Part shown: one piece after another, positions 1 through 64,000 of the stretch
Layout of the letters: every line of letters starts with the position of its first letter
How positions within the stretch are numbered: the first letter of the stretch is position 1
Sequence record: NZ_CP118109.1
Strand: one strand, 5' to 3'
DNA: 64,000 bases
Source of the DNA: a plasmid
The notes under the pieces: generated by a model
What the model was told of the DNA's origin: nothing
The model's database searches: none
The model's input: the letters and a program-made list of their open reading frames with translations, nothing else
Program-made: the position numbers and the translations under genes

Positions 1-3000
1 TCCAGGATCGTTAGGCTCTACTCTGAATCCGGAATCTGACTTATCAAACTCTGGATTTTCAACACCTGCCAATCTACGGATAAGACCAAGCCCAGCATTA
101 GAACTCCCACCTTCATCATTGATCGCATCAACGATGCCGCTAACACCAACACGCTCTACACTAACACCGGCGCTTGTGCCGAATTTCTTATATGGGCTGC
201 TTAATCCTCCATCTTGACCATGAATCTTTTGTAACTCTCGGATCGCGGCCTCATGTCCTGTTGATTGGCTTTCGCTATCAAGGAAGAACTGCCTGTCGAA
301 CTCATAGACCTTTTTCCAATCAGAGTCCGTTCTCGCGCGATACAAGGTATTAATAAAATCCATTGCGCTGTCTATCTCTTCCGCACCGTGCTTAGATGAA
401 ATCAGCTTCTGCTCTAAATCCTGACCGAAGTCATAGATTGCTTGCCGTGCAGCTTCATTATGACCAAGGTAAGTCTTAGCTTGCTGACGCATAGCGTAGT
501 TAAGGTTGGACGCATGACCGATAACCATCTTACCTGATTTCGCCGTAAGCTCGGAACGATCATTCGCCGCAAATTGAGTAAACTCGTCTTCGCTGCTTAG
601 ATTCGGAAGTTCAAAACTTCGAGCCCCTTCATCGCCAGAGAATTTATTGATCAGCTTATCCATTCTTTCTGTACGCTGTTGTTGCTGCTCATTGTAGATC
701 CTGCCCCACTCAGCTTGAATCTTTTCGTCGCTCAGTGCTACGATATTATCGTAGTCACCGTCTGAGTCGGCTTTCATTAGGGATGCCGTCAATGCGGTTA
801 CGTGAAACTCTCCTGGTTTTATATTCTCGTCCATCATGAGTCGAGTGATCTGCATTGCATTATCATGGAACGTAGGGTAGCGAACATTCATTGTATAGAA
901 GGGCTTATCTGGATCGCTCAATTTTTCATAAATCCCCATCTTCTTTGCATCTTCTGGAGAGATGTATGTTCTCTCGCCATCCATAGCATCCGAAGTCCTT
1001 GGGTCGATCAGTTTAAAGATACCGGTACCGGACTCATTCATATTGGTTTTGAATACGCTGCTGTACGTCTGACCTTTAGAAGAAGTTACGTCTTTAACCA
1101 GTTGATTAACGTAGCCATCAATGGATCTTTGCAGGGATTCATGAGCTTCTACAGCTTCCTTGTAATTTGTAACCCCATCGTTCTTGCCGATCCTTGCAGC
1201 ACGCTCATAGATTTTGGCGATATTCTTTTGAAGCTCTCTGAAATGGATATCTCCGCCTTTTCCTTCTTGAGCTGTAAACGGAATAAAGATCTTATCTATG
1301 GCCTTCCTTCTTTCAGAGTCGGCGCCTCTTCCCACAACTTTGTCAACGTAGGTATATTCCAAATCACCAACCTTCGGGAGCTCTAACCAATAACCTTCTC
1401 CGTTCATCCCTTCTCCAAGCATTTGGGATACATGGGATCGATCAAATATGGTTCCCATAAGCGAATGCTCATTCTTGCCATACTTGCTGGTAGGAAGGTT
1501 TTTGAAATCATTAACAGACAGCGTAGGACCTTCAACGGACTCCGGATTTGCAATAGCTCCAAGGGCTGTTATCATATTTCTGGATTCCTGGGCACGATAG
1601 TTTGCTTGATTTGTCTCGAGCATCCGATTATACATGTGCTCTTTTGTAGCTTCCGCACCCATGTTGTCCAGAACTCCGTACTCACGATGTCCCCATGTAA
1701 CACCTTTTATGGCGTTTTCTCCACCTGCATAGATTGGATCGTCACCTCTAAACTCGATAACAACTCTACCTGTCTTATCAGTCATTCGAGAATAATTCTC
1801 CACTTGCGAAGCCCTAACTTCCTGAATCGCAGTCGTTAAGCCTGTGCTAGTCTTGTTATTCAAATTAATATCTGGGTGAGCGAAGAGCTGATCAAATGCG
1901 TCTGTTTTGATGCCCGCATTTGAATTAACTAGGAAACGATCCTCATTCCAGTTTAATCCGATGCCAGATTCCTCGACAGCTCTGATTGCGCGTTGCTGCT
2001 GCTCGGGAGACATCCCTTGAATATGATCAGCCAGTAGTTTGGCTTGACCTGTCATCATGGCTCCAAAGTCTTTATGCTTTCCTACATCAGGATTGTAGAT
2101 GGCTGTGATGTCATCTGATCCTGTAAGATATCTCATTAGCTCTCTTGAGACTGTAGTGTCAGTTGTTTTTTCTCCTTCAATCATGAATTTGAACGGCTGA
2201 TCTTCAGTATGAATCCCGATTCTGTTCTCATCATAATCCGTGAAAATGGTTCCTGTTTTATTTCCGTCATAGAATACTTTCTCTTCAACGCCAGACACCG
2301 TTCTTACTCCGAGCAGATCCCCTGGATTTACCGTTGTCCTTAGATGCCCATCTTCGTAGAAGGCACTATTCCAAGTAAAGGAGTCACCCTTGTCGATAAA
2401 GGTGTGATTATCTACTTTATAAGCATCCATGATTTCTTTAGTAAAGATAGCCTGCTGTTCGTACAATCTAGCTTTTGCCATGGAGTCAGATAGCTGTTTT
2501 TTAATACTCTGACTTACACTACTATCGGCAAGAAGCTGCTGAACACGATCGTCGAGCTGAGCCTGTGACATGTAGGCGACTTTCATATTAACGCCGCGCT
2601 GTGCAGGATTGGCTTTATTTCGCTCTTCCATAGCTGCCGTTGTAACAAGACTATCGAAGTATGAAGGCTTTATTCCGGCTTCAAGAAGCCCCTGCCTAGT
2701 CTTCTCATTAACGTTGTAGCTGTTGAACCACTGGACAGCATTATCACGACCGTTAAAGCTGTACGCACCAAGTGGATGATAATCCTGAATGTTCTTGAAA
2801 GACCATATTCCTCTGGAAACATTTTCGGATTTAACGCTGCCAGCATAAAGATTCAGTTCTTTGCTTGCCGCCCAATCATCAACTTCCTTAATCATTTCAT
2901 AAGCTTTGTTAGGAGAGAGATCATCAAAAGTTGCATGCCGTATATTGCTGCCACGCTGTAGGGCTCTTCCTAGCCAATCTTCCCGTATATCTCTATCAAG

Positions 3001-6000
3001 GTTTATGCGCCCCTGCTCATGCCATTCCTGAATCATAGCCGGAGCTATGCTTACGTGAGATTGCTTTAGGAAGTCAGAGTCATTGTTTGCCCAGTAATAT
3101 CCATCGTTTTGAGATAAAACATTTCGCTTGATTCCAGACAAGGTTTCGATCTCATTTCGCAAAGCCCTCTTGCTCATTAAGTCCGCTTCCTCATACTCAT
3201 CGTTCCTAATGGCATTTAAGATATTGCGCATTTCAAAGGAGTCCGTATATCCTCTAGCGATCATTTCCGCAGAAGAAATAGTTTTAGTATCTCCCCCTTC
3301 GTTGACTAGAAAAGATCGAGCGTTGAGTACTTGGTTTCCGATAACATGTGTTCCATTCTGTTGAATCAGCGGAACGATGATTTCGGATGCTTTGCTGTGC
3401 GACTCACCTGCAAGGAATTTCTCCATGACACTCGCACTGTTTTCACTCTTAAAGATCTGAATCCGCGCTTGAGTTCCTTCTTCATTCACCGAAAGATTGT
3501 ATTGAAGCCCATGCATCCCCATTTTGTCAGCAGTCGTTCTGTATGTTTCCAGAATGTGATTAACAGCCGAAGAGTTGTTGCTTCTCAATCCGGATGCATG
3601 TTCTACACCATCAAGCCGTGAAAAGATATCAACCGCACTTTCATCCATTTTTACCCGCTGATTAGCAATCCCTTGCTGTAAAATAAAGCCTTGAACTCCG
3701 TTAGTCTTCTTGATAGCAGACTGAATCATTTGCTGGTTAACAGCTTCGCTCACTTGCTGCATTTCAGCTCTGCGCCCTACGGATTTAATTTTAAGATTCT
3801 GCTGCATGATATCATGGTTGTCCATCAAGTCTTGAACCATCATACTGATGCTGTCATTAATGGCGAAGCTTCGATTAAATTCGTGGAACTTGTTTGCCAC
3901 TTTCCTATTGATTACGTTGCTCTCTTGAAGTGAAGTAATCAGGTTCCCGAGCCGTTCTTTCCTGAGATCAACGCCGTCATCCGGACTTCCGATCTGACGA
4001 TAAATTGCGTTGCGGGCAGTGGCCATCGTTTCGAAGTTTAGATATCTCTGCTCTTTTCTGGCAGTGCTTCGATCGAAATAGTGTATGCCTCTTTGCTCAA
4101 ATGGCTGTGTTGGGCGTTCAGTTGTATCTCCTCCAATTGTGCCATTCACTTCTTGATTGTAGAGCCTCCAGGCAATATCACGCTGCTGCCTAGTCCGTCT
4201 TGCTTCCATATCGCTCATATCTGGATTGATCGGAAATTGTTCTTCGATAGCTTCAATCGCTTTACTGTAATGAGGAAGCTCATCTACAAGTCGTGGCGCC
4301 ATTCGGAAGAATAGGCGCTGCTCTGTCTCGTTTAACCTACCTCCTGGTAAGCTATTGAAATTCATGCGCTCCATCATCTCTTCATGAGTGATTCGGTTAT
4401 CCATCAAACGTTTGCGAGCTTCTTCAGGATCGTCTTCAATGTGATCTATCACATTTTGGATATGTCCACCCTTTCCTTCTAAGCGCTCACGGTAAACTGC
4501 AGCGTTACTATACATACGCTTGGCTGCTTCAAAGCCTCGAGTGGTTGAGTTTCCACCAGCACCCGAAAGAGAGGTTAGGCTTTCATATCTTCGTCTGGCC
4601 AAGTCTCTTTCTTTCTGGATGCGAATTTCCCGCTGCATGTCTTTTGAAAGACCGTTCCAGTAATAGAATTTTTGCTGGACAAAATTTTCGATTTGCTGAA
4701 TTGCATCATCACCTTCACGAATGATGAATGAATTTGCCTTTGTATCTGGATTGTATAAATCCAGCGCTAATCGATTTGTCTTTAAAGTTCCATCCTCATT
4801 ATAGTCTGAGATATTTCGTAAACCCTGTACCTCGTAGAAAGACTTGCTGTTGACAGCCATACGATTAAAATCCGGTTCATCTGCTACAAACGATCCGTCT
4901 TCTGATCTTGCTTGAAAATCAAACTCCCCATTCCCGTAAGCCATTGCTCCGCCAATTGAAAATAGGCGATCTCCTTTTCTAAGCTGCCGATCACTCCAGC
5001 TTAACTGTGTAGGATGATAATTGAATCCAAAGGTGTCGATCCCAGGAAGTGATTTTGCATCCTCAATTGTTTGACTGACACCATTAAACATTCTGGAGAA
5101 AACTCCACCCAAGCCCTCTTCACCAATATCATGCGCCGCATTATGGGCCGCACCCTGATCAAAGCCAAAAGTTCTGCGCAGCTCCTGCAGCGTACCTAGA
5201 CCTCCCATTGCCGGTTTAGATTCGAATGATCTGCCAAAGCTTGTGTGCAGTCCCTTCATATTTGGATAAGATGATTGGATAACTCTCAAGAAGTCGATAT
5301 GCTTCTTCGGCCCCAAAATAGGCTCACCTATCTTTTTACTCCATTGCTCCAATGCTGGTATATCAAAATTAGTACCATTGTGAGATAAGAAGTACTTGTA
5401 GCGATTATCATGAAGGAATTTGTTATAGCGATTAATAACCCCCAGATGATCCTTTTCTCCATTCGCCTGCAGATCATTAAACCCTTGATTAATATGACGA
5501 AGATAAAATTCAAAATTCTGAATAAACTTCAAATCATCAATTGTTCCATCTGTGCGTAGAATCTGATTCACGACTTGGTTATGGCTGATATTTGTTACTC
5601 CTCGGTTTGTTTGCAGGATAGCACCTGAAACGCCGCCTTCGTTTGAGGTAGAGTAACGCATTAAGTCGATGACCGAACGCTGCTCAGAAGAGGTTAATTT
5701 CCGGAAGCTGTATGGATCTGTTTTGATCTTTTTTATCAGGCCTTTCATTTCTGTTGCTGACTTATTATCTAGGGCAAGCAGTGCATTAAATACACTCTTT
5801 GAACTAGCTTTATAGGTGCCACCTGCCTGTCTGCTAAAGCTTTGCGCTGCAATCTCAGTCACCCCGAATCCTGATCCATCGTTTTTAGATCGATCTCCCA
5901 TGGTCTCAATATCGAAAGCAACATAGGAATTGTGTCTACTGCTTGGATTCTTAGCCCTTTGGACGAACTCTTGGAATACATCAATGGCGCTTCTTGCCTG

Positions 6001-6246
6001 ATTATTGTTAGCTGTGTAAAGCTCAGGCATGACTTTGTAGCGTCCTTGTCCAATGATTGATTTTGCTGACAGCTGTGAATTATTAATCTTCTCCACCAGC
6101 TCGTTTACTTTCCCTTGTCGGCTATCTCTTTTTGCGTAATTTGGACTTGTAACAGGATTAAATGCGGTAACTGGCACCCAGGTTCCGCGGCTGTTTGGAG
6201 CAACCGCTTGGAACCCTTCTGCCATTAGAATTTCCTCAATCCCCAT
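1..6246 (-). CDS. Giant ORF (>=2082 aa, runs off window edge; start ATG 6246..6244 with RBS AAGGAAGTGAG). N-terminal DnaQ-like DEDDh 3'-5' exonuclease domain. C-terminal region has a beta-prime-like double-psi beta-barrel with RYPTFH and ADSDGDYD motifs: candidate virion-type single-chain two-barrel RNA polymerase
   Basis: Manually translated in frame over the whole 6.2 kb with no stops. Exo I AFDIETMG (~5896-5919), Exo II SHNGTNFDIPAL (~5362-5382), Exo III HNAAHD (5128-5145). RYPTFH at 865-882 and DSDGD at 754-768. The ~150 aa around the barrel align with the 51360..54992 protein (FKLIDP../FMVQDP.., RYPTFH/RNPAIA, ADSDGDY/ADNDGDE, IGHASNLNYAMRQQAKTY/IGQLTNIATRLADAVRKV). Confidence 0.6.
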   Translation of the reverse strand, partial: MGIEEILMAEGFQAVAPNSRGTWVPVTAFNPVTSPNYAKRDSRQGKVNELVEKINNSQLSAKSIIGQGRYKVMPELYTANNNQARSAIDVFQEFVQRAKNPSSRHNSYVAFDIETMGDRSKNDGSGFGVTEIAAQSFSRQAGGTYKASSKSVFNALLALDNKSATEMKGLIKKIKTDPYSFRKLTSSEQRSVIDLMRYSTSNEGGVSGAILQTNRGVTNISHNQVVNQILRTDGTIDDLKFIQNFEFYLRHINQGFNDLQANGEKDHLGVINRYNKFLHDNRYKYFLSHNGTNFDIPALEQWSKKIGEPILGPKKHIDFLRVIQSSYPNMKGLHTSFGRSFESKPAMGGLGTLQELRRTFGFDQGAAHNAAHDIGEEGLGGVFSRMFNGVSQTIEDAKSLPGIDTFGFNYHPTQLSWSDRQLRKGDRLFSIGGAMAYGNGEFDFQARSEDGSFVADEPDFNRMAVNSKSFYEVQGLRNISDYNEDGTLKTNRLALDLYNPDTKANSFIIREGDDAIQQIENFVQQKFYYWNGLSKDMQREIRIQKERDLARRRYESLTSLSGAGGNSTTRGFEAAKRMYSNAAVYRERLEGKGGHIQNVIDHIEDDPEEARKRLMDNRITHEEMMERMNFNSLPGGRLNETEQRLFFRMAPRLVDELPHYSKAIEAIEEQFPINPDMSDMEARRTRQQRDIAWRLYNQEVNGTIGGDTTERPTQPFEQRGIHYFDRSTARKEQRYLNFETMATARNAIYRQIGSPDDGVDLRKERLGNLITSLQESNVINRKVANKFHEFNRSFAINDSISMMVQDLMDNHDIMQQNLKIKSVGRRAEMQQVSEAVNQQMIQSAIKKTNGVQGFILQQGIANQRVKMDESAVDIFSRLDGVEHASGLRSNNSSAVNHILETYRTTADKMGMHGLQYNLSVNEEGTQARIQIFKSENSASVMEKFLAGESHSKASEIIVPLIQQNGTHVIGNQVLNARSFLVNEGGDTKTISSAEMIARGYTDSFEMRNILNAIRNDEYEEADLMSKRALRNEIETLSGIKRNVLSQNDGYYWANNDSDFLKQSHVSIAPAMIQEWHEQGRINLDRDIREDWLGRALQRGSNIRHATFDDLSPNKAYEMIKEVDDWAASKELNLYAGSVKSENVSRGIWSFKNIQDYHPLGAYSFNGRDNAVQWFNSYNVNEKTRQGLLEAGIKPSYFDSLVTTAAMEERNKANPAQRGVNMKVAYMSQAQLDDRVQQLLADSSVSQSIKKQLSDSMAKARLYEQQAIFTKEIMDAYKVDNHTFIDKGDSFTWNSAFYEDGHLRTTVNPGDLLGVRTVSGVEEKVFYDGNKTGTIFTDYDENRIGIHTEDQPFKFMIEGEKTTDTTVSRELMRYLTGSDDITAIYNPDVGKHKDFGAMMTGQAKLLADHIQGMSPEQQQRAIRAVEESGIGLNWNEDRFLVNSNAGIKTDAFDQLFAHPDINLNNKTSTGLTTAIQEVRASQVENYSRMTDKTGRVVIEFRGDDPIYAGGENAIKGVTWGHREYGVLDNMGAEATKEHMYNRMLETNQANYRAQESRNMITALGAIANPESVEGPTLSVNDFKNLPTSKYGKNEHSLMGTIFDRSHVSQMLGEGMNGEGYWLELPKVGDLEYTYVDKVVGRGADSERRKAIDKIFIPFTAQEGKGGDIHFRELQKNIAKIYERAARIGKNDGVTNYKEAVEAHESLQRSIDGYVNQLVKDVTSSKGQTYSSVFKTNMNESGTGIFKLIDPRTSDAMDGERTYISPEDAKKMGIYEKLSDPDKPFYTMNVRYPTFHDNAMQITRLMMDENIKPGEFHVTALTASLMKADSDGDYDNIVALSDEKIQAEWGRIYNEQQQQRTERMDKLINKFSGDEGARSFELPNLSSEDEFTQFAANDRSELTAKSGKMVIGHASNLNYAMRQQAKTYLGHNEAARQAIYDFGQDLEQKLISSKHGAEEIDSAMDFINTLYRARTDSDWKKVYEFDRQFFLDSESQSTGHEAAIRELQKIHGQDGGLSSPYKKFGTSAGVSVERVGVSGIVDAINDEGGSSNAGLGLIRRLAGVENPEFDKSDSGFRVEPNDPG

Positions 6247-6258
6247 GAACTCACTTCC

Positions 6259-9200
6259 TTACATCAGAGAATCCATATTCTCTTTGAAATAGTTATCAAT
6301 CTCGTGACTTCGATCTTCCTCGTACCTAAAGTTCACACTGGTTTCATTTCCTCCATTAGGAGCTATGCGAATATCCACATCCGTGAGTCCCTGCCCTTCC
6401 AATACAGCTCGAATGTTATCCTGCATTTCTTGATAGCCTGAGAATTGAGGCCCGTTCAGATAAACGTCGTTGCCTTCAGGTGAGATGTCAGGCAGATAAC
6501 TGGATGAGACAACATCATCTGTCCAGAAATTGAAATCACTCATATCCAATCCGGCTTCTTGAACTGCCTTCACTTTCATATCATCAAGGTCGACTTTTGG
6601 ATTCCATCCGATCCAGCCGGGGTCAGGCAGGACGAACTTGGAGAACACTTCCTCCAAGGGAGCAGGACCTTCATTTTCCATTCCCCATAATGCTTTATAG
6701 ATGCGCCGTTGGTTTTCTGGAATGACTTCTAGGATTCGCTGTCGGTCCTTTTCAGGAGCTTCAACAAAATCATCAAAGAACCATTTATCCTTGTATGGGA
6801 ATGCACTAGCCAGCTTCATTCGATCGCCATATGGGTCAGCACCGTAGACTGTGCGCTCATACATATCTTTGTAATGCATGGCCATAAGCACTTCTTGCGG
6901 CAGTTGCACTTCGTTGAATCCTTGACCCATTAACTCGATCTCTTTATTGATAGCTTTTCGCTGATCTTCCCATCCTTCAGGCTGATCAATGAATAGTCTG
7001 ATCTTCTGATCTTCCAAATCACGCTTTCGCTGCTTATTCATTTCCTGTCGAGCTTCTTCGCTCCCAAGAATAGCATCAACATCATAACCAGCTTCAGCGG
7101 CATCAACCTTGGCTTGCTCATATAAGCCACGAAACTTCATGTATTTAAGGACATCGAAGTATTCGTTAATATCATTCTCTATTCGTCTACGCTCAGGAAT
7201 CCATGCTTCGCCTGTTTCTTTCTCGTAATTCTGTCTATAAAGATTGCCGATTCCAGCTCCCAAGGCTCCAACAATACCACTGCGCAGAATATTCTTCTTA
7301 CTTGCTCCAAAGATATTTAAGAATCCGCCAACAGCTGCGCCAGCAATTGCTCCACGCATCATCGACTCATCCAGATCATGACGGATGATAGATTGGAATC
7401 CAGGGATGAGATAATCATCAATCAAGAAGTTTTCCCATGTTGCCCAGTCCTTACCGTAGACCTGATCCCTCTCATACTCCTCAAGAGCTGTACGCACCTG
7501 CAGGAACTTCGTATTCAGTGGCGACTCATAGTGAGCAATCCGCTCCCATCGTGCGCCCTTGCTAATCTCAGAATCTGAGAATCTTGAGAATACACCTGCT
7601 GCTGAGAAATCAGTTAGATTCTCTTTCATAAGTCCGCGAGCAAGAATGTCACGGTTGATATTTCCGATGTCTTCGTTATAAACGACAACCCGTGCTGTCT
7701 TGTACGTATCATTCGAAATCTGCTTACTCTCATCGCCATTGAGACCGATGGTGACTTGATCGCCAATACCCAAATACGATCGAAGAACGCCTTCTGCTTT
7801 CCCTCTTAAATCGACACCGGCTAGTCTAAAGACTTGATCGCCAAACTCTTCTGTTACAAAGCTGTAGTCGTCCAAGAATTTACGCACTGTAGCCTGTTGA
7901 TATTCAAGTTCAGCGCCCTCAAAGCGATAAGGAGTAAATTCATACTTCTGCTTTCTTTGAGCCACCTGGCGCTTAATTTCAGCCGCTTGTTTTCTCAGCT
8001 CGGCGTCCGTGCTCGTCTCCACGACATAATCACGCCAGAATTTGTATTCGTCACTCCAAGGCGCTACATCAGCCAGTATCTTAAATTTATCGAAGGCACC
8101 GTAAGCACCTGTCTCATCGGGATGAAGTTGATTGAGCTTTTCATATGTTTCTCCCGGTAGTCGGTATTCACCATTCTCTATTTTCTGATAGGGATCGCCG
8201 CTTTGGAAGTCAATGAAATAGTCTGAACCAGGCAGCCAATCTGGCATGGTGTTTCGGATTGGATTAAACTTATCCAACTGTCCATCATCACGCCGTATGA
8301 ACCGGCGCCCAATCTCGGAGAGCTGTCCTCCAAGAGAACCTGCATTCAGGGACTGGAAAGCATTCGATAGATTGTAAGCTGCATCAGCTTTCTCAATAAC
8401 TGTCTTACCTTCATAAGGATTGTATCCGAAGACTTCATCTTGCAGAATCCATTTGTATACCCCTAGAGGTTCTGACCAGTTTTCCCATGCTTCCTGCATA
8501 AGCCATCCGGCCTGTGTTGGATCTTGAAGGTCTTCTAGCTTCCGGTTCTCAAGCTCTTGCTTGTAGGCGAATCCGTCATCAAACATGGCACGAGGTTTCG
8601 TTTTAATCAGAGTATCATCGTCCGTCTTCTCAGCAATATTGAATAACTCTTCGATGGTGTAGTCTTTATTGGCCACATTTGCTGGCACGTAGATGGCTTG
8701 CCCTGTATTGACCTCTTGAGCAACATAAGCCCCTGTTTGATTCCCCTCAGCATCCTTCTGGTGAATCTGGATATAGCGAGGCGCCGAAGTATCAGCATCC
8801 CTTGTATATTGATTAGCACCATAGTCTTCAGAGTCTGCGTATACAACATTCTCCGTTCGACCGCCTGGAGAGAACCGCGTCACGATTGGCGAGTTAGGAC
8901 GATTACCAAATTCCGATGTCTGCTCCTGCATTAAGATAGGATCGCCCCAGTATTCGGGATGCATCTTCTCAGTCGGTTTAATAAGCTGACCAATCGTGGC
9001 ATTTCCGATATCTCCAAAGAAAGGTGTATTCGGGTTGAATAGTGATCCAGTAATCAGATAAGGACGATCATAGAAATGTTTCCTTTCCCAGTAGTACGGA
9101 TCCTTCATCCCGAAGGCGTAAGCCAATCCCCCTAATGGATTTCGGAAGGTTGGCAGCATATTAGCTTCTGACCATCGCTCCTCATTGGTTAGGTCTGTGT

Positions 9201-12132
9201 CACTGTCCTCCGCATCCGACATAGCAAGTCGGTAGCTGTTAGGTCGATGCTCAGTAATACGATCTCCTCGGTAGGCCGACTTAGAACCAAACGCCCACCA
9301 TCTACTCTTACGCACTTCATCCACGCCATACTGCAGGTATTCTTCATACTCTTCAGCAGAGTATGCTTCCTTCTCATCAATCGGCGTTCCGCCATATCCA
9401 AGAGCAGATGCAGCAATGTAGCCCGGACCTACAGGACCAATGCCCGGAAGATAAATGCTAGGCATAGCGGCAAAGTGATCAATCCCAGGAGTGAGCATCC
9501 TTGCCCTTTTCTCTTCCTCTGTCTTTCCACTTTCATCATCAGCCCAAGCTTCAATGAGATTCGTTCTAGCCTTATAGTTTTCCCAGCGATCAGATACACT
9601 CTGTCCTGTAGACTGCTCAACTTCCCAATCCAAATACTGAGCGTACTGTGTGCCAAGATAGATTGGAAGGAATCTCTTGAGCATTAGGGAAGACATCATC
9701 TTCAGTGGGCTTGTCATTGAGTCATCTGAGAATCCAAGCCCAAGATCACCTAGGGCATCCTGCAGACGATAGATCGGATAGTTGGCTCCAAAGATCGAAA
9801 GGTTTGTGAAGTCCTCCATGTTTCTTCGACCCGTCCGAAGTCCCATCTGTTTTGCTTTATCTCCGAAGTCCGTGAAGAACTCAAGAAATCTTCCAGAGGT
9901 AGTCGTTGATTCAAATGCCTTATTCACCGCAATATATTCATCGTTTATACGGTTGACTGGTCTTGTTCCAGAGAACTTTTGAAATAGAGGATTGGTTACA
10001 TGAAGATTAGCTTTCACATTATCCTGGAATTTCAAAGCTTCTGGCGTCTGTCCGGTCATTAGATTATTAATGTCGTTAATTGCACCTGAAGGATTCGAGT
10101 TGATCCCGATTTCTGACTTCTTGTATTGTGCATGGCTGAATAGGAACTGTGTATCTTGCCACTCTTGTTTCGTCAGCTTGTCTGCATCAAAGAGATCGTC
10201 CGTATACTGTCTGAAATCAAATGGACTCATTGTGTTCATTTGCTTCCGGTGAACAAGCTGATTGATCAGATCGATACTAAGCTGCTGATGAATGCGATCG
10301 AATCCCGTTTGAATATTGGTATATTCTCCAAGCCAAGAGGAATCCCCTACGGGTCTTTTAGAATGCAGGAAAGCATCCGGATCGCGCTCATACTTTTGCC
10401 AGAGTGATTTCAGTTCACCGCTTGCCATTCTCTTTCCATCACCTTCACCCATGAAGCGAAACACTTTCATAAAGTCATCTTGCGTGCTGAAGGTAATCTC
10501 ATTAGCCTGAACAAAATCTCTCAAGCTGGCTGGCATATCATCCATCATATTGTTAAGGGATCGGGCAGATAATCCTTTAGTGTACTTCTCAAAATAAGCC
10601 CTGACAGCATAAGAACTCTCTTGATCGATACCGCCTTGAAGGGCTTTATTAATGACATTACGTTCCCAGTCTGGATTAAAGAACTTATTAACTCTCCCTA
10701 GCGCCCCATGAATGGCAGCATCCTTATCCTGCCTTCCTAAATCAAAGACGCCAGCAAAGAAGTTTCTCTGGCCACCTTCTTCGGTCATCATGCCTGACAC
10801 TTGCCGTGTTACCTTGCCAATCGTTCCGAATCTTGATGAGGTAAGAAACATATCACGCTGCTTATTTAGTACTTCCATACCTGCATCTGTGTTGACCGCG
10901 TTATCGTCAAAGAGACGAACGAATTTACCGTTGACGTAGATTAGCGGTTCATGGGCTCTCTCTTTGACATCTAAGCCACGTTGAGCGTTGAGTCCTGGCT
11001 GAACTACATCTCGGTTAAATATGCGGAAACTGGCAATCTCACGAGCTTCTTGCATATTGATGTTATCCCGCATGTGCATGAGTCCGCCCGGCAACGTCTT
11101 GGCGGCCCACTCTTTAACGCCTCTGCGCATATCATCATATGTTTTGTAATCGGTCCAATCGATGATCTTTCCGTTTCTCTCTCTAATGTATACATTCTCA
11201 TCAAACACAGATTGGCCAAACTTTTTGTTGTACTGCATGATCTCTTCCATGTGAGCAACAAGCTTAGGATCTACCTGCATAACTCCATTCTTATTCATGG
11301 CTAAGATGTCTTCTACAGTAGCCTGTCTGTGTCCATTCATTACGCCCTTGTATCGAGCTTCTTTTCGGGTCAGCGTATCCATCTGCTCGGCAGTAAACTT
11401 ACGCATCTTGGTTTGAATGCCTTCGATCCATTCGCGGGCTTCTTCTGAATCAGCACGATAATTCCTATTTCGATAGGCGTCTTGAATACGAGTAAATTGG
11501 TCAATTGCTTCCCGATCAGAAACACCGTGCTTGCGAAGGTGGGATGCCATCTGCTCGGACGGGAGCGATCTTAGGAACCCAGGATCTCCGCTCTCCATTG
11601 CACTTTGAATAGACTTTGCATGCTTAGGCATACGTGTTTCCACTTCTTTAAGAACGTCCCGGTACCGCAATCCTTCTTGGATGTGAAACGGTACTTGCTC
11701 CGTAATCATCTGTTCTCGCTGACGGATGTAGCGCTGCATATCGTATTCTTCTGCACCGCCGCGCCGACTAAACTCTCTCATCTGTTCAGTCTGACGCTTC
11801 ACTAATTCACTTCTTCGTTCATTGAATCTCCGGATCGATCCCGGCAAATCCCTTGTCAGAGTTCTTGAAGGACGCTGCTCTTGCATGATCTCTCTAGCCG
11901 CCTGATAGGAACCTTTAACTTGGGTATCAAAAAAACGCGTGATTTGTCGGGTAGCTCCGGTACGATGCATTAAAGCTCTTGCTGCAATGACACCCCCTAC
12001 TGCGATACCTGCCTTTGCAAAAAAGGACATTTCATCATCCTCTTCATTTGATTGCAAAAAGCGGGTCATTGGACGACTGTCATTATCTAAATAGGGGGTA
12101 AACTTATTCTCATCGTATTGTTCTCGTTCCAA
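6259..12132 (-). CDS. 1957-aa protein, putative tail tape measure protein
   Basis: Position after tube and chaperone-like genes; very long, mainly helical/charged; Gly-rich hydrophobic segments near N-terminus (GIAVGGVIAARALM) and C-terminus (GAIAGAAVGGFLNIFG..GIVGALGAGIGNLY). Confidence 0.5.
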   Translation of the reverse strand: MEREQYDENKFTPYLDNDSRPMTRFLQSNEEDDEMSFFAKAGIAVGGVIAARALMHRTGATRQITRFFDTQVKGSYQAAREIMQEQRPSRTLTRDLPGSIRRFNERRSELVKRQTEQMREFSRRGGAEEYDMQRYIRQREQMITEQVPFHIQEGLRYRDVLKEVETRMPKHAKSIQSAMESGDPGFLRSLPSEQMASHLRKHGVSDREAIDQFTRIQDAYRNRNYRADSEEAREWIEGIQTKMRKFTAEQMDTLTRKEARYKGVMNGHRQATVEDILAMNKNGVMQVDPKLVAHMEEIMQYNKKFGQSVFDENVYIRERNGKIIDWTDYKTYDDMRRGVKEWAAKTLPGGLMHMRDNINMQEAREIASFRIFNRDVVQPGLNAQRGLDVKERAHEPLIYVNGKFVRLFDDNAVNTDAGMEVLNKQRDMFLTSSRFGTIGKVTRQVSGMMTEEGGQRNFFAGVFDLGRQDKDAAIHGALGRVNKFFNPDWERNVINKALQGGIDQESSYAVRAYFEKYTKGLSARSLNNMMDDMPASLRDFVQANEITFSTQDDFMKVFRFMGEGDGKRMASGELKSLWQKYERDPDAFLHSKRPVGDSSWLGEYTNIQTGFDRIHQQLSIDLINQLVHRKQMNTMSPFDFRQYTDDLFDADKLTKQEWQDTQFLFSHAQYKKSEIGINSNPSGAINDINNLMTGQTPEALKFQDNVKANLHVTNPLFQKFSGTRPVNRINDEYIAVNKAFESTTTSGRFLEFFTDFGDKAKQMGLRTGRRNMEDFTNLSIFGANYPIYRLQDALGDLGLGFSDDSMTSPLKMMSSLMLKRFLPIYLGTQYAQYLDWEVEQSTGQSVSDRWENYKARTNLIEAWADDESGKTEEEKRARMLTPGIDHFAAMPSIYLPGIGPVGPGYIAASALGYGGTPIDEKEAYSAEEYEEYLQYGVDEVRKSRWWAFGSKSAYRGDRITEHRPNSYRLAMSDAEDSDTDLTNEERWSEANMLPTFRNPLGGLAYAFGMKDPYYWERKHFYDRPYLITGSLFNPNTPFFGDIGNATIGQLIKPTEKMHPEYWGDPILMQEQTSEFGNRPNSPIVTRFSPGGRTENVVYADSEDYGANQYTRDADTSAPRYIQIHQKDAEGNQTGAYVAQEVNTGQAIYVPANVANKDYTIEELFNIAEKTDDDTLIKTKPRAMFDDGFAYKQELENRKLEDLQDPTQAGWLMQEAWENWSEPLGVYKWILQDEVFGYNPYEGKTVIEKADAAYNLSNAFQSLNAGSLGGQLSEIGRRFIRRDDGQLDKFNPIRNTMPDWLPGSDYFIDFQSGDPYQKIENGEYRLPGETYEKLNQLHPDETGAYGAFDKFKILADVAPWSDEYKFWRDYVVETSTDAELRKQAAEIKRQVAQRKQKYEFTPYRFEGAELEYQQATVRKFLDDYSFVTEEFGDQVFRLAGVDLRGKAEGVLRSYLGIGDQVTIGLNGDESKQISNDTYKTARVVVYNEDIGNINRDILARGLMKENLTDFSAAGVFSRFSDSEISKGARWERIAHYESPLNTKFLQVRTALEEYERDQVYGKDWATWENFLIDDYLIPGFQSIIRHDLDESMMRGAIAGAAVGGFLNIFGASKKNILRSGIVGALGAGIGNLYRQNYEKETGEAWIPERRRIENDINEYFDVLKYMKFRGLYEQAKVDAAEAGYDVDAILGSEEARQEMNKQRKRDLEDQKIRLFIDQPEGWEDQRKAINKEIELMGQGFNEVQLPQEVLMAMHYKDMYERTVYGADPYGDRMKLASAFPYKDKWFFDDFVEAPEKDRQRILEVIPENQRRIYKALWGMENEGPAPLEEVFSKFVLPDPGWIGWNPKVDLDDMKVKAVQEAGLDMSDFNFWTDDVVSSSYLPDISPEGNDVYLNGPQFSGYQEMQDNIRAVLEGQGLTDVDIRIAPNGGNETSVNFRYEEDRSHEIDNYFKENMDSLM

Positions 12133-12275
12133 GCTATCACCTCATTTCATATGCGTATTTCTCATACCATCTCATTAAATAAAGCGCCCAGCAGGTTTGG
12201 ATCATCCACTGCCCATCCCCATACTTTCGATTCACTCTGCGATCGTAATCGATTCGGCTCACCAACTCCCAAGCC

Positions 12276-13049
12276 TTAAACATCGAACTCGCCTCTAAGG
12301 TCGTCCTGAGTTTTAAACAAGGCTAATTCCGGGAAAGATTGATTGGCCATACTTTTACTAAGGTCAACTTTCTGATTTGAAACTTGAGACATCATGGCTT
12401 CTAGTTCTTGCTGTGACAGTTCCTTCCGGCTCACATCGCCTCTTTGTCTAGCTTCTGGTGGCTTCTCTGGATTCGCTAAAGGTGAGGCCTCAGCTCTTTG
12501 TTGTGGAGACATAGCCATAGGCATCGGAGCAGGAGTTGCTTGCGCCTGCTGCATAGCCATTAATTCCTCTTGAGAGTAGACTTGTAAAGGCACCCCTCGT
12601 AGATTTTGCAGTATCCATTCGGCTCGAGCCAAGTAATACATTGTTTTTGGTACCGGCCAGCTCGCTATTTCTTCAAGCGTATATTTAGGGAACGCTTCTT
12701 GGATCACACAATCAACCTGAAAATTATAATCCGTCATATCTTCCCGATGATAGTTTAGCAGCTGCTCTGCCTGATCTTGATTACTCAACATAGAGTTGTC
12801 TAGGATATACGAGCAAAGCGAAGTAGCATACCCATCTGTTGTTCGGAAGTTAAAACCTATAGGATAGATCGTCGCAATCTCACAAAAGATTTCCTCAGCT
12901 TCGCTAGGAGATATATCTTTCATCGACATGACAAAGTTATACTCATTGCGTCCAAGCATTCGATATACGAAGGCTTGCTCATTAATAGTGCATGCAAATA
13001 TTTCTCCGTACTGCTCTTTCCATTGTTCGATCTCTTTTTGTGTATACAT
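12276..13049 (-). CDS. 257-aa hypothetical protein (tail assembly chaperone-like position)
   Basis: ORF with RBS AGGTGA; sits between the acidic chaperone-like ORF and the tape measure candidate. Confidence 0.5.
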   Translation of the reverse strand: MYTQKEIEQWKEQYGEIFACTINEQAFVYRMLGRNEYNFVMSMKDISPSEAEEIFCEIATIYPIGFNFRTTDGYATSLCSYILDNSMLSNQDQAEQLLNYHREDMTDYNFQVDCVIQEAFPKYTLEEIASWPVPKTMYYLARAEWILQNLRGVPLQVYSQEELMAMQQAQATPAPMPMAMSPQQRAEASPLANPEKPPEARQRGDVSRKELSQQELEAMMSQVSNQKVDLSKSMANQSFPELALFKTQDDLRGEFDV

Positions 13050-13061
13050 ATTATCACCTGA

Positions 13062-13093
13062 TAAAAAATGAAGCAGAGCGAACAGCCCTGCTT
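13062..13093 (-). terminator. Hairpin AAGCAG-N11-CTGCTT followed by TTTTTTAT on the minus strand, overlapping the stop of the 151-aa gene: partial terminator/attenuator
   Basis: Stem plus T-run. Confidence 0.4.
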
Positions 13094-13547
13094 ACAATTG
13101 GATTGGCGCCGACTGGGCGACGAATGCACTTTGAGACATAATCATTTCGGACAATACACTTGGTCTTCCTGCGGAATCTGACCTAACCTCTTCGAGTGTC
13201 ATTCTGGGGTGCAGAAGACAGGTGCTGGTCATATGGTCCTCACGATCCATCGTATTTAGATCTTTGTTTTCAATAATATTTCGATACTCTGGACGAGTTA
13301 AAGTCCGCCAAATGTATACTCCGTCTGAAAATGGAGTAAAGTAAATCCTCTTATGCTCTTTCTTCCATTCTTCAACGATTCTGCGTGTTGGTCCTCCTTC
13401 AAAAACAGGAATATTCAACTCTTCTTCTGTATATTCTTCTTGCACTTTTTTAACTTCTTCTTTAGCTGCTGCTCCTGTCTCTTCATCTACAGGAAGCTGT
13501 TTTTCCTTCATATCCTCATCCATATCAAAAAGCGTTGGCTGTTCCAT
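13092..13547 (-). CDS. 151-aa acidic protein, possible tail assembly chaperone
   Basis: Small, highly acidic ORF upstream of the tape measure candidate; motif-carrying promoter region upstream. Confidence 0.5.
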   Translation of the reverse strand: MEQPTLFDMDEDMKEKQLPVDEETGAAAKEEVKKVQEEYTEEELNIPVFEGGPTRRIVEEWKKEHKRIYFTPFSDGVYIWRTLTRPEYRNIIENKDLNTMDREDHMTSTCLLHPRMTLEEVRSDSAGRPSVLSEMIMSQSAFVAQSAPIQL

Positions 13548-13572
13548 CTTTAATCCCTCTCTTAAATCATAT

Positions 13573-13586
13573 TGTAACGCATTACA
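13573..13586. promoter_or_regulatory. TGTAACGCATTACA motif copy, 26 nt upstream of the ATG of the 13547 tail-assembly operon
   Basis: 14-bp near-palindrome recurring at operon starts. Confidence 0.5.
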
Positions 13587-13604
13587 TTTTTATTATACTT
13601 GCTT

Positions 13605-14372
13605 TTATCTTACATATAAAGGACCATTTATATCTCTGGCAATGAAATTGTAGACTTCCGTGATAGGCTGACCTTCAAAAGATGTACCGATGCCGACTTT
13701 GGATAAGCCATTAAGCTGCACTCCGTTTACTGTCTCAACTGTCACATTTGCAGGAGTTCTAAAACTTCCTGCAGTTGTAAAGAACTGCGTCCCCGGATTT
13801 AGCGACTCACTGACTGCACCATAGTTGATCTTAATATCGAAGCCGTAAGGATCAGCAGGGAAAAACGTTGTATATGGATTCGTCAACCTAGATTCATCAT
13901 CGGACGTTCCCCATAAAGCAGCTTCATATTCCTCAGCGATCTGCTCAAAGCTTTCCTTGCCATACATCGTTAGAATCTCATCCAACTTGTACTTTTTGAA
14001 ATCTTCTTTCTTAATAACGCCTTCCTGCTGTGCCTGATTGACCGCATAATTAATTGCGGTTGCATTCTTCAGCACTTCTTTCAGATATCCTACGCCCTTG
14101 AAGTTGATGCTGAACTGTCCTTGAACCATTCTCTGTCCGCGGGCAACCGTATCCATCGTATAGGAATGATATCCGTAAACCGGCAGCACCTGCTCACTCA
14201 GTGCAAACTGAATGGATGTCGCTTCGTCTACCCAAATATCTCCGAAGAATAAATTAACGTCTGCTCCTGAAAAGTAATCTTCATTAAATATCTGATACTC
14301 GACTCGATTATCGGGGCGCTTATAAAGGTTCCCTTGAGGGGATGGTTTTCTCCTTGAGCTATAAATGGCCAT
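13605..14372 (-). CDS. 255-aa tail tube-family paralog (tube initiator/terminator-like)
   Basis: Shares the segment LSEQVLPVYGYHS..RGQRMVQGQFSINF with the two tube proteins (..APIYTMGSPD..RGKRGISGSLVFTQF; ..FPVRALGRST..RGMRTITGVMSFTMF). Confidence 0.5.
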   Translation of the reverse strand: MAIYSSRRKPSPQGNLYKRPDNRVEYQIFNEDYFSGADVNLFFGDIWVDEATSIQFALSEQVLPVYGYHSYTMDTVARGQRMVQGQFSINFKGVGYLKEVLKNATAINYAVNQAQQEGVIKKEDFKKYKLDEILTMYGKESFEQIAEEYEAALWGTSDDESRLTNPYTTFFPADPYGFDIKINYGAVSESLNPGTQFFTTAGSFRTPANVTVETVNGVQLNGLSKVGIGTSFEGQPITEVYNFIARDINGPLYVR

Positions 14373-14857
14373 TATTTAATCACCCTTCTCATTGGATCAA
14401 TATCCAGAGCATAAAACTCATAGACGGATTCGGTGAGTAAGCTGTTAATACTTAATGACATACCTTCTGTATAAGTTGTAACACCATAAATCGTCAGTGC
14501 ACTTTTTGCTCCAAACTCATTTGCCATTGAAATGGTGATATCAAACATAGGCATCTCATCCATAAGCATGTTGTATCCTAGCTTTTTCACTTCTTCCATT
14601 GCTTGAAGAACAATGCTTTCATCAAACATCGTAAAACTCATCACACCAGTGATCGTGCGCATCCCCCTAGTGAAACCTTTCATGGTGCTTCTTCCTAGTG
14701 CTCGAACCGGAAACTTCTCTCTGAATATAGAATATGAAATAGTGGATAATTCACCGAATACTTGCGGCCCTTTTCCGGGCATATTAATAGTGGCTACGAT
14801 ATCTGAACCGGCGTAACTGGTGAACGTATGCATGTAGCCATTGGTCGCTCTTTTCAT
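14372..14857 (-). CDS. 161-aa tail tube protein paralog
   Basis: N-terminal FTSYAGSDIVATIN motif shared with the 240-aa tube protein. Confidence 0.55.
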   Translation of the reverse strand: MKRATNGYMHTFTSYAGSDIVATINMPGKGPQVFGELSTISYSIFREKFPVRALGRSTMKGFTRGMRTITGVMSFTMFDESIVLQAMEEVKKLGYNMLMDEMPMFDITISMANEFGAKSALTIYGVTTYTEGMSLSINSLLTESVYEFYALDIDPMRRVIK

Positions 14858-14884
14858 GGTGGCACCTCTTTCCTATAAGTATGT

Positions 14885-14913
14885 AAAAAAGGGCAGCCCT
14901 TTTGGAGCTGCCC
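14885..14913 (-). terminator. Rho-independent terminator GGGCAGC-N9-GCTGCCC followed by TTTTTT (minus strand), between the two tube genes
   Basis: 7-bp GC stem plus T6. Confidence 0.6.
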
Positions 14914-14921
14914 TTTGTCCA

Positions 14922-15644
14922 TTAGAGTACCGTTCTGAACAAATCGCCTACAGTGGAAATCATACCGTCAGAGCCTTCATTGCGGAGGTTATCTTTCGGA
15001 CGAACACCTTTCAGCTTGCGGGCCACGAACGTATACGCCTTAGCAGTAATAACATCATCTACAGAGAATCCAGAACCTTCATTCAAGACTTGAATACCAT
15101 AGATCTCCATACCCATGCGTTGACCGTACTCATTGGCACCAGTGATTGTGATATTGAATGGCATCAATTGGTCAGCGTATTCTGGTACATAGAAGCCAGT
15201 TAGGTTAGAATCATCGAATGAGTTAGCCCCTGTCTTCGCATAACCAAGACGAGTCATTTCATCATCCCATGCACTAATGCCATAACCGCGTTCTGTGTTT
15301 TTCAGACCGAAGATCAAGTCATCATCCATGTTTGCTTTGTATTGCTGGAAGGTTTGCATTGCCGGTGCGCCGGAATACGTTTTTTCCATTTCGCTAAGCA
15401 GAGCATCACGGTCGAACTGAGTAAATACCAACGATCCGCTGATTCCGCGCTTACCACGGGAGAACGAGCGGGCATCTGGCGACCCCATCGTGTAGATCGG
15501 TGCGACCTCACGAGTAACGGAGTAAGTAATCGCCTGGAGTTCACCAATGAGTCGTCCATTGAATGTTGCGACGATATCTGAACCAGCGAAGGAGCTAAAC
15601 GAGCGTGTATAGTTCTCCATGCTAGTGCCTGCGTTAATAGCCAT
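14922..15644 (-). CDS. 240-aa tail tube protein (major)
   Basis: Immediately downstream of the sheath gene; SFSSFAGSDIVATFNG motif; bracketed by hairpins. Confidence 0.55.
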   Translation of the reverse strand: MAINAGTSMENYTRSFSSFAGSDIVATFNGRLIGELQAITYSVTREVAPIYTMGSPDARSFSRGKRGISGSLVFTQFDRDALLSEMEKTYSGAPAMQTFQQYKANMDDDLIFGLKNTERGYGISAWDDEMTRLGYAKTGANSFDDSNLTGFYVPEYADQLMPFNITITGANEYGQRMGMEIYGIQVLNEGSGFSVDDVITAKAYTFVARKLKGVRPKDNLRNEGSDGMISTVGDLFRTVL

Positions 15645-15694
15645 TAAATTTCACTCCTTTATATTAGTTCTGGGGCAATTAAGCCCAAGAAGTA

Positions 15695-15722
15695 TGGTTC
15701 GGCATGTTTTACTATACCGAAC
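15695..15722 (-). other. Stem-loop GGTTCGG-N14-CCGAACC between the sheath stop and the tube start (no clear T-run)
   Basis: 7-bp perfect stem. Confidence 0.35.
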
Positions 15723-15729
15723 CTGATGA

Positions 15730-18501
15730 TTATGAAGCTTTCAAAACTACAGAAGCATTGAACTTTCTCAGTTCGAACTGTGGAACGAGTTCCAGTGTAA
15801 TGAATGCATTACCAAGGACTTGATCGGCAGCGCTGGAGAAGATAACGAAGTTAAAGCGTTGAAGAACTCCATTTTCTTTCAGTGCATCGAGTCCTGCCTG
15901 AATCTCAGCAGATAGTGCATTTCGCTGAGCCAGACCGTTTGGCAATCCGATATACGGTTCAGCCTTTCTGCGAACCAACTGTACCGACAGGTGAGTGATT
16001 CGGATTGTAGAAAGACGACCATAGTCAGAGTTTGGACGAGCAGCTGTTACACCGTCTTTTACTGAAACCGCGCGATTCGTGCCTGTAGTCGAGAAGGCTT
16101 TCGTATCGAACGTTACATAGCGTCCGCCAATCAGTTGGTCATGCTGCCCTTCGGAAAGACGATAGCGAAGACCGTATACAGAAGGCAATTGCTTGTTAGT
16201 CGTTGCAACTTCGGCATTCAGTGTAGTGATCAGGGAACCGTACACCAGAGCACCCGGCGCAACGTAGTTGCCAACTTGGTCGCTTGTAAGTCCTACTTCT
16301 GGTCCAAATACAACACTCACATATCGACCAACGTCAATGGTCTCACCTTTCTCGTTGAGCACATATTCATGCGTAGCTTCGTTAAACATGCTGTGCATGT
16401 TCACATAGTCCAAACGAATACCCGCATTTTCATATGTCTTCTTCCGCTCATCTGTGATCAGGGTTTCAACACCAGTAGCGATGTCTACATATTCTTGTAC
16501 AGCCAGAAGAGTAGATTCGAGAGCAGGAGCCATACTAATAACACCGATGGTCTCATAAGTCTTCGCAGTAACAACCGCACAGTGCTGTGCCAGCTGTGTT
16601 GCAAAGTTCTTTTCAGGTGCCAGTGGATCGATAATACTGTTTGCATAAGCATCTACCAGTACGATAACGTCAACAGCATAGTTTTCCAGTCGATTGTAAA
16701 TACCTTGGCTTGTCAGCTTGATATTTCCGAAACCGTCTGATTCATAAGTGCCGCCGAGCTTTTCATAAAGCTTAGCCATATCTGCTGGCTTCGTTGGATC
16801 AAAGAGTCCGTTCTGTCCGAGCCATGGGAAACGATCTGGAGAATCAATGGCTTGAGTTGGGTCCTCTTTAATTACACCTGGGCTTTCTTCACCGAGGTAC
16901 ATTGGAGCTGTTTCAAGCAATCCTTGAACTCTTACGCTACCAAACTCATTCGGGCAGAAGAGTCGAACAACGTTGTTGTTTGGATCAGTGTTGACATATT
17001 GAACCAGTTGGCGAAGCGTGCGTACTGCTGTTAGCGCCTTAGTTTTATATCTCAACGCATTATCCTGAGAAGTCAGCTTTTTCTCGGTCGGTTTGTGGAA
17101 GATAATAATCTTCTCTACGCCTGCTGGATCTTCTGGATCAACCTGAATTTCAACTCGAACACCTCGAAGAGTCGTTGGATCGTATTGATCTGTCAGGCTT
17201 CCGTAAACCTCACCATCGTATTTACCGTAAACGAACAACTTAGGATCACTTGCGGTATTGCTGGATGTTTTATATCCTGCATACAATTGAACGCCTACCG
17301 GAACAGCGCCTGCAAAAATAGTTACTTGTTTATCAGAGATATCCAAGCCATACCCTGCTGGATCAACAACAACCTTATTTTGACCTTCCATATAGAAGAT
17401 AGAGAACTGGTCACTCATTGGAGTGTAGTTCAGGTTGTAGGGAGTATCCTGTCCAGGAACAGTTGCAGTCACTTCTGTTTTATTTGCAAAGGAAGAGTAC
17501 CAAGCGTATTCAACAGTAACCGTTACGTTGCCTGTGATATCTGGATATACTCCTTTCGCTACTTCAGCATCATAAGCTGCTGTGAAGAAGATACCGCCGT
17601 CTTTGTAATCACTAGCAGATACCGCATCTGTAAGTGGGTTTGCTGCGTTAAATCCTTTACCTACACGGTAGATCAATTCTCCTGCAGGAGTCGTGGAAGA
17701 AATCGTTGCAACCACGCCAGTAGTATTGTCTTTTACAACAACAACTGGAACGTGTCCACTTTCAAGCTTGTCCGACCAGTTTCTACGGGAAGAATAGAAA
17801 TAATGATTTTCCTGCACATCACGATTCAATGTGTAATCTGGATCGGTGTAATCAGGTATTCCGCCTTCGTCCGCTTTAGGAACCATAGTGTATACATAAT
17901 TCTCGTAATCGAATGACATCTTAACTGTGTTGCCAGGACGCATTTTGTCTGCATAGAAGTATGCTTTTTCTTGGCCAGCGATAGAAGCATCGACATTACG
18001 AATTGCATTTGCAATTACCTTGGACACGCCAGTATCTTTATCAATCTCAGACACTGTGATCTCACCAACAAAACGTCCATTTTCAGGAATGCTCAGATTA
18101 GCAGAGAATGCGGTATTTCCTTTTGCATAATCAAGGAACTGCTCAGTAGCGCGGGCAAGGTCTTTCGCATTCAAGACTGTTTGAGCGGATTTACCGTCTA
18201 CACGAATCAAGCGAATGTCATCGTTGCCAGCTAGAATAGATTCGTACATGCCTCGAACCAGAGAGGAACCATTCGGTTCTTTTGTAGTGCGATCAAGCAT
18301 GCCACCAAATAGCTTGTCCACTTCTTTGATGCCGAGTTCACGGACAGATACTGGTTCACCAGTTGGACCATCCACTGCACTGCCGATAATCAGTTTGGAC
18401 TGAGTAGTCGCAGTTTGCTGAGAGCTGCCGGTAAATAATTGACCGTCTTCATAGGTTACTTTAACACCAGGCAGATTTTCGTACTTTTCAGTAGTTGCCA
18501 T
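15730..18501 (-). CDS. 923-aa contractile tail sheath protein
   Basis: N-terminus ENLPGVKVTYEDGQ...KLFGG...IRLIRVDG resembles the sheath N-terminal PG(V/I)..E...FG..LR(V/L)(V/I)R pattern (T4 gp18-like); size and position before the tube. Confidence 0.6.
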   Translation of the reverse strand: MATTEKYENLPGVKVTYEDGQLFTGSSQQTATTQSKLIIGSAVDGPTGEPVSVRELGIKEVDKLFGGMLDRTTKEPNGSSLVRGMYESILAGNDDIRLIRVDGKSAQTVLNAKDLARATEQFLDYAKGNTAFSANLSIPENGRFVGEITVSEIDKDTGVSKVIANAIRNVDASIAGQEKAYFYADKMRPGNTVKMSFDYENYVYTMVPKADEGGIPDYTDPDYTLNRDVQENHYFYSSRRNWSDKLESGHVPVVVVKDNTTGVVATISSTTPAGELIYRVGKGFNAANPLTDAVSASDYKDGGIFFTAAYDAEVAKGVYPDITGNVTVTVEYAWYSSFANKTEVTATVPGQDTPYNLNYTPMSDQFSIFYMEGQNKVVVDPAGYGLDISDKQVTIFAGAVPVGVQLYAGYKTSSNTASDPKLFVYGKYDGEVYGSLTDQYDPTTLRGVRVEIQVDPEDPAGVEKIIIFHKPTEKKLTSQDNALRYKTKALTAVRTLRQLVQYVNTDPNNNVVRLFCPNEFGSVRVQGLLETAPMYLGEESPGVIKEDPTQAIDSPDRFPWLGQNGLFDPTKPADMAKLYEKLGGTYESDGFGNIKLTSQGIYNRLENYAVDVIVLVDAYANSIIDPLAPEKNFATQLAQHCAVVTAKTYETIGVISMAPALESTLLAVQEYVDIATGVETLITDERKKTYENAGIRLDYVNMHSMFNEATHEYVLNEKGETIDVGRYVSVVFGPEVGLTSDQVGNYVAPGALVYGSLITTLNAEVATTNKQLPSVYGLRYRLSEGQHDQLIGGRYVTFDTKAFSTTGTNRAVSVKDGVTAARPNSDYGRLSTIRITHLSVQLVRRKAEPYIGLPNGLAQRNALSAEIQAGLDALKENGVLQRFNFVIFSSAADQVLGNAFITLELVPQFELRKFNASVVLKAS

Positions 18502-18503
18502 TT

Positions 18504-19139
18504 TTATTCATCCTCCTTAAAGGGTTGCTGACTTGTTTTCTGAGCGTCAAGGTCATTTGTTCTGACCGCGATCTGCTCGATGCGATTAAGGAATTTTGGA
18601 GTTATCTTCTCAAATCGCATAATATATTGAATCGGACGTATGGGCACATTGACCCTTGTGTCCGAACTCACCTGATCTTCAAGCTGCTGTAAGAACGTTA
18701 GTTCATGAACACCGTTCTGTTTGAAATATCCTTTGTACATAAAGATAAAATCTTCTAGCTCTCCTGCTAATTCATCTGCTTCCTCAGCAGTCAGAGCATG
18801 CACATCGAACTGAATAGTGAATAGAAACATTTGGCCCCATAGCTCCACTATTTCACCCGGAACATATGGATGATGAATTTGTGCTCGTAGACGAGGCTTC
18901 CGATCTTTGTAGTCAGGGTCGATTACTCGGCCGATCAGCCGAAATGTAATGAGAGGAACTTCAGCCTCGTCTTTCACTGGAAAGTGTCTTTTAATTGACC
19001 CTTTCTTCTCCGCCCTTTTCCAGAGCTTATTCATTTCATCAATGAATCCTAGAAAGGTAATGGGTTTATCTGCACGGAGACGATTATCCAAGTACGGATC
19101 TTTCGTTGGATCATAGCCAGTTGGGTAATTCAGATTCAT
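18504..19139 (-). CDS. 211-aa hypothetical structural protein (baseplate/neck region)
   Basis: ORF tightly packed in the structural operon. Confidence 0.45.
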   Translation of the reverse strand: MNLNYPTGYDPTKDPYLDNRLRADKPITFLGFIDEMNKLWKRAEKKGSIKRHFPVKDEAEVPLITFRLIGRVIDPDYKDRKPRLRAQIHHPYVPGEIVELWGQMFLFTIQFDVHALTAEEADELAGELEDFIFMYKGYFKQNGVHELTFLQQLEDQVSSDTRVNVPIRPIQYIMRFEKITPKFLNRIEQIAVRTNDLDAQKTSQQPFKEDE

Positions 19140-20176
19140 GTTCTCACCCTTACTTGAGAAGTCTGTGTCATTGCATAGACTGAGAAAATAGGAACGATCT
19201 CGATTTCAATGTTGATGACTCCCCTCAGTCTATCCGGTTCCAGTGTGTAATCGTATCTCTTGATTCGCTGAGCATCCATATGGCTTTCTGCAATCGATTG
19301 AATGATTGCTTCGGCTTCGGAAATGATGTACTCAATACCGATCCTCCCTACGTATTCTTGAAGATGATCAGCAATTTCTTGAATAAGAAACTGCGCAATG
19401 CGTAGATTAGAAATATGCTTGCTTGCACTGCTGGATGTAGCGACTGCACAACTTGAGGAGGAACAGACGACTCCTTTTTTTAAGCTATCTTTAAAACAGA
19501 CGATTCCAGCAGCACTTAGCTCCTGCATATCCTCTTTTGATAGCTCCTGCTTTAATTCCACATTTAGTGTCTTATTAACAGGGCTCTTTTCTGGATTCAA
19601 TGAAGCTACAAGCCCGGCGTATACCGCTGCCGCATGATGATCTTTCATTTGATCAAACACGACTGAAAAGTATTTGCCAAGCTCCTCATCACCGTTCTCA
19701 GTTGTCTGCGTAAGAGACTTAATATCTGAATAGATGGCTCGGATGCTTTCCATTGAATCCAAGTCTTTAACGTCGAAGAATCCATGTATTAGCTGACCTT
19801 GATACTCTTTATCCTGGGCAAATTGGATGAATTTTTGGATGGCCTCCGGATGAGTATTGAAGTATACTCCGTCGATGTATATGAGATCGAATGGGAATTT
19901 AAGGAGTGCACTAAGCGATGTTTGTAACGCATTACGTTCAACTCTCATTAAATAGGCTCCCACTTGACCACCTAGATATAAATCTTTGAAGCGCTCTATT
20001 AATGGTCCTTCGCCAAAGACTTTCTCTGCTAAAGTTACACTGGTGATTGCAATAGGATCATAAAGTGATCCTTTGGTAGATTCCCCAAGAACGATGATTC
20101 GTTTACCTATCGCCAGGTTTACACTGGAATAGATATGAGGAAGTTGAAAATAATCAATATTTGGTGAGGGCTGCAT
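19136..20176 (-). CDS. 346-aa hypothetical structural protein
   Basis: ORF in operon, overlapping starts and stops. Confidence 0.45.
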   Translation of the reverse strand: MQPSPNIDYFQLPHIYSSVNLAIGKRIIVLGESTKGSLYDPIAITSVTLAEKVFGEGPLIERFKDLYLGGQVGAYLMRVERNALQTSLSALLKFPFDLIYIDGVYFNTHPEAIQKFIQFAQDKEYQGQLIHGFFDVKDLDSMESIRAIYSDIKSLTQTTENGDEELGKYFSVVFDQMKDHHAAAVYAGLVASLNPEKSPVNKTLNVELKQELSKEDMQELSAAGIVCFKDSLKKGVVCSSSSCAVATSSSASKHISNLRIAQFLIQEIADHLQEYVGRIGIEYIISEAEAIIQSIAESHMDAQRIKRYDYTLEPDRLRGVINIEIEIVPIFSVYAMTQTSQVRVRT

Positions 20177-20636
20177 TGTCTCCCGCCTCCCCCATTGAAT
20201 GCTTCAGATAAGTCACCCAGAACTCCACTCGACCGCCTTTGCCGTAAAGTGGCTCAGCTACACTTATACTGTGCTTTTGCATAATGCGAACCGGCATGCC
20301 CTTGTCCCATTGGACTTCGAGAATAAGATCATTCTCTTTCGGATTAATATCGTGTTCTAAGTAGTAGACATACTGCTTAGGAACCATGCTACCAAATGCA
20401 GCGGATCTATTCGTATTTGGCAGTGACTCCGGAAAAGAACTAAGTGTTCTTCTGGTTCTCACTTTCTCCATTGATACGACATAGGAAGTCCCGAAGCATT
20501 TAGGACAATTGCTGGTTGGCTCACCGCTTCGTTCAGAATAGCAAGCGCATCGGAATCGTGGATCACGACGAACATAAACGACATTGTGAGCATATTCATC
20601 GAAAAATTTCGCTAAATCTTCTCTAAGGTCTCTCAT
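20154..20636 (-). CDS. 160-aa protein with Cys4 zinc-ribbon (CACY..CPKC)
   Basis: ORF; CxC...CxxC motif. Confidence 0.45.
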   Translation of the reverse strand: MRDLREDLAKFFDEYAHNVVYVRRDPRFRCACYSERSGEPTSNCPKCFGTSYVVSMEKVRTRRTLSSFPESLPNTNRSAAFGSMVPKQYVYYLEHDINPKENDLILEVQWDKGMPVRIMQKHSISVAEPLYGKGGRVEFWVTYLKHSMGEAGDNAALTKY

Positions 20637-21451
20637 TATTCAAGACCTCTGTCGTCTGGTGTCGCGCCGTTATTTACTTTCATCGAAGCGCTAACTGGCG
20701 TTGCGTATCCGCGCTTATTACGTCCCATCATAGCGTCCATCCAGAACTTATGATCTCCAGACAAGGTTTCAAGTGTCTGCTTGATCAGGTTGATCGGAAC
20801 AGTTGCACTTGAGTTGCCGCTTGAAGTAGTAGAAGAAGATCCTCCCGGAACAATTCGGAAATCGCCCAGCTGAACCTCGTCTCCCCCATTAACACTAATG
20901 GTTTCATTTGGGTTCCCGATGTTTTGCTGATCCATGACAGTAACAAGCAAAGAGGATAATAGATTAATCGCTGCTTCATATACGACAAACTTCTGAGTAG
21001 GGTAATAAGAAGTATCACGCTCTTCTAGTAAGTCATATCTATTGTTGTTCGCATCGATAATCATATCTTGAAGCTGATGAGCTTTTTGGCCGGCATCTCG
21101 CAGGGCAACGTATAATTCGTATACGGTGAAATAACTCATCAACTGACGAAGCAATGGTCTTAGCTCTACCGGCTTAGCATACAATGGGCTGAACTCTGTA
21201 CTGATTACGGAGACACTAGGCTCTTCTAAAGCGTCACCATCTGCATTCTTAACCCCGTCCACCACAACAGTGTAGTTGTGATTCAGGAGTATAGAATCTA
21301 CTGGTTTAACTACAAGCTTTCGAATCCCTCGACCCGCCGATTTCGCATCTTCAAGCGTAATCTCCGTTCCGTCATCCAGAATGACAAAGAAATTTACATT
21401 CATTCCGAACATACTAGGAGGAATATAGTCTTTGTATCCAATGTCCATCAT
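20636..21451 (-). CDS. 271-aa hypothetical structural protein
   Basis: ORF in operon. Confidence 0.45.
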   Translation of the reverse strand: MMDIGYKDYIPPSMFGMNVNFFVILDDGTEITLEDAKSAGRGIRKLVVKPVDSILLNHNYTVVVDGVKNADGDALEEPSVSVISTEFSPLYAKPVELRPLLRQLMSYFTVYELYVALRDAGQKAHQLQDMIIDANNNRYDLLEERDTSYYPTQKFVVYEAAINLLSSLLVTVMDQQNIGNPNETISVNGGDEVQLGDFRIVPGGSSSTTSSGNSSATVPINLIKQTLETLSGDHKFWMDAMMGRNKRGYATPVSASMKVNNGATPDDRGLE

Positions 21452-22044
21452 TTCACCACCTTTTCTAAAGTTCGCAGCAGCGTCCCGTTCGGATGTATAA
21501 ATTCGAACTGATAGGACCCCGGATACAATGATGTATGCCAGTGACCTTGCGCATCTGTCGATATCGTATCGATCAGCGTCTTTTTATCCTGACTCCATAT
21601 GCGAACGACTGCGAGCTTCACAGGCCCGCCCGCCATTACGACCGTTGTCGGAAGTCCTGAAGGAGTAAGAATAGTAAGATCAGATACTGCTACTTTTTGG
21701 GTAGGTGTAGACGATGAATCATTACTGGAGCCAATGACTCTAAATCGCTCTAAGACTGTATATAATTCTCCATCAATTGTTGCTTCGTAAGTGATTACAT
21801 AATGCCCGGTATTAAAGCTTTCAGGCACAGTAAAACTCTTCATATATAAGCCATTTTTTGCTTCTTCAAGTGTAACATGGGCCACTTGAGTAAGACCATT
21901 TGAGCTATAATACTCAACGATTGCAGTGGGAAAGAAATCGGCAGGAATGGGCATGCTTTCTTCATCATAGGTCAATAATTCTAAGATAATCTCTTGGTTC
22001 TTCGCATATTCTCCAATGTGCTTCATGGCGATGCCTTCCTTCAC
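21448..22044 (-). CDS. 198-aa hypothetical structural protein
   Basis: ORF with RBS GAAGGAAGG. Confidence 0.45.
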   Translation of the reverse strand: MKEGIAMKHIGEYAKNQEIILELLTYDEESMPIPADFFPTAIVEYYSSNGLTQVAHVTLEEAKNGLYMKSFTVPESFNTGHYVITYEATIDGELYTVLERFRVIGSSNDSSSTPTQKVAVSDLTILTPSGLPTTVVMAGGPVKLAVVRIWSQDKKTLIDTISTDAQGHWHTSLYPGSYQFEFIHPNGTLLRTLEKVVK

Positions 22045-22060
22045 TCATTTTTATGTATAT

Positions 22061-22078
22061 CCCCTCATAATCGAGGGG
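22061..22078 (-). other. Stem-loop CCCCTC-N6-GAGGGG between the fibre gene and the next gene
   Basis: 6-bp stem, weak T context. Confidence 0.3.
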
Positions 22079-22086
22079 AAATTGTG

Positions 22087-23463
22087 CTACTCTACGTTGT
22101 TGACTTGATACTTGATTGTTACCAAGTCGCCTGTAATAAGAGTCGTTCCGTCGCCAACATCGAAGTTGATCGACAAGCCGCCAGCAACTTCTGCATAGTT
22201 GAGCCCTTCATGCTGCAAGCCACCGTTGATATAAACGTCAAGCGTCATGTCTCCGACTTGATAAGGAGGCAGATCCTCTACGTTGAAGTCAGCAAGCTGT
22301 ACAACAGATTCTCCGCCGTTTGCGACATAAACTGCTTTAGGGTGACGGTGAATATCTTTACCTGCCTTAAGCGTTCCATCTTCATTCAGAGCGCGATCCA
22401 GGCGAGCATCGATGGTTTCTGCGGTACCGCGTGCTGCTGTGACTTCTGTTTCCAGATCAGTCGCACGCCCAGCGAGTGCTTCTTCGGCCGCCTCAGCTCT
22501 TTCCTTCTCATCTGCTACTTGCTTAGCAAGAGCAGCAGCGTCAGCTTCAAGACGATCATTCAGTGCCTCATGTTCGCCAGTAAGCGTGGATACCCGAGCA
22601 GCATCTACTTCAACTTGAGTTGTAGTTCCGCCGTTTGAGATTCCAGTAAGAGCCTCAAAGATTTCAGCTAGTACTGCTTCAACCGTAGCGCCTGCGAAGT
22701 GTCCAGCTTCATCCTGTACGCCAATGGTGCTTGCACCTTTGCCAGCTTCATTACTTGCGAAGTCAGTACGAATTGCCTGATCAGCAGCAATACGAGCTTG
22801 AATCTCATCTGCGATTTGCTGAACAATTGCTTTAGGCAAGTTGCCGTTACCATCGCGATCCAGAGAGAACCCTGCGCCGTAAAGGTCTTGTGCCAGCTGG
22901 TTGATGTTCAGGTGAGCTGTTGCATCAGCCGTACCTTCAGCAAACTTCTCGTTCGCTGCGAACATCTCCGAAACCGTCTGAAGGTTGAAGCGTTTCAGGT
23001 ATTGCCAGTCGATCTTCTGTCCTTCAGGCATTGTGAATGGAACTTCACCTGCGCCGTCAGGAGAGTAGAATTTCAGAACGAAGACGCCGCCTTCGAAAGT
23101 CATTCGACCGAATACTTCTTGGTCTTTATCATCCAGAACCGGTTCGCCGGTTACAACGTCACGGAGGATTACTTTATTCTTTGGCGCATCAACGATAACG
23201 CCTTCACCGGAAAGTGGGTCAGACAACACGTTTGGCACGGTTGCCGGAATGATTTCAGAGACATCCAGATTGGCTACGCCGGATACATCTGTCGCAATGA
23301 CTTGAATGTAGTCGGCAACTTTCTTGCCTTCTAGTGCCGTCTGATAATGCTCTTCCCAGTTAACCGCCAGTTTCGACTCAGCAATGGCTGCATCATCGGC
23401 AATATGGCTGTTTTTCAATACGGCATCTCTAATTTGTTCACCACGAAAACGAGTAATTGCCAT
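22087..23463 (-). CDS. 458-aa tail fibre-like protein with central Ala/Glu-rich coiled coil
   Basis: N-terminal AITRFRGEQIRDAVLKNSHIADDAAIAESKL resembles Bacillus phage fibre N-termini; long heptad-like ALAKQVADEKERAEAAEEALAGRATDLETEV segment. Confidence 0.5.
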   Translation of the reverse strand: MAITRFRGEQIRDAVLKNSHIADDAAIAESKLAVNWEEHYQTALEGKKVADYIQVIATDVSGVANLDVSEIIPATVPNVLSDPLSGEGVIVDAPKNKVILRDVVTGEPVLDDKDQEVFGRMTFEGGVFVLKFYSPDGAGEVPFTMPEGQKIDWQYLKRFNLQTVSEMFAANEKFAEGTADATAHLNINQLAQDLYGAGFSLDRDGNGNLPKAIVQQIADEIQARIAADQAIRTDFASNEAGKGASTIGVQDEAGHFAGATVEAVLAEIFEALTGISNGGTTTQVEVDAARVSTLTGEHEALNDRLEADAAALAKQVADEKERAEAAEEALAGRATDLETEVTAARGTAETIDARLDRALNEDGTLKAGKDIHRHPKAVYVANGGESVVQLADFNVEDLPPYQVGDMTLDVYINGGLQHEGLNYAEVAGGLSINFDVGDGTTLITGDLVTIKYQVNNVE

Positions 23464-23477
23464 GTGTGTTTCACTCC

Positions 23478-23771
23478 TTAAAGGATTAATATATAGTCAC
23501 AAATCACAGCATCCTCTGATTCCAATGGAAAGTTAAACCTGAACTTCTGACTACTCAGCTCTATATAATCGTTGTCTTCGCCCTCATGCATTCTCATGCC
23601 GTTTAGACTGACGAATAGTGTCCCTGAGACAAAAGCATTCTTTGTGAGAAAGGTCTGGCTGTCCACGGAATCCGGAATAGGTGATTCATTTCTAACTGAT
23701 GTCATTTGGTTCGTCACCCGAACCGGCATTGCATTTCCGCCCTTCTTTCTGATCTCAGCCATCTCACTCAA
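23478..23771 (-). CDS. 97-aa hypothetical protein
   Basis: ORF in operon. Confidence 0.4.
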   Translation of the reverse strand: MSEMAEIRKKGGNAMPVRVTNQMTSVRNESPIPDSVDSQTFLTKNAFVSGTLFVSLNGMRMHEGEDNDYIELSSQKFRFNFPLESEDAVICDYILIL

Positions 23772-23777
23772 CCTCTC

Positions 23778-24923
23778 TTAGTTTTTTTCAGAAACGACAT
23801 AGACCGTTTCTTCATCAATACTCTTCGGATCAACCTCTTGGCTAAACTCAATGATGATGCTAGATAAGTCTGTGACCATCAAGGAGCCGTTCTTTGGCTT
23901 AACTGAGCTTACGGCCAATACTGGCGCTATCTCTTCAAGCTGAGCTGCGAAGTAATCTCTTAGGGTATCGATCTCAGATGCTGGCGTGGTTTCCCTGCCC
24001 ACGAGTACATCCTGTTTTACAGCGTTGGCAATTCTGAACTCTATTGCATCCTCAGCTTGCAGCGGCTCTACAAACATCATGAAATATTTATCTACTTCAC
24101 GATAGTCTCCATCCGTCACTGTTGGTCCTGAGCAAGGCTGCAATTTCATACCATTCAAGTAGACACTTAACTGCCCGATGCCTGGCGTGTATGGCTTATC
24201 CATGCGGAATAGCACTTCCCCACCCTCAGCCTGTAGCGTTTTAACATGGTCAATGTTAACCGTCTCTTTTTCAGGAGGAGGCTCGGTCTCATCAATTCCA
24301 TCATAGTGATAACGAATCGGATTCGAATAAGCACTTTTCACTCCTTGAATATTGACCGCTCTAATTCGGGCATAGTAGGTAACCCCTTTTTGGTAATCAA
24401 TATCAGGCACCACCTGTGTATCAAAGATCAAACCCGTATTCTGGTGTGGCCAAACCAATACATCGAATGTATTGCTCTTGGATATCTCCAGCTCGTAGTG
24501 ATCTGCTCTGTCTACCGGCAGCCAGGTGAATTTAACATCACCTGTGATTTCGGATAGATCTGTAGGCGATGTGATTAGAGGACGTGCCATTCGAGTCTCA
24601 TTACCGGTTACAAATTCAAACTTGTAACTTTGTAGAAGCGGACGCTCGGTAATATCCCGAATGCCACCTTCTCCCCCGCCAACCAGCTCCACTTGATAAT
24701 GCGTTAGTGGTTCGAGTCTTCTGGCTGGCAGGATTTTAAGTAGCTTGTCTTTATATGCAACGCTGATCTCTTCGCCCTTCTGTGTCTTCAGGTTTAAGAG
24801 CATGACGTTATTTGTATTAATGGATTCTTTAAAGATATCGAATAGAAAAGTGACCTCAATATCGCTATCGAGATCAACTTTCTGACTTAGATGCACCGGA
24901 AACGTTCGAAGGACCAGACTCAT
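23778..24923 (-). CDS. 381-aa baseplate/fibre-associated protein with FN3-like segment
   Basis: FTWLPVDRADHYELEISKSNTF resembles a fibronectin type III strand pattern. Confidence 0.4.
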   Translation of the reverse strand: MSLVLRTFPVHLSQKVDLDSDIEVTFLFDIFKESINTNNVMLLNLKTQKGEEISVAYKDKLLKILPARRLEPLTHYQVELVGGGEGGIRDITERPLLQSYKFEFVTGNETRMARPLITSPTDLSEITGDVKFTWLPVDRADHYELEISKSNTFDVLVWPHQNTGLIFDTQVVPDIDYQKGVTYYARIRAVNIQGVKSAYSNPIRYHYDGIDETEPPPEKETVNIDHVKTLQAEGGEVLFRMDKPYTPGIGQLSVYLNGMKLQPCSGPTVTDGDYREVDKYFMMFVEPLQAEDAIEFRIANAVKQDVLVGRETTPASEIDTLRDYFAAQLEEIAPVLAVSSVKPKNGSLMVTDLSSIIIEFSQEVDPKSIDEETVYVVSEKN

Positions 24924-25231
24924 GATGTCGTCACCTGCAATTTATAATCTACAAGGATTGTGGAGTTTTTAGGCGGCGGCTCAGTGAAGGTAATCTCCTT
25001 GCCGTTAACAACATAGTCGTAATCCGCTCCGCGTCTAAGTCTCATCCCATTCCGAAAGACCTTGTAAGAGTTCTTAATAGGGTTATTCGCTAAAACGAAT
25101 ATCTTATTAACTCCATCTACTGCGCCAAAGGGCTGTTCGCCATCCACGTCGTTTTCGCCGCTGAAATCCGGCATTGTTCCGACCTTCATGCGATACTTAG
25201 GATGAGTAGGGTGCTTGGTTACATGAGCCAT
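24920..25231 (-). CDS. 103-aa hypothetical protein
   Basis: ORF in operon. Confidence 0.4.
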   Translation of the reverse strand: MAHVTKHPTHPKYRMKVGTMPDFSGENDVDGEQPFGAVDGVNKIFVLANNPIKNSYKVFRNGMRLRRGADYDYVVNGKEITFTEPPPKNSTILVDYKLQVTTS

Positions 25232-25244
25232 GTTCTTTCCTCCT

Positions 25245-25757
25245 TTACTTCCACATTAGACAGTAATCATATACAGCTGGTCTTACTGTTCCGGTGTATT
25301 TGCAGTCAATTCGAATTTGTACAAACTTCGTGGGCGTACTCAGGTAAACAGCAACATCTGTTGTCATCTTCTGCCACGGTGAACTTGTATTCACACGATA
25401 GTAGTAATCGACAGATGCACCATTCGCTACGTCCACCTCTTGATTCGCAAGCAAATATAACTCATCTGTTGTTGCTGGTAGCTCATGGAGCACAGAGATC
25501 CATGAGTCTGCTTTAATGGAGTTCGTTAGAGTATCCAGAATTGCAGTACTCGATGGATCTTTGTACACCTCATCCACAAACGGCTCTGCAAAGTAGAGCT
25601 TATATGGAGAGCACAGCAACAGCATGTCATATCGCTCGTACATGGTTTTCAGCTTAATCGCTTCCGAAATGTTTTTCTGCATCGTATTCAAGTGAAAGTC
25701 GTGCAGTACTTGTCCATCCAGAAAGGCGATCCGCTTCATGTAGTTAGGTGTAGCCAT
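25245..25757 (-). CDS. 170-aa hypothetical protein
   Basis: ORF in operon. Confidence 0.4.
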   Translation of the reverse strand: MATPNYMKRIAFLDGQVLHDFHLNTMQKNISEAIKLKTMYERYDMLLLCSPYKLYFAEPFVDEVYKDPSSTAILDTLTNSIKADSWISVLHELPATTDELYLLANQEVDVANGASVDYYYRVNTSSPWQKMTTDVAVYLSTPTKFVQIRIDCKYTGTVRPAVYDYCLMWK

Positions 25758-25774
25758 GCTGTCACCGTCCTATT

Positions 25775-27520
25775 TTAGATTGTCATTGACCAGGTTACTC
25801 TCATGCCTGTGCTTGCGTCTTTAGTAACAGGACCGATACCGGAGATATTAGACATCTTTCCTTCTTCCTGCTCAGCAAACATACCTACTTGATAGATTAC
25901 GTGTGTAGTTTCGCTGTACTGGTACACTACATTCACGCTGTCTGTATCTTGAAGAGAGACTTTGAACGTAATTTGTTTCCCGTCAGCGGACACATCATAA
26001 CCAGTGCCTTCAACCTGAGCCACACCGTTCAGCGTTACGGCAAGGATGAATTTACCCTCAGAATCTTTAGTAGCAGCCTTATTGAGAGTGTAAGTCGTTA
26101 CAGCAGAAGATACGTTCAGTGTTTCTGTTTTCTCCACGTTCATTGGGCCTGGAACTCCTTTAGGGAAGTCAGCTACAAATTGAACGGTAGTACCACTGTT
26201 TACTCGATATTCGAATGTCAACAGTCCTGGAGTTTCTACGACTGGAGGCTTCTTCGAAGGATCAAGAGCATCTACTCCTTGCGGTGCGAGACTGAATTGG
26301 ATAATGCCTTTGCCAGAGTTAACGATCCATACATCGCCTTTGCCGATGCTAAGGCCTTTGTCTACGATCTTGTACTCTTTAACGGTGTTATCCAATGCTT
26401 GATGCTTAACGGATACAAGTTCCATGATTGGTGCGTCTGCCATTTCAAAAGTCAGATGGCTATTGTCCAGCTGATCTTGGAAACGAACGATCACCTTCAC
26501 TCCCTCCGCTGGCGCTTCAGCAAACACGACATTCGATCCTTCCAATGTAACTGTTACGTCTGTTGCATCAGTTTCCAGTTTAGCGCTTAGAATTTTAAGC
26601 ACTTTATTTTCTGGATTCAGCGGGAACGATGTTGCTGCTCCGTCACCCGTTACCGTAATGACTTTCTCAGAGAAAGTAATCGGCTTGGTCGGGAAGACTT
26701 CCACTTCCGGATCGCCCATGCTAATTAGCGAAGGATACTGAATCAACTGACGAGCTCCAGCGTATTCTCCATCCATTTTGATTCGAAGCTTATCAGATTC
26801 AGCGAACTCAACCGGCTTATTTTCTGGATGCCCTTCTGGCTTTCCGCCGAGCCCCATAAAGCCCAAGGAGTAGAACAGCTTGAATTGATAATCTGCTTTG
26901 ACGTTCGTCTTAGCTGCAGCAAAGTAAACCTTACCAAGCTTGTAGTCGATACCGTACTGCTTGTTCTCTTCCGAAGGAACATCTGCAAGCGTATATGCTT
27001 CTCCGCCCACAGTAATTGTCTCTGAACCCGCTACGACCTCAGCATATTCGGAAGCTACTTTCCGGAACTTCACTGTAACTGTATTTTTAGGTGCAACCGC
27101 AAATTTCAATGTTGCAGCGTCAGGGTCTTTAATCGATACGTCTTTATTTAACACAAGGGCTTGGCCATCAGCCTCTACAGAAATGACACTCAAGAGCCGT
27201 GTGATATCCGGAATAACAAGATCTGTGCTTGTATTAGCGGAACCTACATCAGTCGTGTAGGTTCCTTCGGATTCACAGGCAATTGAGAGATCAAATTCGT
27301 AAACGCCTTTTGCATTTGGTGCAAGCGCCGTTTCACCCTTGTCTGTTTGCTTCGCACGAGTCTTGCCAGCCGGATCAGCCATCATTTGTGCAATGATGTT
27401 ATTCAGGCTATGAACGGCAATGTTTTTCTTCTCTTTTGTGAAGAAAACACCCTCATGATCGTTATACATTTCAAGTTTAACGCGGCCCTTAGCGTTTAGG
27501 TTAGTTTCATCTCTAAACAT
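25775..27520 (-). CDS. 581-aa hypothetical structural protein
   Basis: ORF; beta-rich composition. Confidence 0.45.
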   Translation of the reverse strand: MFRDETNLNAKGRVKLEMYNDHEGVFFTKEKKNIAVHSLNNIIAQMMADPAGKTRAKQTDKGETALAPNAKGVYEFDLSIACESEGTYTTDVGSANTSTDLVIPDITRLLSVISVEADGQALVLNKDVSIKDPDAATLKFAVAPKNTVTVKFRKVASEYAEVVAGSETITVGGEAYTLADVPSEENKQYGIDYKLGKVYFAAAKTNVKADYQFKLFYSLGFMGLGGKPEGHPENKPVEFAESDKLRIKMDGEYAGARQLIQYPSLISMGDPEVEVFPTKPITFSEKVITVTGDGAATSFPLNPENKVLKILSAKLETDATDVTVTLEGSNVVFAEAPAEGVKVIVRFQDQLDNSHLTFEMADAPIMELVSVKHQALDNTVKEYKIVDKGLSIGKGDVWIVNSGKGIIQFSLAPQGVDALDPSKKPPVVETPGLLTFEYRVNSGTTVQFVADFPKGVPGPMNVEKTETLNVSSAVTTYTLNKAATKDSEGKFILAVTLNGVAQVEGTGYDVSADGKQITFKVSLQDTDSVNVVYQYSETTHVIYQVGMFAEQEEGKMSNISGIGPVTKDASTGMRVTWSMTI

Positions 27521-27540
27521 TGTCTGTTATCCCCCTATTC

Positions 27541-29601
27541 TTAGAATCCGCCTTTAAAAGCGTCCCCGTTTTTATTCAGTAGCTTAATTGTCCAAGTGAC
27601 ACGGATTCCTGTCGTAACATCTTTCACGGTATCGCCAACACGTACTAAGGAGTAAGCGTCAACTGGGAATCCAGTAAATCCCTCAATTTCATCATCCTTA
27701 CGTGGCCCGTTGAACAATCCCATTTCACGAATCGTCACGTTGTATGCCGGTACTTGCTCAGGGAACTCAGCGATGAAGCTTACTGTTCCTTTATCAAGCT
27801 GGTACCAAGGATAAGCTGTTCCCGCTTTTGGCTTCTCAATGACAGCTCGTGCATAGCCTGTCTCGAATCCTGGAAGTTCCTCAGAAGTATAGTAAATATC
27901 GTAGTTCACGATAGCAGTGCCTTCTGCATCCAGAGTGCTAATGACGATCGATTTCTTATCTTCCGAAAGTTTGAACTTTCCAGTGTTAAATTCATCGTCT
28001 GTTGCTACCAGTGCTAGTTCTTTTCCTGTATTAGCATCAAATACAGTTACTTCTTTCAAGACAGCTGGTGCATTGTACACCTTGCCAGCAGTAGTATAGC
28101 GGTAGTCAGCTGTAATGACTGCGTCTGCTGCAGGAGCATTTGAGAAGGTAATCACGCCTTTGCTGTGACCGAATCCAGTGGTAACGACTTCACCGTTAAC
28201 TTTAAGAACAAGCGATGAGCCTACTACATTCGTATTGGCAAGGTTAAACACCGACACTGTGCCATCGCCTGTACCTACAGCTTCACCGGTTACATTGGAA
28301 GTTACGGTTTGATTCGTCAGTGTTGCAGCTGCTTTCAAATCGTATCTTTCGCCGGTGATATCATAAGTGATGTGCAATCCACTCAGCGTTTTATTAAATT
28401 CAAGCGTTCCTTTTTTCTCATCAAGGAAGTACTTGCCGTCTGCAAGATCAGCTCGATCTTCAACTCGCTCGAAAGTTTCATCTTCATAAGAAACCTCAAG
28501 ACTCTCAGGAACAACAGGGAAATGCTCCAGCTGCGCCGCATAAGGAGGGTTTGTTGAAGTGCTGTATGACGTAATGGTTTGGAACGATTTTGTGAAGTTT
28601 TCAAACTCATGCGCCAAGCCGTTCATTGCTTCAGTAAGACCATCTGAACGAAGTCCAGTAATCACTACATTTGCTCCCTCAGTAATCGAAGGATCTTTTC
28701 CTGTAAAGCGAAGTTCAACTTCATGAGAAGTTTCGCGATCAAGATCTGCAAATACTTTTTCGGCAGCAACCGGTTCTGCAAGGGAAGAATCGTAGGTCTC
28801 AATGGTCTCTTTCAAAGCACCATCAACATAAACTCCGATTTGTCCACCCGTATTGGATTTTTCGTATTTCACAACAAGGCGCCCTAGCTTCTCAGTGAGC
28901 TTCAATGAAGCATTCTCTGTAGTTGCTGCTGCCTTGCCTTCAGCTACCTCAAATCCGCCAGCCATTGCGATGCGCGCATCTTCGAAATCAATTGCACGAT
29001 CTTTCCCGTCACCCAATCCAATGAACATATTGGTTTGAGCACTATAAATCTCAGATGTAATAGGAATCGCACCAGAAGAAGATTTTGTAGAAATGCTGAA
29101 TGCTTTCTTGCCTACCTGCTCAGACACTTCTTCTTTCAGATATACCGTTTTTGGACGGTAACTGTAAGTGATATTAAACTGACTGTCGTCTACTGCTTTC
29201 CAGAAAACATTCGGCGCGAAGTTGAGTTGATCTACCCCATCCACTGCACTAGAAATGTTATCAGTCAAGCCAATATGGAATTTCTGTGTGACACCATTCG
29301 TTGCTTTTGGTGTGCGGTTTTTGTAAAGAGTACGATCCGGATCGCCAGAGAACGCACGGAGCATAATTTCTTCGGCACCATCGACAACCAAGTTTGGTTG
29401 ATCCGCAAGCACGCCTAAGCTGTTGCCAGCCTCGTCGATTCTTTCGATCATGATATGACCCTTCGTTTCAAATTCGAAAGTATCATTCAATCCTCCATTG
29501 GCTTTTGGAGAAATTGCGGACTGAAATCTTTTCATGTAAGATTCCTTCTTAGGTCCATCTGGAAGCTTGCTCAGCAATGCATTGATTGCTTTTAAATTCA
29601 T
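27541..29601 (-). CDS. 686-aa hypothetical structural protein (start moved to MNLKAINALL, TAATG-coupled to upstream stop)
   Basis: Track ORF 27541..29658; the internal ATG at 29601 has RBS AAGGAG and overlaps the stop of the upstream gene by 1 nt. Confidence 0.45.
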   Translation of the reverse strand: MNLKAINALLSKLPDGPKKESYMKRFQSAISPKANGGLNDTFEFETKGHIMIERIDEAGNSLGVLADQPNLVVDGAEEIMLRAFSGDPDRTLYKNRTPKATNGVTQKFHIGLTDNISSAVDGVDQLNFAPNVFWKAVDDSQFNITYSYRPKTVYLKEEVSEQVGKKAFSISTKSSSGAIPITSEIYSAQTNMFIGLGDGKDRAIDFEDARIAMAGGFEVAEGKAAATTENASLKLTEKLGRLVVKYEKSNTGGQIGVYVDGALKETIETYDSSLAEPVAAEKVFADLDRETSHEVELRFTGKDPSITEGANVVITGLRSDGLTEAMNGLAHEFENFTKSFQTITSYSTSTNPPYAAQLEHFPVVPESLEVSYEDETFERVEDRADLADGKYFLDEKKGTLEFNKTLSGLHITYDITGERYDLKAAATLTNQTVTSNVTGEAVGTGDGTVSVFNLANTNVVGSSLVLKVNGEVVTTGFGHSKGVITFSNAPAADAVITADYRYTTAGKVYNAPAVLKEVTVFDANTGKELALVATDDEFNTGKFKLSEDKKSIVISTLDAEGTAIVNYDIYYTSEELPGFETGYARAVIEKPKAGTAYPWYQLDKGTVSFIAEFPEQVPAYNVTIREMGLFNGPRKDDEIEGFTGFPVDAYSLVRVGDTVKDVTTGIRVTWTIKLLNKNGDAFKGGF

Positions 29602-31667
29602 TATGAGTCCACTCCTTTTAGGGTATTGACGCCAAGTATAAATTCCCCGATTGGCCATCCTTCATCAAATCCGTTGCCTAGTGCGTACTGCACTTTCTCC
29701 TTACCGCTAATTTTAAAGAAGTCAGCTGGCTGTGGATGAATGAACGGCATTACACTATCAGAAGCAAGACGTTTTCGTTGATCTCTTATATTTGGCATAT
29801 AGACCGGATAGATGCTGTCGTTAGAATCAAAGCTAATTGCCTCATTCGTTGATCCAGCGAGGTCTTTCCGGATTTGTATATCATCTTGAATCAAAACATC
29901 GTAGTATTCACTTAACCGCTTTTGATAATCTGCGATGATTTGATAAGTGGAGCTTATACTTAATTGTGTTTGATCGATTAGGTTGGCAGAATGCCCAAGA
30001 GTCACATTTAGCCTTTCATCCAAAGCAACGTTTGTGACTTCATTAGCTTTATGCCGTGTAGTCTCGATCCATTTAAAGGATTCATGCAGATTCACATCTA
30101 CACTATCTTTAAAGGCAATCTGAGGCTCAAAATGAGCTTCTAAGCCTTCCAACATTTCGACCACCCAATCCTCTGAGTGGGTCGCTTTAATCGCCATATA
30201 GCCCTGATTCAGACGCTCTCCGATGCCTGCAAAATTGTCGAATGCTTCAACAATTTCATAGTCCACTAGAACGTGAGCCTTTTCTTGTATGCGGCCTATA
30301 AGCTTATCTACCAACTGAACAAAATAATCGTCGATATGAGGCAAAAAGTCTCCGTTTATCAGCTCTTTAACAAGATCCTTAACAATCATGTATTGCATTA
30401 CATCATCATCATGATAGATATCATATCTGACTATGCCATGAGACTTCTTCTTAGACAGATCCGCCTCATCCTCAACTTCCAGATAGAGACTAGCCGCCAA
30501 CTGATCAAGCGCTAGATAAGGGAATAAAGCATCGGTAATAAAGAGCTTCATAAGCATTAGCAGCTCTTCTTCAGGCTCCGCTATCAAAGCCTCAAGGATT
30601 TCATTCTTAAAGTAGTTGAGCTCTGTTTTTGTAGACTCCAAATGGACATAGTCCATCTGTTCTTGCAGAGCAGGCTCTAGTATCAATTGTACTGTACCAT
30701 TAGCTTTTAGAACAAAGTCGTCAGAAGGCATCAGATCATGTGCTGACTTCAATACTTCATGCTTTATATCGAAATCAGTGCTATCACCTAAATAAATCGC
30801 TTGATTTTCGCCGTTTTCTAAGAAGACTTCAATCCTGGACTTTTTAATGATTTTATCGATCGCGTCTTCAAGGAAAACTTCAAGAACAAACGTCACGATA
30901 TCATCTGTCCGATTCTTGATCTGGTCGGACACGCGGTGTAGCCTCATGAGCTCTGAGAACTCTTTCTGTGAGGACATAAAGCTTTCTTTGAACTCATGTC
31001 CTAGCTCCTTGCTGATCAGCTGAAATACTTCCTGAAGTGCAGCTTCCATCTGCTCATGTACACTTTCCATACCGTTAGCTCGAACAATGAATTGCTCGGA
31101 TGTGTCTGTCGTCATTTCATCCTCATGATTCATAAGGAAGTCATGTCTGGTTCGATCCTTGCGGAGCGTTGATTGAAGCGCGTCATCTACTATGAGACTA
31201 ACAAGACTCTCAACTTCTCCTTCTCGAACCATTGTCAGGATATCAAGAAGATCGTAAAGCATTTCATAAACTAAAAGCTCATTTTGATCGTCCTTGAGTT
31301 CTGAATAGATCCAATCACTTCTGTACCCGACATCTGATATTCCACGGATTCGATACTGATTGAGTCTTTTCACTTCACCCGGCTGCGGATTTAACCCAAG
31401 TGTTAGCCAATAGGATTCCGAAACACTGTCGATCGGTGAATCCAGAACGGCTTTAACACGGAATATAGCGCCTTCTACGCTGTCTGCTTCAAGGCCGGTA
31501 TCAACGCGCTTTTGTGTCACTATTGATGCGCTATCGCCTTCGGCTTGAACTACACGAAGACGATAGACACCTTCACTACCCGGAAAAGAAACTTGCCTGA
31601 ATAGCCGCTCTTTCATCGGATTTCCTGCATCAATAGTGAAAGGCATGACGCTCATTTCTTCATTCAT
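29601..31667 (-). CDS. 688-aa hypothetical structural protein
   Basis: ORF in operon. Confidence 0.45.
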   Translation of the reverse strand: MNEEMSVMPFTIDAGNPMKERLFRQVSFPGSEGVYRLRVVQAEGDSASIVTQKRVDTGLEADSVEGAIFRVKAVLDSPIDSVSESYWLTLGLNPQPGEVKRLNQYRIRGISDVGYRSDWIYSELKDDQNELLVYEMLYDLLDILTMVREGEVESLVSLIVDDALQSTLRKDRTRHDFLMNHEDEMTTDTSEQFIVRANGMESVHEQMEAALQEVFQLISKELGHEFKESFMSSQKEFSELMRLHRVSDQIKNRTDDIVTFVLEVFLEDAIDKIIKKSRIEVFLENGENQAIYLGDSTDFDIKHEVLKSAHDLMPSDDFVLKANGTVQLILEPALQEQMDYVHLESTKTELNYFKNEILEALIAEPEEELLMLMKLFITDALFPYLALDQLAASLYLEVEDEADLSKKKSHGIVRYDIYHDDDVMQYMIVKDLVKELINGDFLPHIDDYFVQLVDKLIGRIQEKAHVLVDYEIVEAFDNFAGIGERLNQGYMAIKATHSEDWVVEMLEGLEAHFEPQIAFKDSVDVNLHESFKWIETTRHKANEVTNVALDERLNVTLGHSANLIDQTQLSISSTYQIIADYQKRLSEYYDVLIQDDIQIRKDLAGSTNEAISFDSNDSIYPVYMPNIRDQRKRLASDSVMPFIHPQPADFFKISGKEKVQYALGNGFDEGWPIGEFILGVNTLKGVDS

Positions 31668-31692
31668 GATGGTCCCTGCCTTTCACGCTATA

Positions 31693-32241
31693 TTATTCTT
31701 GAGTTTTTGCTGCAGCTTTAGTGGTGCGCTTAGCTGTTGTTTTTGGCGCTTCTTCCTTGACTTCTTCTTTAACTTCTTCCTTAACTTCTTCAGGAGCTTC
31801 AGCAGTTGTTGCCGCAGCAGCCATGACGTTCATTTGAACGATCTCAGGCTCTCCTGCTTCTTTGGCATTAGGAAGATCGGCATTGCCAGCCAAGAGCTGA
31901 TCTGCACGATCAACGGCCATCGAAGGTTCTGGATGAACGAATTTGCCATCCAACGTTTTACGAACCTCTTTTGTATTTGTTTTAAATACATCAGTAAACT
32001 TCGTCTTCCAGTTCTCAATAACAGAAGCCGGAAGTTCCCCCTCATATAACACTAAAGCTGGCGTCTTACACAACACAGCATGAACGATGTTTTTCATCGT
32101 CTCAGGCTTGGTCTCGTCATATGATAATGACCGTGTAGGATTAGCCAGCGTAAGATAAGTGTTAGTGAGGGGATCAAAGTAGCTAGTTTTGCGCGGTGCT
32201 AAACCGAACGTCACTTGTACAGCCATATTTGATCCCTCCAT
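31693..32241 (-). CDS. 182-aa protein with C-terminal (EEVK)n repeat, possible head decoration/auxiliary protein
   Basis: ORF adjacent to the capsid candidate; low-complexity EEVKEEVKEEVKEEAPKTTAKRTTKAAAK tail. Confidence 0.45.
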   Translation of the reverse strand: MEGSNMAVQVTFGLAPRKTSYFDPLTNTYLTLANPTRSLSYDETKPETMKNIVHAVLCKTPALVLYEGELPASVIENWKTKFTDVFKTNTKEVRKTLDGKFVHPEPSMAVDRADQLLAGNADLPNAKEAGEPEIVQMNVMAAAATTAEAPEEVKEEVKEEVKEEAPKTTAKRTTKAAAKTQE

Positions 32242-32283
32242 TAAAGTTTAGTTTAGTTTCTTATACTATACCCAACCAGCAGA

Positions 32284-33369
32284 TTAAGAGATAACCCGAA
32301 CTGTTTGAGGATTTGGATAACTGCGTTCGAATGCAAGGTTACGAGCTGTTGCTACTGCCTTACCTTCGTTCAATACGCCGATACCATAACGCTCTTTAAC
32401 TTTGATCGTTTGGATATCACGCATCGGATCGTCGAACTGTTCTGTAGACAATGGGTCTTTTACGAGTACGATACCGATATTGGATTTGTCCACAACGTAC
32501 ATATCGAATTTCTTCTCTTCGTAGTTGAATGGAGCAAACGGCGTAAAGTTGATGTTGATGCTGAATGGAATACGTCCTTGTACGCTGTCTGGGTTGATTT
32601 GCAGGTTCGTGATTTGGGAACCGCCCAGTGCTGCATGAGACAGAGATTGCATCAGATCATTTTTGAAGAATACGCTCCAAGTCAGTGGATGCATGATGAT
32701 ATCTGTAGGATTGAAGCCGTTAGCCATAACCGCTACGAACATGTCGATCATATCTTCTGTGCTCAGTGTATTATTCAGGTTGCCATCGATATCGCGGCCA
32801 GTTGTACCTGCTTCCGTATATTTCGTACGAATATCGTTATCATATACGATGTGACCATGCTTAGAGAATTGGTTGAAGATTTTTTCTTCTTTAAGGCGAG
32901 CCATTGCTTCGCCCGCTTTACGAACCAAGATCCCGATTACGTCCCACTGGGAGTCGTTGATCATTTCGTCTGTAACGCGGACCACCATACCAGATTTACC
33001 AACTTTGACTTCTTGCGTGCGGTGCATTTGGAAGTCAACAGTTTCTTCTAGGTACGATTGGCTTTCCCCGATATCATGCGCACGCATTGCGCCGATAGAC
33101 GGGAACTCGATAGAACGTCCTTCTGTTAGACGTACTGTTTGCATCAGGGTGGAGCCCAAATACATAGGCTCAGCTGCTTCACGCATCATACCAGTAATAA
33201 CGCGCGGGATAAGAATGGAAGCATCTTGTGTAGTGAGTGCTTCTTTTACGCCGACAAGGTCACCTTTCGGGATTTGCGTCCAGTCCTCTTCAAGGTTGAG
33301 TTGACGCTGCATTCTCTCGTAGACTTTCACAGCCTCCGGAGACAATTGCATTTCATTTAAGTTCATCAT
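32284..33369 (-). CDS. 361-aa putative major capsid protein (HK97-fold-like)
   Basis: Size and position after the scaffold-like gene; no diagnostic motif, composition consistent. Confidence 0.45.
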   Translation of the reverse strand: MMNLNEMQLSPEAVKVYERMQRQLNLEEDWTQIPKGDLVGVKEALTTQDASILIPRVITGMMREAAEPMYLGSTLMQTVRLTEGRSIEFPSIGAMRAHDIGESQSYLEETVDFQMHRTQEVKVGKSGMVVRVTDEMINDSQWDVIGILVRKAGEAMARLKEEKIFNQFSKHGHIVYDNDIRTKYTEAGTTGRDIDGNLNNTLSTEDMIDMFVAVMANGFNPTDIIMHPLTWSVFFKNDLMQSLSHAALGGSQITNLQINPDSVQGRIPFSININFTPFAPFNYEEKKFDMYVVDKSNIGIVLVKDPLSTEQFDDPMRDIQTIKVKERYGIGVLNEGKAVATARNLAFERSYPNPQTVRVIS

Positions 33370-33400
33370 TAGTGGCTAGGCCCCTTTCTGTGATTACGAA

Positions 33401-34627
33401 TTATTTATGAAGCAGGATACGAACCGCACCGATCGAACCTTTGAAGTCCCAACCTGTTGGGATACCAGGGATTTGACCTGTTGCTTTGTACGTTGCCGTT
33501 ACATTTTTAGGAGTAGCGCCAGCAGTGTTATCAACCGTTACAACAACCAAGCCAAGCTCAGCATTTACGTAATCAGGTTCAATAACTTGTCCATCGAATT
33601 TAACTTCGACAGTTCCGGCTACAGCTGGAAGGTGTTCCAAGCGGAAATCATGACGACCTTTTTGTCCCGGCTGAATTGTACCGATAACTTCATCTTCGTA
33701 TGGCACTTCGATATTGGAACCGTTTGTTAGGCCAGGAATACCTTGTGGCTTGTACTGTCCTTTATCCCAGTTCGCATAAGTTTTTTCGTAAGGGTAGCCA
33801 GGGAAGCCATCTTGAGCACCAATATCTTCTGGACGGAATCCAGAGTTATTAATGTGCTTGTCATCAGAGCGTTGATCTTCTTGGCTCCATCCAACCCATT
33901 TCAACCAGCCTTGTGGAGGCATGTTCGTTTCAACGGACCAGATTTGACCGATAGTTTGATCGCGCATGATACTTTCTTGTTCCATCAAGGCTTTCAATTC
34001 ATCAAGAGTAGTCGCTGCCTTGATTTGCTCACGAATTTGATCAAAGTCGGCTACGATTAGACGTCCGTTTTCATCAGACATTACAAAGTCGCCGTTTTTC
34101 GCAGGACGAGATGGATTCGCATCGTAGAAAGAACCCCAATGGATTTCTTCTGCGTCTGCTTTCACTGGAATGTATGGAAGCTCAATGTAGATTGTATTTT
34201 CAATTGTCGGCTGCATGCCGTTGAAACCATCTACAAATTCTTCATACAAGTTACCGTAAGCTACGCCAATTGCTTTATTGGCTGCACGAGTGTAAGTGGA
34301 GCCGTCTGTTTTATGAACGTCCGTTACATCCTTACCGCCGTTAGCTAGTGTAAGAACTGGAAGCAATGTGCCGCTGTCGAAATCTTTAATTACGCCGTCT
34401 TGTCTTTCGTTAAAGTTATCGGTTGCCGCAGCAACTGCGCGACCTTTAGGAATTACAACCCAGCCATCGCCACCGAAATGATACCGGAATAGACGTTTTA
34501 GACGAGGGTCAATTGCAAATTTCTCGCCGGGACTGTCATGAGTACCTGCTTGAAGCTTGGTATTTGTACGATTGTACTGATCTGGTGTGTCTCTAAGAGG
34601 ACCTGTATTGCCAGAGAATAATGCCAT
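33401..34627 (-). CDS. 408-aa head protein candidate (capsid or vertex/decoration)
   Basis: ORF between the scaffold-like and capsid candidates. Confidence 0.4.
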   Translation of the reverse strand: MALFSGNTGPLRDTPDQYNRTNTKLQAGTHDSPGEKFAIDPRLKRLFRYHFGGDGWVVIPKGRAVAAATDNFNERQDGVIKDFDSGTLLPVLTLANGGKDVTDVHKTDGSTYTRAANKAIGVAYGNLYEEFVDGFNGMQPTIENTIYIELPYIPVKADAEEIHWGSFYDANPSRPAKNGDFVMSDENGRLIVADFDQIREQIKAATTLDELKALMEQESIMRDQTIGQIWSVETNMPPQGWLKWVGWSQEDQRSDDKHINNSGFRPEDIGAQDGFPGYPYEKTYANWDKGQYKPQGIPGLTNGSNIEVPYEDEVIGTIQPGQKGRHDFRLEHLPAVAGTVEVKFDGQVIEPDYVNAELGLVVVTVDNTAGATPKNVTATYKATGQIPGIPTGWDFKGSIGAVRILLHK

Positions 34628-34661
34628 TGAATAGTCAACTCCTTAAATTGGTATACATATT

Positions 34662-36104
34662 TTAGTGTTTTTTGCTTTTAAACATGCCACTAAATAGATT
34701 TACAGCATCTTGTCCTGTCATCGTCTTCGGTGTCTCGGACTCATCTGTATGAACACCAGGGTTTGTTACACTACCTGGAACCGGCTTAAGAGTTTTAGAT
34801 TCTGCAAGAAGATCACTTCTCGTATTTTCCAATGACTCTTTACTACGTGTTGCATGAGCATCGACTGCTTCTTGGTGATCAACACCTACAACATCAGGTT
34901 TGTTAAGCTGACGCTTCATCTGAACAACACTTTCTGCAAGAGATCGATGAGCTGCCTCATTCAATGTCGCATTCTCTTGTGTCAGTCGAGAAACCTCGGC
35001 TTGTGCTTCAGATAGCTTTGCTCCCATGCGCTGATTTTCCATTACGAGATTTGTAATGGTTTGCTGCATCTCTGTCAGATTAACTGCCGGAGCTGGAGGA
35101 GTTGCAGGAGCAGGTGGATTGCTTTCCGTTGTTTGTGCAACTGGATCAGCATTCGTAGCTGCAGGAGGTGTTTGCTCTCCTTCTTTCGTACCAGCTACTG
35201 GATTTGTGTCTGGCTCAGCTGGAGGTGTCTGCTCTCCTTCTTTGGTTCCTGTAACAACTGTAGTTTCTGGATTTTCCTCATTTGGATTAGGCATTGTTGT
35301 ACTCCCTTCCTCAAATCTAAGCAAGTTTTCAAAGGCTTTCTTTTGTCCTTCGTTTAACTGCTCATATAGGTTAGTACCTGGGCTATCTACGTGCTGTAGC
35401 AACCCTTCGGCTAGTTGAAAGATGTTCATTTGAACGGATTCCTGAGAAGACCCGCTTGAGTTGCTTCCTTCATCCTCGTAAACTGCAGTAACACCTGTGT
35501 TGCCGGCATATTCGTCAGCAGGGACATTAACATATGAAACTTCACGTCCATATGTTGTTCCAATAATGAAATGAGCTGTCTGATCCTCGTATTCTTGTCC
35601 GGGATAGTGCTCACACCACTCTTGAGTGCGGTCTGATCCGCAAATGTTGCAAGTAACTTTATCTGTACTCGCCCCGATAGATACTGTTTGGTATCGACCA
35701 TCAAGCACCTTCTCGATTGCGACCGGATCGGTGATCTCTACGGTGAACATAAGCCCTGGCTTACCCGACATCGTCACATCATGGTACTCTGCCTTGATGA
35801 TCCGTCCGATTGGCTCACCGTCAACATCATTGTGGTGAGTCAGTACCGGCTTCGGCCGTGGTGACGTCCAGCTTTCAAGACCTGCAGACAATCCTTCTTT
35901 GGTGTAATACGTATAGTTACGAGTACGACCAACGTGGATTGCTTCAATGGTAACAATCAGCTTTTTGGGTTTTCCTTTGGCTGATTCATTCAACACCTGG
36001 ACTGATTCTCGTTTGATCTTTCCGATCGTTCCTAAATTCTCGTTAAAGGCTTTAGGCACCAGTGTTTTTTGTTCATGTTCTGTAAGCGTGTATACATTCC
36101 TCAC
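34662..36104 (-). CDS. 480-aa scaffold-like/prohead core protein with Pro-rich repeats and coiled coil
   Basis: Tandem TKEGEQTPPA repeats, PAPATPPAPA, then a helical Q/E-rich segment. Confidence 0.4.
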   Translation of the reverse strand: MRNVYTLTEHEQKTLVPKAFNENLGTIGKIKRESVQVLNESAKGKPKKLIVTIEAIHVGRTRNYTYYTKEGLSAGLESWTSPRPKPVLTHHNDVDGEPIGRIIKAEYHDVTMSGKPGLMFTVEITDPVAIEKVLDGRYQTVSIGASTDKVTCNICGSDRTQEWCEHYPGQEYEDQTAHFIIGTTYGREVSYVNVPADEYAGNTGVTAVYEDEGSNSSGSSQESVQMNIFQLAEGLLQHVDSPGTNLYEQLNEGQKKAFENLLRFEEGSTTMPNPNEENPETTVVTGTKEGEQTPPAEPDTNPVAGTKEGEQTPPAATNADPVAQTTESNPPAPATPPAPAVNLTEMQQTITNLVMENQRMGAKLSEAQAEVSRLTQENATLNEAAHRSLAESVVQMKRQLNKPDVVGVDHQEAVDAHATRSKESLENTRSDLLAESKTLKPVPGSVTNPGVHTDESETPKTMTGQDAVNLFSGMFKSKKH

Positions 36105-38350
36105 TTAGCTTCACCCCCTTCGTCATGGATTGTTAGATCACATTCGCAGTTCGTGTGAAACGGAGGAATGCGATAGAATATAGCCATCTCATCGTAGGAC
36201 GATAACTCTACCAGTGAGATAATCTCCTGCGATTTTTCATAGCAGGTTGAACAGCTTCCAGGCTCATGAAGAGCTTTTACGCTAGAGACTCCACTTCTGC
36301 CCAGCGCCAGAACATATCCGTAATGATATGTCTTAATCACTGTCGTCTTGGCAATAGCCTTAATGCGATGCCTTACAGATTCAAACACGCTGCGCGTGAT
36401 TAGAATTGCTTTGTTTTCATCATCTACACCTTTGAGCTTTTCATTTAATACGTGATGTATCGTTTCTTCCATCAAATCAAAAGAATCTTGTGTAAATTCA
36501 GATACCAGTCGAAGCGATTGCGATAAGTTAATACCAGGCGATTTAGATAGCTTTAATTGAGTAGCAGCTTTCTTTGCTCCTTCAAGGAGTACGCTTCTTG
36601 CTTCTTTCTGAATAACTTGATCCATTTTGTCTTTGCTGAAATGTATCGCAGAAAGGGCTTCAGATGGTGAAGTCATTGGAAACCTGTTACGGGTCTTCGT
36701 CCGCTGAATCTCACCAATCACATCCTCCTCCATCATAGAGAAGACTTTACTCATCTCTTTATGAAGGGATTGCACAGTCTCAATAGGAAGTTCAAATTCC
36801 GATTGAATCTGGTCGTATTGGTCTTTTTCTTTCAGCGAAATTCCAATCACTTTGTCGTACATTTCCTTCAAGGATTCTGTACTGCTTTTTGGTCCGGATC
36901 GTGTTCCATTTTGATTGGTTGGCTGTTGCTTATTGTTTGTTTCCGCACTGCCGGATGCCGCGACTGCTGCTTGATCAAGAGTCGCTTGATGCTCTGCTTG
37001 CTGCATCCCAATCATTTGGAAGTGTAATCGACCTTCATCGGTTACGGGGTCCATTCCGATATTCTTACGGGTTTCATCCCACGTCTGAACGTTATGCTCA
37101 AATTTAAAGATCTCATGTGTTTCGACCTTGATACGCATTTCTTGTTCAATTTCATTGAAGACGAAGTTAACTCTAAAATCAGGGTTGGCCATAGGATCAT
37201 AGCCGCCTTCAACCAGAAGTTCTTCGATAATGAATTGATCAATGTACATTTGGATCGTTTTCTGCCAACCTTTCACTCGGTCAGCTTTATTTCCACCCAT
37301 AGCGTCCGCTGTATTTCGATTGGCTGTATCTCCCCGACCGAAATCGACTTGAGACATACCAAGCCCCGAGAACACTCGGTTTTCGAAATAATCCAGATAA
37401 GGACGGCCATCAATGGCTGTTATATTTACAGCTTCTACTTTATGGCGTTCTGGAAGGACGATCGCACCATCCGTCGGTAAATCTTCGATAACAGATCGAA
37501 TAGCTTCAAGCTCTTCATCCGTTGCCTCATATCCCGGCTGTGCAACACCTACCGTATAAGCCAGAAGCGGAAAGATGTGTCGATACAGCAGGAGTGCCGC
37601 ATTCTCTTCAACCTTTCGCAAAAGCCTTACATCATCTATAACAGGAGCAAGAAACGGAATACCAAATGCTTCGCCTGCTGGACGATTCACAGGAATGTGA
37701 ATCATATCCTGCACCTGAAAATCTACTGTGTCTCCGCCTGATCCTGAATCCTGCGTATAGCTGGATACATTACCTTGATCATCCCGCGTAATTGAGATCG
37801 TCGCCGGTGGAAGTCTAAAATATCCGGCTACGGGATCTTTGGCTGGAAGGACTGCTGTTGCGGGAAGACCCGGAGGTAAACCCACTCCATTTTTTGCCCT
37901 GGCTTTGACAATGAAAGAGTTGTGAAATCTTACAACATCATCTGCGATTCCATGAAATAGCTCGTCTGTAGGTACTTGTGTAGCAATCGCCATCATATCC
38001 AGCCTTGTCTTGAGATACTGCAGAGCTTCATCACTACGACTCTTAAATGCATAGCCGCCTTTCATGATTAGCTCACTGTATTTCAGGACTGTCTGTGTTA
38101 GATAACTATCACGCTCTATGGCGGTTGCAATGGCTGCAAAGTCCGATTTCGGAGTTTCAGCATCACTACCACCTGAGCTGTTTTTGACTGCATATCCTAC
38201 TCGCTTGACTTGAGTCGCTTTTGGATCACGATTGACAGTGATGCCGCTACTGGAGCTGCCGCCCGTTGGAGTCGTTGCGTTCTTTAGGCCAATACGTGAT
38301 AAGACATTCATAAAAAGCTTAGCCAAGAAACACATCTCCTTTCCGAGCAA
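36101..38350 (-). CDS. 749-aa putative portal protein
   Basis: Large ORF two genes downstream of the large terminase and upstream of scaffold/capsid candidates; possible TTG start with RBS AAGGAG. Confidence 0.4.
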   Translation of the reverse strand: MLGKEMCFLAKLFMNVLSRIGLKNATTPTGGSSSSGITVNRDPKATQVKRVGYAVKNSSGGSDAETPKSDFAAIATAIERDSYLTQTVLKYSELIMKGGYAFKSRSDEALQYLKTRLDMMAIATQVPTDELFHGIADDVVRFHNSFIVKARAKNGVGLPPGLPATAVLPAKDPVAGYFRLPPATISITRDDQGNVSSYTQDSGSGGDTVDFQVQDMIHIPVNRPAGEAFGIPFLAPVIDDVRLLRKVEENAALLLYRHIFPLLAYTVGVAQPGYEATDEELEAIRSVIEDLPTDGAIVLPERHKVEAVNITAIDGRPYLDYFENRVFSGLGMSQVDFGRGDTANRNTADAMGGNKADRVKGWQKTIQMYIDQFIIEELLVEGGYDPMANPDFRVNFVFNEIEQEMRIKVETHEIFKFEHNVQTWDETRKNIGMDPVTDEGRLHFQMIGMQQAEHQATLDQAAVAASGSAETNNKQQPTNQNGTRSGPKSSTESLKEMYDKVIGISLKEKDQYDQIQSEFELPIETVQSLHKEMSKVFSMMEEDVIGEIQRTKTRNRFPMTSPSEALSAIHFSKDKMDQVIQKEARSVLLEGAKKAATQLKLSKSPGINLSQSLRLVSEFTQDSFDLMEETIHHVLNEKLKGVDDENKAILITRSVFESVRHRIKAIAKTTVIKTYHYGYVLALGRSGVSSVKALHEPGSCSTCYEKSQEIISLVELSSYDEMAIFYRIPPFHTNCECDLTIHDEGGEAK

Positions 38351-38383
38351 GTCACTTTATCTTAAATAATTATATATTAAAAA

Positions 38384-38397
38384 TGTAAGGCGTTACA
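38384..38397. promoter_or_regulatory. TGTAAGGCGTTACA motif copy upstream of the portal-candidate operon
   Basis: Same motif family. Confidence 0.5.
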
Positions 38398-38403
38398 CTT
38401 GTG

Positions 38404-39672
38404 CTAGACTGCGTATCCATTAGTCTCCAAATAACTAATTGCCCATTCTTCATCGATATTGCTTGCCTCTTGCAAATCCTCTAATATCCTCAAGAATCTT
38501 CTGATTTCCTCTTTTTTCTGAATAAGCTGGTATTGTTGACTATAGAAAATTGCCTCTTGCTGATAGAAACGAGTCATATCTGTAATGGATGAATCGTACT
38601 GATTTTTACTTTGCGATAGAGAACCGACAATGATTTCAGCCAGTGCATTCATGGATTCATTTGTATCCGATTGATTATAGAGCCAGTTCTTAACTCCGAC
38701 ACCGGATTTGGATTCCAGCTGCTGATAGAACCACTGCTGCTTTGAAACAAAGGATTCTTTCTGATCGTCAATCAGTGCATACTGCCCCTTCAATGAAGTC
38801 AGCTTGTCTTTTATGTTGCGGAAGGACAGTAGAACATAAGCAGCGACCGAAGACTTATCAGCAAGGGGTGCTACCTGTAGGATCATCCCTTTAAGATCAT
38901 CCTTCATGACAACAGCTGGATTCGTTATAAGAAACTGCATCTGATCAAGCAATTGAGAATACATTGCATATCGGTTTCGGTGTACATATGAAGTATCCGA
39001 TAGGGATACATGCAATGCTTCCATCTGTTGACGAGTCAGGTCTTGGTCATAAATCTGCCGCTCCAGTGAAGAGATTGTCGAGTTCGTTATGTCTTCCTCA
39101 TGGTTCTCCTCATCCGAATACGCAGACTGAATCTCATCTGTTAGCCGATTAAAGACTTGCTCTGCTTCAATCCATTGATTAATCATATTGGCTTCTGATT
39201 CTTCGACAGCACTAACCTCTGCGTTGCCTGTAATCTGAGTACGGTAGTGTCCGTCCACAAATTCAAACTGCATCGAGCAGGATGCCTTCATTCGGTATAG
39301 GATCGTGTAAATTTCAGCATCACCAGAAGCCCGCGGACCGCACAATATATCTTCTTGCTCAATAATTCTGCTCTGATCTCCTGATTCGAGGATTCCCTTA
39401 TACTCAAAGAAGCTAGGGGTTTGATTTCGATCTTCGATCATCTTCATTAAGACATTCATTCGCTCAACTAATTCTGAATAGCCCTTCAGAACACTTGTAA
39501 TTGTAAAATCCTCTGAACGAATAATCTTTTGCACAGTTGCCGGATTAATTCGAAAGAAGCGATCTTTCTTCGGCATCTTCAGATCCGGCCGATAGTTAAC
39601 CTGATTCCGTTCATAGGATGTATCTATACCACGCTGCCCAAAGATATCTTCCGACATGTTAATGACCTCCAT
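38404..39672 (-). CDS. 422-aa acidic hypothetical protein
   Basis: ORF with RBS GGAGG; between the large terminase and the portal candidate. Confidence 0.45.
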   Translation of the reverse strand: MEVINMSEDIFGQRGIDTSYERNQVNYRPDLKMPKKDRFFRINPATVQKIIRSEDFTITSVLKGYSELVERMNVLMKMIEDRNQTPSFFEYKGILESGDQSRIIEQEDILCGPRASGDAEIYTILYRMKASCSMQFEFVDGHYRTQITGNAEVSAVEESEANMINQWIEAEQVFNRLTDEIQSAYSDEENHEEDITNSTISSLERQIYDQDLTRQQMEALHVSLSDTSYVHRNRYAMYSQLLDQMQFLITNPAVVMKDDLKGMILQVAPLADKSSVAAYVLLSFRNIKDKLTSLKGQYALIDDQKESFVSKQQWFYQQLESKSGVGVKNWLYNQSDTNESMNALAEIIVGSLSQSKNQYDSSITDMTRFYQQEAIFYSQQYQLIQKKEEIRRFLRILEDLQEASNIDEEWAISYLETNGYAV

Positions 39673-39683
39673 AAAATATGTAA

Positions 39684-39705
39684 GGCGCAGAGATTAGTCT
39701 GCGCC
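39684..39705 (-). other. Stem-loop GGCGCAG-N8-CTGCGCC just upstream of the RBS of the 38404..39672 gene, embedding a TGTAAGGCGC half-motif
   Basis: 7-bp stem. Confidence 0.35.
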
Positions 39706-39821
39706 CCAGGGAAAGAGAGTTTGATGAGCCTAGCCAGAAAGGATACAGGGGATTTTTGCCTTCCACCAGGCGGCCCAATGGCCACAAGGGACAACGCATT
39801 ACTTCAGGCATTCCAGAGGAT

Positions 39822-41582
39822 TCAAAACTTAGCTCTTGTCGGACGATTCTTCGCATTACCGCGACCCCATATATTCGATCCGCCTCTACTTCTTTTTCCA
39901 CCATATCCAAGTTGAACTTTCTCCCAGTGCCAGTTCGGGTTGTCCCTCGCTTCACGCTCTGGTTTTTTGTTTTGGATATTGAATATATCACGTTGACCGC
40001 CGAATACTTGCTCTGCGATCTTCTCTTCTGATGTGTTATGCGATACGAAAGCACGAGTGGCTACATTGAACTTCTCCAAGACCTTCGCGATCTCAGGAAA
40101 CTCTAATGTAAATCCAAGGATCGTCAGCATGAATGCATCCAGTGCATGCTCATTTTCTGACGTATAGATCGGCTTACCGTTTTGTGAGATACGGATAACT
40201 TGGTAATCCATCATTTGCTTCCACACCATATCATCGAATGGTGAAAGAACGATTCGATCTCGTTCCAATAGGATAGCTGTTTGGTTAACCATGAAGTTTT
40301 TCGCATCTTTCTTATCGACTTCACGAGTCGCTGGATCACGCACTTCAAAGGTTTGTGCGAACTGAATCCGCTTCACCTTTTTATCTAGCTGTGTATATGG
40401 ATTATCTCGGCCGTGAAGACGAAGAGCCTCAACTTGATACTCCCCGCTACCAGCATCTACATAGACAAAGGCAGGGTTATATATGTCATTTAGCTCAATA
40501 ATTCGTTTTACCGCATTATCGAACGTAAAATCGCTCCGAGGTATTTCTGATCTTAGGCAGACTCTGAATTTCTTCAGCTGTTCATCAAACTCCGTAACGA
40601 TAATCTGAGTCGCTGCACCGTATTTATCCCAGTCCACTCCGATGATCCGGAGAGCTTTCGGTGCTGGGTTATTTATAGTATAAGGCCCGTAATAAACAAT
40701 GTCATCTAGGTTGATGCCTTGCTTCTGATACTGCTCACGCTCATACGTATTCAGAGAGCGATAACTATAATGATATTGGCTTTTTGCTCGTTCTACCGCG
40801 TCTTTATTAAATACTCCGACGGTTTCTTCTCCGAACTCTGCCTCAACCTCGTGGATATAACCCTGTTGAGTCATTGTCGCACGCATTTCGCCTTCCATCC
40901 GTTCATCAAAGTCAGGGTTGACGTGAGAAGGGAAGTGATAGGCAATATAACCCGTATCTGGATTCGTACAGATATCATAAAAGAAGTCACGTTTACCTGT
41001 AGGTGTAGAGCTTACCCAAATACCGATACGTTTCGGATCTTCGAGTGCAATGGCGGTTACAGCATCAATACCGTCACGAGACATATAATCAACCTCATCA
41101 AGGAACAACCAGTCTGCCCGCTGACCCCGGACGGATGCACCGGCTTGGCTGCCGGCATTCGCACCAGCTGTAAAGCCCATGATCTTCGATCCATTACCGA
41201 AGGATGCAATAAACGGATTCTTGGTTATGGTGACTGAGGCACTTAGCTCTTCGCAATCTCGAACTAACTCCTGCAGACGCATGAAGATCAAGCGAACCTG
41301 ATGTTCGTAAGGCGTTGCAATAAGTAGACGACTATTCTTATGATGAAACGCGTACCAAAGACAGAATACAACCATGGTCTCTGTCTTGCCAACCCGTCGT
41401 CCCATTCGGGCGGCAACACGCCGGTCGCCATTCATGATCCCTCGGATCATCTTTCGCTGATACCAACGTGCCTTCCAAGCATTCCCCTTCGGGTCTTTCA
41501 GCTTCCAGTACGCCCACTTAATCGGATCAGAGCGAATCTCTCGCTCCATTTCAAATAACTGTCTTTCTTCGACACTTTGCAT
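39822..41582 (-). CDS. terL: 586-aa terminase large subunit
   Basis: Walker A GRRVGKT, Walker B WLFLDE, nuclease-domain acidic motifs (VDAGSGEYQ); basic Gly/Arg-rich C-terminal tail. Confidence 0.75.
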   Translation of the reverse strand: MQSVEERQLFEMEREIRSDPIKWAYWKLKDPKGNAWKARWYQRKMIRGIMNGDRRVAARMGRRVGKTETMVVFCLWYAFHHKNSRLLIATPYEHQVRLIFMRLQELVRDCEELSASVTITKNPFIASFGNGSKIMGFTAGANAGSQAGASVRGQRADWLFLDEVDYMSRDGIDAVTAIALEDPKRIGIWVSSTPTGKRDFFYDICTNPDTGYIAYHFPSHVNPDFDERMEGEMRATMTQQGYIHEVEAEFGEETVGVFNKDAVERAKSQYHYSYRSLNTYEREQYQKQGINLDDIVYYGPYTINNPAPKALRIIGVDWDKYGAATQIIVTEFDEQLKKFRVCLRSEIPRSDFTFDNAVKRIIELNDIYNPAFVYVDAGSGEYQVEALRLHGRDNPYTQLDKKVKRIQFAQTFEVRDPATREVDKKDAKNFMVNQTAILLERDRIVLSPFDDMVWKQMMDYQVIRISQNGKPIYTSENEHALDAFMLTILGFTLEFPEIAKVLEKFNVATRAFVSHNTSEEKIAEQVFGGQRDIFNIQNKKPEREARDNPNWHWEKVQLGYGGKRSRGGSNIWGRGNAKNRPTRAKF

Positions 41583-41591
41583 AATATCACC

Positions 41592-41822
41592 CTAATTTGC
41601 TCGATAGAGGTTGTTTAGGGTGTGGTATCCCTTTTGAGAAAGATTGACTTCAAATCCTCTTTCTCTTTTCCTCATGTGAAGCAACCCTTCGTCAGCTGCT
41701 TGGGTCCAATTCATTTGATCGTGTAGCCCATGCGTCTGCAAATGCTTCAGTGGAACCCATTGATCGTTCCTACGACCATGAAGAAGGATCTTATTTAATG
41801 ATTGATTAGATTTTAAAAACAT
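41592..41822 (-). CDS. 76-aa hypothetical protein
   Basis: ORF directly upstream of terL. Confidence 0.35.
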   Translation of the reverse strand: MFLKSNQSLNKILLHGRRNDQWVPLKHLQTHGLHDQMNWTQAADEGLLHMRKRERGFEVNLSQKGYHTLNNLYRAN

Positions 41823-41887
41823 CCTAATTCAGCACCCCTTCACTATTCATGAAGTTTGCATGAGTGCACCTCCTAGGCAGGATGTTC

Positions 41888-42283
41888 TTAATTATTCATT
41901 CCGTCTGCAATTCCGCCAATTAAAGAGCCACCTAAAGCAGCCGCTCCGTAAGTTAAAGCTTTTGATTTTCCACTTCCAAAAGCTTTTCCGTGATAACCTT
42001 TAACTGACTGGCTAAAAGACGATGCTTTTCTCATTGCCGCATCGCCAACAGTAGCTCTGGCTCTTTGTCCGTCTGTTACTGGAACCCCTGATGCATTGCT
42101 ATATCGAATATCATCATGGGCTCTTCTAGTAAACTCTCTCACCGGCTTTTTCATGCCACGCAAAGCAGCTTTTGTTCCGAATTGTGCTCCCGCAGCAAGC
42201 GTACCTCCTACGATAGCCCCACCGACAAGACCCGATCCAATACCATCATCCACGCGGTTATATGGATTGTTTGATTGCATCAT
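41888..42283 (-). CDS. 131-aa Gly/Ala-rich small protein (paralog D), glycine-zipper-like
   Basis: MMQSNNPYNRV N-terminus and ...GGSLIGGIADGMNN C-terminus, paralogous to the 42295..42642 product; RBS GAGGTGA. Confidence 0.5.
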   Translation of the reverse strand: MMQSNNPYNRVDDGIGSGLVGGAIVGGTLAAGAQFGTKAALRGMKKPVREFTRRAHDDIRYSNASGVPVTDGQRARATVGDAAMRKASSFSQSVKGYHGKAFGSGKSKALTYGAAALGGSLIGGIADGMNN

Positions 42284-42294
42284 TGTTATTCACC

Positions 42295-42642
42295 TCAATC
42301 ACTCATATAGTCAATTCCTGCCCCAATTCCTCCACCAAGCACAGCAGCACCAGCATAAAACCCTGCTTTCTTCCAGCCACCGCCAAACACCTTGCCATAA
42401 CCTCGCTCTACTTTTCCGCCGACTCCGACTGCTTTAGCAGTCTTCTTGGTGGATCCGTACTCCGGTAATAGAGGTGTGGAATCTTTTTTGGCTGATCTAG
42501 CTGCACTTATAAGTGAAGCTCCTTTTGCTCCTGCATGAACTACACCCATGCTCGCCGCCCCAGCCAAAGCCCCATAGGCTGCGCCATTGTAAACAGGGTC
42601 GTGGTTACTGACTCTCTGATAGGGTTCATTGCTTCTCATCAT
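42295..42642 (-). CDS. 115-aa Gly/Ala-rich small protein (paralog C)
   Basis: MMRSNEPYQRV ... GGGIGAGIDYMSD; RBS GGGAGGTGA. Confidence 0.5.
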   Translation of the reverse strand: MMRSNEPYQRVSNHDPVYNGAAYGALAGAASMGVVHAGAKGASLISAARSAKKDSTPLLPEYGSTKKTAKAVGVGGKVERGYGKVFGGGWKKAGFYAGAAVLGGGIGAGIDYMSD

Positions 42643-42659
42643 CTTTACTCACCTCCCTC

Positions 42660-43094
42660 TCAGTAGGCTTTAGATGCCCCGCGCGCATGCCTGTACATAA
42701 TGGCAGAAGCCGTGTTTCTCGCATTGGATGCATTCTGCATACCCGTCTGTTGCATATACATTTGCCCTTCATTCTGCGCGAAGCCGCCTCCAAACATAGA
42801 GGACTTCTGACGAATACCAGCCTTAGCCGCATCGGTCATCCGGATGATCTCAGGCGTCATAGATACGCCTGCCATAACCCCCATTGTAAGGAACCCACCG
42901 GGCATAAGGTTCCACGCGGCGTTAGTCAAAGCTGCTTTACCAATTGCGACAGCTGCATTCTCTCCATCTTTAATCCGAGAAACAGCATCAACTGCAACCA
43001 TCCCGGCACCGAATGCACGGGCTATCTTTCCTTCTTTTCTTATCTGATTGACGCCTTGACCAGGCGGCAACGCTTGTGTTGTCATATTGGACAT
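42660..43094 (-). CDS. 144-aa Gly/Ala/Met-rich small protein (B)
   Basis: ORF; low-complexity G/A/M-rich. Confidence 0.45.
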   Translation of the reverse strand: MSNMTTQALPPGQGVNQIRKEGKIARAFGAGMVAVDAVSRIKDGENAAVAIGKAALTNAAWNLMPGGFLTMGVMAGVSMTPEIIRMTDAAKAGIRQKSSMFGGGFAQNEGQMYMQQTGMQNASNARNTASAIMYRHARGASKAY

Positions 43095-43098
43095 CTAC

Positions 43099-43458
43099 CT
43101 AGCCTCCATGCCTTAAATTGTGCAGGGCAAATACTAGGTCGCCTCTCGCAGCCAGATCTTGATTGCCGGCAGGATCGCCTAGATATCCCATGCCATCCGA
43201 TCTTGTCCCAGGAAGCGACATAATCCCCCGATCATCCATAGCATCCATTGCATTTCGATTACCTGCTTCGGACTGTCCATTTATAACCTGATATCCGCCG
43301 TAAGCTCCCATTCCTGTAAGGGCTACCGCCTTTCCTTTTCTGGATAGTCCAAATCCTGTATACAGGTTATTGATGCTTCGCTGAGTGTTCTTCTCAAACA
43401 TCGAAGGGACTTGTTTCCCTATATATTTGCCCACGTTTACAGCGCCTCTGACATACAT
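43099..43458 (-). CDS. 119-aa Gly-rich small protein (A)
   Basis: ORF; Gly-rich. Confidence 0.45.
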   Translation of the reverse strand: MYVRGAVNVGKYIGKQVPSMFEKNTQRSINNLYTGFGLSRKGKAVALTGMGAYGGYQVINGQSEAGNRNAMDAMDDRGIMSLPGTRSDGMGYLGDPAGNQDLAARGDLVFALHNLRHGG

Positions 43459-43469
43459 GTTCTCACCTC

Positions 43470-44210
43470 CTATTCGATAGGTTCGACTTCAATTGGCGTG
43501 ATATCGATCGGCTCGTTATTGCCTCTCATCTTCTCGTAATATCTTCGTTCCGCCTCATCCTCATTTTCCATGTGAGCGTCCATATCATCGTTTACCTTGA
43601 CCATCTGTGAAGCTCTCGAAGCCGGATCAAGTTCAACTGTAACCTTCGTCCCTTGCTTATCACGGCGCGTACTGTTCAAGAGCTGCAGTGTCTTGTTCTT
43701 GCTGTTTCTCAGCTTCTCTTTATACTCGACTACGGGATGCAATTCTTTCTTCACTAGCGCATCTCCGTCTTCTGTCATACCCACCACGTTCTCTATGATG
43801 AAGTCCGCATCGATTGCCATCTTGTTATCACATCTAAGCAGGGATACATCAATATCAACGAGTTCTTTAACCATGATGAGATCGACCGTATTTTTCGGAT
43901 CCTCTCGATCAATCTTGAGGTCTGTGCAGTATCGGTCAAAGAGATCTTCAATCGCAGCAATCTCAATAGGACACTTCTCGCCAAAGGGTGCCATTTGCAT
44001 TTGCATGAGAGGGCAAGACTCACGATAAGGGCAGGATTCTGCTTTACAGATGATTGGCACGGATGCATATAGCCCATGCTTTGTACTGCGAAGCCTGCGG
44101 GCGACATCTATCGCCTGTATAGCGGCAGGATTCTGTGTCCAAGCCGTAGGATTCAGGTTTTGAGAGACGACCATCTTCCCGGCTTCGGTACGAGGTCCAG
44201 TATTAGACAT
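43470..44210 (-). CDS. 246-aa protein with Cys cluster (CKAESCPYRESCP...CPIE), possible terminase small subunit or DNA-binding packaging protein
   Basis: Position at the head of the packaging module; no diagnostic motif. Confidence 0.35.
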   Translation of the reverse strand: MSNTGPRTEAGKMVVSQNLNPTAWTQNPAAIQAIDVARRLRSTKHGLYASVPIICKAESCPYRESCPLMQMQMAPFGEKCPIEIAAIEDLFDRYCTDLKIDREDPKNTVDLIMVKELVDIDVSLLRCDNKMAIDADFIIENVVGMTEDGDALVKKELHPVVEYKEKLRNSKNKTLQLLNSTRRDKQGTKVTVELDPASRASQMVKVNDDMDAHMENEDEAERRYYEKMRGNNEPIDITPIEVEPIE

Positions 44211-44213
44211 AGG

Positions 44214-44579
44214 TCACTCTCCCTCTGGAATGACGCCACAAATCTCCATGACATTCTTCCATTTCTCTTCTGTGCTATGTCCATCCCAGTTAGGCTTGAT
44301 CTCTGGCAGTGTGCCGACATCAAAGCTGTCTGGAATATGGAATGTAATCGATCCGTTGTTGATGGAAATGACACGAAGCCATCCTTCCCAATTATTATCT
44401 GTATCGTAGTACCATCCACATGGATAATAATCAGGTGTAACCTCCGACATTCCCCAAGCATTGCGAACAGTGTCATTCATATAGTTAGCCAGCAATAACG
44501 CCAGCATATTTCTTTCCCAGTAGGCTCCGTCCTTTGTTTCCTCCAGACTCATGCCCTCTTTCCAAACATATGGCTTCAT
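44214..44579 (-). CDS. 121-aa hypothetical Trp-rich protein
   Basis: ORF with RBS AGGAGG. Confidence 0.45.
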   Translation of the reverse strand: MKPYVWKEGMSLEETKDGAYWERNMLALLLANYMNDTVRNAWGMSEVTPDYYPCGWYYDTDNNWEGWLRVISINNGSITFHIPDSFDVGTLPEIKPNWDGHSTEEKWKNVMEICGVIPEGE

Positions 44580-44602
44580 AACTTTTCCTCCTTGTAAGTA
44601 CG

Positions 44603-44630
44603 AAAAAAGGGGTAGATCTAATGACCCCTT
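44603..44630 (-). terminator. Terminator AAGGGGT-N11-ACCCCTT followed by TTTTTT on the minus strand, downstream of the actin-like operon
   Basis: Stem plus T6. Confidence 0.5.
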
Positions 44631-44796
44631 GACCCCGATCGGTACTGTTTGGGCAGTCTATCCCCTTAGCTTAATTGTACAGGCTCTGGTATTTTCAGGA
44701 CATTTGCGCCTATGAATGCACAAAAAAATAGAGCCCCATGAAGGGACCCTATCTTGTGTAATTCTATTTGATTTCATTTAATTCCGCTAGAAAGCG

Positions 44797-44973
44797 TTAT
44801 TTTCCTTCGTTTTGCTCCGATTCAATAGCTTTCGATAATAATCGTCTGGCTTCTGTTGCCCAATCACCTGGCTTGATCTTATCGAAATGATCTTTAATAT
44901 CTGTATCGACATCACGAATGATGACTTGGACTTTCGGCACCTTCCGTGCTTTCGTCTCTCTTTCTTCAGCCAT
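44797..44973 (-). CDS. 58-aa small basic/acidic protein translationally coupled (TAATG) to the actin-like gene; candidate ParR/AlpR-type DNA-binding adaptor
   Basis: ATG overlaps the stop of the upstream gene; MAEERETKARKVPKVQVIIRDVDTDIKDHFDKIKPGDWATEARRLLSKAIESEQNEGK; below the 60-aa cutoff of the ORF track. Confidence 0.5.
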   Translation of the reverse strand: MAEERETKARKVPKVQVIIRDVDTDIKDHFDKIKPGDWATEARRLLSKAIESEQNEGK

Positions 44974-46166
44974 TACGCTGCCTCGCTTTCGAATATATCT
45001 TTGATGAATCTTTCATAAACCTGCTCAAAGTTCAGACTGCCATCTTCCTGTTCCTTGACTTGGTTCATTGCCGCACGAATATAGAATCCATATACGTTCG
45101 CCATTTGCGGGTCGTCCACTACGGAGAAGGCTTGTACCTTACGCTTCGCAAACTCTTCTTTCAAGAAGTCTTGGAAGATATGTGCGCCCCCGCCTGAAAG
45201 CAAGATGATCTTCACACGGTTCGCATGCTGACCCCAAGACGTAATAACCTCATTTGCGATGACTGCAGAGATCTCCTTCGCGGCTTCTTCTACAAGATGA
45301 TACAGATTATGAGAAGCGCCATTGAACTCGATTTCTTCTCCACGAACGACTGAATCTAGTTCGTCATCCGTTGGGCTGTAAGCAACCCCAAACTCGTTAT
45401 CAAAGTGAATAGCCATACTCACTTTGAGTCGCTTGTACAGCTCAGCAGTCGCAAGTGTCGATCCATAAGTTCCCTCTTCCTCTACATATACGCCTTCGGA
45501 GAATAATGCATAATCTGTAGTGAGGTGCCCGATATCAACGATAGCAGTCAAAGCTCTGTAGAGCGTAGTCGTCAAAAGACCTTCTTTTGTGAAAGCGAAT
45601 TGTGTAGATGTTACACTTCCCTCTGGCTGTCTCAAGATTTCATATCCAATAACATTAATTTTCTTAGTGATTGTTTTTCCATAACCAAGGTAGATCACAA
45701 TTTCAAAACTTTGGTTTATGTACTCTTCCAACCGTGTGCGAATACCTTTATCGAAATCCTCATTCGGCAGACCAGTTGTTAAGTAGACATTATATTCTCC
45801 ATCTTCATGAGGAACACATAGTGCAAGATTGGTTTCAAACATAACTCTGAATGATGGATCGGATGCACGGTCATGATTGGTTGTCCGACTTGTAACCAGA
45901 AGCTTATTACTCTTCATTGCCTGTTCGCCTACATGATAGAAACCGTCAGTAGTCTTCACCATCAAGCGAGATTCATCGACTTCTGTGTGCTTAAAGGAAT
46001 TAGCGAACTTTTCATTTGTAGGCATGACAGTACTCGGTATGACACCGAACATGCCTAAGCTCGACATGCGCTTGCTTCCATTAAAACCAATATCAATTGC
46101 TGCAAGCTCAAAATCAAATAAGTCTTCTAGCTTTAACTTCAAATCTTTCACTTTTTTCACCGCCAT
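44973..46166 (-). CDS. 397-aa actin-like ATPase (ParM/Alp family)
   Basis: Actin-fold phosphate-1 LAAIDIGFNGSK, phosphate-2 IVDIGHLTTDYALF, adenosine motif ILLSGGGA; RBS GGAGG. Confidence 0.7.
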   Translation of the reverse strand: MAVKKVKDLKLKLEDLFDFELAAIDIGFNGSKRMSSLGMFGVIPSTVMPTNEKFANSFKHTEVDESRLMVKTTDGFYHVGEQAMKSNKLLVTSRTTNHDRASDPSFRVMFETNLALCVPHEDGEYNVYLTTGLPNEDFDKGIRTRLEEYINQSFEIVIYLGYGKTITKKINVIGYEILRQPEGSVTSTQFAFTKEGLLTTTLYRALTAIVDIGHLTTDYALFSEGVYVEEEGTYGSTLATAELYKRLKVSMAIHFDNEFGVAYSPTDDELDSVVRGEEIEFNGASHNLYHLVEEAAKEISAVIANEVITSWGQHANRVKIILLSGGGAHIFQDFLKEEFAKRKVQAFSVVDDPQMANVYGFYIRAAMNQVKEQEDGSLNFEQVYERFIKDIFESEAA

Positions 46167-46187
46167 GATTGTTTTCCTCCTAATTCG

Positions 46188-46213
46188 ACATGTTATATCA
46201 TATTATAACATGT
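46188..46213. promoter_or_regulatory. Perfect 10-bp inverted repeat ACATGTTATA-N6-TATAACATGT, 22-47 nt upstream of the actin-like gene start: candidate operator/centromere-like site
   Basis: Read directly from the sequence. Confidence 0.5.
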
Positions 46214-46742
46214 TCTGATGTATTCTCTCGTAAACGATCATAACATATTTAATAGATACCAAGCAACCCTTAATTTGGACAACAAAAAAAGCAGCAGGTG
46301 TGCCGCCCGCCGCTTTTCGAACAAGTGAAGCTGTATGAGGTTGGAGATCTCACGTATCCTTCGCTGAGTTATATTTTAAGCCATTTGGCAAAAAATATCA
46401 AGAACGTATGTTCTCTTTTTGTGATTTCTTTTCACAGAAAAGGCTTCAAGACCGTTGCCAACGTTTCAACATATGATTTCAACACTGGAGGTGTAATTTT
46501 AACAGATAGAGGGTGGCAGTCCTATGACCTGTTGGCTATTTACTTGAAGCCCTTTTCTCTAAAAAGAGTATTGGCATACTCCGGATTATTTTTTTGTAGG
46601 AGGTGTCGTGAGCCCATGCTAAGCATCACGATTAATCCGGAGCAAACCATACTGTGTCCAGTCAGCTATTTTGAGGAGAGCTGCTGCAGTCATCTGCCAA
46701 GTCGGGTCTGTGTTCTCGACTTGAGTTTATTCTATACGATAA

Positions 46743-46756
46743 TGTAATGCATTACA
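46743..46756. promoter_or_regulatory. TGTAATGCATTACA perfect palindrome copy at the edge of a 640-bp ORF-free region
   Basis: Same motif family. Confidence 0.45.
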
Positions 46757-46854
46757 ATATGATTATATATTATTTCACGCGTTTTCTCTCTTTTTTTCTT
46801 TGACGCTTTTGATTTTGCTCTATGATGTACGTTTCCTCTTGATGTGTCGCTTTC

Positions 46855-47712
46855 TTATCCGTTATTACCTGGGGTGCTGTTGCCGATGTCACTAGCAGCA
46901 ATAGTATCGCCAAGGAGCATTTGTCTCGCCTCTTCAGTCGTTTGAAAACTCGCATTTAATCTCCGTCCTCTTCCATGTCTTATTCCATTGAATTTCCGCG
47001 CCCTTGCAAGGTCACATTCGATCTGTAAAGCAATTTGCTCTGCATCCATAAATAGCTCTCCATAACTAGATGGAGCTCTTGGAGAAGGCATGATAAAGGT
47101 CTGGACTTCATGATTTCCGATTCGTGGTTTTATTCGATGACCAAAAAACTTCTTAAACGTGTTATCCAGCAATGCTGTATATGTGGACACCATAATAACA
47201 TCAGCATAGATCATAACTTGTTCCAGCCAGCTTGAATGGATCATCATAGAGTCTGCTTCATCGAATATAACCAAGCAATCGTTTAGTTCTTGTGGTGAAT
47301 ATTCCCCGATCTTCATCTCGAAAGATATCGTCCTACCATTTTCCAAGGAGAACCCATTGGATGTATAATCGTATTGGATTCCATCCTGAATAAGGCGTGA
47401 CCTTATCATATCTCTATGGGCTTGTGATGAAGCAACATACCGATCAAATACAACAACGTTCTTGTTTGACCTGATTACCTTTTCACTTAAGGCAGTAGTC
47501 TTCCCTGCTCTCCTGTGAGCAACGACCGCAATATGGCCGTTATCGCACTCATGGAACAGTCTCCAGCGTTCTTGATAGTCAGACTCTTGGACGACGATAG
47601 GTTCTCCTGTTGCCCTTGATACCCTTTGCAAATATTCCATCAATAGCTCCAAGTGTTGTCCCTCCCTTCTCAAGCTCTCTGAAACGAGGAACAACCTCAC
47701 CTTCGTACTCAA
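46855..47712 (-). CDS. 285-aa P-loop NTPase (Walker A AHRRAGKTT, Walker B LVIFDEAD)
   Basis: Motifs; true start may be downstream (overlaps next ORF by 130 nt). Confidence 0.5.
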   Translation of the reverse strand: MSTKVRLFLVSESLRREGQHLELLMEYLQRVSRATGEPIVVQESDYQERWRLFHECDNGHIAVVAHRRAGKTTALSEKVIRSNKNVVVFDRYVASSQAHRDMIRSRLIQDGIQYDYTSNGFSLENGRTISFEMKIGEYSPQELNDCLVIFDEADSMMIHSSWLEQVMIYADVIMVSTYTALLDNTFKKFFGHRIKPRIGNHEVQTFIMPSPRAPSSYGELFMDAEQIALQIECDLARARKFNGIRHGRGRRLNASFQTTEEARQMLLGDTIAASDIGNSTPGNNG

Positions 47713-47887
47713 TAGGATTGTGCCATTCTAACAGTGGGCGATAAAATTTCTGATCAGGCTCGTCCTCACGATAGTACCAGACTGCTTTTCCATCCTCATG
47801 ACGACTTGCATCAATACCTATGTCAGATATGACATATAGTCCACCTTTGTAGTGCTGCCACCTTGATCCGATCTTCGGGGTTCTCAT
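47579..47887 (-). CDS. 102-aa DUF1653-like protein
   Basis: GSRWQHYKGGLYVI ... VWYYRED matches the DUF1653 signature. Confidence 0.5.
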   Translation of the reverse strand: MRTPKIGSRWQHYKGGLYVISDIGIDASRHEDGKAVWYYREDEPDQKFYRPLLEWHNPIEYEGEVVPRFRELEKGGTTLGAIDGIFAKGIKGNRRTYRRPRV

Positions 47888-48084
47888 ATACTTTCACCTC
47901 CTAGGTCAGACACGTCCAGCTTAGTTTCAAAGGTTATATACTTCATGGGCTGTGCCCTTACAATGTCTAGCTGCCAAGCTCCTGATTCGCAATACATGAT
48001 AATCCTGTCGCCTTCTGCAACTATAGACTCTAAGCCAGGGAAGCTTTCGTCTAAAGCCTTCAGGACTTGATTTGCTATTTTCAT
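47884..48084 (-). CDS. 66-aa hypothetical protein
   Basis: ORF coupled to its neighbours. Confidence 0.4.
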   Translation of the reverse strand: MKIANQVLKALDESFPGLESIVAEGDRIIMYCESGAWQLDIVRAQPMKYITFETKLDVSDLGGESI

Positions 48085-48467
48085 AACTGCAGGTCCTCCC
48101 TAGCCAATTGCCAATCTCTCGCAAGCAAGTCTTCGTCTGTAAGGCTATAGCTTTTCCATCTCTGCAGCTCTTCTTTGAACATCAGGCGACCTTCGATATA
48201 CCTGTACCTTTTTCCAAGCTGTCCGCTTCTCTTTAACTTGTATCCGTTCGTAAGCATACGTATGGCAATACTAGTATCGAATGATTCCATATACTGAATA
48301 TCCACTTCTTCTGGAATAATCATGAGTGGTCTGCCTTGACCGAATCTCATTTTCCATTTGTCCGCCATTTCTTTTGCTTCTTTAAACGGCATCGAACTTG
48401 GTATCTGCATTATATAGATACCGTTAAGAGAATAAACATTATCGATGTACTTCTGCATCAGCTCCAC
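48081..48467 (-). CDS. 128-aa MELM-family small protein
   Basis: N-terminus MELMQKYIDN shared with five other ORFs in the window. Confidence 0.45.
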   Translation of the reverse strand: MELMQKYIDNVYSLNGIYIMQIPSSMPFKEAKEMADKWKMRFGQGRPLMIIPEEVDIQYMESFDTSIAIRMLTNGYKLKRSGQLGKRYRYIEGRLMFKEELQRWKSYSLTDEDLLARDWQLAREDLQL

Positions 48468-48777
48468 TTTCGCGAAACCTCCTTATCTTGTATGAGGCGC
48501 CATAGAAGTCTGGATTAGGAAGCATCATCAATTGGAATGTCCTCATAATGTTTTCCCTGTTGGCTTTCAACGTTTTACAATTTCTTATCTTCTTATCCGT
48601 GAAGTAATAGAATATGTCTCCGCCATCAGTTTCTCTACATCTCACACTGAATAGATGATCACCTGATTCAGCGATCTCTCCGGGTTGAATGTAGTAGACA
48701 ACGTCTGCAAGATTAAGCCACTTGCTTCTCGACAGTTCCTCTTTCCATTTCTCTGAATAGACCTTCATCAATTCCAA
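48439..48777 (-). CDS. 112-aa MELM-family small protein
   Basis: N-terminus MELMKVYSEK. Confidence 0.45.
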   Translation of the reverse strand: MELMKVYSEKWKEELSRSKWLNLADVVYYIQPGEIAESGDHLFSVRCRETDGGDIFYYFTDKKIRNCKTLKANRENIMRTFQLMMLPNPDFYGASYKIRRFRESGADAEVHR

Positions 48778-49122
48778 CTAGGCCCCCGCCTTCCTCTTAG
48801 CCTTCATCTTTTGTTTCAAGCGGCAGGAATCACATGCCCTCTTTGTGCTGTTGTTCTCTTTCCCGCATATTGTGCATAGTCCATTTGCTAAACGATATGA
48901 TCGCTTCGCTCTGGCATAGTGCACAACGCATAGTCCTTTTGAGATGGGCTTCTTATGGCACCCTTCTTCGATACACTCCGTATGCTCGTACATCGGTCTC
49001 CCTGTTCCTGCTAACACAATGGTGGGATCGTTATGCCGCTTAATTCTTCTGTAATGCTTCCAGCAGTGCCCTTTTGCGATAACTTCTTTTCCACAACGAG
49101 GAAATTCGCATATGGCTTTCAT
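48778..49122 (-). CDS. 114-aa Cys-rich zinc-finger repeat protein
   Basis: Repeats of C..GC..(5-8)..GLC..HY.R (CEFPRCGKEVIAKGHCWKHYRR; CIEEGCHKKPISKGLCVVHYARAKR). Confidence 0.5.
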   Translation of the reverse strand: MKAICEFPRCGKEVIAKGHCWKHYRRIKRHNDPTIVLAGTGRPMYEHTECIEEGCHKKPISKGLCVVHYARAKRSYRLANGLCTICGKENNSTKRACDSCRLKQKMKAKRKAGA

Positions 49123-49322
49123 TTCATTACGTCTTCCTGCTGATAGACTATAGATTGTTGCGCTTCTCCCACCGTCTGCAAGCTATCTCCTTGAACATAG
49201 ACCGCATACGTATTTCGATCTATTGAATCCATCTCAATCCCAATGATTGAGATTCCCTCCTTAAGATGAAGCGCTTGCTCGAGCACTTCTTTCGTCACAA
49301 CAATCTTTCCTTGCTTTTTCAT
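49119..49322 (-). CDS. 67-aa hypothetical protein
   Basis: ORF coupled to its neighbours. Confidence 0.4.
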   Translation of the reverse strand: MKKQGKIVVTKEVLEQALHLKEGISIIGIEMDSIDRNTYAVYVQGDSLQTVGEAQQSIVYQQEDVMK

Positions 49323-49696
49323 TATTTGCTTGCCTCCAATTTATGTTCGTCTTCTTCTGCGCGCTTTTTAAGATAATGCCTCCTGCATAGCTTTCTTGCT
49401 AGAGCTGGTTTGCTGCACCCCTCTTCAATACATTCGCAATCGTTATTGGACTTGCCACCGATCATGTATTGATTACATCCCATTTCTTTTCTTCGATTCT
49501 TTGCATAGCAATTAGGGCAGAGGCCGAGCGCTTTCACTTTGTTAATACCACATGCTGAGCAAGACTTTGGTCTATCATAATCTTGCTTCTCGTATGTTGG
49601 GTCTCCGTATAGCCATTTCCTCCGATAGTGTTTTGCACAAAGCCCTGTTGATCTAACATGCTCGTTGCATCCTTCAATCGCGCATTCTTTTGACAT
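49322..49696 (-). CDS. 124-aa Cys-rich zinc-finger repeat protein (paralog of 48778..49122)
   Basis: Three CxxGC...GLCxxHYxR-type repeats. Confidence 0.5.
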   Translation of the reverse strand: MSKECAIEGCNEHVRSTGLCAKHYRRKWLYGDPTYEKQDYDRPKSCSACGINKVKALGLCPNCYAKNRRKEMGCNQYMIGGKSNNDCECIEEGCSKPALARKLCRRHYLKKRAEEDEHKLEASK

Positions 49697-49729
49697 TACA
49701 TAGCTCTCCTCAGTACATGCGTGTTTGTA

Positions 49730-50260
49730 TTATTTTTTGTTTACGAATCCCGTTGCTACGTTTAAACCTATTAGCATATCAGGGTTCACGCCTTCATCAA
49801 ATACAACAGGAGTATCTTGGTCAAACCCTTTCACACTTGCATCGAAAACCGACATAATGCGATCATATTTTGATTGTTCTTTTAATGCCTCTGCAATACT
49901 TCTGTGTCTTACAACAACGATACCTTCGATATCTTTAGCAAACTCAATCAAAGCAGTTGTTTTTCCGACTTGTCTGAGATATTCATCGACATAAATATAA
50001 TTATGATTTTCGGCAGCGTGAAGTAATTTATTCTTGATCGTCATGAGCATCATGGGCCTCAAAGCTTCTCGCAGATCGTCCGACTTCTTCTCTTCTTTTT
50101 TAATTAAATCAAATGACTTTTCAATCGTGCCGCTATCTCCTTCGTGTTTTTCAATAGCTAACATAATCTGCCCATTTGTAGGATACTGTTCGAATGGTCC
50201 TTCTGTTTTGATATAACCGCCGTCTTTTGATATGTGTATTAAGAATGTTTCTTTTAACAT
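49730..50260 (-). CDS. 176-aa protein with C-terminal P-loop (QVGKTTALIEF) and VVFDEG
   Basis: Walker A/B-like motifs; first gene of the minus operon leaving the divergent control region. Confidence 0.45.
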   Translation of the reverse strand: MLKETFLIHISKDGGYIKTEGPFEQYPTNGQIMLAIEKHEGDSGTIEKSFDLIKKEEKKSDDLREALRPMMLMTIKNKLLHAAENHNYIYVDEYLRQVGKTTALIEFAKDIEGIVVVRHRSIAEALKEQSKYDRIMSVFDASVKGFDQDTPVVFDEGVNPDMLIGLNVATGFVNKK

Positions 50261-50287
50261 GGATAATCATTCCTTTTTTATTTTTTT

Positions 50288-50365
50288 ATTTTCTATACTC
50301 AAATTGTAATGCGTTACATTTTATTTGACAACAATTAAATTTTCTATAGGGGGCAATTTTCTATA
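50288..50365 (+). repeat. Three direct copies of ATTTTCTATA (50288, 50339, 50356) in the divergent control region
   Basis: Exact 10-mer repeats. Confidence 0.5.
50305..50318. promoter_or_regulatory. TGTAATGCGTTACA motif copy in the divergent control region
   Basis: 45 nt upstream of the minus gene start at 50260; followed on the plus strand by TTTTATTTGACA. Confidence 0.5.
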
Positions 50366-50389
50366 AAAAAATTTTTGCGTGGGGTACCT

Positions 50390-50450
50390 AGTTGTTTATT
50401 GTTGGCTGATGGTAGCGTTCGACGCCCCACCCCCTCAACAATAAGCAACC
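50390..50450. promoter_or_regulatory. Inverted pair AGTTGTTTATTGTTGG / TCAACAATAAGCAACC with a nested GTGGGG...CCCCAC dyad, ahead of the membrane-protein/polymerase operon
   Basis: Imperfect 16-bp inverted repeat with ~30-bp spacer. Confidence 0.4.
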
Positions 50451-50503
50451 ACATTAGGGTTGGCAGTGATCCCAATCAAACTGCACATCGAAAGGAGTCT
50501 ATC

Positions 50504-50992
50504 ATGACTAACACATTATCAGCTATTGCTAACACTATGGGAGAGGACGCTGTTCTTAAGACTGCATCAGCTTTAGGTATTGCATGGAGAGTAACAAAGA
50601 ATGTAGCAGGCTTCGTATATAAGAACCTTATACATAAGCCTATTGTTAAGGCAGCTAATGTAATACGTAAGCATAAGTGGGAAACAGCTGCTACAGCAGC
50701 CTCTGCTGTAGTAGGTGGTGTAGCCACTACTAGCGTATGTGGTGCAGGGTTGATGGCTGCTGCTGTAGCTATGGTTGCTGTACTCACTATCCATTTCCTT
50801 ATTGCTAAGCGTAAGAAGCAGGCTATGGACTGGCGTAGAGCTATCTTATCAGCCATGGTATGCGGTCTTATAGCAGGGTTCCTGCCTGTAATATCTGTAT
50901 ACCTAACGATGTGGGCATGCATTGGTCTTGACTATGCATGGCTTGCATCTGCATATACGTATCTCTACACTGCTGCTTTGTTCGTGATCTAA
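50504..50992 (+). CDS. 162-aa predicted membrane protein (3 hydrophobic segments)
   Basis: RBS AAAGGAG 6 nt before ATG; strong NNT/NNA optimal-codon bias shared with the polymerase gene downstream. Confidence 0.55.
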   Translation: MTNTLSAIANTMGEDAVLKTASALGIAWRVTKNVAGFVYKNLIHKPIVKAANVIRKHKWETAATAASAVVGGVATTSVCGAGLMAAAVAMVAVLTIHFLIAKRKKQAMDWRRAILSAMVCGLIAGFLPVISVYLTMWACIGLDYAWLASAYTYLYTAALFVI

Positions 50993-51343
50993 TAGGTCAT
51001 GGACATGGCATGGTATAGATGCATAGGGAGTACACGATAACGGTGGATGATCCCCTATGTAGGCTATACCCTCTACCCTACCTTATATGGTGGCATGGGT
51101 GGCAGTACTATGGTTAGCCATATTGTGCCTATGTATATGGGCATATGGGTGTGTAGGTGCACTCTATCATATACAGCCCCTGTGTAGTACGCATGGTCCG
51201 GGTCAGCCGCCCCCATGTGTAGTATGCAGGGGTCTTTTTATTTATTTACACATAGCTCCCTGTATAGGTGCCCTATATAGACCCCCCTCTATATGGACCC
51301 CCCTATATAGGGAGCTGTATGTAAGTACAGCACATTTAACCCC
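50993..51343 (+). repeat. 350-bp ORF-free GC-rich array of about 10 degenerate CCC(C)TRTRTAGG-like words immediately upstream of the polymerase gene
   Basis: cccctatgtagg, ccttatatggtgg, cctatgtatatggg, cccctgtgtag, ccccatgtgtag, ccctgtatagg, ccctatatag, cccctctatatgg, cccctatataggg; T-run at ~51230. Confidence 0.5.
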
Positions 51344-51359
51344 AAGGAGGAATCACTCT

Positions 51360-54300
51360 ATGTCAACTGATTCAAAGAAAGCTATGTCGTCCGTCCCTAT
51401 GTCCAACAAACAAACTAAAACAAACAAAAAGGAGCAATCTACAATGACTAACAACAAACAAGCACAAATCAACAAGCAACTGGCTGAGGTAAACCGTCTT
51501 TTCAACAAAGCTATCAAAGGTAACAAACTAGAGGCGCAAATGTCTGATTACAAGTCTACTTCTGTAGTATTGGATGCTATTGCTGAGTTCCCAGGATTGG
51601 GCGTTAAAACAAAGAATTATGAGGCTATCACAGCTGCTATCGCTAGTGGTAAGGATATCCGTACTGTTATGGAGAACCCGGAGCTTACTGGTGTTCCTAA
51701 GAATCAATATCGCTTCTTCCGTGCATTCATGGAAGAGAAAGGTGCAGAGATTCCTGCTATGGTGATTGCACCTACTCGTAAGCGTGTACGTACTGTATCT
51801 GTCGATCTATTGAAACATTCCCGCAACGAAGCTGGTGAAGTGGTGCTCAACGCGGAAGTCAGCTATCAATCTCAGTCTCAGCTTGCTGATGCATTCGGTA
51901 AATTGGTTCCAGCTACAGATAGCAATGATCTACACTTGGATGCGACTCACATTGTCTATATCGATTTGAATATCGCTGATCAAGAGAATCAAGAAATGAA
52001 AGACTTGCAAATCGAGATCGTCCGTAATGGATTCTATTACACAGTGGAAGGCGTTACACGCAAAGCTAACTTCTTTATTCAGACAGCAAATCAAACTCGT
52101 CAATTGCAAGGTATCTATATTGCAGAGGACTTCATGACGATTCCTCAAGCATTCCGCAAGCTTGGTCATAGCTTCCTGTCTTATTGCAAACTGGATAAGG
52201 CTACTGGTGTCTATACACTGGATATCACGAAGTATCTGAAACGTCCAGGTCTGTCTGGTACAAGCTCTGTGCCATCTAAGGTAGTAACCTTCCCTAATGC
52301 TCATATCGACAAGCTGCCTAACATGAGAACAGGAGAATACTTGGTTAACTCTGATCGTCACTCTATGGCAGTGATTGATGATCGCTTTGCTAAGATCAAG
52401 AATGGTAAGTTCAAAGCATTCTATAACAACCGTGTAGTCACTGTATCTGCGGTTGATGGTACATTCACAGCTACATGGAAAGAAGGACGCATGACTAAAG
52501 AAGAAGTCCTGCCTATGAACTATCTGAAGCTTGGCGTAGGCGATGGCTTGGTTCTAGCTTCCGAGTCGATCTACTGGGCATTGAAGGCTGAGTTTGGCAA
52601 TGATTCCGATGCATGGCAAGTACGTATCACCCCATTCGTTAAAGGCTTGATGGTATTCGTGCCAGGCTTGCGTCAATACTATGATGCAGATATCGTTGCA
52701 TTCAAGTCTGCTGTGAAAGGTGACTTCCGTTTGCTTGCTGATAGCGAAGGTAAGATTGACTTTGGTATTGAGCTGCGTATTGCACGCTTTGCTAAGCGTC
52801 CTGCTATGAAGTCTGAGTATGTAGAGCTTCCATATCAGTTTGCACATGTATCCAGCATTACAGCAGAGCAAATGATTGATGTTGCTCAACCACGCCTGGA
52901 TGAAGCTAAGAGTGTACTTACTAATCCTGCACTGATTCAAAAGTATGCAGGGGTTGCTCACTTGGAGAAGCTGAACAAGCTGACTCTTGCACAAGCTGAG
53001 TTTCTACGTGATCGCTCCCTTGTTTCTGTATTTGCTAACTTCATGCACTATGCTCCATTCACATTCCAAGATGCTTACATGCAAACAAGAGCACTGAGAC
53101 TGATGGGGCAGCAAGTAGACAAATGGGTTGCTGGTACGATTCCTGTAGAAGGCGAGTATCGCTTCATGGTTCAAGATCCATATGCATTGCTTCAAGCTGT
53201 GGAAGATGAGAATGGAGATATGATTGTCCCTGATCACGTTGGTCTTAAGCCACACCAAACATTCATGACAGCACGCGATAACCAACACTTTGTAGAGGGC
53301 CCTGTTGCATCCTTCCGTAACCCTGCTATTGCTAAAGGTGAAGGACGTATCTTGAATGGTGTAGCTCCACAAAACTATGTGACTGCTTCTGCTAAAGGCG
53401 CATTCAACTCTGTATGTGTAATGAGCTGCCATGACTTGGATACATTCGCTGAAGGCGGAGCTGATAACGATGGTGATGAAACATTCATTACACAAGTACG
53501 TGCTATCGTTAATGGCATCATGGGTAAAGATGGTCAATCTAAGTTCTTGGCTATGCTTGACCTGCATGTAGATAAAGATGGTGAGTGGTCTTCTGGATGC
53601 CCGTTCCCTATGGAATCTGATGAGAAGCTTGCATTTGATGCTCCTTGCGTATCACACGATGGACAATTCAAAGTGAAGTTCACTGCCGATCAATATAATG
53701 ATGCATTCATTCAAGCTGTACATGAGCTAAGCAAAGAGTATGTCATTCGTACACTGACTCCTAACAAGATCGGTCAACTGACTAACATTGCTACTCGTCT
53801 TGCTGATGCTGTACGTAAAGTAGGATATATGTATGCAGAGAATACCAATGAGTTTGGTCAAAAGACTGAACGTTCAGATGCTGAGAAACAAGAGCTGATT
53901 AGAGAGATCGCTCGTATGGAAGATATGATCGACTTGATTCGTCTGGCTCAAGGATGGGAGATTGACCGTGCTAAGCATGGTGGTGCATATGAGGAAGCAT
54001 TGGCTGCTGAATTGGAGTTCATCAACAATCCTCCAAGATATGCAGGATTCCAAGAGTCACCTAAATCCAAGCGTCAATGGATCAAGCAAGCATGGCTCGC
54101 ACATCACAAAGGTGCTGAGGGTGGAGTAGACACAGGTTCTGTAATGTCCCGTGTGCATAACCACATGAAAGCATTCGTACAAGAGAATGTAATCGACAAG
54201 TCCGAAGAGATCATGAACGATGTAGAGAACAACAACCTGATTCATATCCTGAGAGCTGAGTATGTTATTGATCCAGTTATCTATGACAGAATCGCTAACT

Positions 54301-54992
54301 CTATTCGTTCCATTCGCTCTATCTATACAAACGACATCAAGAACGCTCGTCAGAAGCATGAAGAGTTCATCAAGCTTGCTGAGCTGAAATATGGTGAGGC
54401 TGATCCTGCACTGGCGATGGCTAAAGAGAAGATCGAGCGTATCTATAGAGATGATTGCGATGCGATCACCTATAAGAGTCAAATGACACTTGGCGCTTTG
54501 GAGTTCTCTTTCTCTGCGACTGATATCGGCTATGTTGCATACATGGTGACATACACTGAGAGAGGTCAAGATAACAATCGTTCGATCAGCTTCCCTTGGG
54601 TCGTGGCTAAGAAGCAATTCTTGGAGCTGTGTGCTGCTATCTCTAATCGTGAGATTGTGAAGAACCCTTATGTTGTCCCTGCATCTGATATCAAGGCAAA
54701 CTTCCGTATTGGGGCTGATTCAACTGGTCGTGTGTTTGATGGAGAGAGAATGGCACCTGTCATTGCGAATGCAGGTATGGTAACAGTGGAGTATATGTAT
54801 AACGAAGTTACTGAAAGCTACATGTATGTTGTTTATGTTCCAGTAGGCAGCAGAAATGTATATGTAGGCGACTTCTACCAAGATCAAGTTGGATTCTTGA
54901 CTGGTGCAACACGTTTCAATCTTACAGTGTCCAATGCTGAAGCTAAAGGCAGAACTATGAGTCTGACGATCTCCAGCATCGAACGCATGTAA
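51360..54992 (+). CDS. 1210-aa single-chain two-barrel (YonO/RDR/crAss gp66-like) RNA polymerase candidate
   Basis: Beta-prime DPBB signature VASFRNPAIAKGEGRIL ... GGADNDGDETF (compare NRAPTLHRLG ... NADFDGDQM); RBS AAGGAGG 9 nt upstream of ATG 51360 (alternative ATG 51444 also has an RBS); the track N-terminal extension from 51087 translates a repeat array and is rejected. Confidence 0.65.
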   Translation: MSTDSKKAMSSVPMSNKQTKTNKKEQSTMTNNKQAQINKQLAEVNRLFNKAIKGNKLEAQMSDYKSTSVVLDAIAEFPGLGVKTKNYEAITAAIASGKDIRTVMENPELTGVPKNQYRFFRAFMEEKGAEIPAMVIAPTRKRVRTVSVDLLKHSRNEAGEVVLNAEVSYQSQSQLADAFGKLVPATDSNDLHLDATHIVYIDLNIADQENQEMKDLQIEIVRNGFYYTVEGVTRKANFFIQTANQTRQLQGIYIAEDFMTIPQAFRKLGHSFLSYCKLDKATGVYTLDITKYLKRPGLSGTSSVPSKVVTFPNAHIDKLPNMRTGEYLVNSDRHSMAVIDDRFAKIKNGKFKAFYNNRVVTVSAVDGTFTATWKEGRMTKEEVLPMNYLKLGVGDGLVLASESIYWALKAEFGNDSDAWQVRITPFVKGLMVFVPGLRQYYDADIVAFKSAVKGDFRLLADSEGKIDFGIELRIARFAKRPAMKSEYVELPYQFAHVSSITAEQMIDVAQPRLDEAKSVLTNPALIQKYAGVAHLEKLNKLTLAQAEFLRDRSLVSVFANFMHYAPFTFQDAYMQTRALRLMGQQVDKWVAGTIPVEGEYRFMVQDPYALLQAVEDENGDMIVPDHVGLKPHQTFMTARDNQHFVEGPVASFRNPAIAKGEGRILNGVAPQNYVTASAKGAFNSVCVMSCHDLDTFAEGGADNDGDETFITQVRAIVNGIMGKDGQSKFLAMLDLHVDKDGEWSSGCPFPMESDEKLAFDAPCVSHDGQFKVKFTADQYNDAFIQAVHELSKEYVIRTLTPNKIGQLTNIATRLADAVRKVGYMYAENTNEFGQKTERSDAEKQELIREIARMEDMIDLIRLAQGWEIDRAKHGGAYEEALAAELEFINNPPRYAGFQESPKSKRQWIKQAWLAHHKGAEGGVDTGSVMSRVHNHMKAFVQENVIDKSEEIMNDVENNNLIHILRAEYVIDPVIYDRIANSIRSIRSIYTNDIKNARQKHEEFIKLAELKYGEADPALAMAKEKIERIYRDDCDAITYKSQMTLGALEFSFSATDIGYVAYMVTYTERGQDNNRSISFPWVVAKKQFLELCAAISNREIVKNPYVVPASDIKANFRIGADSTGRVFDGERMAPVIANAGMVTVEYMYNEVTESYMYVVYVPVGSRNVYVGDFYQDQVGFLTGATRFNLTVSNAEAKGRTMSLTISSIERM

Positions 54993-55629
54993 TAGGCGAG
55001 CCACCTATATCTGTAGTCGGCATGTTCCTAGGCATGTCGGCTACTCCTTTATTATAGCACACCCTTCGGGTAGGTGCTAACGCCATCGACAGCTCCACGC
55101 TTCCACCCTAAGACGCCCTGCCCTTTGCAGATGACGAATCATACTACTTGTAGGATGCTTTCGTTAGACGCGAAGGCAGGATGCTTATATGGGACATGCA
55201 TGGACGGCAACTTACGGCAATACAGCTAGACAGCTGAATCATATGAATATAACGTCCGGTGGGGGAGGAAGCTGCTTCGCAACGTGGACGCTGATCTATA
55301 TGAGCAAGCTCTTTCCCTATGTTGTCGATGGCTGTTATCACCTATCCGAATCGTGTGTAATCTCAAGTGTGACGCTACTTTATGTACGATGACTTATATC
55401 ACAGAGAGCTACATCCTGCTGTATATCATACTTCGGATGCTATATTCCCTATTTCGTATATCATATGCTACTGAAAGTGGTGAACCCTCATCCGAAAATT
55501 TTCTTCATCCTGCGTATGATTATCTTATGTGCTCTATAGTGTATGACGATGTAATAGATAGTGCAGACGATGGTCGCTAACGCTCCTGTGGCATTGTGAA
55601 TGTTTAACTTGAACGAGGAGGTTATCTAT
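54993..55629 (+). other. 637-bp apparently non-coding spacer downstream of the polymerase gene, with related word composition (cacctatatctgtag, cttatatggg), a GGCATGT/GTCGGC duplicated segment and a small ACCC-TTC-GGGT hairpin
   Basis: No ORF with a credible RBS or codon usage; composition unlike neighbouring coding DNA. Confidence 0.4.
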
Positions 55630-55968
55630 ATGAGTAACAAATTGCTAACTGAAGGACGTAGCTTATTCGACCATAGTTTATCTAAGGAGGAAGTACGTAA
55701 TCGCAACCTAGACGTATTTGCCTTTATGATGGATATGCTTAGACTATATACAGAAAGAAGTATCTCTGGTAGTCAGCTCTGCATGCTACATGCTAGTTAC
55801 CATAGTGTGAATATGAAGTATACTATGGGCAAGAAAGAGTTCCAGTATCGTCTTGTCGTGTTGATCAATGCTGGCTTTATAGATAGAGAGACTATAGAGA
55901 AAGATGATGTGCTCTCTCCTACTGAGCTTGGTATGAATAGATATGATGCTGTATGTACTGTAGCTTAA
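55630..55968 (+). CDS. 112-aa small protein, possible winged-helix regulator (paralog 1)
   Basis: RBS GAGGAGG; C-terminal SPTELGMNRYD shared with the next ORF. Confidence 0.45.
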   Translation: MSNKLLTEGRSLFDHSLSKEEVRNRNLDVFAFMMDMLRLYTERSISGSQLCMLHASYHSVNMKYTMGKKEFQYRLVVLINAGFIDRETIEKDDVLSPTELGMNRYDAVCTVA

Positions 55969-55988
55969 CTATATAGGAGGTTAATCAT

Positions 55989-56279
55989 ATGAATCGCTAT
56001 GATGAAGACTATAGTAGAATGGAGATACGCCTTCGCAATATGGAGGCGTTCTCTGCTGTAAAGAAGATGATTGAGCATGGAGATGTAGATGAAGCACCGT
56101 TGAATACTATAGTGTCTATGTATCCTTTGTTTGAGATGGATATAGATATGCCTCTTCATGAGCTTGAGTATCGTATTCGTCTTCTGCATAATGCTGATTA
56201 TGTTTATATACGTAATGGAGCTTATGGTTCTGAGATGGTATCCATAACTGAGTTAGGATTAAGGAGATATACTTCTTAG
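55989..56279 (+). CDS. 96-aa small protein (paralog 2, ITELGLRRYTS)
   Basis: RBS AGGAGG. Confidence 0.45.
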   Translation: MNRYDEDYSRMEIRLRNMEAFSAVKKMIEHGDVDEAPLNTIVSMYPLFEMDIDMPLHELEYRIRLLHNADYVYIRNGAYGSEMVSITELGLRRYTS

Positions 56280-56363
56280 GTATCTATAGTCTTATCTTCT
56301 ATGTGTTCTTATACTGTATATTGTTTATATAGTGAGCTATAGTATTAATGGTATGCGTCTTGG

Positions 56364-56400
56364 ATTTTTTTCTTTTTGCCGATCCTTGCGGAACGGCACT
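56364..56400 (+). promoter_or_regulatory. Conserved element TTTTTTCTTTTTGCCGATCCTTGCGGAACGGCAC (T-run followed by a 7-bp-stem/3-nt-loop hairpin), copy 1, 40 nt upstream of the 56440 start
   Basis: Near-identical second copy at 58556. Confidence 0.45.
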
Positions 56401-56439
56401 AAAACCTTTTTAAAACCCTATACATTGGAGTGGTATTCT

Positions 56440-56649
56440 ATGAAGTTTGATGTCAAATTTAAAGAACGCATTACAGGTGTTCCATTACAGCTAATTGACG
56501 CTTTTATGATATCTTCCCGCTCTGAACCTTGTATGATCTGCAAAGAACCAACTGTTTTCATTGATTACTGTTCCGAAGGACGGCTTTGTTCTGATGAATG
56601 CGATTCTGTATTCTATTCTAAGGTTGAAGAATCTGGGGGTGTCTTATGA
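56440..56649 (+). CDS. 69-aa Cys-rich small protein (CMICKEP...CSEGRLCSDEC)
   Basis: RBS GGAGTGG; zinc-ribbon-like Cys spacing. Confidence 0.45.
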   Translation: MKFDVKFKERITGVPLQLIDAFMISSRSEPCMICKEPTVFIDYCSEGRLCSDECDSVFYSKVEESGGVL

Positions 56650-56825
56650 GTCCTATACTCTGGACTTCGATAGTTATCTCTTTAGCATCTATTGTCATTA
56701 ATGTATTTAACATTCTTGCCATACGCCGATCACATAAGCGTATGGATGAAGCTTACAACAGAGAGGGTCAAGCTCTTGATAATCTAAGTAGAGAGCTTGA
56801 TAAGCTTATTAAGAAAGGAAGATAG
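56646..56825 (+). CDS. 59-aa small membrane protein (ATGA-coupled)
   Basis: MSPILWTSIVISLASIVINVFNILAIRRSHKR..; below the track cutoff; verified stop at 56823-56825. Confidence 0.45.
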   Translation: MSPILWTSIVISLASIVINVFNILAIRRSHKRMDEAYNREGQALDNLSRELDKLIKKGR

Positions 56826-56826
56826 T

Positions 56827-57024
56827 ATGAGTCAAGAGATTACCCATGAGTATGTATCAGCTGAGATAACTAGGCTGATTGGTGAATATGATTTCCCGCT
56901 GGTTGCCCTGCAAGATGTAAAGAATAGGCTTAGCGATAGTGATGATCCACACTATGCAGCACAGCAGCTACGTTATCTTAATAATCTCATTAATGCTGGT
57001 CATGCTATAAGAAAGCATCAATAG
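56827..57024 (+). CDS. 65-aa hypothetical protein
   Basis: ATG 2 nt after the previous stop. Confidence 0.45.
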   Translation: MSQEITHEYVSAEITRLIGEYDFPLVALQDVKNRLSDSDDPHYAAQQLRYLNNLINAGHAIRKHQ

Positions 57025-57035
57025 GAGGTATTGTT

Positions 57036-57296
57036 ATGGGTGCTAAGCCTATAAAGCGCCATACTCTTACTAAAGACAACGTTAAACACTTCTCGCGTAT
57101 TCAGAGGACTGGCAATGTTTTGCCTCAGCCGGCTCGTATTGTTGTCGATAAAGAATACTGGGAAGATGTTGGTGGCTGGCGAGGATGGGAAACCACTCCT
57201 ATATATGATAAAGTGTTTCATGACTGGGAATATGCATACGCTGTCTATGATGAGATCCTGCGCAGAGCGGATCCTGGTAGTGTAAAAGAGCGTTAA
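57036..57296 (+). CDS. 86-aa hypothetical protein
   Basis: RBS AGGAGG. Confidence 0.45.
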   Translation: MGAKPIKRHTLTKDNVKHFSRIQRTGNVLPQPARIVVDKEYWEDVGGWRGWETTPIYDKVFHDWEYAYAVYDEILRRADPGSVKER

Positions 57297-57309
57297 TGAG
57301 GTGTATATA

Positions 57310-57549
57310 ATGGAGCTTATGTCTCCTTACTTTGAACGAACTATTATTACTGCAGATCGACTGATCCGTGGCCAATTTTATTCTTTCTATTACCAAGAAC
57401 AATATTACATTGCTGTTTTCCTTAGCTCTAGACATGAAAATCAAGTTTTAACCTTTAACGCATACACTATCGATAACAAGTATTGCAGAATATCGATGAT
57501 GTTTGCGCCAGAAGAGATAGATCGATTAAGTATTTACTATAGGGAGTGA
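57310..57549 (+). CDS. 79-aa MELM-family protein
   Basis: MELMSPYFER; RBS TGAGGTG. Confidence 0.5.
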   Translation: MELMSPYFERTIITADRLIRGQFYSFYYQEQYYIAVFLSSRHENQVLTFNAYTIDNKYCRISMMFAPEEIDRLSIYYRE

Positions 57550-57555
57550 TATATC

Positions 57556-57792
57556 ATGGAGCTTGTTACTCCTTACCTTAGAGCTATGTTTGAATATGCT
57601 ATAGGTGATGAATATGTATTTGTCACCTTAACTAATGATTATTATCTTGGTATGATCGCGGCTGCCACCGAAGAAGGTGTCACTCTTACATTTGCCCATG
57701 TCTCCTATGGTGGTCGTGATCACATGCTTCATGAAGTTAATTCTTGCTCTATTCCACTATCTAACATAAAGGAGTACTGGGAATGGAATTAA
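57556..57792 (+). CDS. 78-aa MELM-family protein
   Basis: MELVTPYLRA; RBS GGGAGTGA. Confidence 0.5.
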   Translation: MELVTPYLRAMFEYAIGDEYVFVTLTNDYYLGMIAAATEEGVTLTFAHVSYGGRDHMLHEVNSCSIPLSNIKEYWEWN

Positions 57793-58091
57793 TGAATGCT
57801 TATTTAGAGAATACCGGTCCTACCTTTTCTCCGCCAATAATGAATCGCATTACATTTCAGGATGCCGACTTCTATGTAGGTGATTTTGTACGTGTGATAC
57901 ATTATCATGACATAGATTTAGAAAACAAGACTTTATCCAGGTCCTATACAACTGGAGTTATTCAAGAGATCAACGAAGATTTACTTTCTAAATACGTTGT
58001 GATTCACGATGAAAGTACTTCTAATCAACACTATATTCGAGAGTTTGACATAGTAGGTATTATGTATCCCCCATTTTGGAGTGGACCATGA
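57783..58091 (+). CDS. 102-aa MELM-family protein
   Basis: MELMNAYLEN; start overlaps the previous gene. Confidence 0.5.
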   Translation: MELMNAYLENTGPTFSPPIMNRITFQDADFYVGDFVRVIHYHDIDLENKTLSRSYTTGVIQEINEDLLSKYVVIHDESTSNQHYIREFDIVGIMYPPFWSGP

Positions 58092-58318
58092 TGGAGCTAA
58101 TGTCTGCCTATAAAGAGAATACTGATAAGTATTTTAATGGTGTAGTCGATGCCTATAACTATTGCTATGGTTATGTCTCCCTCTACCCTAGTGTGTATAC
58201 TGATGATCCTCAGTATAAGCTTGGTTATGAGTATGGTGAGAAGCTATATCATAGCGATAAAGAGTTAGGTATTCTATATAGTGATGATCGCTTATTTGAA
58301 TTACATGGAGGCCTATAA
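58091..58318 (+). CDS. 75-aa MELM-family protein
   Basis: MELMSAYKEN; TGATG-coupled. Confidence 0.5.
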   Translation: MELMSAYKENTDKYFNGVVDAYNYCYGYVSLYPSVYTDDPQYKLGYEYGEKLYHSDKELGILYSDDRLFELHGGL

Positions 58319-58557
58319 TGATCAATCAAACTAAATTCACAGTTAATGATGTTCCGCTTAAGACTAAGAAGGAGGCTGTACGTGCTTTATGTGCCACAGC
58401 CAACTTCAATTGTTTGCATATAGAAGAATTATGGTGTTACAAAGAAGTTTGTGAATTATTTAGCATTACTCCTGATGATTATTGGAATGACGAAGCAGAG
58501 CTTGATGAAGAACATCTTATGCATGCTGGTAATGATAATTGGAAGCCTCGTATTTAA
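58318..58557 (+). CDS. 79-aa hypothetical protein
   Basis: TAATG-coupled. Confidence 0.45.
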   Translation: MINQTKFTVNDVPLKTKKEAVRALCATANFNCLHIEELWCYKEVCELFSITPDDYWNDEAELDEEHLMHAGNDNWKPRI

Positions 58558-58593
58558 TTTTTTTCTTTTGCCGATCCTTCGGAACGGCGCTAC
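58556..58593 (+). promoter_or_regulatory. Conserved element TTTTTTCTTTTGCCGATCCTTCGGAACGGCGC, copy 2, 28 nt upstream of the 58620 start
   Basis: Same ~34-nt element; T-run precedes rather than follows the hairpin, so it is not a canonical terminator. Confidence 0.45.
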
Positions 58594-58619
58594 ATACTAC
58601 ATTTTAGGAGGATACATAC

Positions 58620-58853
58620 ATGCCTGAGAAAACATACATTCCATGTGTATTAAAAAACAATAGAGATGGTCGCATTATCAACCAGTCTTTTACACCACGC
58701 CAGCTGTTAACAGATTTTTATGACGAGAACGAGCTTGCTGAAGCTATGGTTGCATCTGCTTGCAATTGTCAGCCTATTGGTGAGACTTATGATACAGACT
58801 GCAACTGTTTTGAGGAATGGGAGAATTACAGTATTGTTATAGGAATTGAGTAA
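58620..58853 (+). CDS. 77-aa Cys-containing small protein
   Basis: RBS TAGGAGG. Confidence 0.45.
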   Translation: MPEKTYIPCVLKNNRDGRIINQSFTPRQLLTDFYDENELAEAMVASACNCQPIGETYDTDCNCFEEWENYSIVIGIE

Positions 58854-58862
58854 CTTATCGCT

Positions 58863-58895
58863 CTCGGGAGCCTAACGGCTCCGGGGGCTTTTTGA
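58863..58895 (+). terminator. Terminator GGAGCC-TAAC-GGCTCC followed by GGGGGCTTTTT
   Basis: Hairpin plus T5. Confidence 0.6.
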
Positions 58896-58921
58896 ATTTA
58901 TACATATGGAGGTTATTTATA

Positions 58922-59365
58922 ATGCGTATACATAACGAAAACTTTGAACATGTGATTTCTATGATGTTTTATGGCTACAAAGCATCTTCACACAATCCTG
59001 AGTGCTTCAGCTCTTCTGATCTTCGTATTGAGATGTGGGCAGAAGCATGCTGTAATGACATCATCAACAAGATGCGTGATCAAGGCTATGATCCTGCTCT
59101 TATCGTACCGGTTATCAGCAAGCCTGAAATTGATTTGAAATACTATCCAGATGCTAATCCTGCTTTAAAACAAGAGCTTGATGATGAGTTTGGCGGCTTT
59201 GTGGTTAATAACGATTTATACATGCTTGGTCTTCGCGCTTGGTATGCTGATGGTCATGAATATATCTCTCAGTTTGGCACACCATGCGATGATGAGAATG
59301 ACGGTCCATTTGGTGGCGCCTTTGCTTCTGAAGGCGATTACTACAACTATGTCGGTGCCTTGTAG
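58922..59365 (+). CDS. 147-aa hypothetical protein
   Basis: RBS TGGAGG; followed by a terminator. Confidence 0.45.
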   Translation: MRIHNENFEHVISMMFYGYKASSHNPECFSSSDLRIEMWAEACCNDIINKMRDQGYDPALIVPVISKPEIDLKYYPDANPALKQELDDEFGGFVVNNDLYMLGLRAWYADGHEYISQFGTPCDDENDGPFGGAFASEGDYYNYVGAL

Positions 59366-59392
59366 GAGCCTAACGGCTCCGAGGTCTTTATG
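59365..59392 (+). terminator. Second copy of the GGAGCC-TAAC-GGCTCC hairpin, overlapping the stop of the 58922 gene
   Basis: Identical hairpin, weaker T tract. Confidence 0.45.
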
Positions 59393-59418
59393 ATATTATT
59401 ATGTTATCCGATATATAA

Positions 59419-59432
59419 TTTAACGCATTACA
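59419..59432. promoter_or_regulatory. TTTAACGCATTACA degenerate motif copy 27 nt upstream of the 59459 start
   Basis: 13 of 14 identical to the copy at 13573; same downstream TTTTA context. Confidence 0.4.
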
Positions 59433-59458
59433 TTTTAACTAGATTGGAGACTATACAT

Positions 59459-59863
59459 ATGAATACTATGCAAGTTGTAGAACTTTTAGATTCTATTTTA
59501 CCTCTCTACCCTGCCGCTCAGAATATCTCCCGCAGTCTTTTGATGGACATACTTGAATCAGAAGGCATCTTTATTTATGAGCCTGACTATTCAGTTACTA
59601 AAGCTAAATCTTTACTGTTTGAATACTTAGATAATACATACCGTTACAACTTTGATGCTTATGGCAATCTCGTCTCCCCTGAAAAGATTATGCATTCAGC
59701 CGCAGGTTATTATATTGGCTATGACTCTTATGATTTTGAACTTGATGTCTGCCTTCACCACGATCGTATATCTGGATACTATAAGGATATAGATAAAGCT
59801 AAGATGGCTTTACGTGTAGGAGTCCATTATATGATGCCACCTAGGTTATCTTTTTCTATGTAA
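59459..59863 (+). CDS. 134-aa hypothetical protein
   Basis: RBS TTGGAGA; the TGTAAYGCRTTACA-like motif lies 27 nt upstream. Confidence 0.45.
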   Translation: MNTMQVVELLDSILPLYPAAQNISRSLLMDILESEGIFIYEPDYSVTKAKSLLFEYLDNTYRYNFDAYGNLVSPEKIMHSAAGYYIGYDSYDFELDVCLHHDRISGYYKDIDKAKMALRVGVHYMMPPRLSFSM

Positions 59864-59874
59864 TGTCTTTCATT

Positions 59875-59900
59875 GCCGCTCGTTATTGGGCGGCTTTTAT
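59875..59900 (+). terminator. Terminator GCCGCT-N8-GGCGGC followed by TTTTATTAT
   Basis: Hairpin plus T-run. Confidence 0.55.
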
Positions 59901-60026
59901 TATGTTCATTATTTATTTCATTACATTAATAATTTAATTAGTGAAATAAATCATTAAGCGTATTTATTATGCTAATATGATCAATGAACCGCATTTTCCG
60001 CTTATGAAAGGAGTTCTTTTAGCAAA

Positions 60027-60497
60027 ATGATTCTACATAGAAATGGTGAAGAATATCCCGTATCCTTCCTTCCTTTAACCAAAGCAGATGTCAAATTTAT
60101 GAATAAAACTGGATGGGAGCCTTCTTTTGACTGGAATATTTATTTTAACGCTCCTAAAGTAGAAGTGTATAAAATGGTTGTTACAGGTGATCCTAGTGGT
60201 ACAATACAAGGCGCCATTGCACTGGAAAAGAAAGAAGATCATGTTTTTATGCTTTTAATCGAAAGCTCACCCCGTAATAGGGATCCGATTAATAAACAGT
60301 TTTCTCATATTGGAGCTCATTTATTTGCATTTTGCTGTAAACGAAGCATGGAACTAGGTCACGAAGGTTTTATTGGCCTGAAAGCTAAGACTAAACTGGT
60401 CAATTATTTCTCATCTTTAGGTGCGGTTCCTATAAGTGGCCAAGATATGATTGTATCTGAGACTACCGCTCAGCATTTGGTTAATGTATACTTATAA
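60027..60497 (+). CDS. 156-aa hypothetical protein (weak GNAT-like pattern)
   Basis: RBS AAAGGAG; weak acetyltransferase-like C-terminal pattern only. Confidence 0.4.
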   Translation: MILHRNGEEYPVSFLPLTKADVKFMNKTGWEPSFDWNIYFNAPKVEVYKMVVTGDPSGTIQGAIALEKKEDHVFMLLIESSPRNRDPINKQFSHIGAHLFAFCCKRSMELGHEGFIGLKAKTKLVNYFSSLGAVPISGQDMIVSETTAQHLVNVYL

Positions 60498-60511
60498 GAG
60501 AGGTGATTAAC

Positions 60512-60694
60512 ATGGACAAAGAAATACTTGATCGACGCTTCAAAGAATTAGAAAAAGCCGCTGATCGACACACTAACGGTCATTATGTTGAACAAACATT
60601 GCCTGGAGTTGACACTTCTAATGTCAGTGCCTTTATCAGAAATAGAAAAGAAATTAATAAACGAATACAAGCAACGATTAAAGCTCGCCAATAG
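60512..60694 (+). CDS. 60-aa hypothetical protein
   Basis: RBS GAGGTGA 5 nt upstream of the ATG; terminator overlaps the stop. Confidence 0.45.
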   Translation: MDKEILDRRFKELEKAADRHTNGHYVEQTLPGVDTSNVSAFIRNRKEINKRIQATIKARQ

Positions 60695-60710
60695 GTGAGC
60701 TTTTTTATTT
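60683..60710 (+). terminator. Terminator GCTCGCC-AATA-GGTGAGC followed by TTTTTTATTT
   Basis: Hairpin plus T6. Confidence 0.6.
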
Positions 60711-60729
60711 CATACAAGGACGTGGTCGA

Positions 60730-60984
60730 ATGGATTTAATGTTTGGTTATGATCGCCGCTATGATAGTCTTCTCTCCCCTGGCAAGATCAACACGGTTAC
60801 TGTTATCAATGGAACTCAATATACTGGTGAATGTTTTATCGACCCTAACCTCCCTTATGTTGTCCGCATGAATAATGCTGAAAAGCGTACTGCTGAAGGT
60901 GAGATTACTTTCGATGTGAATTGCCAGTTTTCTTATGAATCAATCATTCGTGTGGACTCTGCGCTTATCAGCGCTGCCGTATAG
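60730..60984 (+). CDS. 84-aa hypothetical protein
   Basis: ORF. Confidence 0.4.
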   Translation: MDLMFGYDRRYDSLLSPGKINTVTVINGTQYTGECFIDPNLPYVVRMNNAEKRTAEGEITFDVNCQFSYESIIRVDSALISAAV

Positions 60985-60995
60985 TAAAGGAGCAT

Positions 60996-61427
60996 ATGAT
61001 ATTGGAAATACGAAATGGGAATCCAATTATAGGACAGCGTGTTGACGTTTATGTGAATCTGAATAAGAAAGGTGTATTCAGTATTCTTGATCGTCAGCCT
61101 AAGAGTCCTACATATAATAAAGTATTGGCTTATGCAGAGCGAGTCACCATTAGGTCGGCTCGTTCTCGTATTATTCAGAGCAAATATGATTCTATTCAAG
61201 AGAAGAAACAACGAGCTGTTTGTGCTGTCTTCTCCGGAACTCTTGTTGCTATTGATTCAGACAAGTCTGCAGATCTTAATGTTCAAGTAAGATATAATCC
61301 TTACCGTTCTCGAGAATTTCATACTCTTGATGGATCCGTAATTGATCAAGCTGAGCTTATTCATTTTGAGGATCAATGCGGTTGGATTAGCACTGCCAAT
61401 CAGAATGATTCTATGCTATTGTTTTAA
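60996..61427 (+). CDS. 143-aa hypothetical protein
   Basis: RBS AAAGGAG. Confidence 0.45.
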   Translation: MILEIRNGNPIIGQRVDVYVNLNKKGVFSILDRQPKSPTYNKVLAYAERVTIRSARSRIIQSKYDSIQEKKQRAVCAVFSGTLVAIDSDKSADLNVQVRYNPYRSREFHTLDGSVIDQAELIHFEDQCGWISTANQNDSMLLF

Positions 61428-61444
61428 AGGTAAATTATTCTATT

Positions 61445-61828
61445 TTGAGGGGACGGATTCTTTTGACAGTAAGCAATTTAGATTTAGATTATTTCCTGCA
61501 TGACTTGATTGATGAATACCTAAATCATGGTCTAACTTCCCACGATGGAGCTACTGTAATAACTGTTGATCCAATTCATAAGTATTTCGAAGAAGTTGTA
61601 AATAAGCTCATTCCATTCATAGAATATGACATCATAGATCGCCTGGATTATATTGTTTTGACCAGAAAAGATAATGGTGATGATGAGATTGTTATTTTCG
61701 AGAAGCGCAATATGTTCAGAGCATTTCCAGACTCGCCTGCCAAATTTAATTATAAATTATTAAGCGTTCCAATATATCGATATGAGATATCAACAGTAAC
61801 TGTCGATATTGGCGAGATGGATGAATAG
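61445..61828 (+). CDS. 127-aa hypothetical protein (non-ATG start, TTG)
   Basis: No in-frame ATG near the 5' end; RBS GAGGGG. Confidence 0.35.
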   Translation: MRGRILLTVSNLDLDYFLHDLIDEYLNHGLTSHDGATVITVDPIHKYFEEVVNKLIPFIEYDIIDRLDYIVLTRKDNGDDEIVIFEKRNMFRAFPDSPAKFNYKLLSVPIYRYEISTVTVDIGEMDE

Positions 61829-61838
61829 TTTTACCTTC

Positions 61839-61868
61839 GGCTGCCACTTAGGCAGTCTTTTTTTATTT
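61839..61868 (+). terminator. Terminator GCTGCC-ACTTA-GGCAGT followed by CTTTTTTTATTT
   Basis: Hairpin plus T7. Confidence 0.6.
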
Positions 61869-61891
61869 CTAATTCAAAGGAGATTTTCTAC

Positions 61892-62125
61892 ATGCAACCA
61901 CCTATTCTACACCCAGTAAACAAAGTTCTCATGATTCCAGGACGACTATACAACATCAAGGACACCAAAGAAAGAAACATTCAGGCGTCTTTTTCTAAAC
62001 GAGAAGGTGAAAACTTTCACTTTGATTATGCTATCTCTTTCGATTTAGCTTCTGGGACTACTCTTCTCATTGATCTTCTTCTTCATGAGGATGAAATTAT
62101 CTCTTGTGAGCAATATCATTTCTAG
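61892..62125 (+). CDS. 77-aa hypothetical protein
   Basis: RBS AAAGGAG. Confidence 0.45.
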   Translation: MQPPILHPVNKVLMIPGRLYNIKDTKERNIQASFSKREGENFHFDYAISFDLASGTTLLIDLLLHEDEIISCEQYHF

Positions 62126-62211
62126 GCTATCTAACGATAGCAAGGGCTTTATGAGGACTGTCTATATAGCAGTCCTTTTTCTTATTCAATCATAAACTGG
62201 AGGTTTTACCT

Positions 62212-62466
62212 ATGAAAACTAAATCACTTGCTATCGCATTCTTTATCACTCTCTGTACTACTATTGGCATTATTGCATGGCAGCCTGATCCTGCATATGT
62301 TGACTATGTTGTTGATTCTGGCGATACACTTTGGAGTATTGCTGAGCAAAGTGACATTGATACAGATAAACGTGCCATCGTCGCCTATATGATTGATAAA
62401 AGCAACTTACATAATCCAGGTGATCTTAAGCCAGGTATGATCGTTCGTATACCAATGCAAAAATAA
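62212..62466 (+). CDS. 84-aa secreted/membrane-anchored LysM-domain protein
   Basis: N-terminal hydrophobic signal/anchor, then YVVDSGDTLWSIAEQ ... LKPGMIVRIP LysM signature; RBS TGGAGG. Confidence 0.6.
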   Translation: MKTKSLAIAFFITLCTTIGIIAWQPDPAYVDYVVDSGDTLWSIAEQSDIDTDKRAIVAYMIDKSNLHNPGDLKPGMIVRIPMQK

Positions 62467-62543
62467 GGGGGGCCTCTCCCCTATTCTGTCTGCGGTAATC
62501 AAACCGTACTGATGAGCTGTACTAGCAGCGAAACAGAATATGA

Positions 62544-62762
62544 TTGGAGGTTATAATCATAGATATAAACCAGACGTATAATACAATTGCTGTTATCATA
62601 TTCGAGCTGTTTCTTTTCCTATGCTTTATCATCGCTATTCCCGCTCTCAGAAATCCTAAAATCCCGCTAAAGCGCAAGTTTGAGGTTATAGGAGCAATTA
62701 TACTTATGATGTTCTTTATTTATTCGGCTTATCTAATGGAGCTATCTGAATCCGCTCAATAG
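62544..62762 (+). CDS. 72-aa putative membrane protein (doubtful; no ATG start)
   Basis: Track ORF starts at TTG; hydrophobic. Confidence 0.25.
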   Translation: MEVIIIDINQTYNTIAVIIFELFLFLCFIIAIPALRNPKIPLKRKFEVIGAIILMMFFIYSAYLMELSESAQ

Positions 62763-62895
62763 TATTTCATATGATTTATAAGATATTTCATATGATTTAA
62801 GTCTTATATCATATGCGATAACAGTTATATCGTATGATATATTATATAATTCCTATTTCATATGATATATTAAATACTTATACGATGCGATTAGG
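62763..62895 (+). repeat. Iteron-like array: six ~16-bp copies of TAT(T/A)TC(A/G)TATG(A/C)(T/G)ATA with a CATATG/CGTATG core, ~20-bp phasing
   Basis: tatttcatatgattta x2 exact, tatatcatatgcgata, tatatcgtatgatata, tatttcatatgatata, cttatacgatgcgatt. Confidence 0.55.
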
Positions 62896-62973
62896 TAATT
62901 AAGCTTGGCTCTTTCATTTATCAGGACGTGTTTTCGTACTATTGATTAGTACTATTAATATGCTTAACACAAT

Positions 62974-62981
62974 TGTATAAT
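62974..62981 (+). promoter_or_regulatory. TGTATAAT extended -10-like element ahead of the 63017 gene
   Basis: TG directly adjoining a consensus TATAAT; no convincing -35. Confidence 0.35.
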
Positions 62982-63016
62982 TCTAGCAAACTACTAGAAG
63001 GAGGAATTATATGTAG

Positions 63017-63253
63017 ATGCCAAAAGATCCTAAGATTCAGAAGGAAATTGAAAGAATAAATAACGCCTACGATTTAATACTTGGTATGATAGGTGGCGAG
63101 CTTTATCAGCGAGGACTCGATTTTGAAATTCGCGAGTATCTTCTCGGAGTTCCTATGCTAGTTGTTTTTAATGAAGAAGGCACAGTAATAGATCGAAAGT
63201 TTGAATACGAGTTTGATGAATACTATAACGAGTTAGAATCAACCACAAATTAA
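63017..63253 (+). CDS. 78-aa hypothetical protein
   Basis: RBS AAGGAGG; preceded by an ATG-TAG start-stop minimal ORF at 63011-63016. Confidence 0.45.
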   Translation: MPKDPKIQKEIERINNAYDLILGMIGGELYQRGLDFEIREYLLGVPMLVVFNEEGTVIDRKFEYEFDEYYNELESTTN

Positions 63254-63259
63254 ACCTAA

Positions 63260-63290
63260 GCCTGTTCCTTAATGGAGCGGGCTTTTTTAT
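63260..63290 (+). terminator. Terminator GCCTGTTCC-TTAAT-GGAGCGGGC followed by TTTTTTATT
   Basis: 9-bp stem (two G-U pairs) plus T6. Confidence 0.55.
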
Positions 63291-63304
63291 TAGGAGGAAG
63301 ACTT

Positions 63305-63451
63305 ATGAAAAATGTATTTATTTTCGACGATCCGGAGTTCCAGCAGATGCACTGGGATTTCGATCCGACTGGCTATGAGCAAGACATTCATACATACAAA
63401 CCATGTGGATGCATAGATGACCATTTCTGTTTAGAATGCGTCCCTTTCTAA
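63305..63451 (+). CDS. 48-aa Cys-rich small protein (CGCIDDHFCLECVPF)
   Basis: RBS TAGGAGG; below the track cutoff. Confidence 0.4.
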   Translation: MKNVFIFDDPEFQQMHWDFDPTGYEQDIHTYKPCGCIDDHFCLECVPF

Positions 63452-63462
63452 GGAGACTAATT

Positions 63463-63735
63463 ATGTTTAATTACACTAGCTTAGATGATCACATCTATTG
63501 TTTACAGCGCACCCCTCTCCCCGCCCAGCTCAGTATTGATTTAATCAGAGCTGATACATTCTATCTTCAAGATAAGGATGACGAATGCCGTCAAATCCTA
63601 GGTGAGATCGAACAAAAGTGTGCTGAACTAAACATCAAGATTTATCGTCCGATGCCGATCAGCTTTAAAGCAGCCGACTGGTATCGACAACAAGCTTTAG
63701 AAGCATATCAAACTCAAATAGATTGGAGCGAATAA
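63463..63735 (+). CDS. 90-aa hypothetical protein
   Basis: ATG 11 nt after the previous stop. Confidence 0.45.
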   Translation: MFNYTSLDDHIYCLQRTPLPAQLSIDLIRADTFYLQDKDDECRQILGEIEQKCAELNIKIYRPMPISFKAADWYRQQALEAYQTQIDWSE

Positions 63736-63736
63736 A

Positions 63737-63988
63737 ATGTTAACTGCTGTCGCACAAGAGAAAATGACCGATGATCAAGCCAAACAATACCTTGATAATA
63801 TGTCCGCTTATATCGAGAATGCTTCATTTGATATCGAAACTGAAAGTAATTTGCTTACTCATTGGGTGTCCGAACAGATCAAAGATATTCCTGAAAGCGC
63901 ACTCAAATTAATGCTCGTTGACTTATTTGTCAAAAATCAGCATCTCAAACAAGAATGCATCAGACAATCAGCATCCCTCTTTTTCTAA
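63737..63988 (+). CDS. 83-aa hypothetical protein
   Basis: Coupled start. Confidence 0.45.
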   Translation: MLTAVAQEKMTDDQAKQYLDNMSAYIENASFDIETESNLLTHWVSEQIKDIPESALKLMLVDLFVKNQHLKQECIRQSASLFF

Positions 63989-64000
63989 GTCGGCTTGGCG

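Follow-up and report, generated by a model that had tools for sequence, protein, structure and literature searches.

In a plasmid of Paenibacillus urinalis, an actin-like gene and a small ORF lie directly 5′ of phage packaging genes. This raises the question of whether the two genes segregate the plasmid, serve the phage during lytic growth, or have fallen out of use. The window analysed here is a stretch of 64,000 nucleotides from this plasmid. An earlier note on the same DNA had proposed an actin-like segregation module with a palindromic operator inside a phage late region. We consider that the locus is most probably a type II (ParMRC-like) partition operon, which would keep a low-copy phage-plasmid of ~215 kb in both daughter cells while it persists as a plasmid prophage.

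The actin-like motor gene

46166..44973, minus strand: parM-like gene, 397-aa actin-fold NTPase, putative partition motor (Pfam, PHROG, AlphaFold2, Foldseek)

The 397-aa protein has the same sequence (100%) as WDI05155.1, which is annotated in GenBank as 'ParM/StbA family protein (plasmid)'. The motifs read in it by the earlier note are present: DIGFNGSK at residue 25, VDIGHLTTD at residue 210, and LSGGGA at residue 323. All features of the locus are on the minus strand, which the note had left unstated. The phosphate 1 (DxG), phosphate 2 (DxGxxT/D), and adenosine (GGG) motifs were all found, and D25, G27, K32, D211, G213, T217, D218, and G325-G327 are unchanged in 23/23 motor homologues (36–71% identity).

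A profile search against the ParM/Alp families, which the note had suggested as a check, showed that the protein passes the cut-offs of Pfam ALP_N (87.5 bits, cut-off 26.3) and MreB-like_C (54.5 bits, cut-off 27.8). It also matched PHROG 691 'partition protein' (E 3e-39), and a PDB sequence search found Dh-cParM1 and pCBH ParM (E ~1e-10). Structure prediction likewise bore out the expected actin fold. The AlphaFold2 model had a mean pLDDT of 89.2 and a pTM of 0.87, and its top Foldseek matches were all ParM/Alp partition actins, namely pCBH ParM, Dh-cParM1, pSK41 ParM, and Alp7A, the best with TM-scores up to 0.74–0.79. ParM, Alp7A, BtParM, Ta0583, and MamK were matched with a Foldseek probability of 1.00, followed by actin and Hsp70, as expected of a two-domain Actin/Hsp70-type fold. 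According to the model, the motor has a ParM-type actin fold.

The score against the NCBIfam ParM equivalog model PRK13917 was 65.7 bits, far under the cut-off of 417, and the motor therefore represents a separate Alp family. Pfam Alp7A_like_C was matched with 26.9 bits (cut-off 22), over model positions 80–141 of 156 only.

The small adaptor ORF and the limits of the operon

44973..44797, minus strand: 58-aa adaptor candidate (ParR-like), start overlapping the parM stop at TAATG
46286..46318, minus strand: intrinsic terminator 5′ of parM (scan; RNAfold −18.4 kcal/mol), predicted to insulate parM from upstream transcription
44721..44752, minus strand: intrinsic terminator 3′ of the adaptor, AUAGGGUCCC-UUCAU-GGGGCUCUAU followed by U7

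The coupling of a 58-aa ORF to parM at TAATG was confirmed: the ATG of the adaptor and the TAA stop of parM have one A in common. An adaptor ORF adjoins parM in 15/15 loci, beginning at a distance of −10 to +14 nt from that gene's stop, and the TAATG overlap itself occurs in eight of the 15. The adaptor family has no Pfam model. No sequence link to ribbon-helix-helix families was found by PDB profile search, by Pfam scans of 21 members and 10 representative-search matches, the most remote included, or by a full HMMER search (1.84 billion representatives). Foldseek gave no link to the ribbon-helix-helix fold, and no sequence relation to ParR was detectable. We infer that a ribbon-helix-helix fold of the adaptor is likely.

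The helix of the terminator before parM is well conserved (98% of cells paired over five relatives), and it contains G-U pairs, so this terminator is able to work on the parM strand only. Past the adaptor, a hairpin and U-run occupy the equivalent site in five relatives (L002, L004, L005, L009, and L016) with stems that differ in sequence. The parM and adaptor genes thus appear to form a two-gene unit with an intrinsic terminator on either side, and the adjacent start and flanking terminators suggest that the adaptor is co-expressed with parM.

The iteron array and the parM promoter

46186..46215, minus strand: iteron array, candidate parC centromere and operator (GAACATGTTA, TAATATGATA, TAACATGTCG), containing the perfect dyad
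46241..46250, minus strand: fourth iteron-like half-site AAATATGTTA, overlapping the extended −10 of the parM promoter
46237..46266, minus strand: inferred parM promoter TTGCTT-N18-TGtTATGAT (family alignment; consensus match only)
46176..46181, minus strand: parM ribosome-binding site AGGAGG

The earlier note had placed a perfect dyad over the likely promoter. The dyad (ACATGTTATA-N6-TATAACATGT, 46188–46213) is indeed perfect and lies 22–47 nt 5′ of the parM ATG, but the conserved predicted promoter (46266–46237) is located just upstream of it, so the array would mostly be transcribed, as part of the leader that runs from +1 to the ribosome-binding site. The predicted promoter comprises a −35 TTGCTT (46266–46261), an 18-nt spacer, and an extended −10 TGtTATGAT (46245–46237). 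The aligned columns are conserved in the relatives, which have TTGCTT, TTGTCC, or TTGTCT at −35 and an extended −10 with TG. A standard scan missed this promoter because its −35 fits 3/6 positions only.

Perfect dyads with 10-nt arms occur three times in the window and ~0.9 times in shuffles, so the dyad alone is just mildly unusual. Seen from the parM strand, the dyad forms three AAYATG repeats in 10-bp phase, the sole such triplet in the window and absent from 300 shuffles (0/300). Three iterons of 10 bp are the better reading of the dyad. The closest relatives, L004 and L013, keep the array with four TAACATG units at 10-bp spacing, compared with three here, and their counterpart of the half-site is GGACATGTTA. 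The other relatives have their own lineage-specific short repeats at the same position in all loci, for example TTAGACA ×4, TAAACA ×5, TTCATACAT ×2, and GAATCC/GGATTC. We regard the iterons as a candidate centromere and operator, placed near the promoter like the repeat centromere of a type II locus. The general layout proposed earlier, a ParM/Alp motor with a coupled adaptor and an upstream repeat operator, is therefore borne out by the fold, the 15 loci, and the repeats.

The same observations bear on whether the cassette is still in use. It is extremely unlikely to be an inactive relic on a plasmid maintained by another system outside the window. Both ORFs are intact, the catalytic motifs are invariant in the family, all 15 loci have the adaptor and keep it coupled to parM, and repeat arrays are maintained in all lineages. 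On the other side, 64 kb of ~215 kb is visible here, and other partition or replication loci would lie beyond this survey.

The ORF-free stretch upstream of parM

46729..46757, minus strand: promoter P1 TTGTAA-17-TAGAAT, a neighbour outside the cassette, −35 within the TGTAATGCATTACA palindrome
46284..46413, minus strand: LexA (Cheo) box, promoter P2, and predicted non-coding RNA, a neighbour outside the cassette

The earlier note had included a 640-bp ORF-free stretch ending in a palindrome in the partition locus. The palindrome (TGTAATGCATTACA, 46743–46756) is present and no conserved ORF was found; the stretch and the palindrome do not belong to the partition locus. A gap of 688 bp separates the parM ATG from the next conserved gene, whose stop is at 46855. 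This gap holds mechanical ORFs, such as a plus-strand 149-aa GTG ORF, and no ORF in it is conserved on either strand in the relatives. The 149-aa ORF and a 43-aa ORF with a GGAGG site 5′ of it were rejected as genes, since both are broken or frame-shifted in L004, L013, L016, and L005. In the short P2 transcript, a GTG ORF of 27 codons was likewise dismissed, as its start codon is missing from L004.

Two conserved promoters in the stretch are directed toward the terminator before parM. The LexA (Cheo) box GAACATACGTTC (46413–46402) abuts the −35 of P2 (TTGATA-17-TAAAAT, 46401–46373), whose predicted product is a ~83-nt non-coding transcript that ends at the 46286..46318 terminator. The box has the form GAAC-N4-GTTC in 5/5 close relatives, with a variable central N4. 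A structured part of the stretch is also conserved, and the stretch has a 23-bp long-range stem with seven pairs altered on both sides. A hairpin at ~46572–46649 was unsupported in the relatives (58% of cells paired). More distant relatives have tRNA arrays in the equivalent slot; ARAGORN found 0 tRNA in the window. At gathering thresholds, Rfam had no match in the window, and the stretch alone gave just a chance-level match (E 0.86). When the window was searched with the CU-rich RNA motifs for trans targets, just their own complements were returned. P2-pattern scans of viral and metagenome contigs gave 46 loci with one true relative (L030), and the covariation power is therefore low.

The palindrome is kept 5′ of the tRNA/ncRNA slot in L001, L002, and L009, and L004 has a symmetric variant (TGTAACGCGTTACA). 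It also occurs at further promoters elsewhere (16 matches at ≤3 mismatches, 4.1 expected) and is a promoter-associated motif recurring across the element.

In R1 and Alp7AR, the centromere is situated 5′ of the motor gene. This position, with the lack of a conserved ORF, would suit a role of the stretch and palindrome in partition, either extending the centromere or offering the adaptor a second region to bind. We consider this very unlikely. Copies of the iteron core are promoter-proximal only, with none further in the stretch, and a conserved strand-specific terminator separates the stretch from parM. The two promoters, the long-range stem, the tRNA arrays of the distant relatives, and the recurrence of the palindrome at other promoters also argue against it. 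The 640-bp stretch is a slot for RNA genes that has promoters and a terminator of its own, not a centromere.

The LexA box allows a further reading, in which the cassette is wired into the lysis-lysogeny switch; we hold this to be doubtful. Directly 5′ of parM, and only in this clade, lies a LexA-box promoter whose product would be a ~83-nt CU-rich RNA ending just before the parM promoter, and a longer structured RNA would fill the slot of the relatives' tRNA arrays. The SOS-induced RNA or its read-through might then modulate the expression of parM and the adaptor. Alternatively, the actin system might be re-used after induction to position replicating DNA.

The element and its relatives

The 397-aa protein is encoded in a GenBank record of Paenibacillus urinalis of 214,846 bp, labelled as a plasmid. 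Its relatives are complete Bacillus and Paenibacillus plasmids of 200–260 kb, with TerL 67–72% identical. Both its own record and the relatives are plasmids, as expected of an extrachromosomal replicon. The relatives have in common the gene order parM, small ORF, large terminase and the same phage packaging genes. The plasmid-prophage reading of the earlier note agrees with this deposition and with the packaging genes of the related plasmids. From these genes and records, the element can be classed as a jumbo phage-plasmid of ~215 kb, both plasmid and phage. A nucleotide search of the locus gave 0 matches in the phage and plasmid collections, from which its own record is absent. Neither Pfam nor PDB gave a match for a divergent 1301-aa protein. 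The element is also represented by a Logan contig that starts 398 nt 5′ of parM, a start that was attributed to fragmented assembly and not to an end of the genome.

The lineage may correspond to 'pp_Blicheniformis', a community described previously (PMC7969092).

Among the same relatives, ParM is 34–71% identical and TerL 65–88%, so ParM diverges much faster. Faster divergence of the motor is usual for partition systems under incompatibility pressure.

The operon is on the same strand as the packaging genes and directly 5′ of them, so its expression during lytic growth is possible. The actin-adaptor pair could then act mainly in the lytic cycle, positioning or transporting replicating phage DNA instead of partitioning the prophage plasmid, like AlpC/AlpA of CGP3 or the tubulin PhuZ of some jumbo phages, and a dual role is conceivable. 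The alternative offered by the earlier note, a filament that positions DNA or virions, may likewise apply. AlpAC, whose adaptor binds the operon's own promoter region, has the same architecture, and efficient replication of the phage depends on it (PMC4446434). Strictly lytic Bacillus myophages also carry distant actin-like 'plasmid segregation' proteins, and a distant actin-like protein occurs in phage G. We nevertheless find a mainly lytic role unlikely. The operon has its own predicted host-type promoter and a terminator on each flank. Every plasmid-borne relative carries a parM homologue, whereas the jumbo phages that are nearest by TerL among those isolated as virions (0305phi8-36, WH1, Edson, KLEB27-3, and MTATph1) showed none at E up to 1. 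Two smaller plasmids of 140–145 kb retain parM and the adaptor, although in the 17 kb taken from each no TerL, 246-aa protein, or portal was detected.

Comparison with known partition systems

Pairs of a ParM-like and a ribbon-helix-helix protein have been described in Bacillus plasmid prophages, the jumbo pBtic235 group included (PMC8026635, PMC11526630). IEBH, vB_BtS_B83, and the pBtic235 group are, like the element here, phage-plasmids with an actin-like motor and an adjoining small DNA-binding adaptor, which is a candidate here (PMC8026635, PMC11526630). pBtic235 is likewise a myovirus-type phage-plasmid of ~235 kb with a giant tape-measure-like protein. However, its TerL and that of the present element are only 40% identical, and the host genus is Paenibacillus and not Bacillus. 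In a plasmid collection containing pBtic235, this ParM had no tblastn match to it at E up to 1e-5, and the motor here is therefore of a different Alp lineage. Compared with pBtic235-like phage-plasmids, the sequences indicate a related kind of element of a different lineage, with neither the backbone nor the motor in common.

R1 ParMRC and pSK41 ParMR have the same motor-then-adaptor order, phased short repeats at the operon promoter, and the actin fold (Foldseek 3js6, E 1e-18; 4a61, E 1.5e-13), and their motors are 12–21% identical to the one here over the Foldseek alignments. The R1 centromere comprises ten 11-bp units, and the repeats here are fewer, with three to four 10-bp units. The closest solved structures, in sequence as well as in fold, are pCBH ParM of Clostridium botulinum and Dh-cParM1 of Desulfitobacterium hafniense (PDB 6izr, 6ixw, and 8x1i), with TM-scores of 0.67–0.79 and 18–20% identity. 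Alp7AR of pLS20, to which the layout had also been likened, has its centromere and operator at the operon promoter. Alp7A matched the motor in Foldseek (5ec0, E 1.2e-18) with 17% identity, and Alp7R is unrelated in sequence to the adaptor. By sequence, the motor probably does not belong to the Alp7A family. Dh-cParM1 is chromosome-encoded (PMC12270681).

In the Corynebacterium prophage CGP3, the actin AlpC is co-transcribed with AlpA, an adaptor that attaches to the promoter region of the operon itself; AlpC takes part in the replication of phage DNA, not in inheritance (PMC4446434). CGP3 is chromosomally integrated and its AlpAC is active after induction, whereas the element here is a resident plasmid.

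Proposed mechanism and significance

As a partition operon, the cassette could work as follows. The host-type promoter would drive parM, and the adaptor would be translated through the coupling at TAATG. Adaptor dimers, probably with a ribbon-helix-helix fold, would occupy, by cooperative binding, the half-site at the −10 and the 10-bp-phased iterons that follow it before the ribosome-binding site. The adaptor-iteron complex would be both centromere and autorepressor of the operon. Complexes on sister copies would capture the ends of ATP-bound ParM filaments, whose elongation would push the copies apart. The short length of the array, three units and one half-site compared with ten units in R1, speaks against this reading.

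These results leave the current understanding unchanged. The motor was already annotated in GenBank, and pairs of ParM and ribbon-helix-helix proteins in Bacillus plasmid prophages were already published. The analysis confirms from sequence that a ~215-kb Paenibacillus element combines myovirus-type packaging and head genes with plasmid persistence and a ParMR-type cassette. It places the element in a widespread, little-described lineage of 200–260-kb Bacillales phage-plasmids found in Bacillus licheniformis, B. halotolerans, B. thuringiensis, and Paenibacillus, and probably in Alicyclobacillus and Oceanobacillus. If the link to the lysis-lysogeny switch were true, this jumbo phage-plasmid would carry an actin system that is coupled to the SOS response and serves two uses. 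The analysis also defines a small adaptor family in which each lineage's adaptor is paired with its own iteron array, and these pairs are ready-made material for studies of type II partition specificity and incompatibility.

The ParM Protein and Its Partner

The locus comprises two overlapping genes:

46166..44973, minus strand: parM, an ORF of 397 aa
44973..44797, minus strand: small ORF of 58 aa, with its ATG overlapping the parM stop codon TAA by one base (TAATG)

The large ORF encodes an actin of the ParM type. The three actin-fold nucleotide-binding motifs that the earlier note had read in it, DIGFNGSK (residue 25), VDIGHLTTD (210), and LSGGGA (323), are all present on the minus strand. 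The profile search suggested there showed that the protein exceeded the Pfam gathering cut-offs of ALP_N (87.5 bits) and MreB-like_C (54.5 bits) and, with partial model coverage, barely exceeded that of Alp7A_like_C. It matched PHROG 691 'partition protein' (E 3e-39), and its closest solved structures by sequence were Dh-cParM1 and pCBH ParM (E about 1e-10). Its score fell short of the NCBIfam cut-off for the ParM equivalog, so the protein belongs to a separate Alp lineage.

The AlphaFold2 model, with 23 homologues as input, had a mean pLDDT of 89 and a pTM of 0.87 and showed the expected actin fold. Its top Foldseek matches were pCBH ParM, Dh-cParM1, pSK41 ParM, and Alp7A; B. thuringiensis ParM, CorM, and Ta0583 were also among the best, and R1 ParM, MamK, actin, and Hsp70 ranked after these. 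The nucleotide-binding residues showed no variation among homologues of 36–71% identity. The identical GenBank protein WDI05155.1 is labelled 'ParM/StbA family protein (plasmid) [Paenibacillus urinalis]' and comes from a contig of 214,846 bp.

The small ORF is a genuine and conserved partner of parM, and the TAATG overlap at 44973, from which its translational coupling to the parM stop had been proposed, is present. A homologue of 52–64 aa starts −10 to +14 nt from the parM stop in 15/15 loci, with the TAATG overlap in eight of the 15. The GenBank entry (WDI05154.1) is named 'hypothetical protein'. A large protein collection contains at least 50 family members, of which none has a Pfam domain and those with a name are all 'hypothetical'. 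A HMMER search of 1.84 billion representatives found about 25 clusters of the family, and even the remotest matches had no link to a known family. The AlphaFold2 model (pLDDT 86) has an extended segment (KVQVIIRD) at the N-terminus followed by one short and one long helix, which is the element order of ribbon-helix-helix (RHH) proteins. The model suggests that the small ORF is a likely but unproven RHH protein.

Operon Boundaries, Promoter, and Repeat Site

46318-46286, parM strand: upstream intrinsic terminator, strand-specific, just 5′ of the parM promoter
46266-46237, minus strand: predicted parM promoter, conserved by alignment (TTGCTT, 18 nt, extended −10 TGtTATGAT)
46250-46241, minus strand: fourth half-site
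46188-46213: perfect dyad ACATGTTATA-N6-TATAACATGT
44752-44721, minus strand: downstream terminator, 3′ of the small ORF

Across five relatives, 98% of the cells of the upstream terminator helix were paired. At the position of the downstream terminator, a hairpin with a U-run occurs in L002, L004, L005, L009, and L016, with different stem sequences. Because terminators lie on both sides, parM and the small ORF are a self-contained unit inside the rightward-to-leftward gene block.

The perfect dyad was found where it had been reported, 22–47 nt 5′ of the parM ATG. The window has slightly more perfect dyads with 10-nt arms than its shuffles do (three vs. about 0.9). Read on the parM strand, the dyad forms three 10-bp units, GAACATGTTA, TAATATGATA, and TAACATGTCG. 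The window has one such threefold AAYATG array with 10-bp phasing, and none of 300 shuffles produced any. The two closest relatives, L004 and L013 (ParM 71% identical), have four TAACATG units at 10-bp spacing. In each of the other relatives, the interval from the −10 to the ribosome-binding site of parM contains different, lineage-specific repeats: TTAGACA ×4, TAAACA ×5, TTCATACAT ×2, GTTGACAAAATGAACA ×2, GAATCC/GGATTC, and TGTATACA. Repeats that keep their position and helical phasing but differ in sequence between lineages fit a candidate centromere and operator that would evolve together with the putative adaptor encoded by the small ORF.

The dyad had been placed over the likely promoter. 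The promoter predicted by alignment would put the three iterons downstream of it, in the leader from about +15 to +45, with the fourth half-site overlying the −10. A TATAAT within the dyad offers an alternative −10, though it lacks both a −35 and conservation.

The ORF-Free Stretch Upstream of parM

46757-46729, minus strand: promoter P1 (TTGTAA-17-TAGAAT), with its −35 inside the palindrome
46743-46756: palindrome TGTAATGCATTACA, 14 bp
46566-46543 / 46450-46428: long-range stem, about 23 bp
46413-46402, minus strand: GAAC-N4-GTTC box, abutting the −35 of P2
46401-46373, minus strand: promoter P2 (TTGATA-17-TAAAAT), strong promoter-like site

The earlier description of an ORF-free stretch ending in a palindrome was correct: neither strand has an ORF conserved among the five close relatives. 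The stretch is, however, an RNA slot with its own promoters, and not part of the partition locus. P1 starts it on the parM strand, with a predicted transcript of about 430 nt that contains the long-range stem. This stem encloses a variable interior, and 86% of its cells are paired. Seven pairs are altered on both sides between relatives, a modest support from five sequences. The CU-rich motifs CTCTCCTCAA and CGACACCTCCT are conserved 5′ of it. The 46428-46566 region is probably a structured non-coding RNA, and it has no Rfam family.

The GAAC-N4-GTTC box matches the Bacillus LexA (Cheo box) consensus. It is kept in all five relatives (including L004, L005, L013, and L016), though the central N4 varies. 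Downstream of P2, a CU-rich non-coding stretch of about 83 nt, without an Rfam match, runs up to the terminator that immediately precedes the parM promoter; it could be an SOS-induced small RNA. In distant relatives (L001, L002, L003, L007–L012), the equivalent gap of roughly 1 kb contains arrays of 1–7 tRNA genes on the parM strand, most commonly tRNA-Asn. The gap has no tRNA genes in the window and its closest relatives.

The palindrome has 16 matches in the window (≤3 mismatches) vs. 4.1 expected, and 0/100 shuffles had as many. Copies or near-copies lie at 46743, 13573, 38384, 50305, 30389, 19923, and 59419, and in relatives at L001 7243 and 16299, L002 7675, L009 3417 and 6437, and L010 2438. 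L004 has a symmetric variant, TGTAACGCGTTACA. The palindrome is located about 17–18 nt 5′ of −10-like hexamers. It precedes the portal gene, a tail-region gene, the leftward operon at 50260, and the RNA slot in the window, and tRNA arrays and the portal gene in relatives. It probably serves the whole element as a promoter or operator motif for a putative regulator. A role as a partition site is unlikely, as it recurs at other promoters of the element.

The Element and Its Relatives

The element is a jumbo phage-plasmid. Three phage genes share the strand of parM and lie 3′ of it:

41582..39822, minus strand: large terminase (TerL)
38350..36101, minus strand: portal
33369..32284, minus strand: major capsid protein

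ParM homologues (34–71% identity) were found on contigs of 198–216 kb and on complete 200–260-kb plasmids of B. licheniformis, B. paralicheniformis, B. halotolerans, B. thuringiensis, and P. rhizovicinus. These plasmids and the GenBank plasmid label bear out the earlier suggestion of a plasmid prophage. The conserved gene order is giant divergent protein, RNA-gene gap, parM, small ORF, ~250-aa protein, glycine-rich small proteins, TerL, ~420-aa protein, and portal. TerL identity to the window is 67–72% in the 200–260-kb plasmids, 40% in pBtic235, and 34–44% in the virion-isolated phages 0305phi8-36, vB_BceM_WH1, Edson, KLEB27-3, and Moorella MTATph1. No homologue of this ParM was found in these five phages, even at E ≤ 1. 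Between the same relatives, ParM diverges much faster than TerL.

Four adjacent small glycine-rich proteins (131, 115, 144, and 119 aa; 41888-43458, minus strand), between the 246-aa protein and TerL, appear paralogous to each other; the block recurs throughout the family with varying copy number. The window TerL is uninterrupted. In several relatives (L010 11166-13185, L011 10446-12585, and the pBtic235 TerL region, H59–H66), TerL is interrupted, with LAGLIDADG homing-endonuclease annotation or split ORFs, which suggests inteins or introns. The 1957-aa ORF at 6259-12132 (minus strand) in the tail region has no family match, and resembles in size and position the 2161-aa putative tape-measure protein of pBtic235-like elements. 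A 1301-aa protein (51087-54992, plus strand), divergent from the parM-side block, has a DNDGD motif at residue 793. The window protein itself matched nothing in Pfam or, by sequence, in the PDB; its L005 and L012 homologues have precomputed matches to PF05183 (RdRP). It is probably a YonO-like single-subunit RNA polymerase; YonO-like enzymes are known in 0305phi8-36 (PMC7824862).

Partition or Lytic Cycle

The main rival to partition, which we consider improbable, is a lytic-cycle role like that of AlpAC of CGP3 (PMC4446434). Some weight is added to it by the proximity of the operon to the packaging genes and by the distant actins of lytic Bacillus phages. However, the operon is insulated from its neighbours by terminators, and the cassette is perfectly associated with the plasmid-borne state. 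Moreover, parM and the adaptor are kept in two 140–145-kb plasmids, L003 (B. cereus G9842 pG9842_140) and L008 (B. thuringiensis lyx16 p1, 145 kb), together with counterparts of the 144-aa and 422-aa proteins. The 17 kb analysed of each plasmid gave no match to TerL, the 246-aa protein, or the portal. These plasmids appear to be decayed descendants of the jumbo phage-plasmid lineage.

The motor, adaptor, and repeat site agree with the partition-locus layout (ParMRC, Alp7AR) proposed earlier. The best-supported mechanism, which we consider probable, is classical type II partition with autoregulation, of which we infer the steps from adaptor binding onward. The cassette may also have a dual role, in partition and in the lytic cycle.

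Part of this is already known. ParM is named in GenBank, and earlier work on Bacillus plasmid prophages, among them the jumbo pBtic235 group, has described pairs of ParM-like and RHH proteins (PMC8026635, PMC11526630). The jumbo phage-plasmid pBtic235 is inducible and linked to LexA (PMC9700832), and a B. licheniformis phage-plasmid community has been listed (PMC7969092). New, though minor, are an adaptor family that lacked annotation, iterons specific to each lineage, and an RNA slot with a promoter next to a LexA box.

Follow-up and report, generated by a model that had tools for sequence, protein, structure and literature searches.

Two conserved non-coding regions bracket a YonO-like RNA polymerase gene in an uncultured Bacillaceae-type myophage

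The DNA analysed here (the window; 64,000 nucleotides of the plasmid record NZ_CP118109.1) belongs to an uncultured myophage of Bacillaceae type (~190 kb) that may be a phage-plasmid and whose relatives form a family of uncultured ~190-230-kb Bacillaceae phages that may also be phage-plasmids. Two regions that are free of conserved open reading frames (ORFs), region 1 (50993-51343) and region 2 (54993-55629), flank its gene for a YonO-like RNA polymerase. Both regions are real and conserved, and they look like control elements for the production and use of the polymerase, not like the edges of an imported cassette. Region 1 specifies RNA 1, a new folded RNA with a transcription stop signal at its end. 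A first-pass annotation had singled out both regions and offered three readings of them, namely tandem promoters for an injected polymerase, structured non-coding RNAs, and boundaries of a horizontally acquired polymerase cassette. Its observation has proved largely real and is confirmed in part, and its interpretation is partly supported.

The features discussed below are as follows (coordinates, strand, description and basis):
50504-50992, plus strand: small membrane-protein gene (162 aa, ribosome-binding site AAAGGAG), full length in L002, L208, L004 and L011
51012-51070, plus strand: P1, a long hairpin with a kink-turn-like internal loop, from covariation
51071-51107, plus strand: P2, a hairpin that is C-rich in its 5' arm and G-rich in its 3' arm, with a conserved CAGUA after it; pairing kept
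51147-51164, plus strand: P3, a hairpin with the conserved loop GUAGGU (51153-51158); the stem covaries
51176-51248, plus strand: P4, a hairpin of ~24 bp with the conserved apex GGGU-CAGCC-GCCC, and a U-tract (51234-51248), from covariation
51243-51327, no strand: four CCCTATATAGGG-type palindromic words starting at 51257, 51270, 51285 and 51299, from word conservation
51360-54992, plus strand: gene for a YonO/RdRP-family single-subunit two-barrel RNA polymerase (1210 aa), from Pfam and motif
55013-55044, plus strand: terminator-like hairpin of 14 bp directly after the polymerase gene, from equivalent hairpins in relatives
55060-55083, plus strand: motif A (CACCCTTCGGGT-AGGTG; 4-bp stem, UUC loop) fused to a GCTAACGC core, from recurrence
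55207-55285, plus strand: conserved core with the blocks AACYUNNGGYAAYNCAGC and CC..GG-G-GG-AGCWG, from a sequence model
55321-55358, minus strand: decayed inverted second copy of motif A with its flank, from comparison with L002
55572-55603, plus strand: motif B (GGTCGCTAACGCTCC; GGTCGC-TAAC-GCTCC), then 11 nt and GAATGT, from recurrence before genes

The polymerase gene and conservation of its flanks

The identification of the enclosed gene as a polymerase is borne out by Pfam RdRP (PF05183), matched by eight of the 13 members of the polymerase family, and by the motif GGADNDGDE (DxDGD), which is invariant in the family. The gene has the ribosome-binding site AAGGAGG at 51344-51350. The distinct codon usage that had been ascribed to the enclosed genes was not found for it: its GC3 is 0.402, against 0.413 for the structural genes (codon-frequency r = 0.80), and the deviating GC3 (0.324) belongs to the small right-hand early genes.

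Both gaps hold their position in 16 relatives whose polymerase identity ranges from 80 to 32%, so that comparison with related phages finds both flanks conserved, and the order of membrane gene, RNA, polymerase gene and non-coding region is syntenic down to 32% identity. Compared with L002, region 1 shows 83% nucleotide identity and the adjacent membrane protein 41% amino acid identity. The membrane-protein gene starts later than the listed TTG at 50375, and in every relative with RNA 1 this RNA begins directly behind the stop codon of that gene.

The claim that the two regions are free of ORFs stands in its meaningful sense: ORFs of 46-98 aa exist in both, and none is conserved. The polymerase frame is open upstream to an ATG at 51087, and in L002, the relative with 80% identity, it carries a TAG at codon 4. 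A tblastn search returned short fragmentary matches only, whichever the frame; its control, the flanking membrane-protein gene, was recovered at full length. The composition of both regions is unlike that of the AT-rich early intergenic gaps (21-29% GC), as had been noted, but they are just mildly GC-rich (47.7% in region 1 and 45.4% in region 2, against 43.3% for the window). A sigma-70-like promoter was not found in region 1 or region 2.

A structured RNA upstream of the polymerase gene

Region 1 is a ~240-nt structured RNA on the plus strand, consisting of P1, P2, P3, P4 and the U-tract, and covariation is seen in all four hairpins. The proposal of structured non-coding RNAs is thus strong for region 1; for region 2 it is weak: sequence blocks and small hairpins of varying stem are conserved there, but RNAalifold gives no consensus secondary structure for the core. 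In P1, the internal loop (5' side AGUA, 51029-51032; 3' side GAU-GA-UC, 51046-52) adjoins a C-stem CAC/GUG (51033-35 with 51043-45) that is closed by the heptaloop GAUAACG (51036-42). Among seven sequences, 98.4% of the cells of the 18 pairs of P1 are paired, compared with 27-48% in slid controls, and 14 of the 18 pairs show compensatory changes on both sides. P1 and P2 together, in four sequences, are 95.4% paired, with 11 double changes. Eight G.U cells in P1 are compatible with a plus-strand RNA alone, and RNA 1 is therefore assigned to that strand. In the window clade, the P1 loop departs from the kink-turn consensus (GUA for GA on the non-bulged strand). The P1 model R2 finds a single copy per genome and none in the unrelated viral loci searched alongside; it detects the non-seed sequences L003 (E = 3.6e-5) and L005. 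In the Oceanobacillus clade (L012, L013), neither R1 nor R2 found a match in the 3-kb upstream flank.

The arms of P2 are wholly different among the window, L002, L207, L208, L003, L010 and L015, with pairing preserved, and the stem of P3 changes from GGGUGU/GCACUC in the window to GGGCGU/GCGCUU in L002, GGGCGU/GCGCCU in L207 and GGGUC/GGCCC in L004. The basal and middle stems of P4 covary in L002, L207, L208, L209 and L004. By its sequence, P4 with the U-tract (the T-run noted earlier, located at 51234-51248) is an intrinsic terminator closing RNA 1. The U-tract follows P4 in the window, L002, L208, L209 and L004 and is absent in L207, and by eye, from the sequence, no terminator was seen before the polymerase gene in L010, L015 and L016. 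Since this terminator is not universal, gating of the polymerase gene cannot be the sole or universal role of RNA 1. We could not find any convincing conserved antiterminator alternative for RNA 1.

Repeated words and the palindromic array

The cluster of degenerate words reported for region 1 exists. The strict word CCYNTRTRTRG occurs five times in the window, always on the plus strand and within 51052-51310, against 1.19 times in whole-window shuffles, and region 1 holds 17 of the 19 matches to the relaxed pattern CC-N0-2-TRTRTRG, of which any other same-length window has one at most. Many of these CCCTRTRTAGG words are arms of RNA 1 stems.

The sub-array of palindromic words spans 51257-51312, and as RNA the array folds into a single 79-nt hairpin (dG -49.1, z -7.1). 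L209 keeps the array word, not the pairing geometry, and comparison with L002 reveals no compensatory changes. The CCTATATAGG word of the array also lies ~7 nt upstream of a TATAAAAAA box in the conserved early-promoter unit of the family, GAAA-N3-CCTATATAGG-N7-TTTATAAAAAA-TTGCG-GGGGTACC, which the window, L002, L003, L004, L005, L010 and L013 carry at their divergent early region. Because this word is shared, a promoter or operator role for 51257-51312 is possible.

The non-coding region downstream of the polymerase gene

The small hairpins described in region 2 are substantiated by the 14-bp terminator, which has an equivalent after the polymerase stop codon in all relatives, and by the fold of the whole region (z = -4.6). 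The supposed sharing of the word family with region 1 is not: neither strict nor relaxed matches occur in region 2, where enrichment is confined to loose YTATAK words (seven, in the top 1.5% of same-length windows).

Motif A is always on the plus strand and opens the non-coding stretch 3' of the polymerase gene; its stem variant AUCC-UUC-GGAU is found in L006, L013 and L014. The core was found by a sequence-only model built without the window (E = 6.9e-6), and the long-range helices of region 2 have weak support. In L002, the inverted copy of motif A and the plus-strand copy are identical across motif and adjoining flank (~20 nt); the changes in the window's inverted copy are uncompensated in the 5' copy, so that it is a duplicated motif, not a selected helix. 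Motif B precedes the next start codon (ATG 55630; ribosome-binding site 55615-55621) by ~45 nt, and at this position before genes the relatives have either the same motif or perfect-stem hairpins with a TRAY loop. Both motifs recur on the plus strand before genes in relatives, their stems varying and staying complementary (GTGGGC-TAAT-GCCCAC, GCATGC-TAAC-GCATGC, GGCGC-TGAT-GCGCC, GCTCCC-TAAC-GGGAGC). The canonical "stem" of motif B includes two pyrimidine-pyrimidine mismatches, and a 117-kb relative has just two exact copies of this motif. The window's structural genes are not preceded by motif A or motif B, which excludes either motif as a general promoter for the phage polymerase.

Proposed roles and alternative explanations

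We propose, giving it an even chance, that regions 1 and 2 are conserved cis-regulatory and non-coding RNA regions of a rightward early operon, bracketing the YonO-like polymerase gene. From the sequences compared here we infer start sites, termination and read-through at both regions, and likewise attenuation, protein binding, polymerase signals and any promoter function, in the following mechanism. Region 1 would be co-transcribed with the upstream membrane-protein gene into the ~240-nt multi-hairpin RNA, whose kink-turn-like loop in P1 may bind a protein and which, in the window lineage, would finish at a strong intrinsic terminator. Given this structure and terminator, RNA 1 would most likely be a leader or attenuator that gates read-through into the polymerase gene. 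The CCCTATATAGGG palindrome array between the terminator and the polymerase ribosome-binding site is probably a regulated promoter or operator of the polymerase gene. In region 2, the terminator would first halt transcription of the polymerase gene; motif A, the core and motif B are probably a start or leader region for the downstream genes, and the phage polymerase may enter at this region.

A somewhat unlikely alternative is that the CCCTATATAGGG-type words and motifs A and B are tandem phage-specific promoters, read by the YonO-like polymerase (positive feedback) or by a virion-delivered one. Such promoters would be consistent with the fixed distance of the CCTATATAGG word from the TATAAAAAA box and the conserved transcript start-like GGGGTACC, with the similar layout of the last array word (51299-51312), which is followed after 6 nt by TATGTAAGT, and with the tandem copies of motif A in L006 (4-5) and in L012, L014 and L016 (two each). 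[quoted passage not shown] However, no virion polymerase was detected within the 64-kb window, where the injected polymerase suggested earlier finds no support; three of the words (51052, 51177 and 51212) form arms of covarying RNA stems; the strict word is found nowhere else in the window, not even before the structural genes; and a palindromic word is more in keeping with a dimeric protein bound to DNA than with a promoter that has a direction. Intergenic sites across the genome carry another, strongly over-represented signal, TGTAAYGCRTTACA (seven sites against 0.03 expected), often as TATAAT-N5-palindrome, which is absent from both regions. It is unlikely that RNA 1 (terminated at 51248) and a region 2 RNA are released as stand-alone small RNAs that act in trans and not in cis, for instance within a kink-turn ribonucleoprotein, as a sponge or by binding the polymerase of host or phage. 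In favour of this reading, RNA 1 ends in a terminator of its own and is retained where a further gene comes between it and the polymerase gene (L004, L005), its highly conserved loops (GAURACG, GUAGGU, CARCC and CAGUA) suggest specific partners, and stretches rich in CCUCC (anti-Shine-Dalgarno-like) are present in region 2 of relatives. RNA 1 nevertheless keeps a fixed position with respect to the polymerase gene, no promoter of its own is visible ahead of it, its start being at the upstream stop codon, and no target can be named.

It is quite improbable that region 2 is a DNA-level element, which would be a transcription-primed replication origin right after the polymerase gene, as in the T7 model. 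Its core is conserved as sequence with no detectable RNA covariation, the copies of motif A are convergent in L002 (the window having a decayed copy), three ~37-nt tandem repeats are seen by eye in L207, and CATATGAT words are clustered at 55238-55513 and 62768-62859, but the orientation of the conserved blocks strictly follows the strand of the genes. The cumulative GC skew, with a minimum near 50 kb, would also suit an origin; since it turns where the genes change orientation, it is uninformative. A horizontally acquired polymerase cassette, of which the two regions would be scars or boundaries, is very improbable and is rejected here, since the gaps keep their positions in the relatives, with gene order, down to 32% identity, and the codon usage of the polymerase gene matches that of the structural genes. 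Although this gene has a higher GC content than the small early genes on its right (0.437 vs 0.377), region 1 is more strongly constrained than the gene beside it, and regions 1 and 2 have no direct or inverted terminal repeats in common.

Comparison with known systems

The locus is like the YonO locus of SPbeta: in both, the gene of a single-subunit two-barrel polymerase of the RdRP family precedes a long non-coding stretch and, beyond it, the genes to be transcribed, all in one orientation. In SPbeta the YonO-dependent start site is located in this stretch, ahead of a non-coding RNA (PMC5467207), and in the SPbeta-like phage BUCT082 the corresponding place is a 1.7-kb gap that is largely non-coding. 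The loci differ in that the proteins are too distant for BLAST, no common sequence motif is seen by eye, the P1 model R2 has no match at the YonO locus, further genes lie between yonO and the gap in SPbeta, and the DUF3800-VIII RNA motif of the SPbeta-like gap is absent from the window locus. We know of no equivalent of RNA 1 upstream of yonO.

A kink-turn-containing domain, an intrinsic terminator and a downstream gene form the classical attenuation layout, and Bacillus has the L7Ae-type kink-turn binders YbxF and YlxQ. With its ~180-nt domain, U-tract hairpin and downstream gene, RNA 1 resembles the kink-turn leader RNAs of Firmicutes (T-box, SAM-I and lysine riboswitches). Unlike these, it has no Rfam match at gathering or E-value thresholds, no conserved antiterminator and no known ligand or effector, its terminator is missing in some clades, and its loop in the window clade is off consensus.

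Motifs A and B are like the processive antitermination RNAs of phages (put of HK022, nut boxB of lambda) in being small conserved hairpins with fixed loops (UUC in motif A, TRAY in motif B) and variable stems, which flank terminators ahead of gene blocks in predicted early transcripts. They differ from these in sequence and size, and put requires two stem-loops of defined geometry, none such being seen here. In phage T7, gene 1 is followed by the promoters phi1.1A and phi1.1B and the primary origin, and the promoters of the N4 virion polymerase have a short stem and a 3-nt loop. Although the polymerases of T7 and N4 belong to an unrelated enzyme family and the stem of motif A is just 4 bp, the present locus is like T7 in that conserved short signals immediately follow the polymerase gene, and motif A, like the N4 hairpin promoters, is a short stem with a 3-nt loop.

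Polymerase gene and gene order

Up to ~50.26 kb the large ORFs lie on the minus strand and include those for the tail sheath, portal and large terminase, and from ~50.3 kb rightward the genes are on the plus strand.

Protein-coding features
51360-54992, plus strand: polymerase ORF, 1210 aa, with the ribosome-binding site AAGGAGG at 51344-51350
44973-46166, minus strand: Alp7A/ParM-like actin gene (ALP_N, E 1.3e-24)
6259-12132, minus strand: ORF of 1957 aa in the structural module, with no match in Pfam or PHROG

The 1210-aa protein had no direct match in Pfam or PHROG, and a PDB sequence search with it gave none. It contains the catalytic DxDGD motif (as GGADNDGDE), of which D702, D704, G705 and D706 are invariant across 13 homologues in the family alignment. 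Fifteen homologues were found in a large protein database, one of them named 'RNA dependent RNA polymerase [Virgibacillus salexigens]', and the Pfam RdRP domain PF05183 is matched by eight of the 13 clear homologues (best E 2.1e-17) and not by the window protein itself. Because of the invariant motif and the PF05183 matches within the family, the protein is, judged by sequence, a YonO-like single-subunit two-barrel polymerase. Enzymes of the YonO class are minimal relatives of cellular RNA polymerases and belong to the fold family of the cellular RNA-dependent RNA polymerases. Nothing supports an identification of the 1957-aa ORF as a virion polymerase.

Among cultured phages, megablast found no relative and tblastn only two weak partial matches, so there is no annotated reference. 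Sixteen related loci (numbered with L) were gathered, with polymerase identities from 80% (the closest relative, L002) down to 32%. The homologues sit on contigs of 190-230 kb, including one of 194,705 bp from Oceanobacillus profundus DSM 18246; this 194.7-kb contig and the actin gene suggest that the phage is kept as a plasmid. A 688-nt gap upstream of the actin gene (46167-46854) holds one TGTAATGCATTACA palindrome. Most of the 16 loci keep the usual gene order: first a divergent AT-rich promoter region and a small membrane-protein gene, then the polymerase gene with a non-coding gap on either side of it, and finally small genes; some have an extra ORF inserted. The true start of the membrane-protein gene is ATG 50504, and the one listed at 50375 (TTG) is spurious. 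A Pfam scan of 20 small neighbouring proteins for sigma-factor, antiterminator or L7Ae-like domains returned only L5_gp82 and LysM domains.

Composition and coding capacity of the flanking regions

The first-pass annotation had described region 1 (50993-51343, 5' of the polymerase gene) and region 2 (54993-55629, 3' of it) as GC-rich, ORF-free DNA sharing one family of repeat words, and had read them as tandem promoters, structured non-coding RNAs or the borders of an acquired polymerase cassette. Their GC contents (47.7% and 45.4%) do set them apart from the AT-rich early gaps (21-29%), and it is relative to these gaps that they are GC-rich. The absence of a credible ORF stands: both regions do contain ORFs, 46-98 aa long, and none is conserved, and tblastn with all frames gave fragmentary matches only, while the neighbouring membrane-protein gene was retrieved at full length. 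The ORFs of 98, 67 and 65 aa in region 2 were rejected as coding for want of conservation. The polymerase frame is open for 91 codons 5' of its true start (51087-51359) and would yield a hydrophobic N-terminus; this extension from ATG 51087 was rejected, having no ribosome-binding site and, in L002, a TAG at codon 4, and the open frame is a chance one that runs across the structured RNA.

Region 1 is 83% identical to its L002 counterpart at the nucleotide level, whereas amino-acid identity in the adjoining membrane protein is only 41%, so the non-coding DNA is under the stronger constraint. The cassette reading fails on several counts. The codon usage said to be distinct is not: the polymerase gene (GC 0.437, GC3 0.402) resembles the structural genes (0.448, 0.413), with codon frequencies correlated at r = 0.80, and the compositional outliers are the AT-rich small genes to its right. 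The gaps and the polymerase gene are syntenic among relatives rather than variably present, and no repeats are common to both regions. Recent horizontal acquisition is therefore rejected on codon usage and kept synteny.

A structured RNA upstream of the polymerase gene

The structured-RNA reading holds for region 1, in which the individual folds of nine relatives have a common architecture of four hairpins, here called RNA 1.

Elements of RNA 1
51012-51070, plus strand: P1, long hairpin; its tip is a 3-bp stem with heptaloop GAURACG, with an asymmetric internal loop alongside
51071-51107, plus strand: P2, hairpin, its 5' arm C-rich and its 3' arm G-rich; conserved CAGUA after it
51147-51164, plus strand: P3, hairpin with a covarying stem and a conserved GUAGGU loop
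51176-51233, plus strand: P4, hairpin of ~24 bp; basal and middle stems covary, apex GGGU-CARCC-GCCC conserved
51234-51248, plus strand: U-tract after P4, TCTTTTTATTTATTT

Aligning and folding all nine sequences together (MAFFT, RNAalifold) did not succeed, as their loop lengths differ, and subsets were used with success. For P1, 18 pairs were predicted from seven sequences by RNAalifold, and 98.4% of the pair cells are standard; both sides change in 14 pairs, a value reached by none of the shuffles, and sliding the partner by 1-3 columns lowers the pairing to 27-48%. RNA 1 is assigned to the plus strand because eight P1 cells are G.U, which would be C.A if the other strand were transcribed. 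The arms of P2 are wholly different among relatives with pairing retained, and the structure-covariation check proposed in the first-pass annotation finds covariation in P1-P3. Beside the P1 internal loop, the 3-bp C-stem itself covaries (CAC/GUG, CAU/AUG, CGU/ACG) and is followed on the 3' strand by a GAU bulge (GCU in L207, a relative of 47% identity) and then by GA, present in all seven sequences; the non-bulged strand has GA in L208, L004, L011 and L014 and G-U-A in the window, L002 and L207. This order of elements is that of a kink-turn, and from sequence the loop may be called kink-turn-like.

P4 and the U-tract have the anatomy of an intrinsic terminator, one that a simple terminator scan missed because its loop limit was 8 nt; the scan did pick up the hairpin at 55013-55044. 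The covarying P1-P3 make up a conserved structured domain 5' of P4, a trait of riboswitch or transcription-attenuation leaders. A terminator at this place is not universal: it is absent from L207, and by eye none was seen in L010, L015 and L016. Folds without the 3' arm give alternative pairings in the window and L002, their conservation is not obvious, and no conserved antiterminator was found for RNA 1.

The covariance model of P1 (R2) has a single match in each genome, always at the syntenic position, and these include sequences outside its seed (L003, E 3.6e-5; L005, 0.056), and the same search of unrelated viral loci gave no match. The model of the short-loop clade (R1) retrieved only its own seeds, and neither model matched in the Oceanobacillus clade (L012, L013). 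Against Rfam 15 the window had no match at the gathering threshold, and at E<5 the stretch 50300-56000 gave only chance-level matches. The equivalents of the two regions in 12 relatives had no Rfam match either, and tRNA scans of the window and relatives found nothing in the regions; matches to mir-506 (E 0.007) and NsiR1 (E 1.8) were dismissed as chance matches to hairpins. Region 1 is a candidate for a new structured RNA family. In L004, a relative of 44% identity, Rfam detects a type III hammerhead ribozyme (49.4 bits; gathering threshold 48.5) at 4612-4666 (+), with a 49-aa ORF on one side and the membrane-protein gene on the other; the window showed no counterpart of it.

The word array and the early-promoter unit

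The cluster of words in region 1 was confirmed. The window has five matches to the strict form CCYNTRTRTRG (1.19 expected over its full length); all five are plus-strand and fall within 51052-51310, and 17 of 19 relaxed matches lie in region 1. Region 2 has neither strict nor relaxed matches, with only loose YTATAK words in excess, and does not belong to the same word family. Three words of region 1 (51052, 51177 and 51212) form arms of P1 and P4.

The segment 51243-51327, which lies between the RNA 1 terminator and the ribosome-binding site of the polymerase gene, is made of four palindromic words of CCCTATATAGGG type and folds into a single hairpin of 79 nt (dG -49 kcal/mol, z -7.1). Compared with L002 it has no compensatory changes, and in L209 (57% identity) the words are kept in a different arrangement; selection therefore seems to act on the word and not on the pairing. 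The array word also occurs in a strongly conserved early-promoter unit, GAAA-N3-CCTATATAGG-N7-TTTATAAAAAA-TTGCG-GGGGTACC, found in places in tandem at the divergent early region of the window, L002, L003, L004, L005, L010 and L013. Beyond the last word ahead of the polymerase gene, TATGTAAGT comes after a spacer of 6 nt, a layout similar to that of the early unit, and we infer that the array serves this gene as a promoter or operator module. No SigA/sigma-70 promoter (-35/-10, 16-18 nt spacing) was found in 50993-51359, nor any plus-strand site in 54993-55629. The promoter reading may hold for a sub-part of region 1.

At 50326-50470 of the window an early unit (CCTATAGGGG word, N7, TATAAAAAAATTTTTGCG) is followed by a leader, GGGGTACCTAGTTG...GCGTTCGACGCCCCACCCCC, of hairpin-like appearance; unit and leader are kept in L002, L003, L004, L005, L010, L013, L207 and L208. 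In other relatives the array slot holds AT-rich DNA or the conserved motif GGCGGGRCTCATGCA. Several carry this motif after the terminator of RNA 1 and ahead of the polymerase gene or of an inserted ORF (L003 5865; L004 5445; L005 2522; L011 2870 and 7213(-); L014 2842; L209 ~95), and in three of these TATATAAG comes ~12-14 nt further on. The window has GGCGGGRCTCATGCA only at 41865 (-), upstream of the terminase region, and at 11085 (-), inside the 1957-aa ORF.

A dispersed palindrome

Seven copies of the 14-bp palindrome TGTAAYGCRTTACA are present in the window (13573, 19923, 30389, 38384, 46743, 50305 and 59419), against 0.03 expected, and none of them falls in region 1 or region 2. Five sites are intergenic, with start codons 30-70 nt downstream on either strand, and the form is often TATAAT-N5-palindrome; the site at 50305 overlaps the -10 of a leftward TTGTCA-17-TACAAT promoter. 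Eleven of the 13 related loci checked carry the palindrome, which is likely a master operator or phage-specific promoter element, and a better candidate for a phage-wide role of this kind than the words of region 1.

Elements downstream of the polymerase gene

Elements of region 2
55013-55044, plus strand: terminator-like hairpin of 14 bp after the polymerase stop codon, present in all relatives too
55060-55076, plus strand: motif A, CACCCTTCGGGT with a GTGCA-like tail, here fused to a GCTAACGC core
55572-55586, plus strand: motif B, GGTCGC-TAAC-GCTCC, ~45 nt before ATG 55630, with a GAWGAN box 11 nt on

Throughout the family motif A keeps this place in region 2 and its plus-strand orientation, in some genomes in tandem, and one stem variant retains pairing (AUCC-UUC-GGAU). 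It is followed by a C-rich stretch and then by a conserved core, whose blocks AACYUNNGGUAACUCAGC and CC..GG-G-GG-AGCWG align in 14 sequences. A sequence-only core model from which the window, L002, L016 and L011 had been left out recovers each of them (window 55207-55285, E = 6.9e-6); its other matches were only partial, in loci fetched with the block-3 pattern. RNAalifold gave no consensus structure for the core, or weakly supported long-range helices, and the core may act as DNA. An inverted repeat, 55058-55094 / 55321-55358, was rejected as a selected RNA helix, the window substitutions being uncompensated; in L002 the inverted copy exactly matches the plus-strand motif A and its immediate flank, the window copy is decayed, and the repeat is read as a duplicated motif.

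The motif B arrangement also precedes genes in L002, L003, L004, L005 and L207, where the variants form hairpins without mismatches, their stems differing and their loop reading TRAY. A general phage promoter was rejected for motif B, of which a 117-kb relative has only two exact copies. Both motifs are taken as local signals, since the structural genes of the window are preceded by neither and exact copies of motif B are few. In scans of IMG/VR, patterns with 14-15 specified bases gave mostly chance matches, and a pattern joining motif A and block 3 across a gap found only the two contigs already known.

Region 2 is a conserved regulatory leader of uncertain nature. Three ~37-nt tandem repeats (TTCGTGNATCCGGTGAGGTTRTTCGYGG...), iteron-like, lie at ~6025-6125 of L207, in its region 2 equivalent. 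A 254-nt gap of 25% GC at 62763-63016 of the window contains five TTTCATATGAT / CATATGAT-type words, which could be an operator array or origin-like element; the same 8-mer occurs three times in region 2 (55238, 55460 and 55513) and also at 55984 and 60993.

Proposed mechanism and comparison with known polymerases

The observed feature is real and conserved, and its conservation, structure, strand and non-coding status are well supported. In the mechanism that we propose, transcription from the divergent early region would pass the membrane-protein gene and RNA 1. There RNA 1, bound by a protein at its kink-turn-like loop, and the P4 terminator would restrict or gate passage into the polymerase gene, for which the array of palindromic words would supply a regulated start or operator. 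Transcription would end after this gene; at motifs A and B a new unit would start or undergo processing, with the phage polymerase as its possible reader. As a whole we give this mechanism an even chance.

The flanking RNAs might instead be partners of the polymerase (RNA promoters, templates or cofactors) in a polymerase-plus-guide-RNA module. RNA partners have precedents in 6S RNA for bacterial polymerase and in the non-coding RNAs of retrons and DRT systems for reverse transcriptases, and by this analogy such a module is conceivable, though we consider it very improbable; in a milder version, motifs A and B could be a hairpin-type promoter of the YonO-class polymerase. A retron-like or type III toxin-antitoxin system was rejected, the words being irregularly spaced stem arms with no tandem units and the protein a DxDGD two-barrel polymerase.

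If RNA 1 does gate polymerase expression, as in the mechanism we propose, it would be a new switch for the hand-over from host to phage transcription in large phages. The 2017 YonO paper states that promoter recognition by polymerases of the YonO class, and the control of their own expression, are unknown. The phage family offers material on both: a new and well-supported structured RNA that has a kink-turn-like loop and lies directly 5' of the polymerase gene, and, as further candidates, the hairpin motifs directly 3' of it, the conserved early-promoter unit and the 14-bp palindrome. All are testable candidates for regulatory RNA, promoter or operator roles, and the culturable strain O. profundus DSM 18246 hosts one relative in which motif A and the downstream core are kept.

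The literature gives no sequence for a YonO promoter. In SPbeta, YonO starts transcription 3' of its own gene and 5' of a non-coding RNA and yonK, from a promoter that is unknown (PMC5467207). In the SPbeta-like phage BUCT082, a largely non-coding gap of 1.7 kb (7244-8961) separates an HU-like gene, which follows the YonO homologue, from yonK, and a DUF3800-VIII RNA motif lies in it at 8632-8697 (47.5 bits). BUCT082 has the layout of SPbeta, and the SPbeta YonO locus is alike in layout to the unit proposed here downstream of the polymerase gene.

Follow-up and report, generated by a model that had tools for sequence, protein, structure and literature searches.

A predicted single-chain two-barrel RNA polymerase of the RDR/YonO kind on a Paenibacillus jumbo phage or phage-plasmid

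The locus, its codon usage, and its flanks

The window analysed here, the whole 64,000-nt stretch of DNA, is part of a Paenibacillus urinalis "plasmid" of ~215 kb; as a full myovirus structural module is present on it, this element is taken to be a jumbo phage or phage-plasmid. The phage origin is established by window genes for terminase, portal, protease, and sheath, together with the Paenibacillus source of the element. At the head of a rightward array of small genes, adjoining a divergent junction with the virion module, lies a real open reading frame of 1210 aa, preceded by a ribosome-binding site, for which an RNA polymerase function had been proposed (hereafter the original prediction); its synteny is kept in every relative examined. 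Given that an in-frame extension back to 51087 is unconserved and crosses hairpins, the start is placed at 51360. The features of the gene and its upstream neighbor are as follows, gp99 being the counterpart in Bacillus jumbo phage 0305phi8-36:

50504..50992, + strand: hydrophobic membrane-protein gene, 162 aa, codon-biased, preceding the polymerase gene in every relative examined
51346..51352, + strand: ribosome-binding site AAGGAGG, 7 nt before the ATG (direct sequence reading)
51360..54992, + strand: predicted single-chain two-barrel RNA polymerase gene, 1210 aa, RDR/QDE-1/YonO family, counterpart of gp99
52533..52667, + strand: first (beta-like) barrel motifs GVGDGLV (D395) and AWQVRITPFVKGLMVFVPG (R422, K428), invariant in 13 homologs
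53313..53354, + strand: FRNPAIAKGEGRIL (aa 652-665), the R-x-P motif (R653, P655) of the second (beta'-like) barrel
53454..53486, + strand: GGADNDGDETF (aa 699-709), predicted metal-binding aspartate triad D702/D704/D706
53949..53984, + strand: C-terminal conserved motif QGWEIDRAKHGG, common to gp99
54582..54599, + strand: C-terminal motif SISFPW, common to gp99, with FPW also in plant RDR2

The array that follows comprises dozens of ORFs of 50-150 aa, an arrangement typical of early or host-takeover regions. The 162-aa membrane protein matched no Pfam or PHROG family.

The exceptional codon usage that had been ascribed to both genes is real. The polymerase gene has an Nc of 41.4, as against 50-59 for most long window genes and 55.6±1.1 (minimum 51.5 in 1000 resamplings) for the same protein encoded with the window's pooled codon usage, and the membrane-protein gene is likewise biased (Nc 37); among the window genes tested, the polymerase gene shows the strongest codon bias. 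AGG, CGA, CGG, TTA, ATA, and CCC are absent from it, the bias is uniform along its length, and four diverged orthologs have kept it (Nc 40.6-47.2 vs 44-61 for all but one neighbor gene). Since the genes nearest to it in codon preference are those of putative major virion proteins, the bias looks expression-linked.

The non-coding flanks of the polymerase gene (367 nt upstream and 607 nt downstream) hold a series of folded or conserved elements:

51177..51247, + strand: 20-bp hairpin followed by a U-rich run, intrinsic-terminator-like, closing the membrane-protein gene (fold of the flank: z = -4.85)
51243..51327, + strand: long inverted repeat with an inner palindrome and CCCTATATAGG-like motifs, directly before the ribosome-binding site
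55013..55054, + strand: 14-bp hairpin with a T-rich tail, terminator-like, 21 nt past the stop codon
55055..55571, + strand: GC-rich, strongly folding non-coding spacer, with blocks conserved in the relative L001
55572..55586, + strand: conserved 15-mer GGTCGCTAACGCTCC, 45 nt before the first small-gene start codon

The description of these flanks as GC-rich and repeat-dense was overstated, as they consist mainly of terminator-like and other hairpins. Their GC content (46-51% vs 43-44% in the surroundings) is only 3-7 points above background, and the downstream flank folds strongly (z = -5.1) while containing few repeats. On the upstream side, two long hairpins supply most of the repeats with their arms, and a cluster of CCCTATATAGG-like motifs is present besides (seven of the 12 window matches fall inside 262 nt, and 12 matches were reached in none of 100 shuffles).

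The terminator-like stem at 51177..51247 retains its pairing in L001, whose polymerase is 80% identical, through four one-sided changes and one two-sided change (C-G to U-A). The inverted repeat (26-nt arms, 85% complementary) differs in its stem by only two substitutions from L001 and L010, to both of which the segment 51168-51332, spanning the terminator-like hairpin and the repeat, is 89% identical; it could serve as a regulatory or promoter region, or as a stabilising leader. Terminator-like hairpins thus flank the gene on both sides, and the one at 55013..55054 would make it a monocistronic unit, which matches the view of Hardies et al., for whom the monocistronic transcript of gp99 lends itself to rapid expression (PMC2147016).

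Within the downstream spacer, where no Rfam family was matched, lies a CCTTCGGG hairpin motif that recurs in the relatives L006 and L008. Exact copies of GGTCGCTAACGCTCC occur twice in L001, twice in L006, and further on the L010 contig (polymerases 45-80% identical), all on the + strand and 40-60 nt before start codons, which makes this 15-mer a candidate phage-specific promoter or regulatory site. A scan for the sigma-70 consensus found it less often than in shuffled sequence, and not at all on the + strand upstream of the polymerase gene; no promoter for the gene, or used by its product, was identified. The terminators on both sides, conserved hairpin leader, extreme codon bias, and downstream 15-mer, putative as their roles are, provide an unusually clear and directly testable regulatory anatomy.

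Fold and family membership

Both barrel motifs singled out by the original prediction are real. FRNPAIAKGEGRIL precedes GGADNDGDETF by 33 aa (49 aa from R653 to D702), and R653, N654, P655, E661, D702, D704, G705, and D706 are invariant in 13 homologs of 31-80% identity. The former aligns with 'KNPCLHPGD' of RDR2, 'MRAPLTYRSEH' of YonO (phage SPβ), and 'FRSPLIHKSE' of gp99, and the latter with 'GGDLDGD', 'GSDFDYD', and 'GGADTDGD', respectively; a DxDxD triad preceded by R-x-P in the beta'-like barrel is the motif of the two-barrel superfamily. The first-barrel motifs align with 'WCIRQ-NFIKGML' of YonO and 'AFQIRF-GFTKGLLL' of gp99. The beta-like barrel of QDE-1 contains an invariant Asp plus two basic residues, D709, R738, and K743 (PMC2919709), of which D395, R422, and K428 are, on the basis of that report and of spacing (27 and 6 residues vs 29 and 5 in QDE-1), the proposed equivalents; a direct search of the PDB with the first-barrel sub-profile gave no match and no residue-level alignment to QDE-1.

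The AlphaFold model of the 1210-aa protein (pLDDT 84.4, pTM 0.76) has the two-barrel superfamily fold, its best structural matches being QDE-1 and RDR2 (Foldseek E 1e-21 to 1e-13, probability 1.00). Full-length QDE-1 was matched with an E of 7e-21 and a target-normalised TM of 0.54, and maize and Arabidopsis RDR2 with E of 1e-19 to 1e-13. These PF05183 enzymes also have the DxDGD signature and the C-terminal Y..TY...FPW motif in common with the candidate, whereas they are only 11-13% identical to it in sequence, are eukaryotic and RNA-templated (both templates in the case of QDE-1), and are dimeric or coupled to Pol IV. The beta-prime likeness that had been proposed does not extend beyond the catalytic motif: the best match to Rpb1/beta' has an E of 0.015 and a probability of 0.10 (TM 0.06-0.08), and cellular RNA polymerases in general were matched only at E > 0.01, so that the protein is not assigned to the cellular-type multisubunit beta' family.

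The protein itself falls below threshold against Pfam, PHROGs, and PDB sequences, with no match to PF05183 at E <= 1 and the gathering threshold not reached. Nevertheless, the full-length homologs P0006, P0009, and P0011 (32-46% identity) pass PF05183 with 34-54 bits against a cut-off of 23.8, and a search with the family profile through a library of 1.84 billion proteins recovers members of PF05183 at E ~1e-21 to 1e-24, so membership is assigned by profile and transitivity, not by direct score. About 40 cluster representatives in that library match the protein end to end; it thereby defines a well-populated sub-family conserved over its full length.

Among phage proteins, the comparisons with gp99 and YonO extend across both barrels. 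Against gp99 (ABS83659.1; annotated 'hypothetical DNA-directed RNA polymerase; similar to Pfam05183'), hhalign gives a probability of 99.2% (E 3e-19, 680 aligned columns). The lengths are similar (1218 vs 1210 aa), the motifs AFQIRF-GFTKGLLL, FRSPLIHKSE, GGADTDGD, QGWSIDFAKTG, and SISFPW (gp99 forms) recur, both hosts are jumbo myoviruses with related tail sheaths, and in both genomes the gene, predicted to be monocistronic, is followed by a small-ORF array. Identity is, however, only about 23%, and gp99 was missed by tblastn; the candidate's lineage is therefore separate from that of gp99 and deeply diverged.

An ortholog of YonO from an SPβ-like phage is matched with an hhalign probability of 86% (E 5e-6) over both barrels, with a weak 22% identity over the aligned part. 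YonO is likewise a single-chain two-barrel enzyme of a Bacillales phage with a DxDxD triad and R-x-P, but it has some 300 aa fewer (924 aa in the annotation of the ortholog) and DFDYD in place of DxDGD, is followed by an HU-like gene, and serves the late genes of a temperate siphovirus. The Foldseek search that matched QDE-1 placed neither gp96/gp64 of phage P23-45 nor gp66 of phi14:2, which is crAss-like, among the best 50 matches.

The assignment of the gene product to single-chain two-barrel RNA polymerases of the RDR/YonO kind, as originally predicted, is supported by the model, by the hhalign comparisons, and by the PF05183 profile. Its probable clade is that of the eukaryotic RNAi polymerases QDE-1 and RDR2 and the phage enzymes YonO and gp99, within which the gene is a new representative of a family already annotated in 2007. 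That family was first described in 0305phi8-36 (PMC2147016) and was noted again in 2010 and 2021 (PMC2919709, PMC7824862).

As the nearest solved structures are of RNA-dependent enzymes (dual-template in the case of QDE-1), template preference is unreadable from homology. The protein might accordingly be a true RNA-dependent, or a dual DNA/RNA-dependent, polymerase that copies phage or host transcripts into dsRNA or antisense RNA, for example for regulation or for countering host defences, and not a phage transcriptase. Its closest solved structures and its Pfam family are RNA-dependent polymerases of RNAi, QDE-1 is active on both DNA and RNA templates (PMC9508822), and its clade is nearer to PF05183 than is YonO, whose ortholog has no Pfam match. 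We nonetheless consider this improbable: gene position and codon bias fit a transcriptase that is needed in quantity, and YonO, the sole characterised bacterial or phage member, strongly prefers DNA templates; it is, by experiment, a strict DNA-dependent RNA polymerase that requires its aspartate triad (PMC5467207).

A probable phage transcriptase and its possible targets

Cellular RNA polymerases have no smaller known relatives than the YonO-type enzymes, of which, to our knowledge, YonO is the only one to have been studied biochemically. As the sub-family described here is nearer than YonO to the eukaryotic RNAi polymerases, it could link phage transcriptases with the RDR/QDE-1 enzymes. The best explanation of the locus, to which we assign a probability of about 0.68, is a single-polypeptide two-barrel polymerase of the QDE-1/RDR2/YonO/gp99 clade that acts as a phage transcriptase. 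Such an enzyme would be made fast and in quantity, soon after genome activation, from its own monocistronic, translation-optimised transcript. It would function as a non-virion, sigma-independent, DNA-dependent RNA polymerase, with the catalytic Mg2+ bound by D702/D704/D706 and the incoming NTP contacted by the first barrel's basic residues. Without recourse to the host RNA polymerase, the enzyme would then transcribe a set of genes specific to the phage, which could be the small-gene array downstream of it, with motifs such as GGTCGCTAACGCTCC perhaps as start sites, and/or later virion genes. As to the original prediction that no sigma-like partner is visible, a scan of 20 window ORFs gave no sigma-like Pfam domain.

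Timing is the point at which another reading competes. The gene may encode a YonO-like late-gene polymerase, or may be expressed in a plasmid-like carrier state, in which case its adjacency to the small array would be coincidental and its codon bias would reflect steady high expression instead of speed after infection. The element was indeed deposited as a P. urinalis plasmid and encodes an Alp7A-like segregation actin, pBtic235 is one example of a related jumbo prophage-plasmid (PMC9700832), and YonO, which is essential for its phage, is switched on when the prophage is induced and has the late, not the early, genes of SPβ as its specific targets of transcription (PMC5467207). This reading is doubtful, however, in that the gene always stands at the start of a small-ORF array of the sort typical of early or host-takeover regions, an arrangement that gp99 also shows. 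The label 'early' for the transcriptase, like that of 'structural' for the giant ORF discussed below, derives from gene position only.

The proposed non-virion status, in turn, is drawn by analogy from gp99 only, which bears no virion mark in a GenBank record that flags the virion proteins found by mass spectrometry. By the same token, gp99 would be absent at DNA entry, which counts against a main function in transcription-driven pull-in of the genome. A role in injection was raised for gp99 by Hardies et al., who judged transcription-driven entry too slow at such a genome size (PMC2147016), and a replicative role in RNA priming might be entertained given that two-barrel enzymes include the DNA polymerase PolD; 0305phi8-36, however, encodes separate primases, and we regard entry or replication as a highly improbable principal function.

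A second polymerase-like module in the giant ORF

The original prediction also held the polymerase gene to be paralogous to a giant ORF at the other end of the window, the features of which are as follows:

1..6246, - strand: the first 2082 aa of an unannotated giant protein of 2259 aa, encoded where the tail-gene block ends
nt 5128-5916, - strand: N-terminal DEDDh exonuclease-like domain
2158-2196, - strand: motif PFKFMIEGEKTTD of the C-terminal two-barrel RNA polymerase-like module
850-885, - strand: motif VRYPTFHDNAMQ of the polymerase-like module
748-774, - strand: motif KADSDGDYD of the polymerase-like module

Both RNA polymerase barrels are present in the model built for residues 1183-2082, so that a protein of the structural block does carry a two-barrel catalytic module, as do the virion-packaged crAss gp66 and P23-45 gp96. 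Paralogy was not borne out: no sequence similarity to the candidate was detected by BLASTP (E = 0.84), hhalign gave probabilities of 0.2% (profile-sequence) and 0.4% (profile-profile), and the giant-ORF model matches beta'/Rpb1, beta/Rpb2, and QDE-1 about equally, whereas the candidate favors QDE-1/RDR2.

Nor is the phiKZ-like virion/non-virion pair in single-polypeptide form, which the original prediction put forward, novel, since Thermus phage P23-45 provides a precedent (PMC10770324). Its gp96 (virion) and gp64 (non-virion) are similar proteins regarded as products of duplication, in contrast to the pair here, and the text consulted mentions no counterpart of the exonuclease-like domain for gp96, gp64, or phi14:2 gp66. 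No exonuclease fused to a virion RNA polymerase was found in the literature consulted, and tblastn of the giant protein matched none of the phage records searched, 0305phi8-36 included. The giant exonuclease-polymerase fusion is, for its part, a more novel lead than the 1210-aa gene.

Phages that bring their own transcription machinery include N4, phiKZ, crAss-like phages, and P23-45, a group that the fusion would extend to Bacillales jumbo phage-plasmids. We tentatively envisage, at well below even odds, that in this lineage of ~190-230 kb Bacillales jumbo phages or phage-plasmids transcription is shared by two unrelated-looking single-chain two-barrel polymerases: the giant protein, delivered with the DNA, would act on the earliest genes, the codon-optimised polymerase gene possibly among them, and would be succeeded by the gp99-like enzyme, starting from conserved motifs such as GGTCGCTAACGCTCC. 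The giant protein and the candidate's family occur on the same contig in seven of nine viral contigs.

The polymerase candidate and its relatives

The plus-strand frame is open from 51087 to 54992 in the window ORF scan, and an ATG at 51360, with AAGGAGG 7 nt upstream, yields a protein of 1210 aa. This start fits the lengths of the homologs (1161-1281 aa) and an alignment that begins at M1, while the 273-nt in-frame extension 5' of 51360 is read as non-coding, since it passes through hairpins and the nearest relative has different sequence in its place. The original prediction, which placed a polymerase gene with two barrel motifs at 51360-54992, holds for the gene and both motifs:

Amino acids 652-665 of the candidate: FRNPAIAKGEGRIL
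Amino acids 699-709 of the candidate: GGADNDGDETF

The motifs stand in the order claimed, with 33 residues between them. Residues R653, N654, P655, E661, D702, D704, G705 and D706 are invariant in 13 homologs (31-80% identity), as are D395, R422 and K428 in an upstream block, GVGDGLV ... AWQVRITPFVKGLMVFVPG. To place the latter three residues on the RNAi polymerases QDE-1 and RDR2, the PDB was queried with a first-barrel sub-profile of 92 positions; the sole match was MinD (E 0.26).

Searched as a single sequence, the candidate gave only sub-threshold noise in Pfam, nothing in PHROGs and a lone keratin coiled-coil among PDB sequences (E 0.23), and megablast against phages and PLSDB plasmids matched nothing. 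A tblastn search of phages reached Enterocloster phages only (21-26% identity over 20% of the candidate); because it missed both gp99, a hypothetical DNA-directed RNA polymerase of Bacillus phage 0305phi8-36, and the SPβ enzyme YonO, profiles were needed. A large protein collection supplied 14 relatives, and several full-length ones (32-46% identity) score above the threshold of the Pfam family PF05183 ("RdRP"). With the family profile, Arabidopsis RDR2 ranks first among PDB sequences, and the alignment pairs RNPAI.KGE...GGADNDGD with KNPCLHPGD...GGDLDGD and extends to a C-terminal Y.VTY...SFPW. The AlphaFold model of residues 41-1210 is confident (pLDDT 84.4, pTM 0.76), and all 19 significant Foldseek matches to it are QDE-1 or RDR2 (E 7e-21 to 5e-13), with cellular RNA polymerase large subunits appearing only at E > 0.01. 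Profile-profile comparison matched a YonO ortholog from an SPβ-like phage (probability 86%, E 5e-6, 425 columns including both barrels) and gp99, the closest annotated relative (probability 99.2%, E 3e-19, 680 columns). Finally, a profile search of 1.84 billion cluster representatives returned 316 relatives at E <= 1e-3, approximately 40 of which match end to end, and strong PF05183 proteins occur among these whole-library matches at E ~1e-21 to 1e-24. Taken together, the profile, the model, the gp99 and YonO comparisons and the library search place the candidate in the RDR/QDE-1/YonO two-barrel clade, as had been proposed, and a two-barrel fold of the RDR/YonO type is close to certain.

Codon usage and structured flanks

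The unusual codon usage noted for the polymerase gene and its upstream neighbor is borne out. The effective number of codons (Nc) of the polymerase gene is 41.4, as compared with 50-59 for most long genes of the window and ~44.5 for two putative major head-protein genes; when the protein was redrawn 1000 times from the pooled codon usage of the window, Nc was 55.6±1.1 and never fell below 51.5. The bias is uniform over the gene, from which AGG, CGA, CGG, TTA, ATA and CCC are absent. As its GC content (43.7%) equals that of neighboring genes, the bias reflects codon choice and not foreign composition. The nearest codon preferences are those of 32284-33369, 33401-34627, 14922-15644 and the tail sheath gene; given that these are expected to encode high-copy virion proteins, the bias points toward high expression, and it is stronger in the candidate than in the putative high-copy virion protein genes, "optimal" codons being judged here by the major virion protein genes of the phage itself. 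Orthologs in four diverged relatives likewise rank at or near the top of their own loci in codon bias (Nc 40.6-47.2).

Both spacers around the gene are strongly folded relative to shuffled sequence (upstream z = -4.85; downstream z = -5.1). The elements recognized within them are as follows:

51177-51247, plus strand: 20-bp hairpin with a U-run, terminator-like, for the preceding gene
51243-51327, plus strand: long inverted repeat directly 5' of the polymerase ribosome-binding site
Beginning 21 nt after the polymerase stop codon, plus strand: 14-bp hairpin with a T-rich tail, terminator-like
55055-55571, plus strand: structured, GC-rich non-coding spacer of ~520 nt, 3' of the polymerase gene
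55572-55586, plus strand: 15-mer GGTCGCTAACGCTCC, with exact copies in relatives

The flanks had been described as GC-rich and repeat-dense; the GC excess amounts to only a few points over the window mean of 43% (47.7% in the 367-nt upstream spacer; 46.1% in the 607-nt downstream spacer, whose first 200-300 nt reach 50-51%). In most relatives, the 400 nt 3' of the polymerase gene are 5-10 points richer in GC than the gene itself. With terminator-like hairpins on both sides, the polymerase gene looks like a self-contained transcription unit. Pairing in the 51177-51247 hairpin is kept in the related contig L001, whose polymerase is 80% identical, despite four one-sided changes and one two-sided change. 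The conserved 51243-51327 repeat, in whose stem the window differs from L001 and another related contig, L010, by just two substitutions, holds most of the local cluster of CCCTATATAGG-like motifs, and its inner palindrome is composed of such units; it could serve as an operator, an unusual promoter or a stabilizing leader. Rfam searches of the flanks gave no family and only a sub-threshold mir-506 match, which merely reflects the hairpin at 51246-51324. Scanning for sigma-70 promoters yielded fewer sites than shuffled sequence did, with none on the plus strand 5' of either codon-biased gene, and AATTTTCTATA showed no enrichment within the window.

The 55055-55571 spacer has no Rfam family, contains blocks 92-95% identical to L001 and shares its CCTTCGGG hairpin motif with two further related contigs (L006 and L008); it may be an undescribed non-coding RNA. 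Exact copies of GGTCGCTAACGCTCC occur in L001 (14274, 17648), L006 (12234, 13883) and L010 (7205), whose polymerases are just 45-80% identical, always on the plus strand and 40-60 nt 5' of small-gene start codons. An IMG/VR scan yielded 67 stretches, nearly all of them single matches on unrelated contigs, about as many as chance would probably give for 15 nt in so large a collection. Of these, only the copies on L010 are informative. The 15-mer may act as a promoter or regulatory site specific to the phage, and possibly as a target signal of the polymerase, and is offered as a lead rather than a result.

Phage setting and the giant protein

The minus strand of the window carries a myovirus structural module (large terminase, portal, protease, head proteins and sheath), whose sheath has distant relatives in 0305phi8-36 and Moorella phage MTATph1. 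A divergent junction lies near 50300, beyond which a plus-strand block encodes a hydrophobic protein, the polymerase and then dozens of ORFs of 50-150 aa. Outside the polymerase gene, the following are of note:

6259-12132, minus strand: ORF of 1957 aa, with the tail genes on one side and the giant polymerase-like ORF on the other
44973-46166, minus strand: Alp7A/ParM-like actin gene (Pfam ALP_N, E 1e-24)
50504-50992, plus strand: hydrophobic 162-aa protein with no family match, strongly biased (Nc 37)

The order actin, junction, hydrophobic protein, polymerase, long spacer and small genes is kept in every relative examined (190-230 kb contigs from metagenomes, Virgibacillus and Oceanobacillus), with the actin gene at the same relative position and a counterpart of the 162-aa protein just 5' of the polymerase gene. 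The 50504-50992 gene has its own structured leader, an inverted repeat at 50391-50449. The actin is consistent with a phage genome that segregates like a plasmid, or with phage DNA being positioned inside the cell. As had been noted, no sigma-like partner is visible: a sigma-like domain was found in none of the 20 window ORFs scanned.

Several other genes of the window merit mention. Two small cysteine-rich proteins, 48778-49122(-) and 49322-49696(-), contain repeated zinc-ribbon-like units (C..C...GLC..HY.R), the latter alone with a weak Pfam Zf_WRKY19 match, and could be DNA-binding regulators beside the divergent junction. The adjacent ORFs 14372-14857(-) and 14922-15644(-) match phrog_9206 ("major head protein"; E 1e-48 to 1e-58), and 13605-14372(-) does so weakly (E 3e-6). 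The three follow the sheath gene immediately and probably encode paralogous tail-tube-like proteins; the PHROG label looks doubtful. The 6259-12132 ORF matched nothing in PHROG, Pfam or PDB sequence searches and, judged by position, could encode a tape-measure or ejection protein.

The giant ORF at 1-6246(-) encodes 2082 of the 2259 residues of a protein that is 100% identical to PUW25_25260 of a 214.8 kb Paenibacillus urinalis "plasmid". This protein and the structural module indicate that the element is a jumbo phage kept as an episome, a lifestyle shared by the Bacillus thuringiensis jumbo prophage pBtic235 (PMC9700832). The giant protein has no Pfam, PHROG or phage-database match, and its homologs, named sources of which are the Bacillales B. 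subtilis, B. atrophaeus, B. velezensis, B. licheniformis, Alicyclobacillus and Oceanobacillus, are confined to contigs no longer than ~230 kb. Its recognizable parts are:

5128-5916, minus strand: DEDDh exonuclease motifs, N-terminus
748-885 and 2158-2196, minus strand: two-barrel RNA polymerase-like module, C-terminus

The motifs VRYPTFHDNAMQ...KADSDGDYD and PFKFMIEGEKTTD are invariant in 18 homologs, and the former pattern is close to the bacterial beta' motif, R-x-P-T-x-H ... ADFDGD. The original prediction had made the giant protein a paralog of the candidate; this was rejected at the sequence level, as neither BLASTP nor hhalign, the latter run both profile-sequence and profile-profile, shows any similarity. 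Nevertheless, the polymerase-like motifs make the proposed picture of two single-chain barrel polymerases in one phage plausible, and the two families share a contig in seven of nine viral contigs, ~45-50 kb apart. A dual-polymerase program that includes an exonuclease-fused virion enzyme would be a further reading, less likely than not.

Proposed role and known systems

The candidate would be a non-virion, sigma-independent DNA-dependent RNA polymerase, produced quickly and abundantly, that would then transcribe a phage-specific gene set; we place the probability that it acts as such a phage transcriptase at roughly two in three. The rival of an RNA-templated role is to be weighed beside YonO, which experiments have established as a strict, processive DNA-dependent RNA polymerase with an essential aspartate triad (PMC5467207). 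YonO is also needed by the phage and specifically transcribes SPβ late genes (PMC5467207); late or carrier-state expression, instead of early, is a second rival reading. For gp99, a DNA-directed RNA polymerase with a monocistronic transcript suited to rapid expression was proposed in 2007, and its gene adjoins a host-takeover-like region (PMC2147016). A third rival would assign the candidate to DNA entry or priming; gp99 is absent from the 0305phi8-36 proteins annotated as virion components. The transcriptase remains the preferred reading. Overall, the original prediction is largely borne out in what it observed and finds partial support in how it interpreted this.

YonO- or RDR-like polymerases have been described in Firmicutes phages, including 0305phi8-36, in 2007, 2010 and 2021 (PMC2147016, PMC2919709, PMC7824862). 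In P23-45, a virion and a non-virion polymerase, each a single-polypeptide two-barrel enzyme, form an established pair (PMC10770324), and crAss-like phages are known to package giant polymerases in their virions. What is new here is the size and coherence of the candidate's sub-family, the conserved codon bias and structured flanks of its gene, and its constant association with an unannotated, predicted giant exonuclease-polymerase fusion. Lastly, Bacillus phage BUCT082 and Enterocloster phage PMBT24 differ from the window's arrangement in carrying an HU/histone-like gene one to two small genes after the YonO-like polymerase, a pairing that may represent a conserved partnership.
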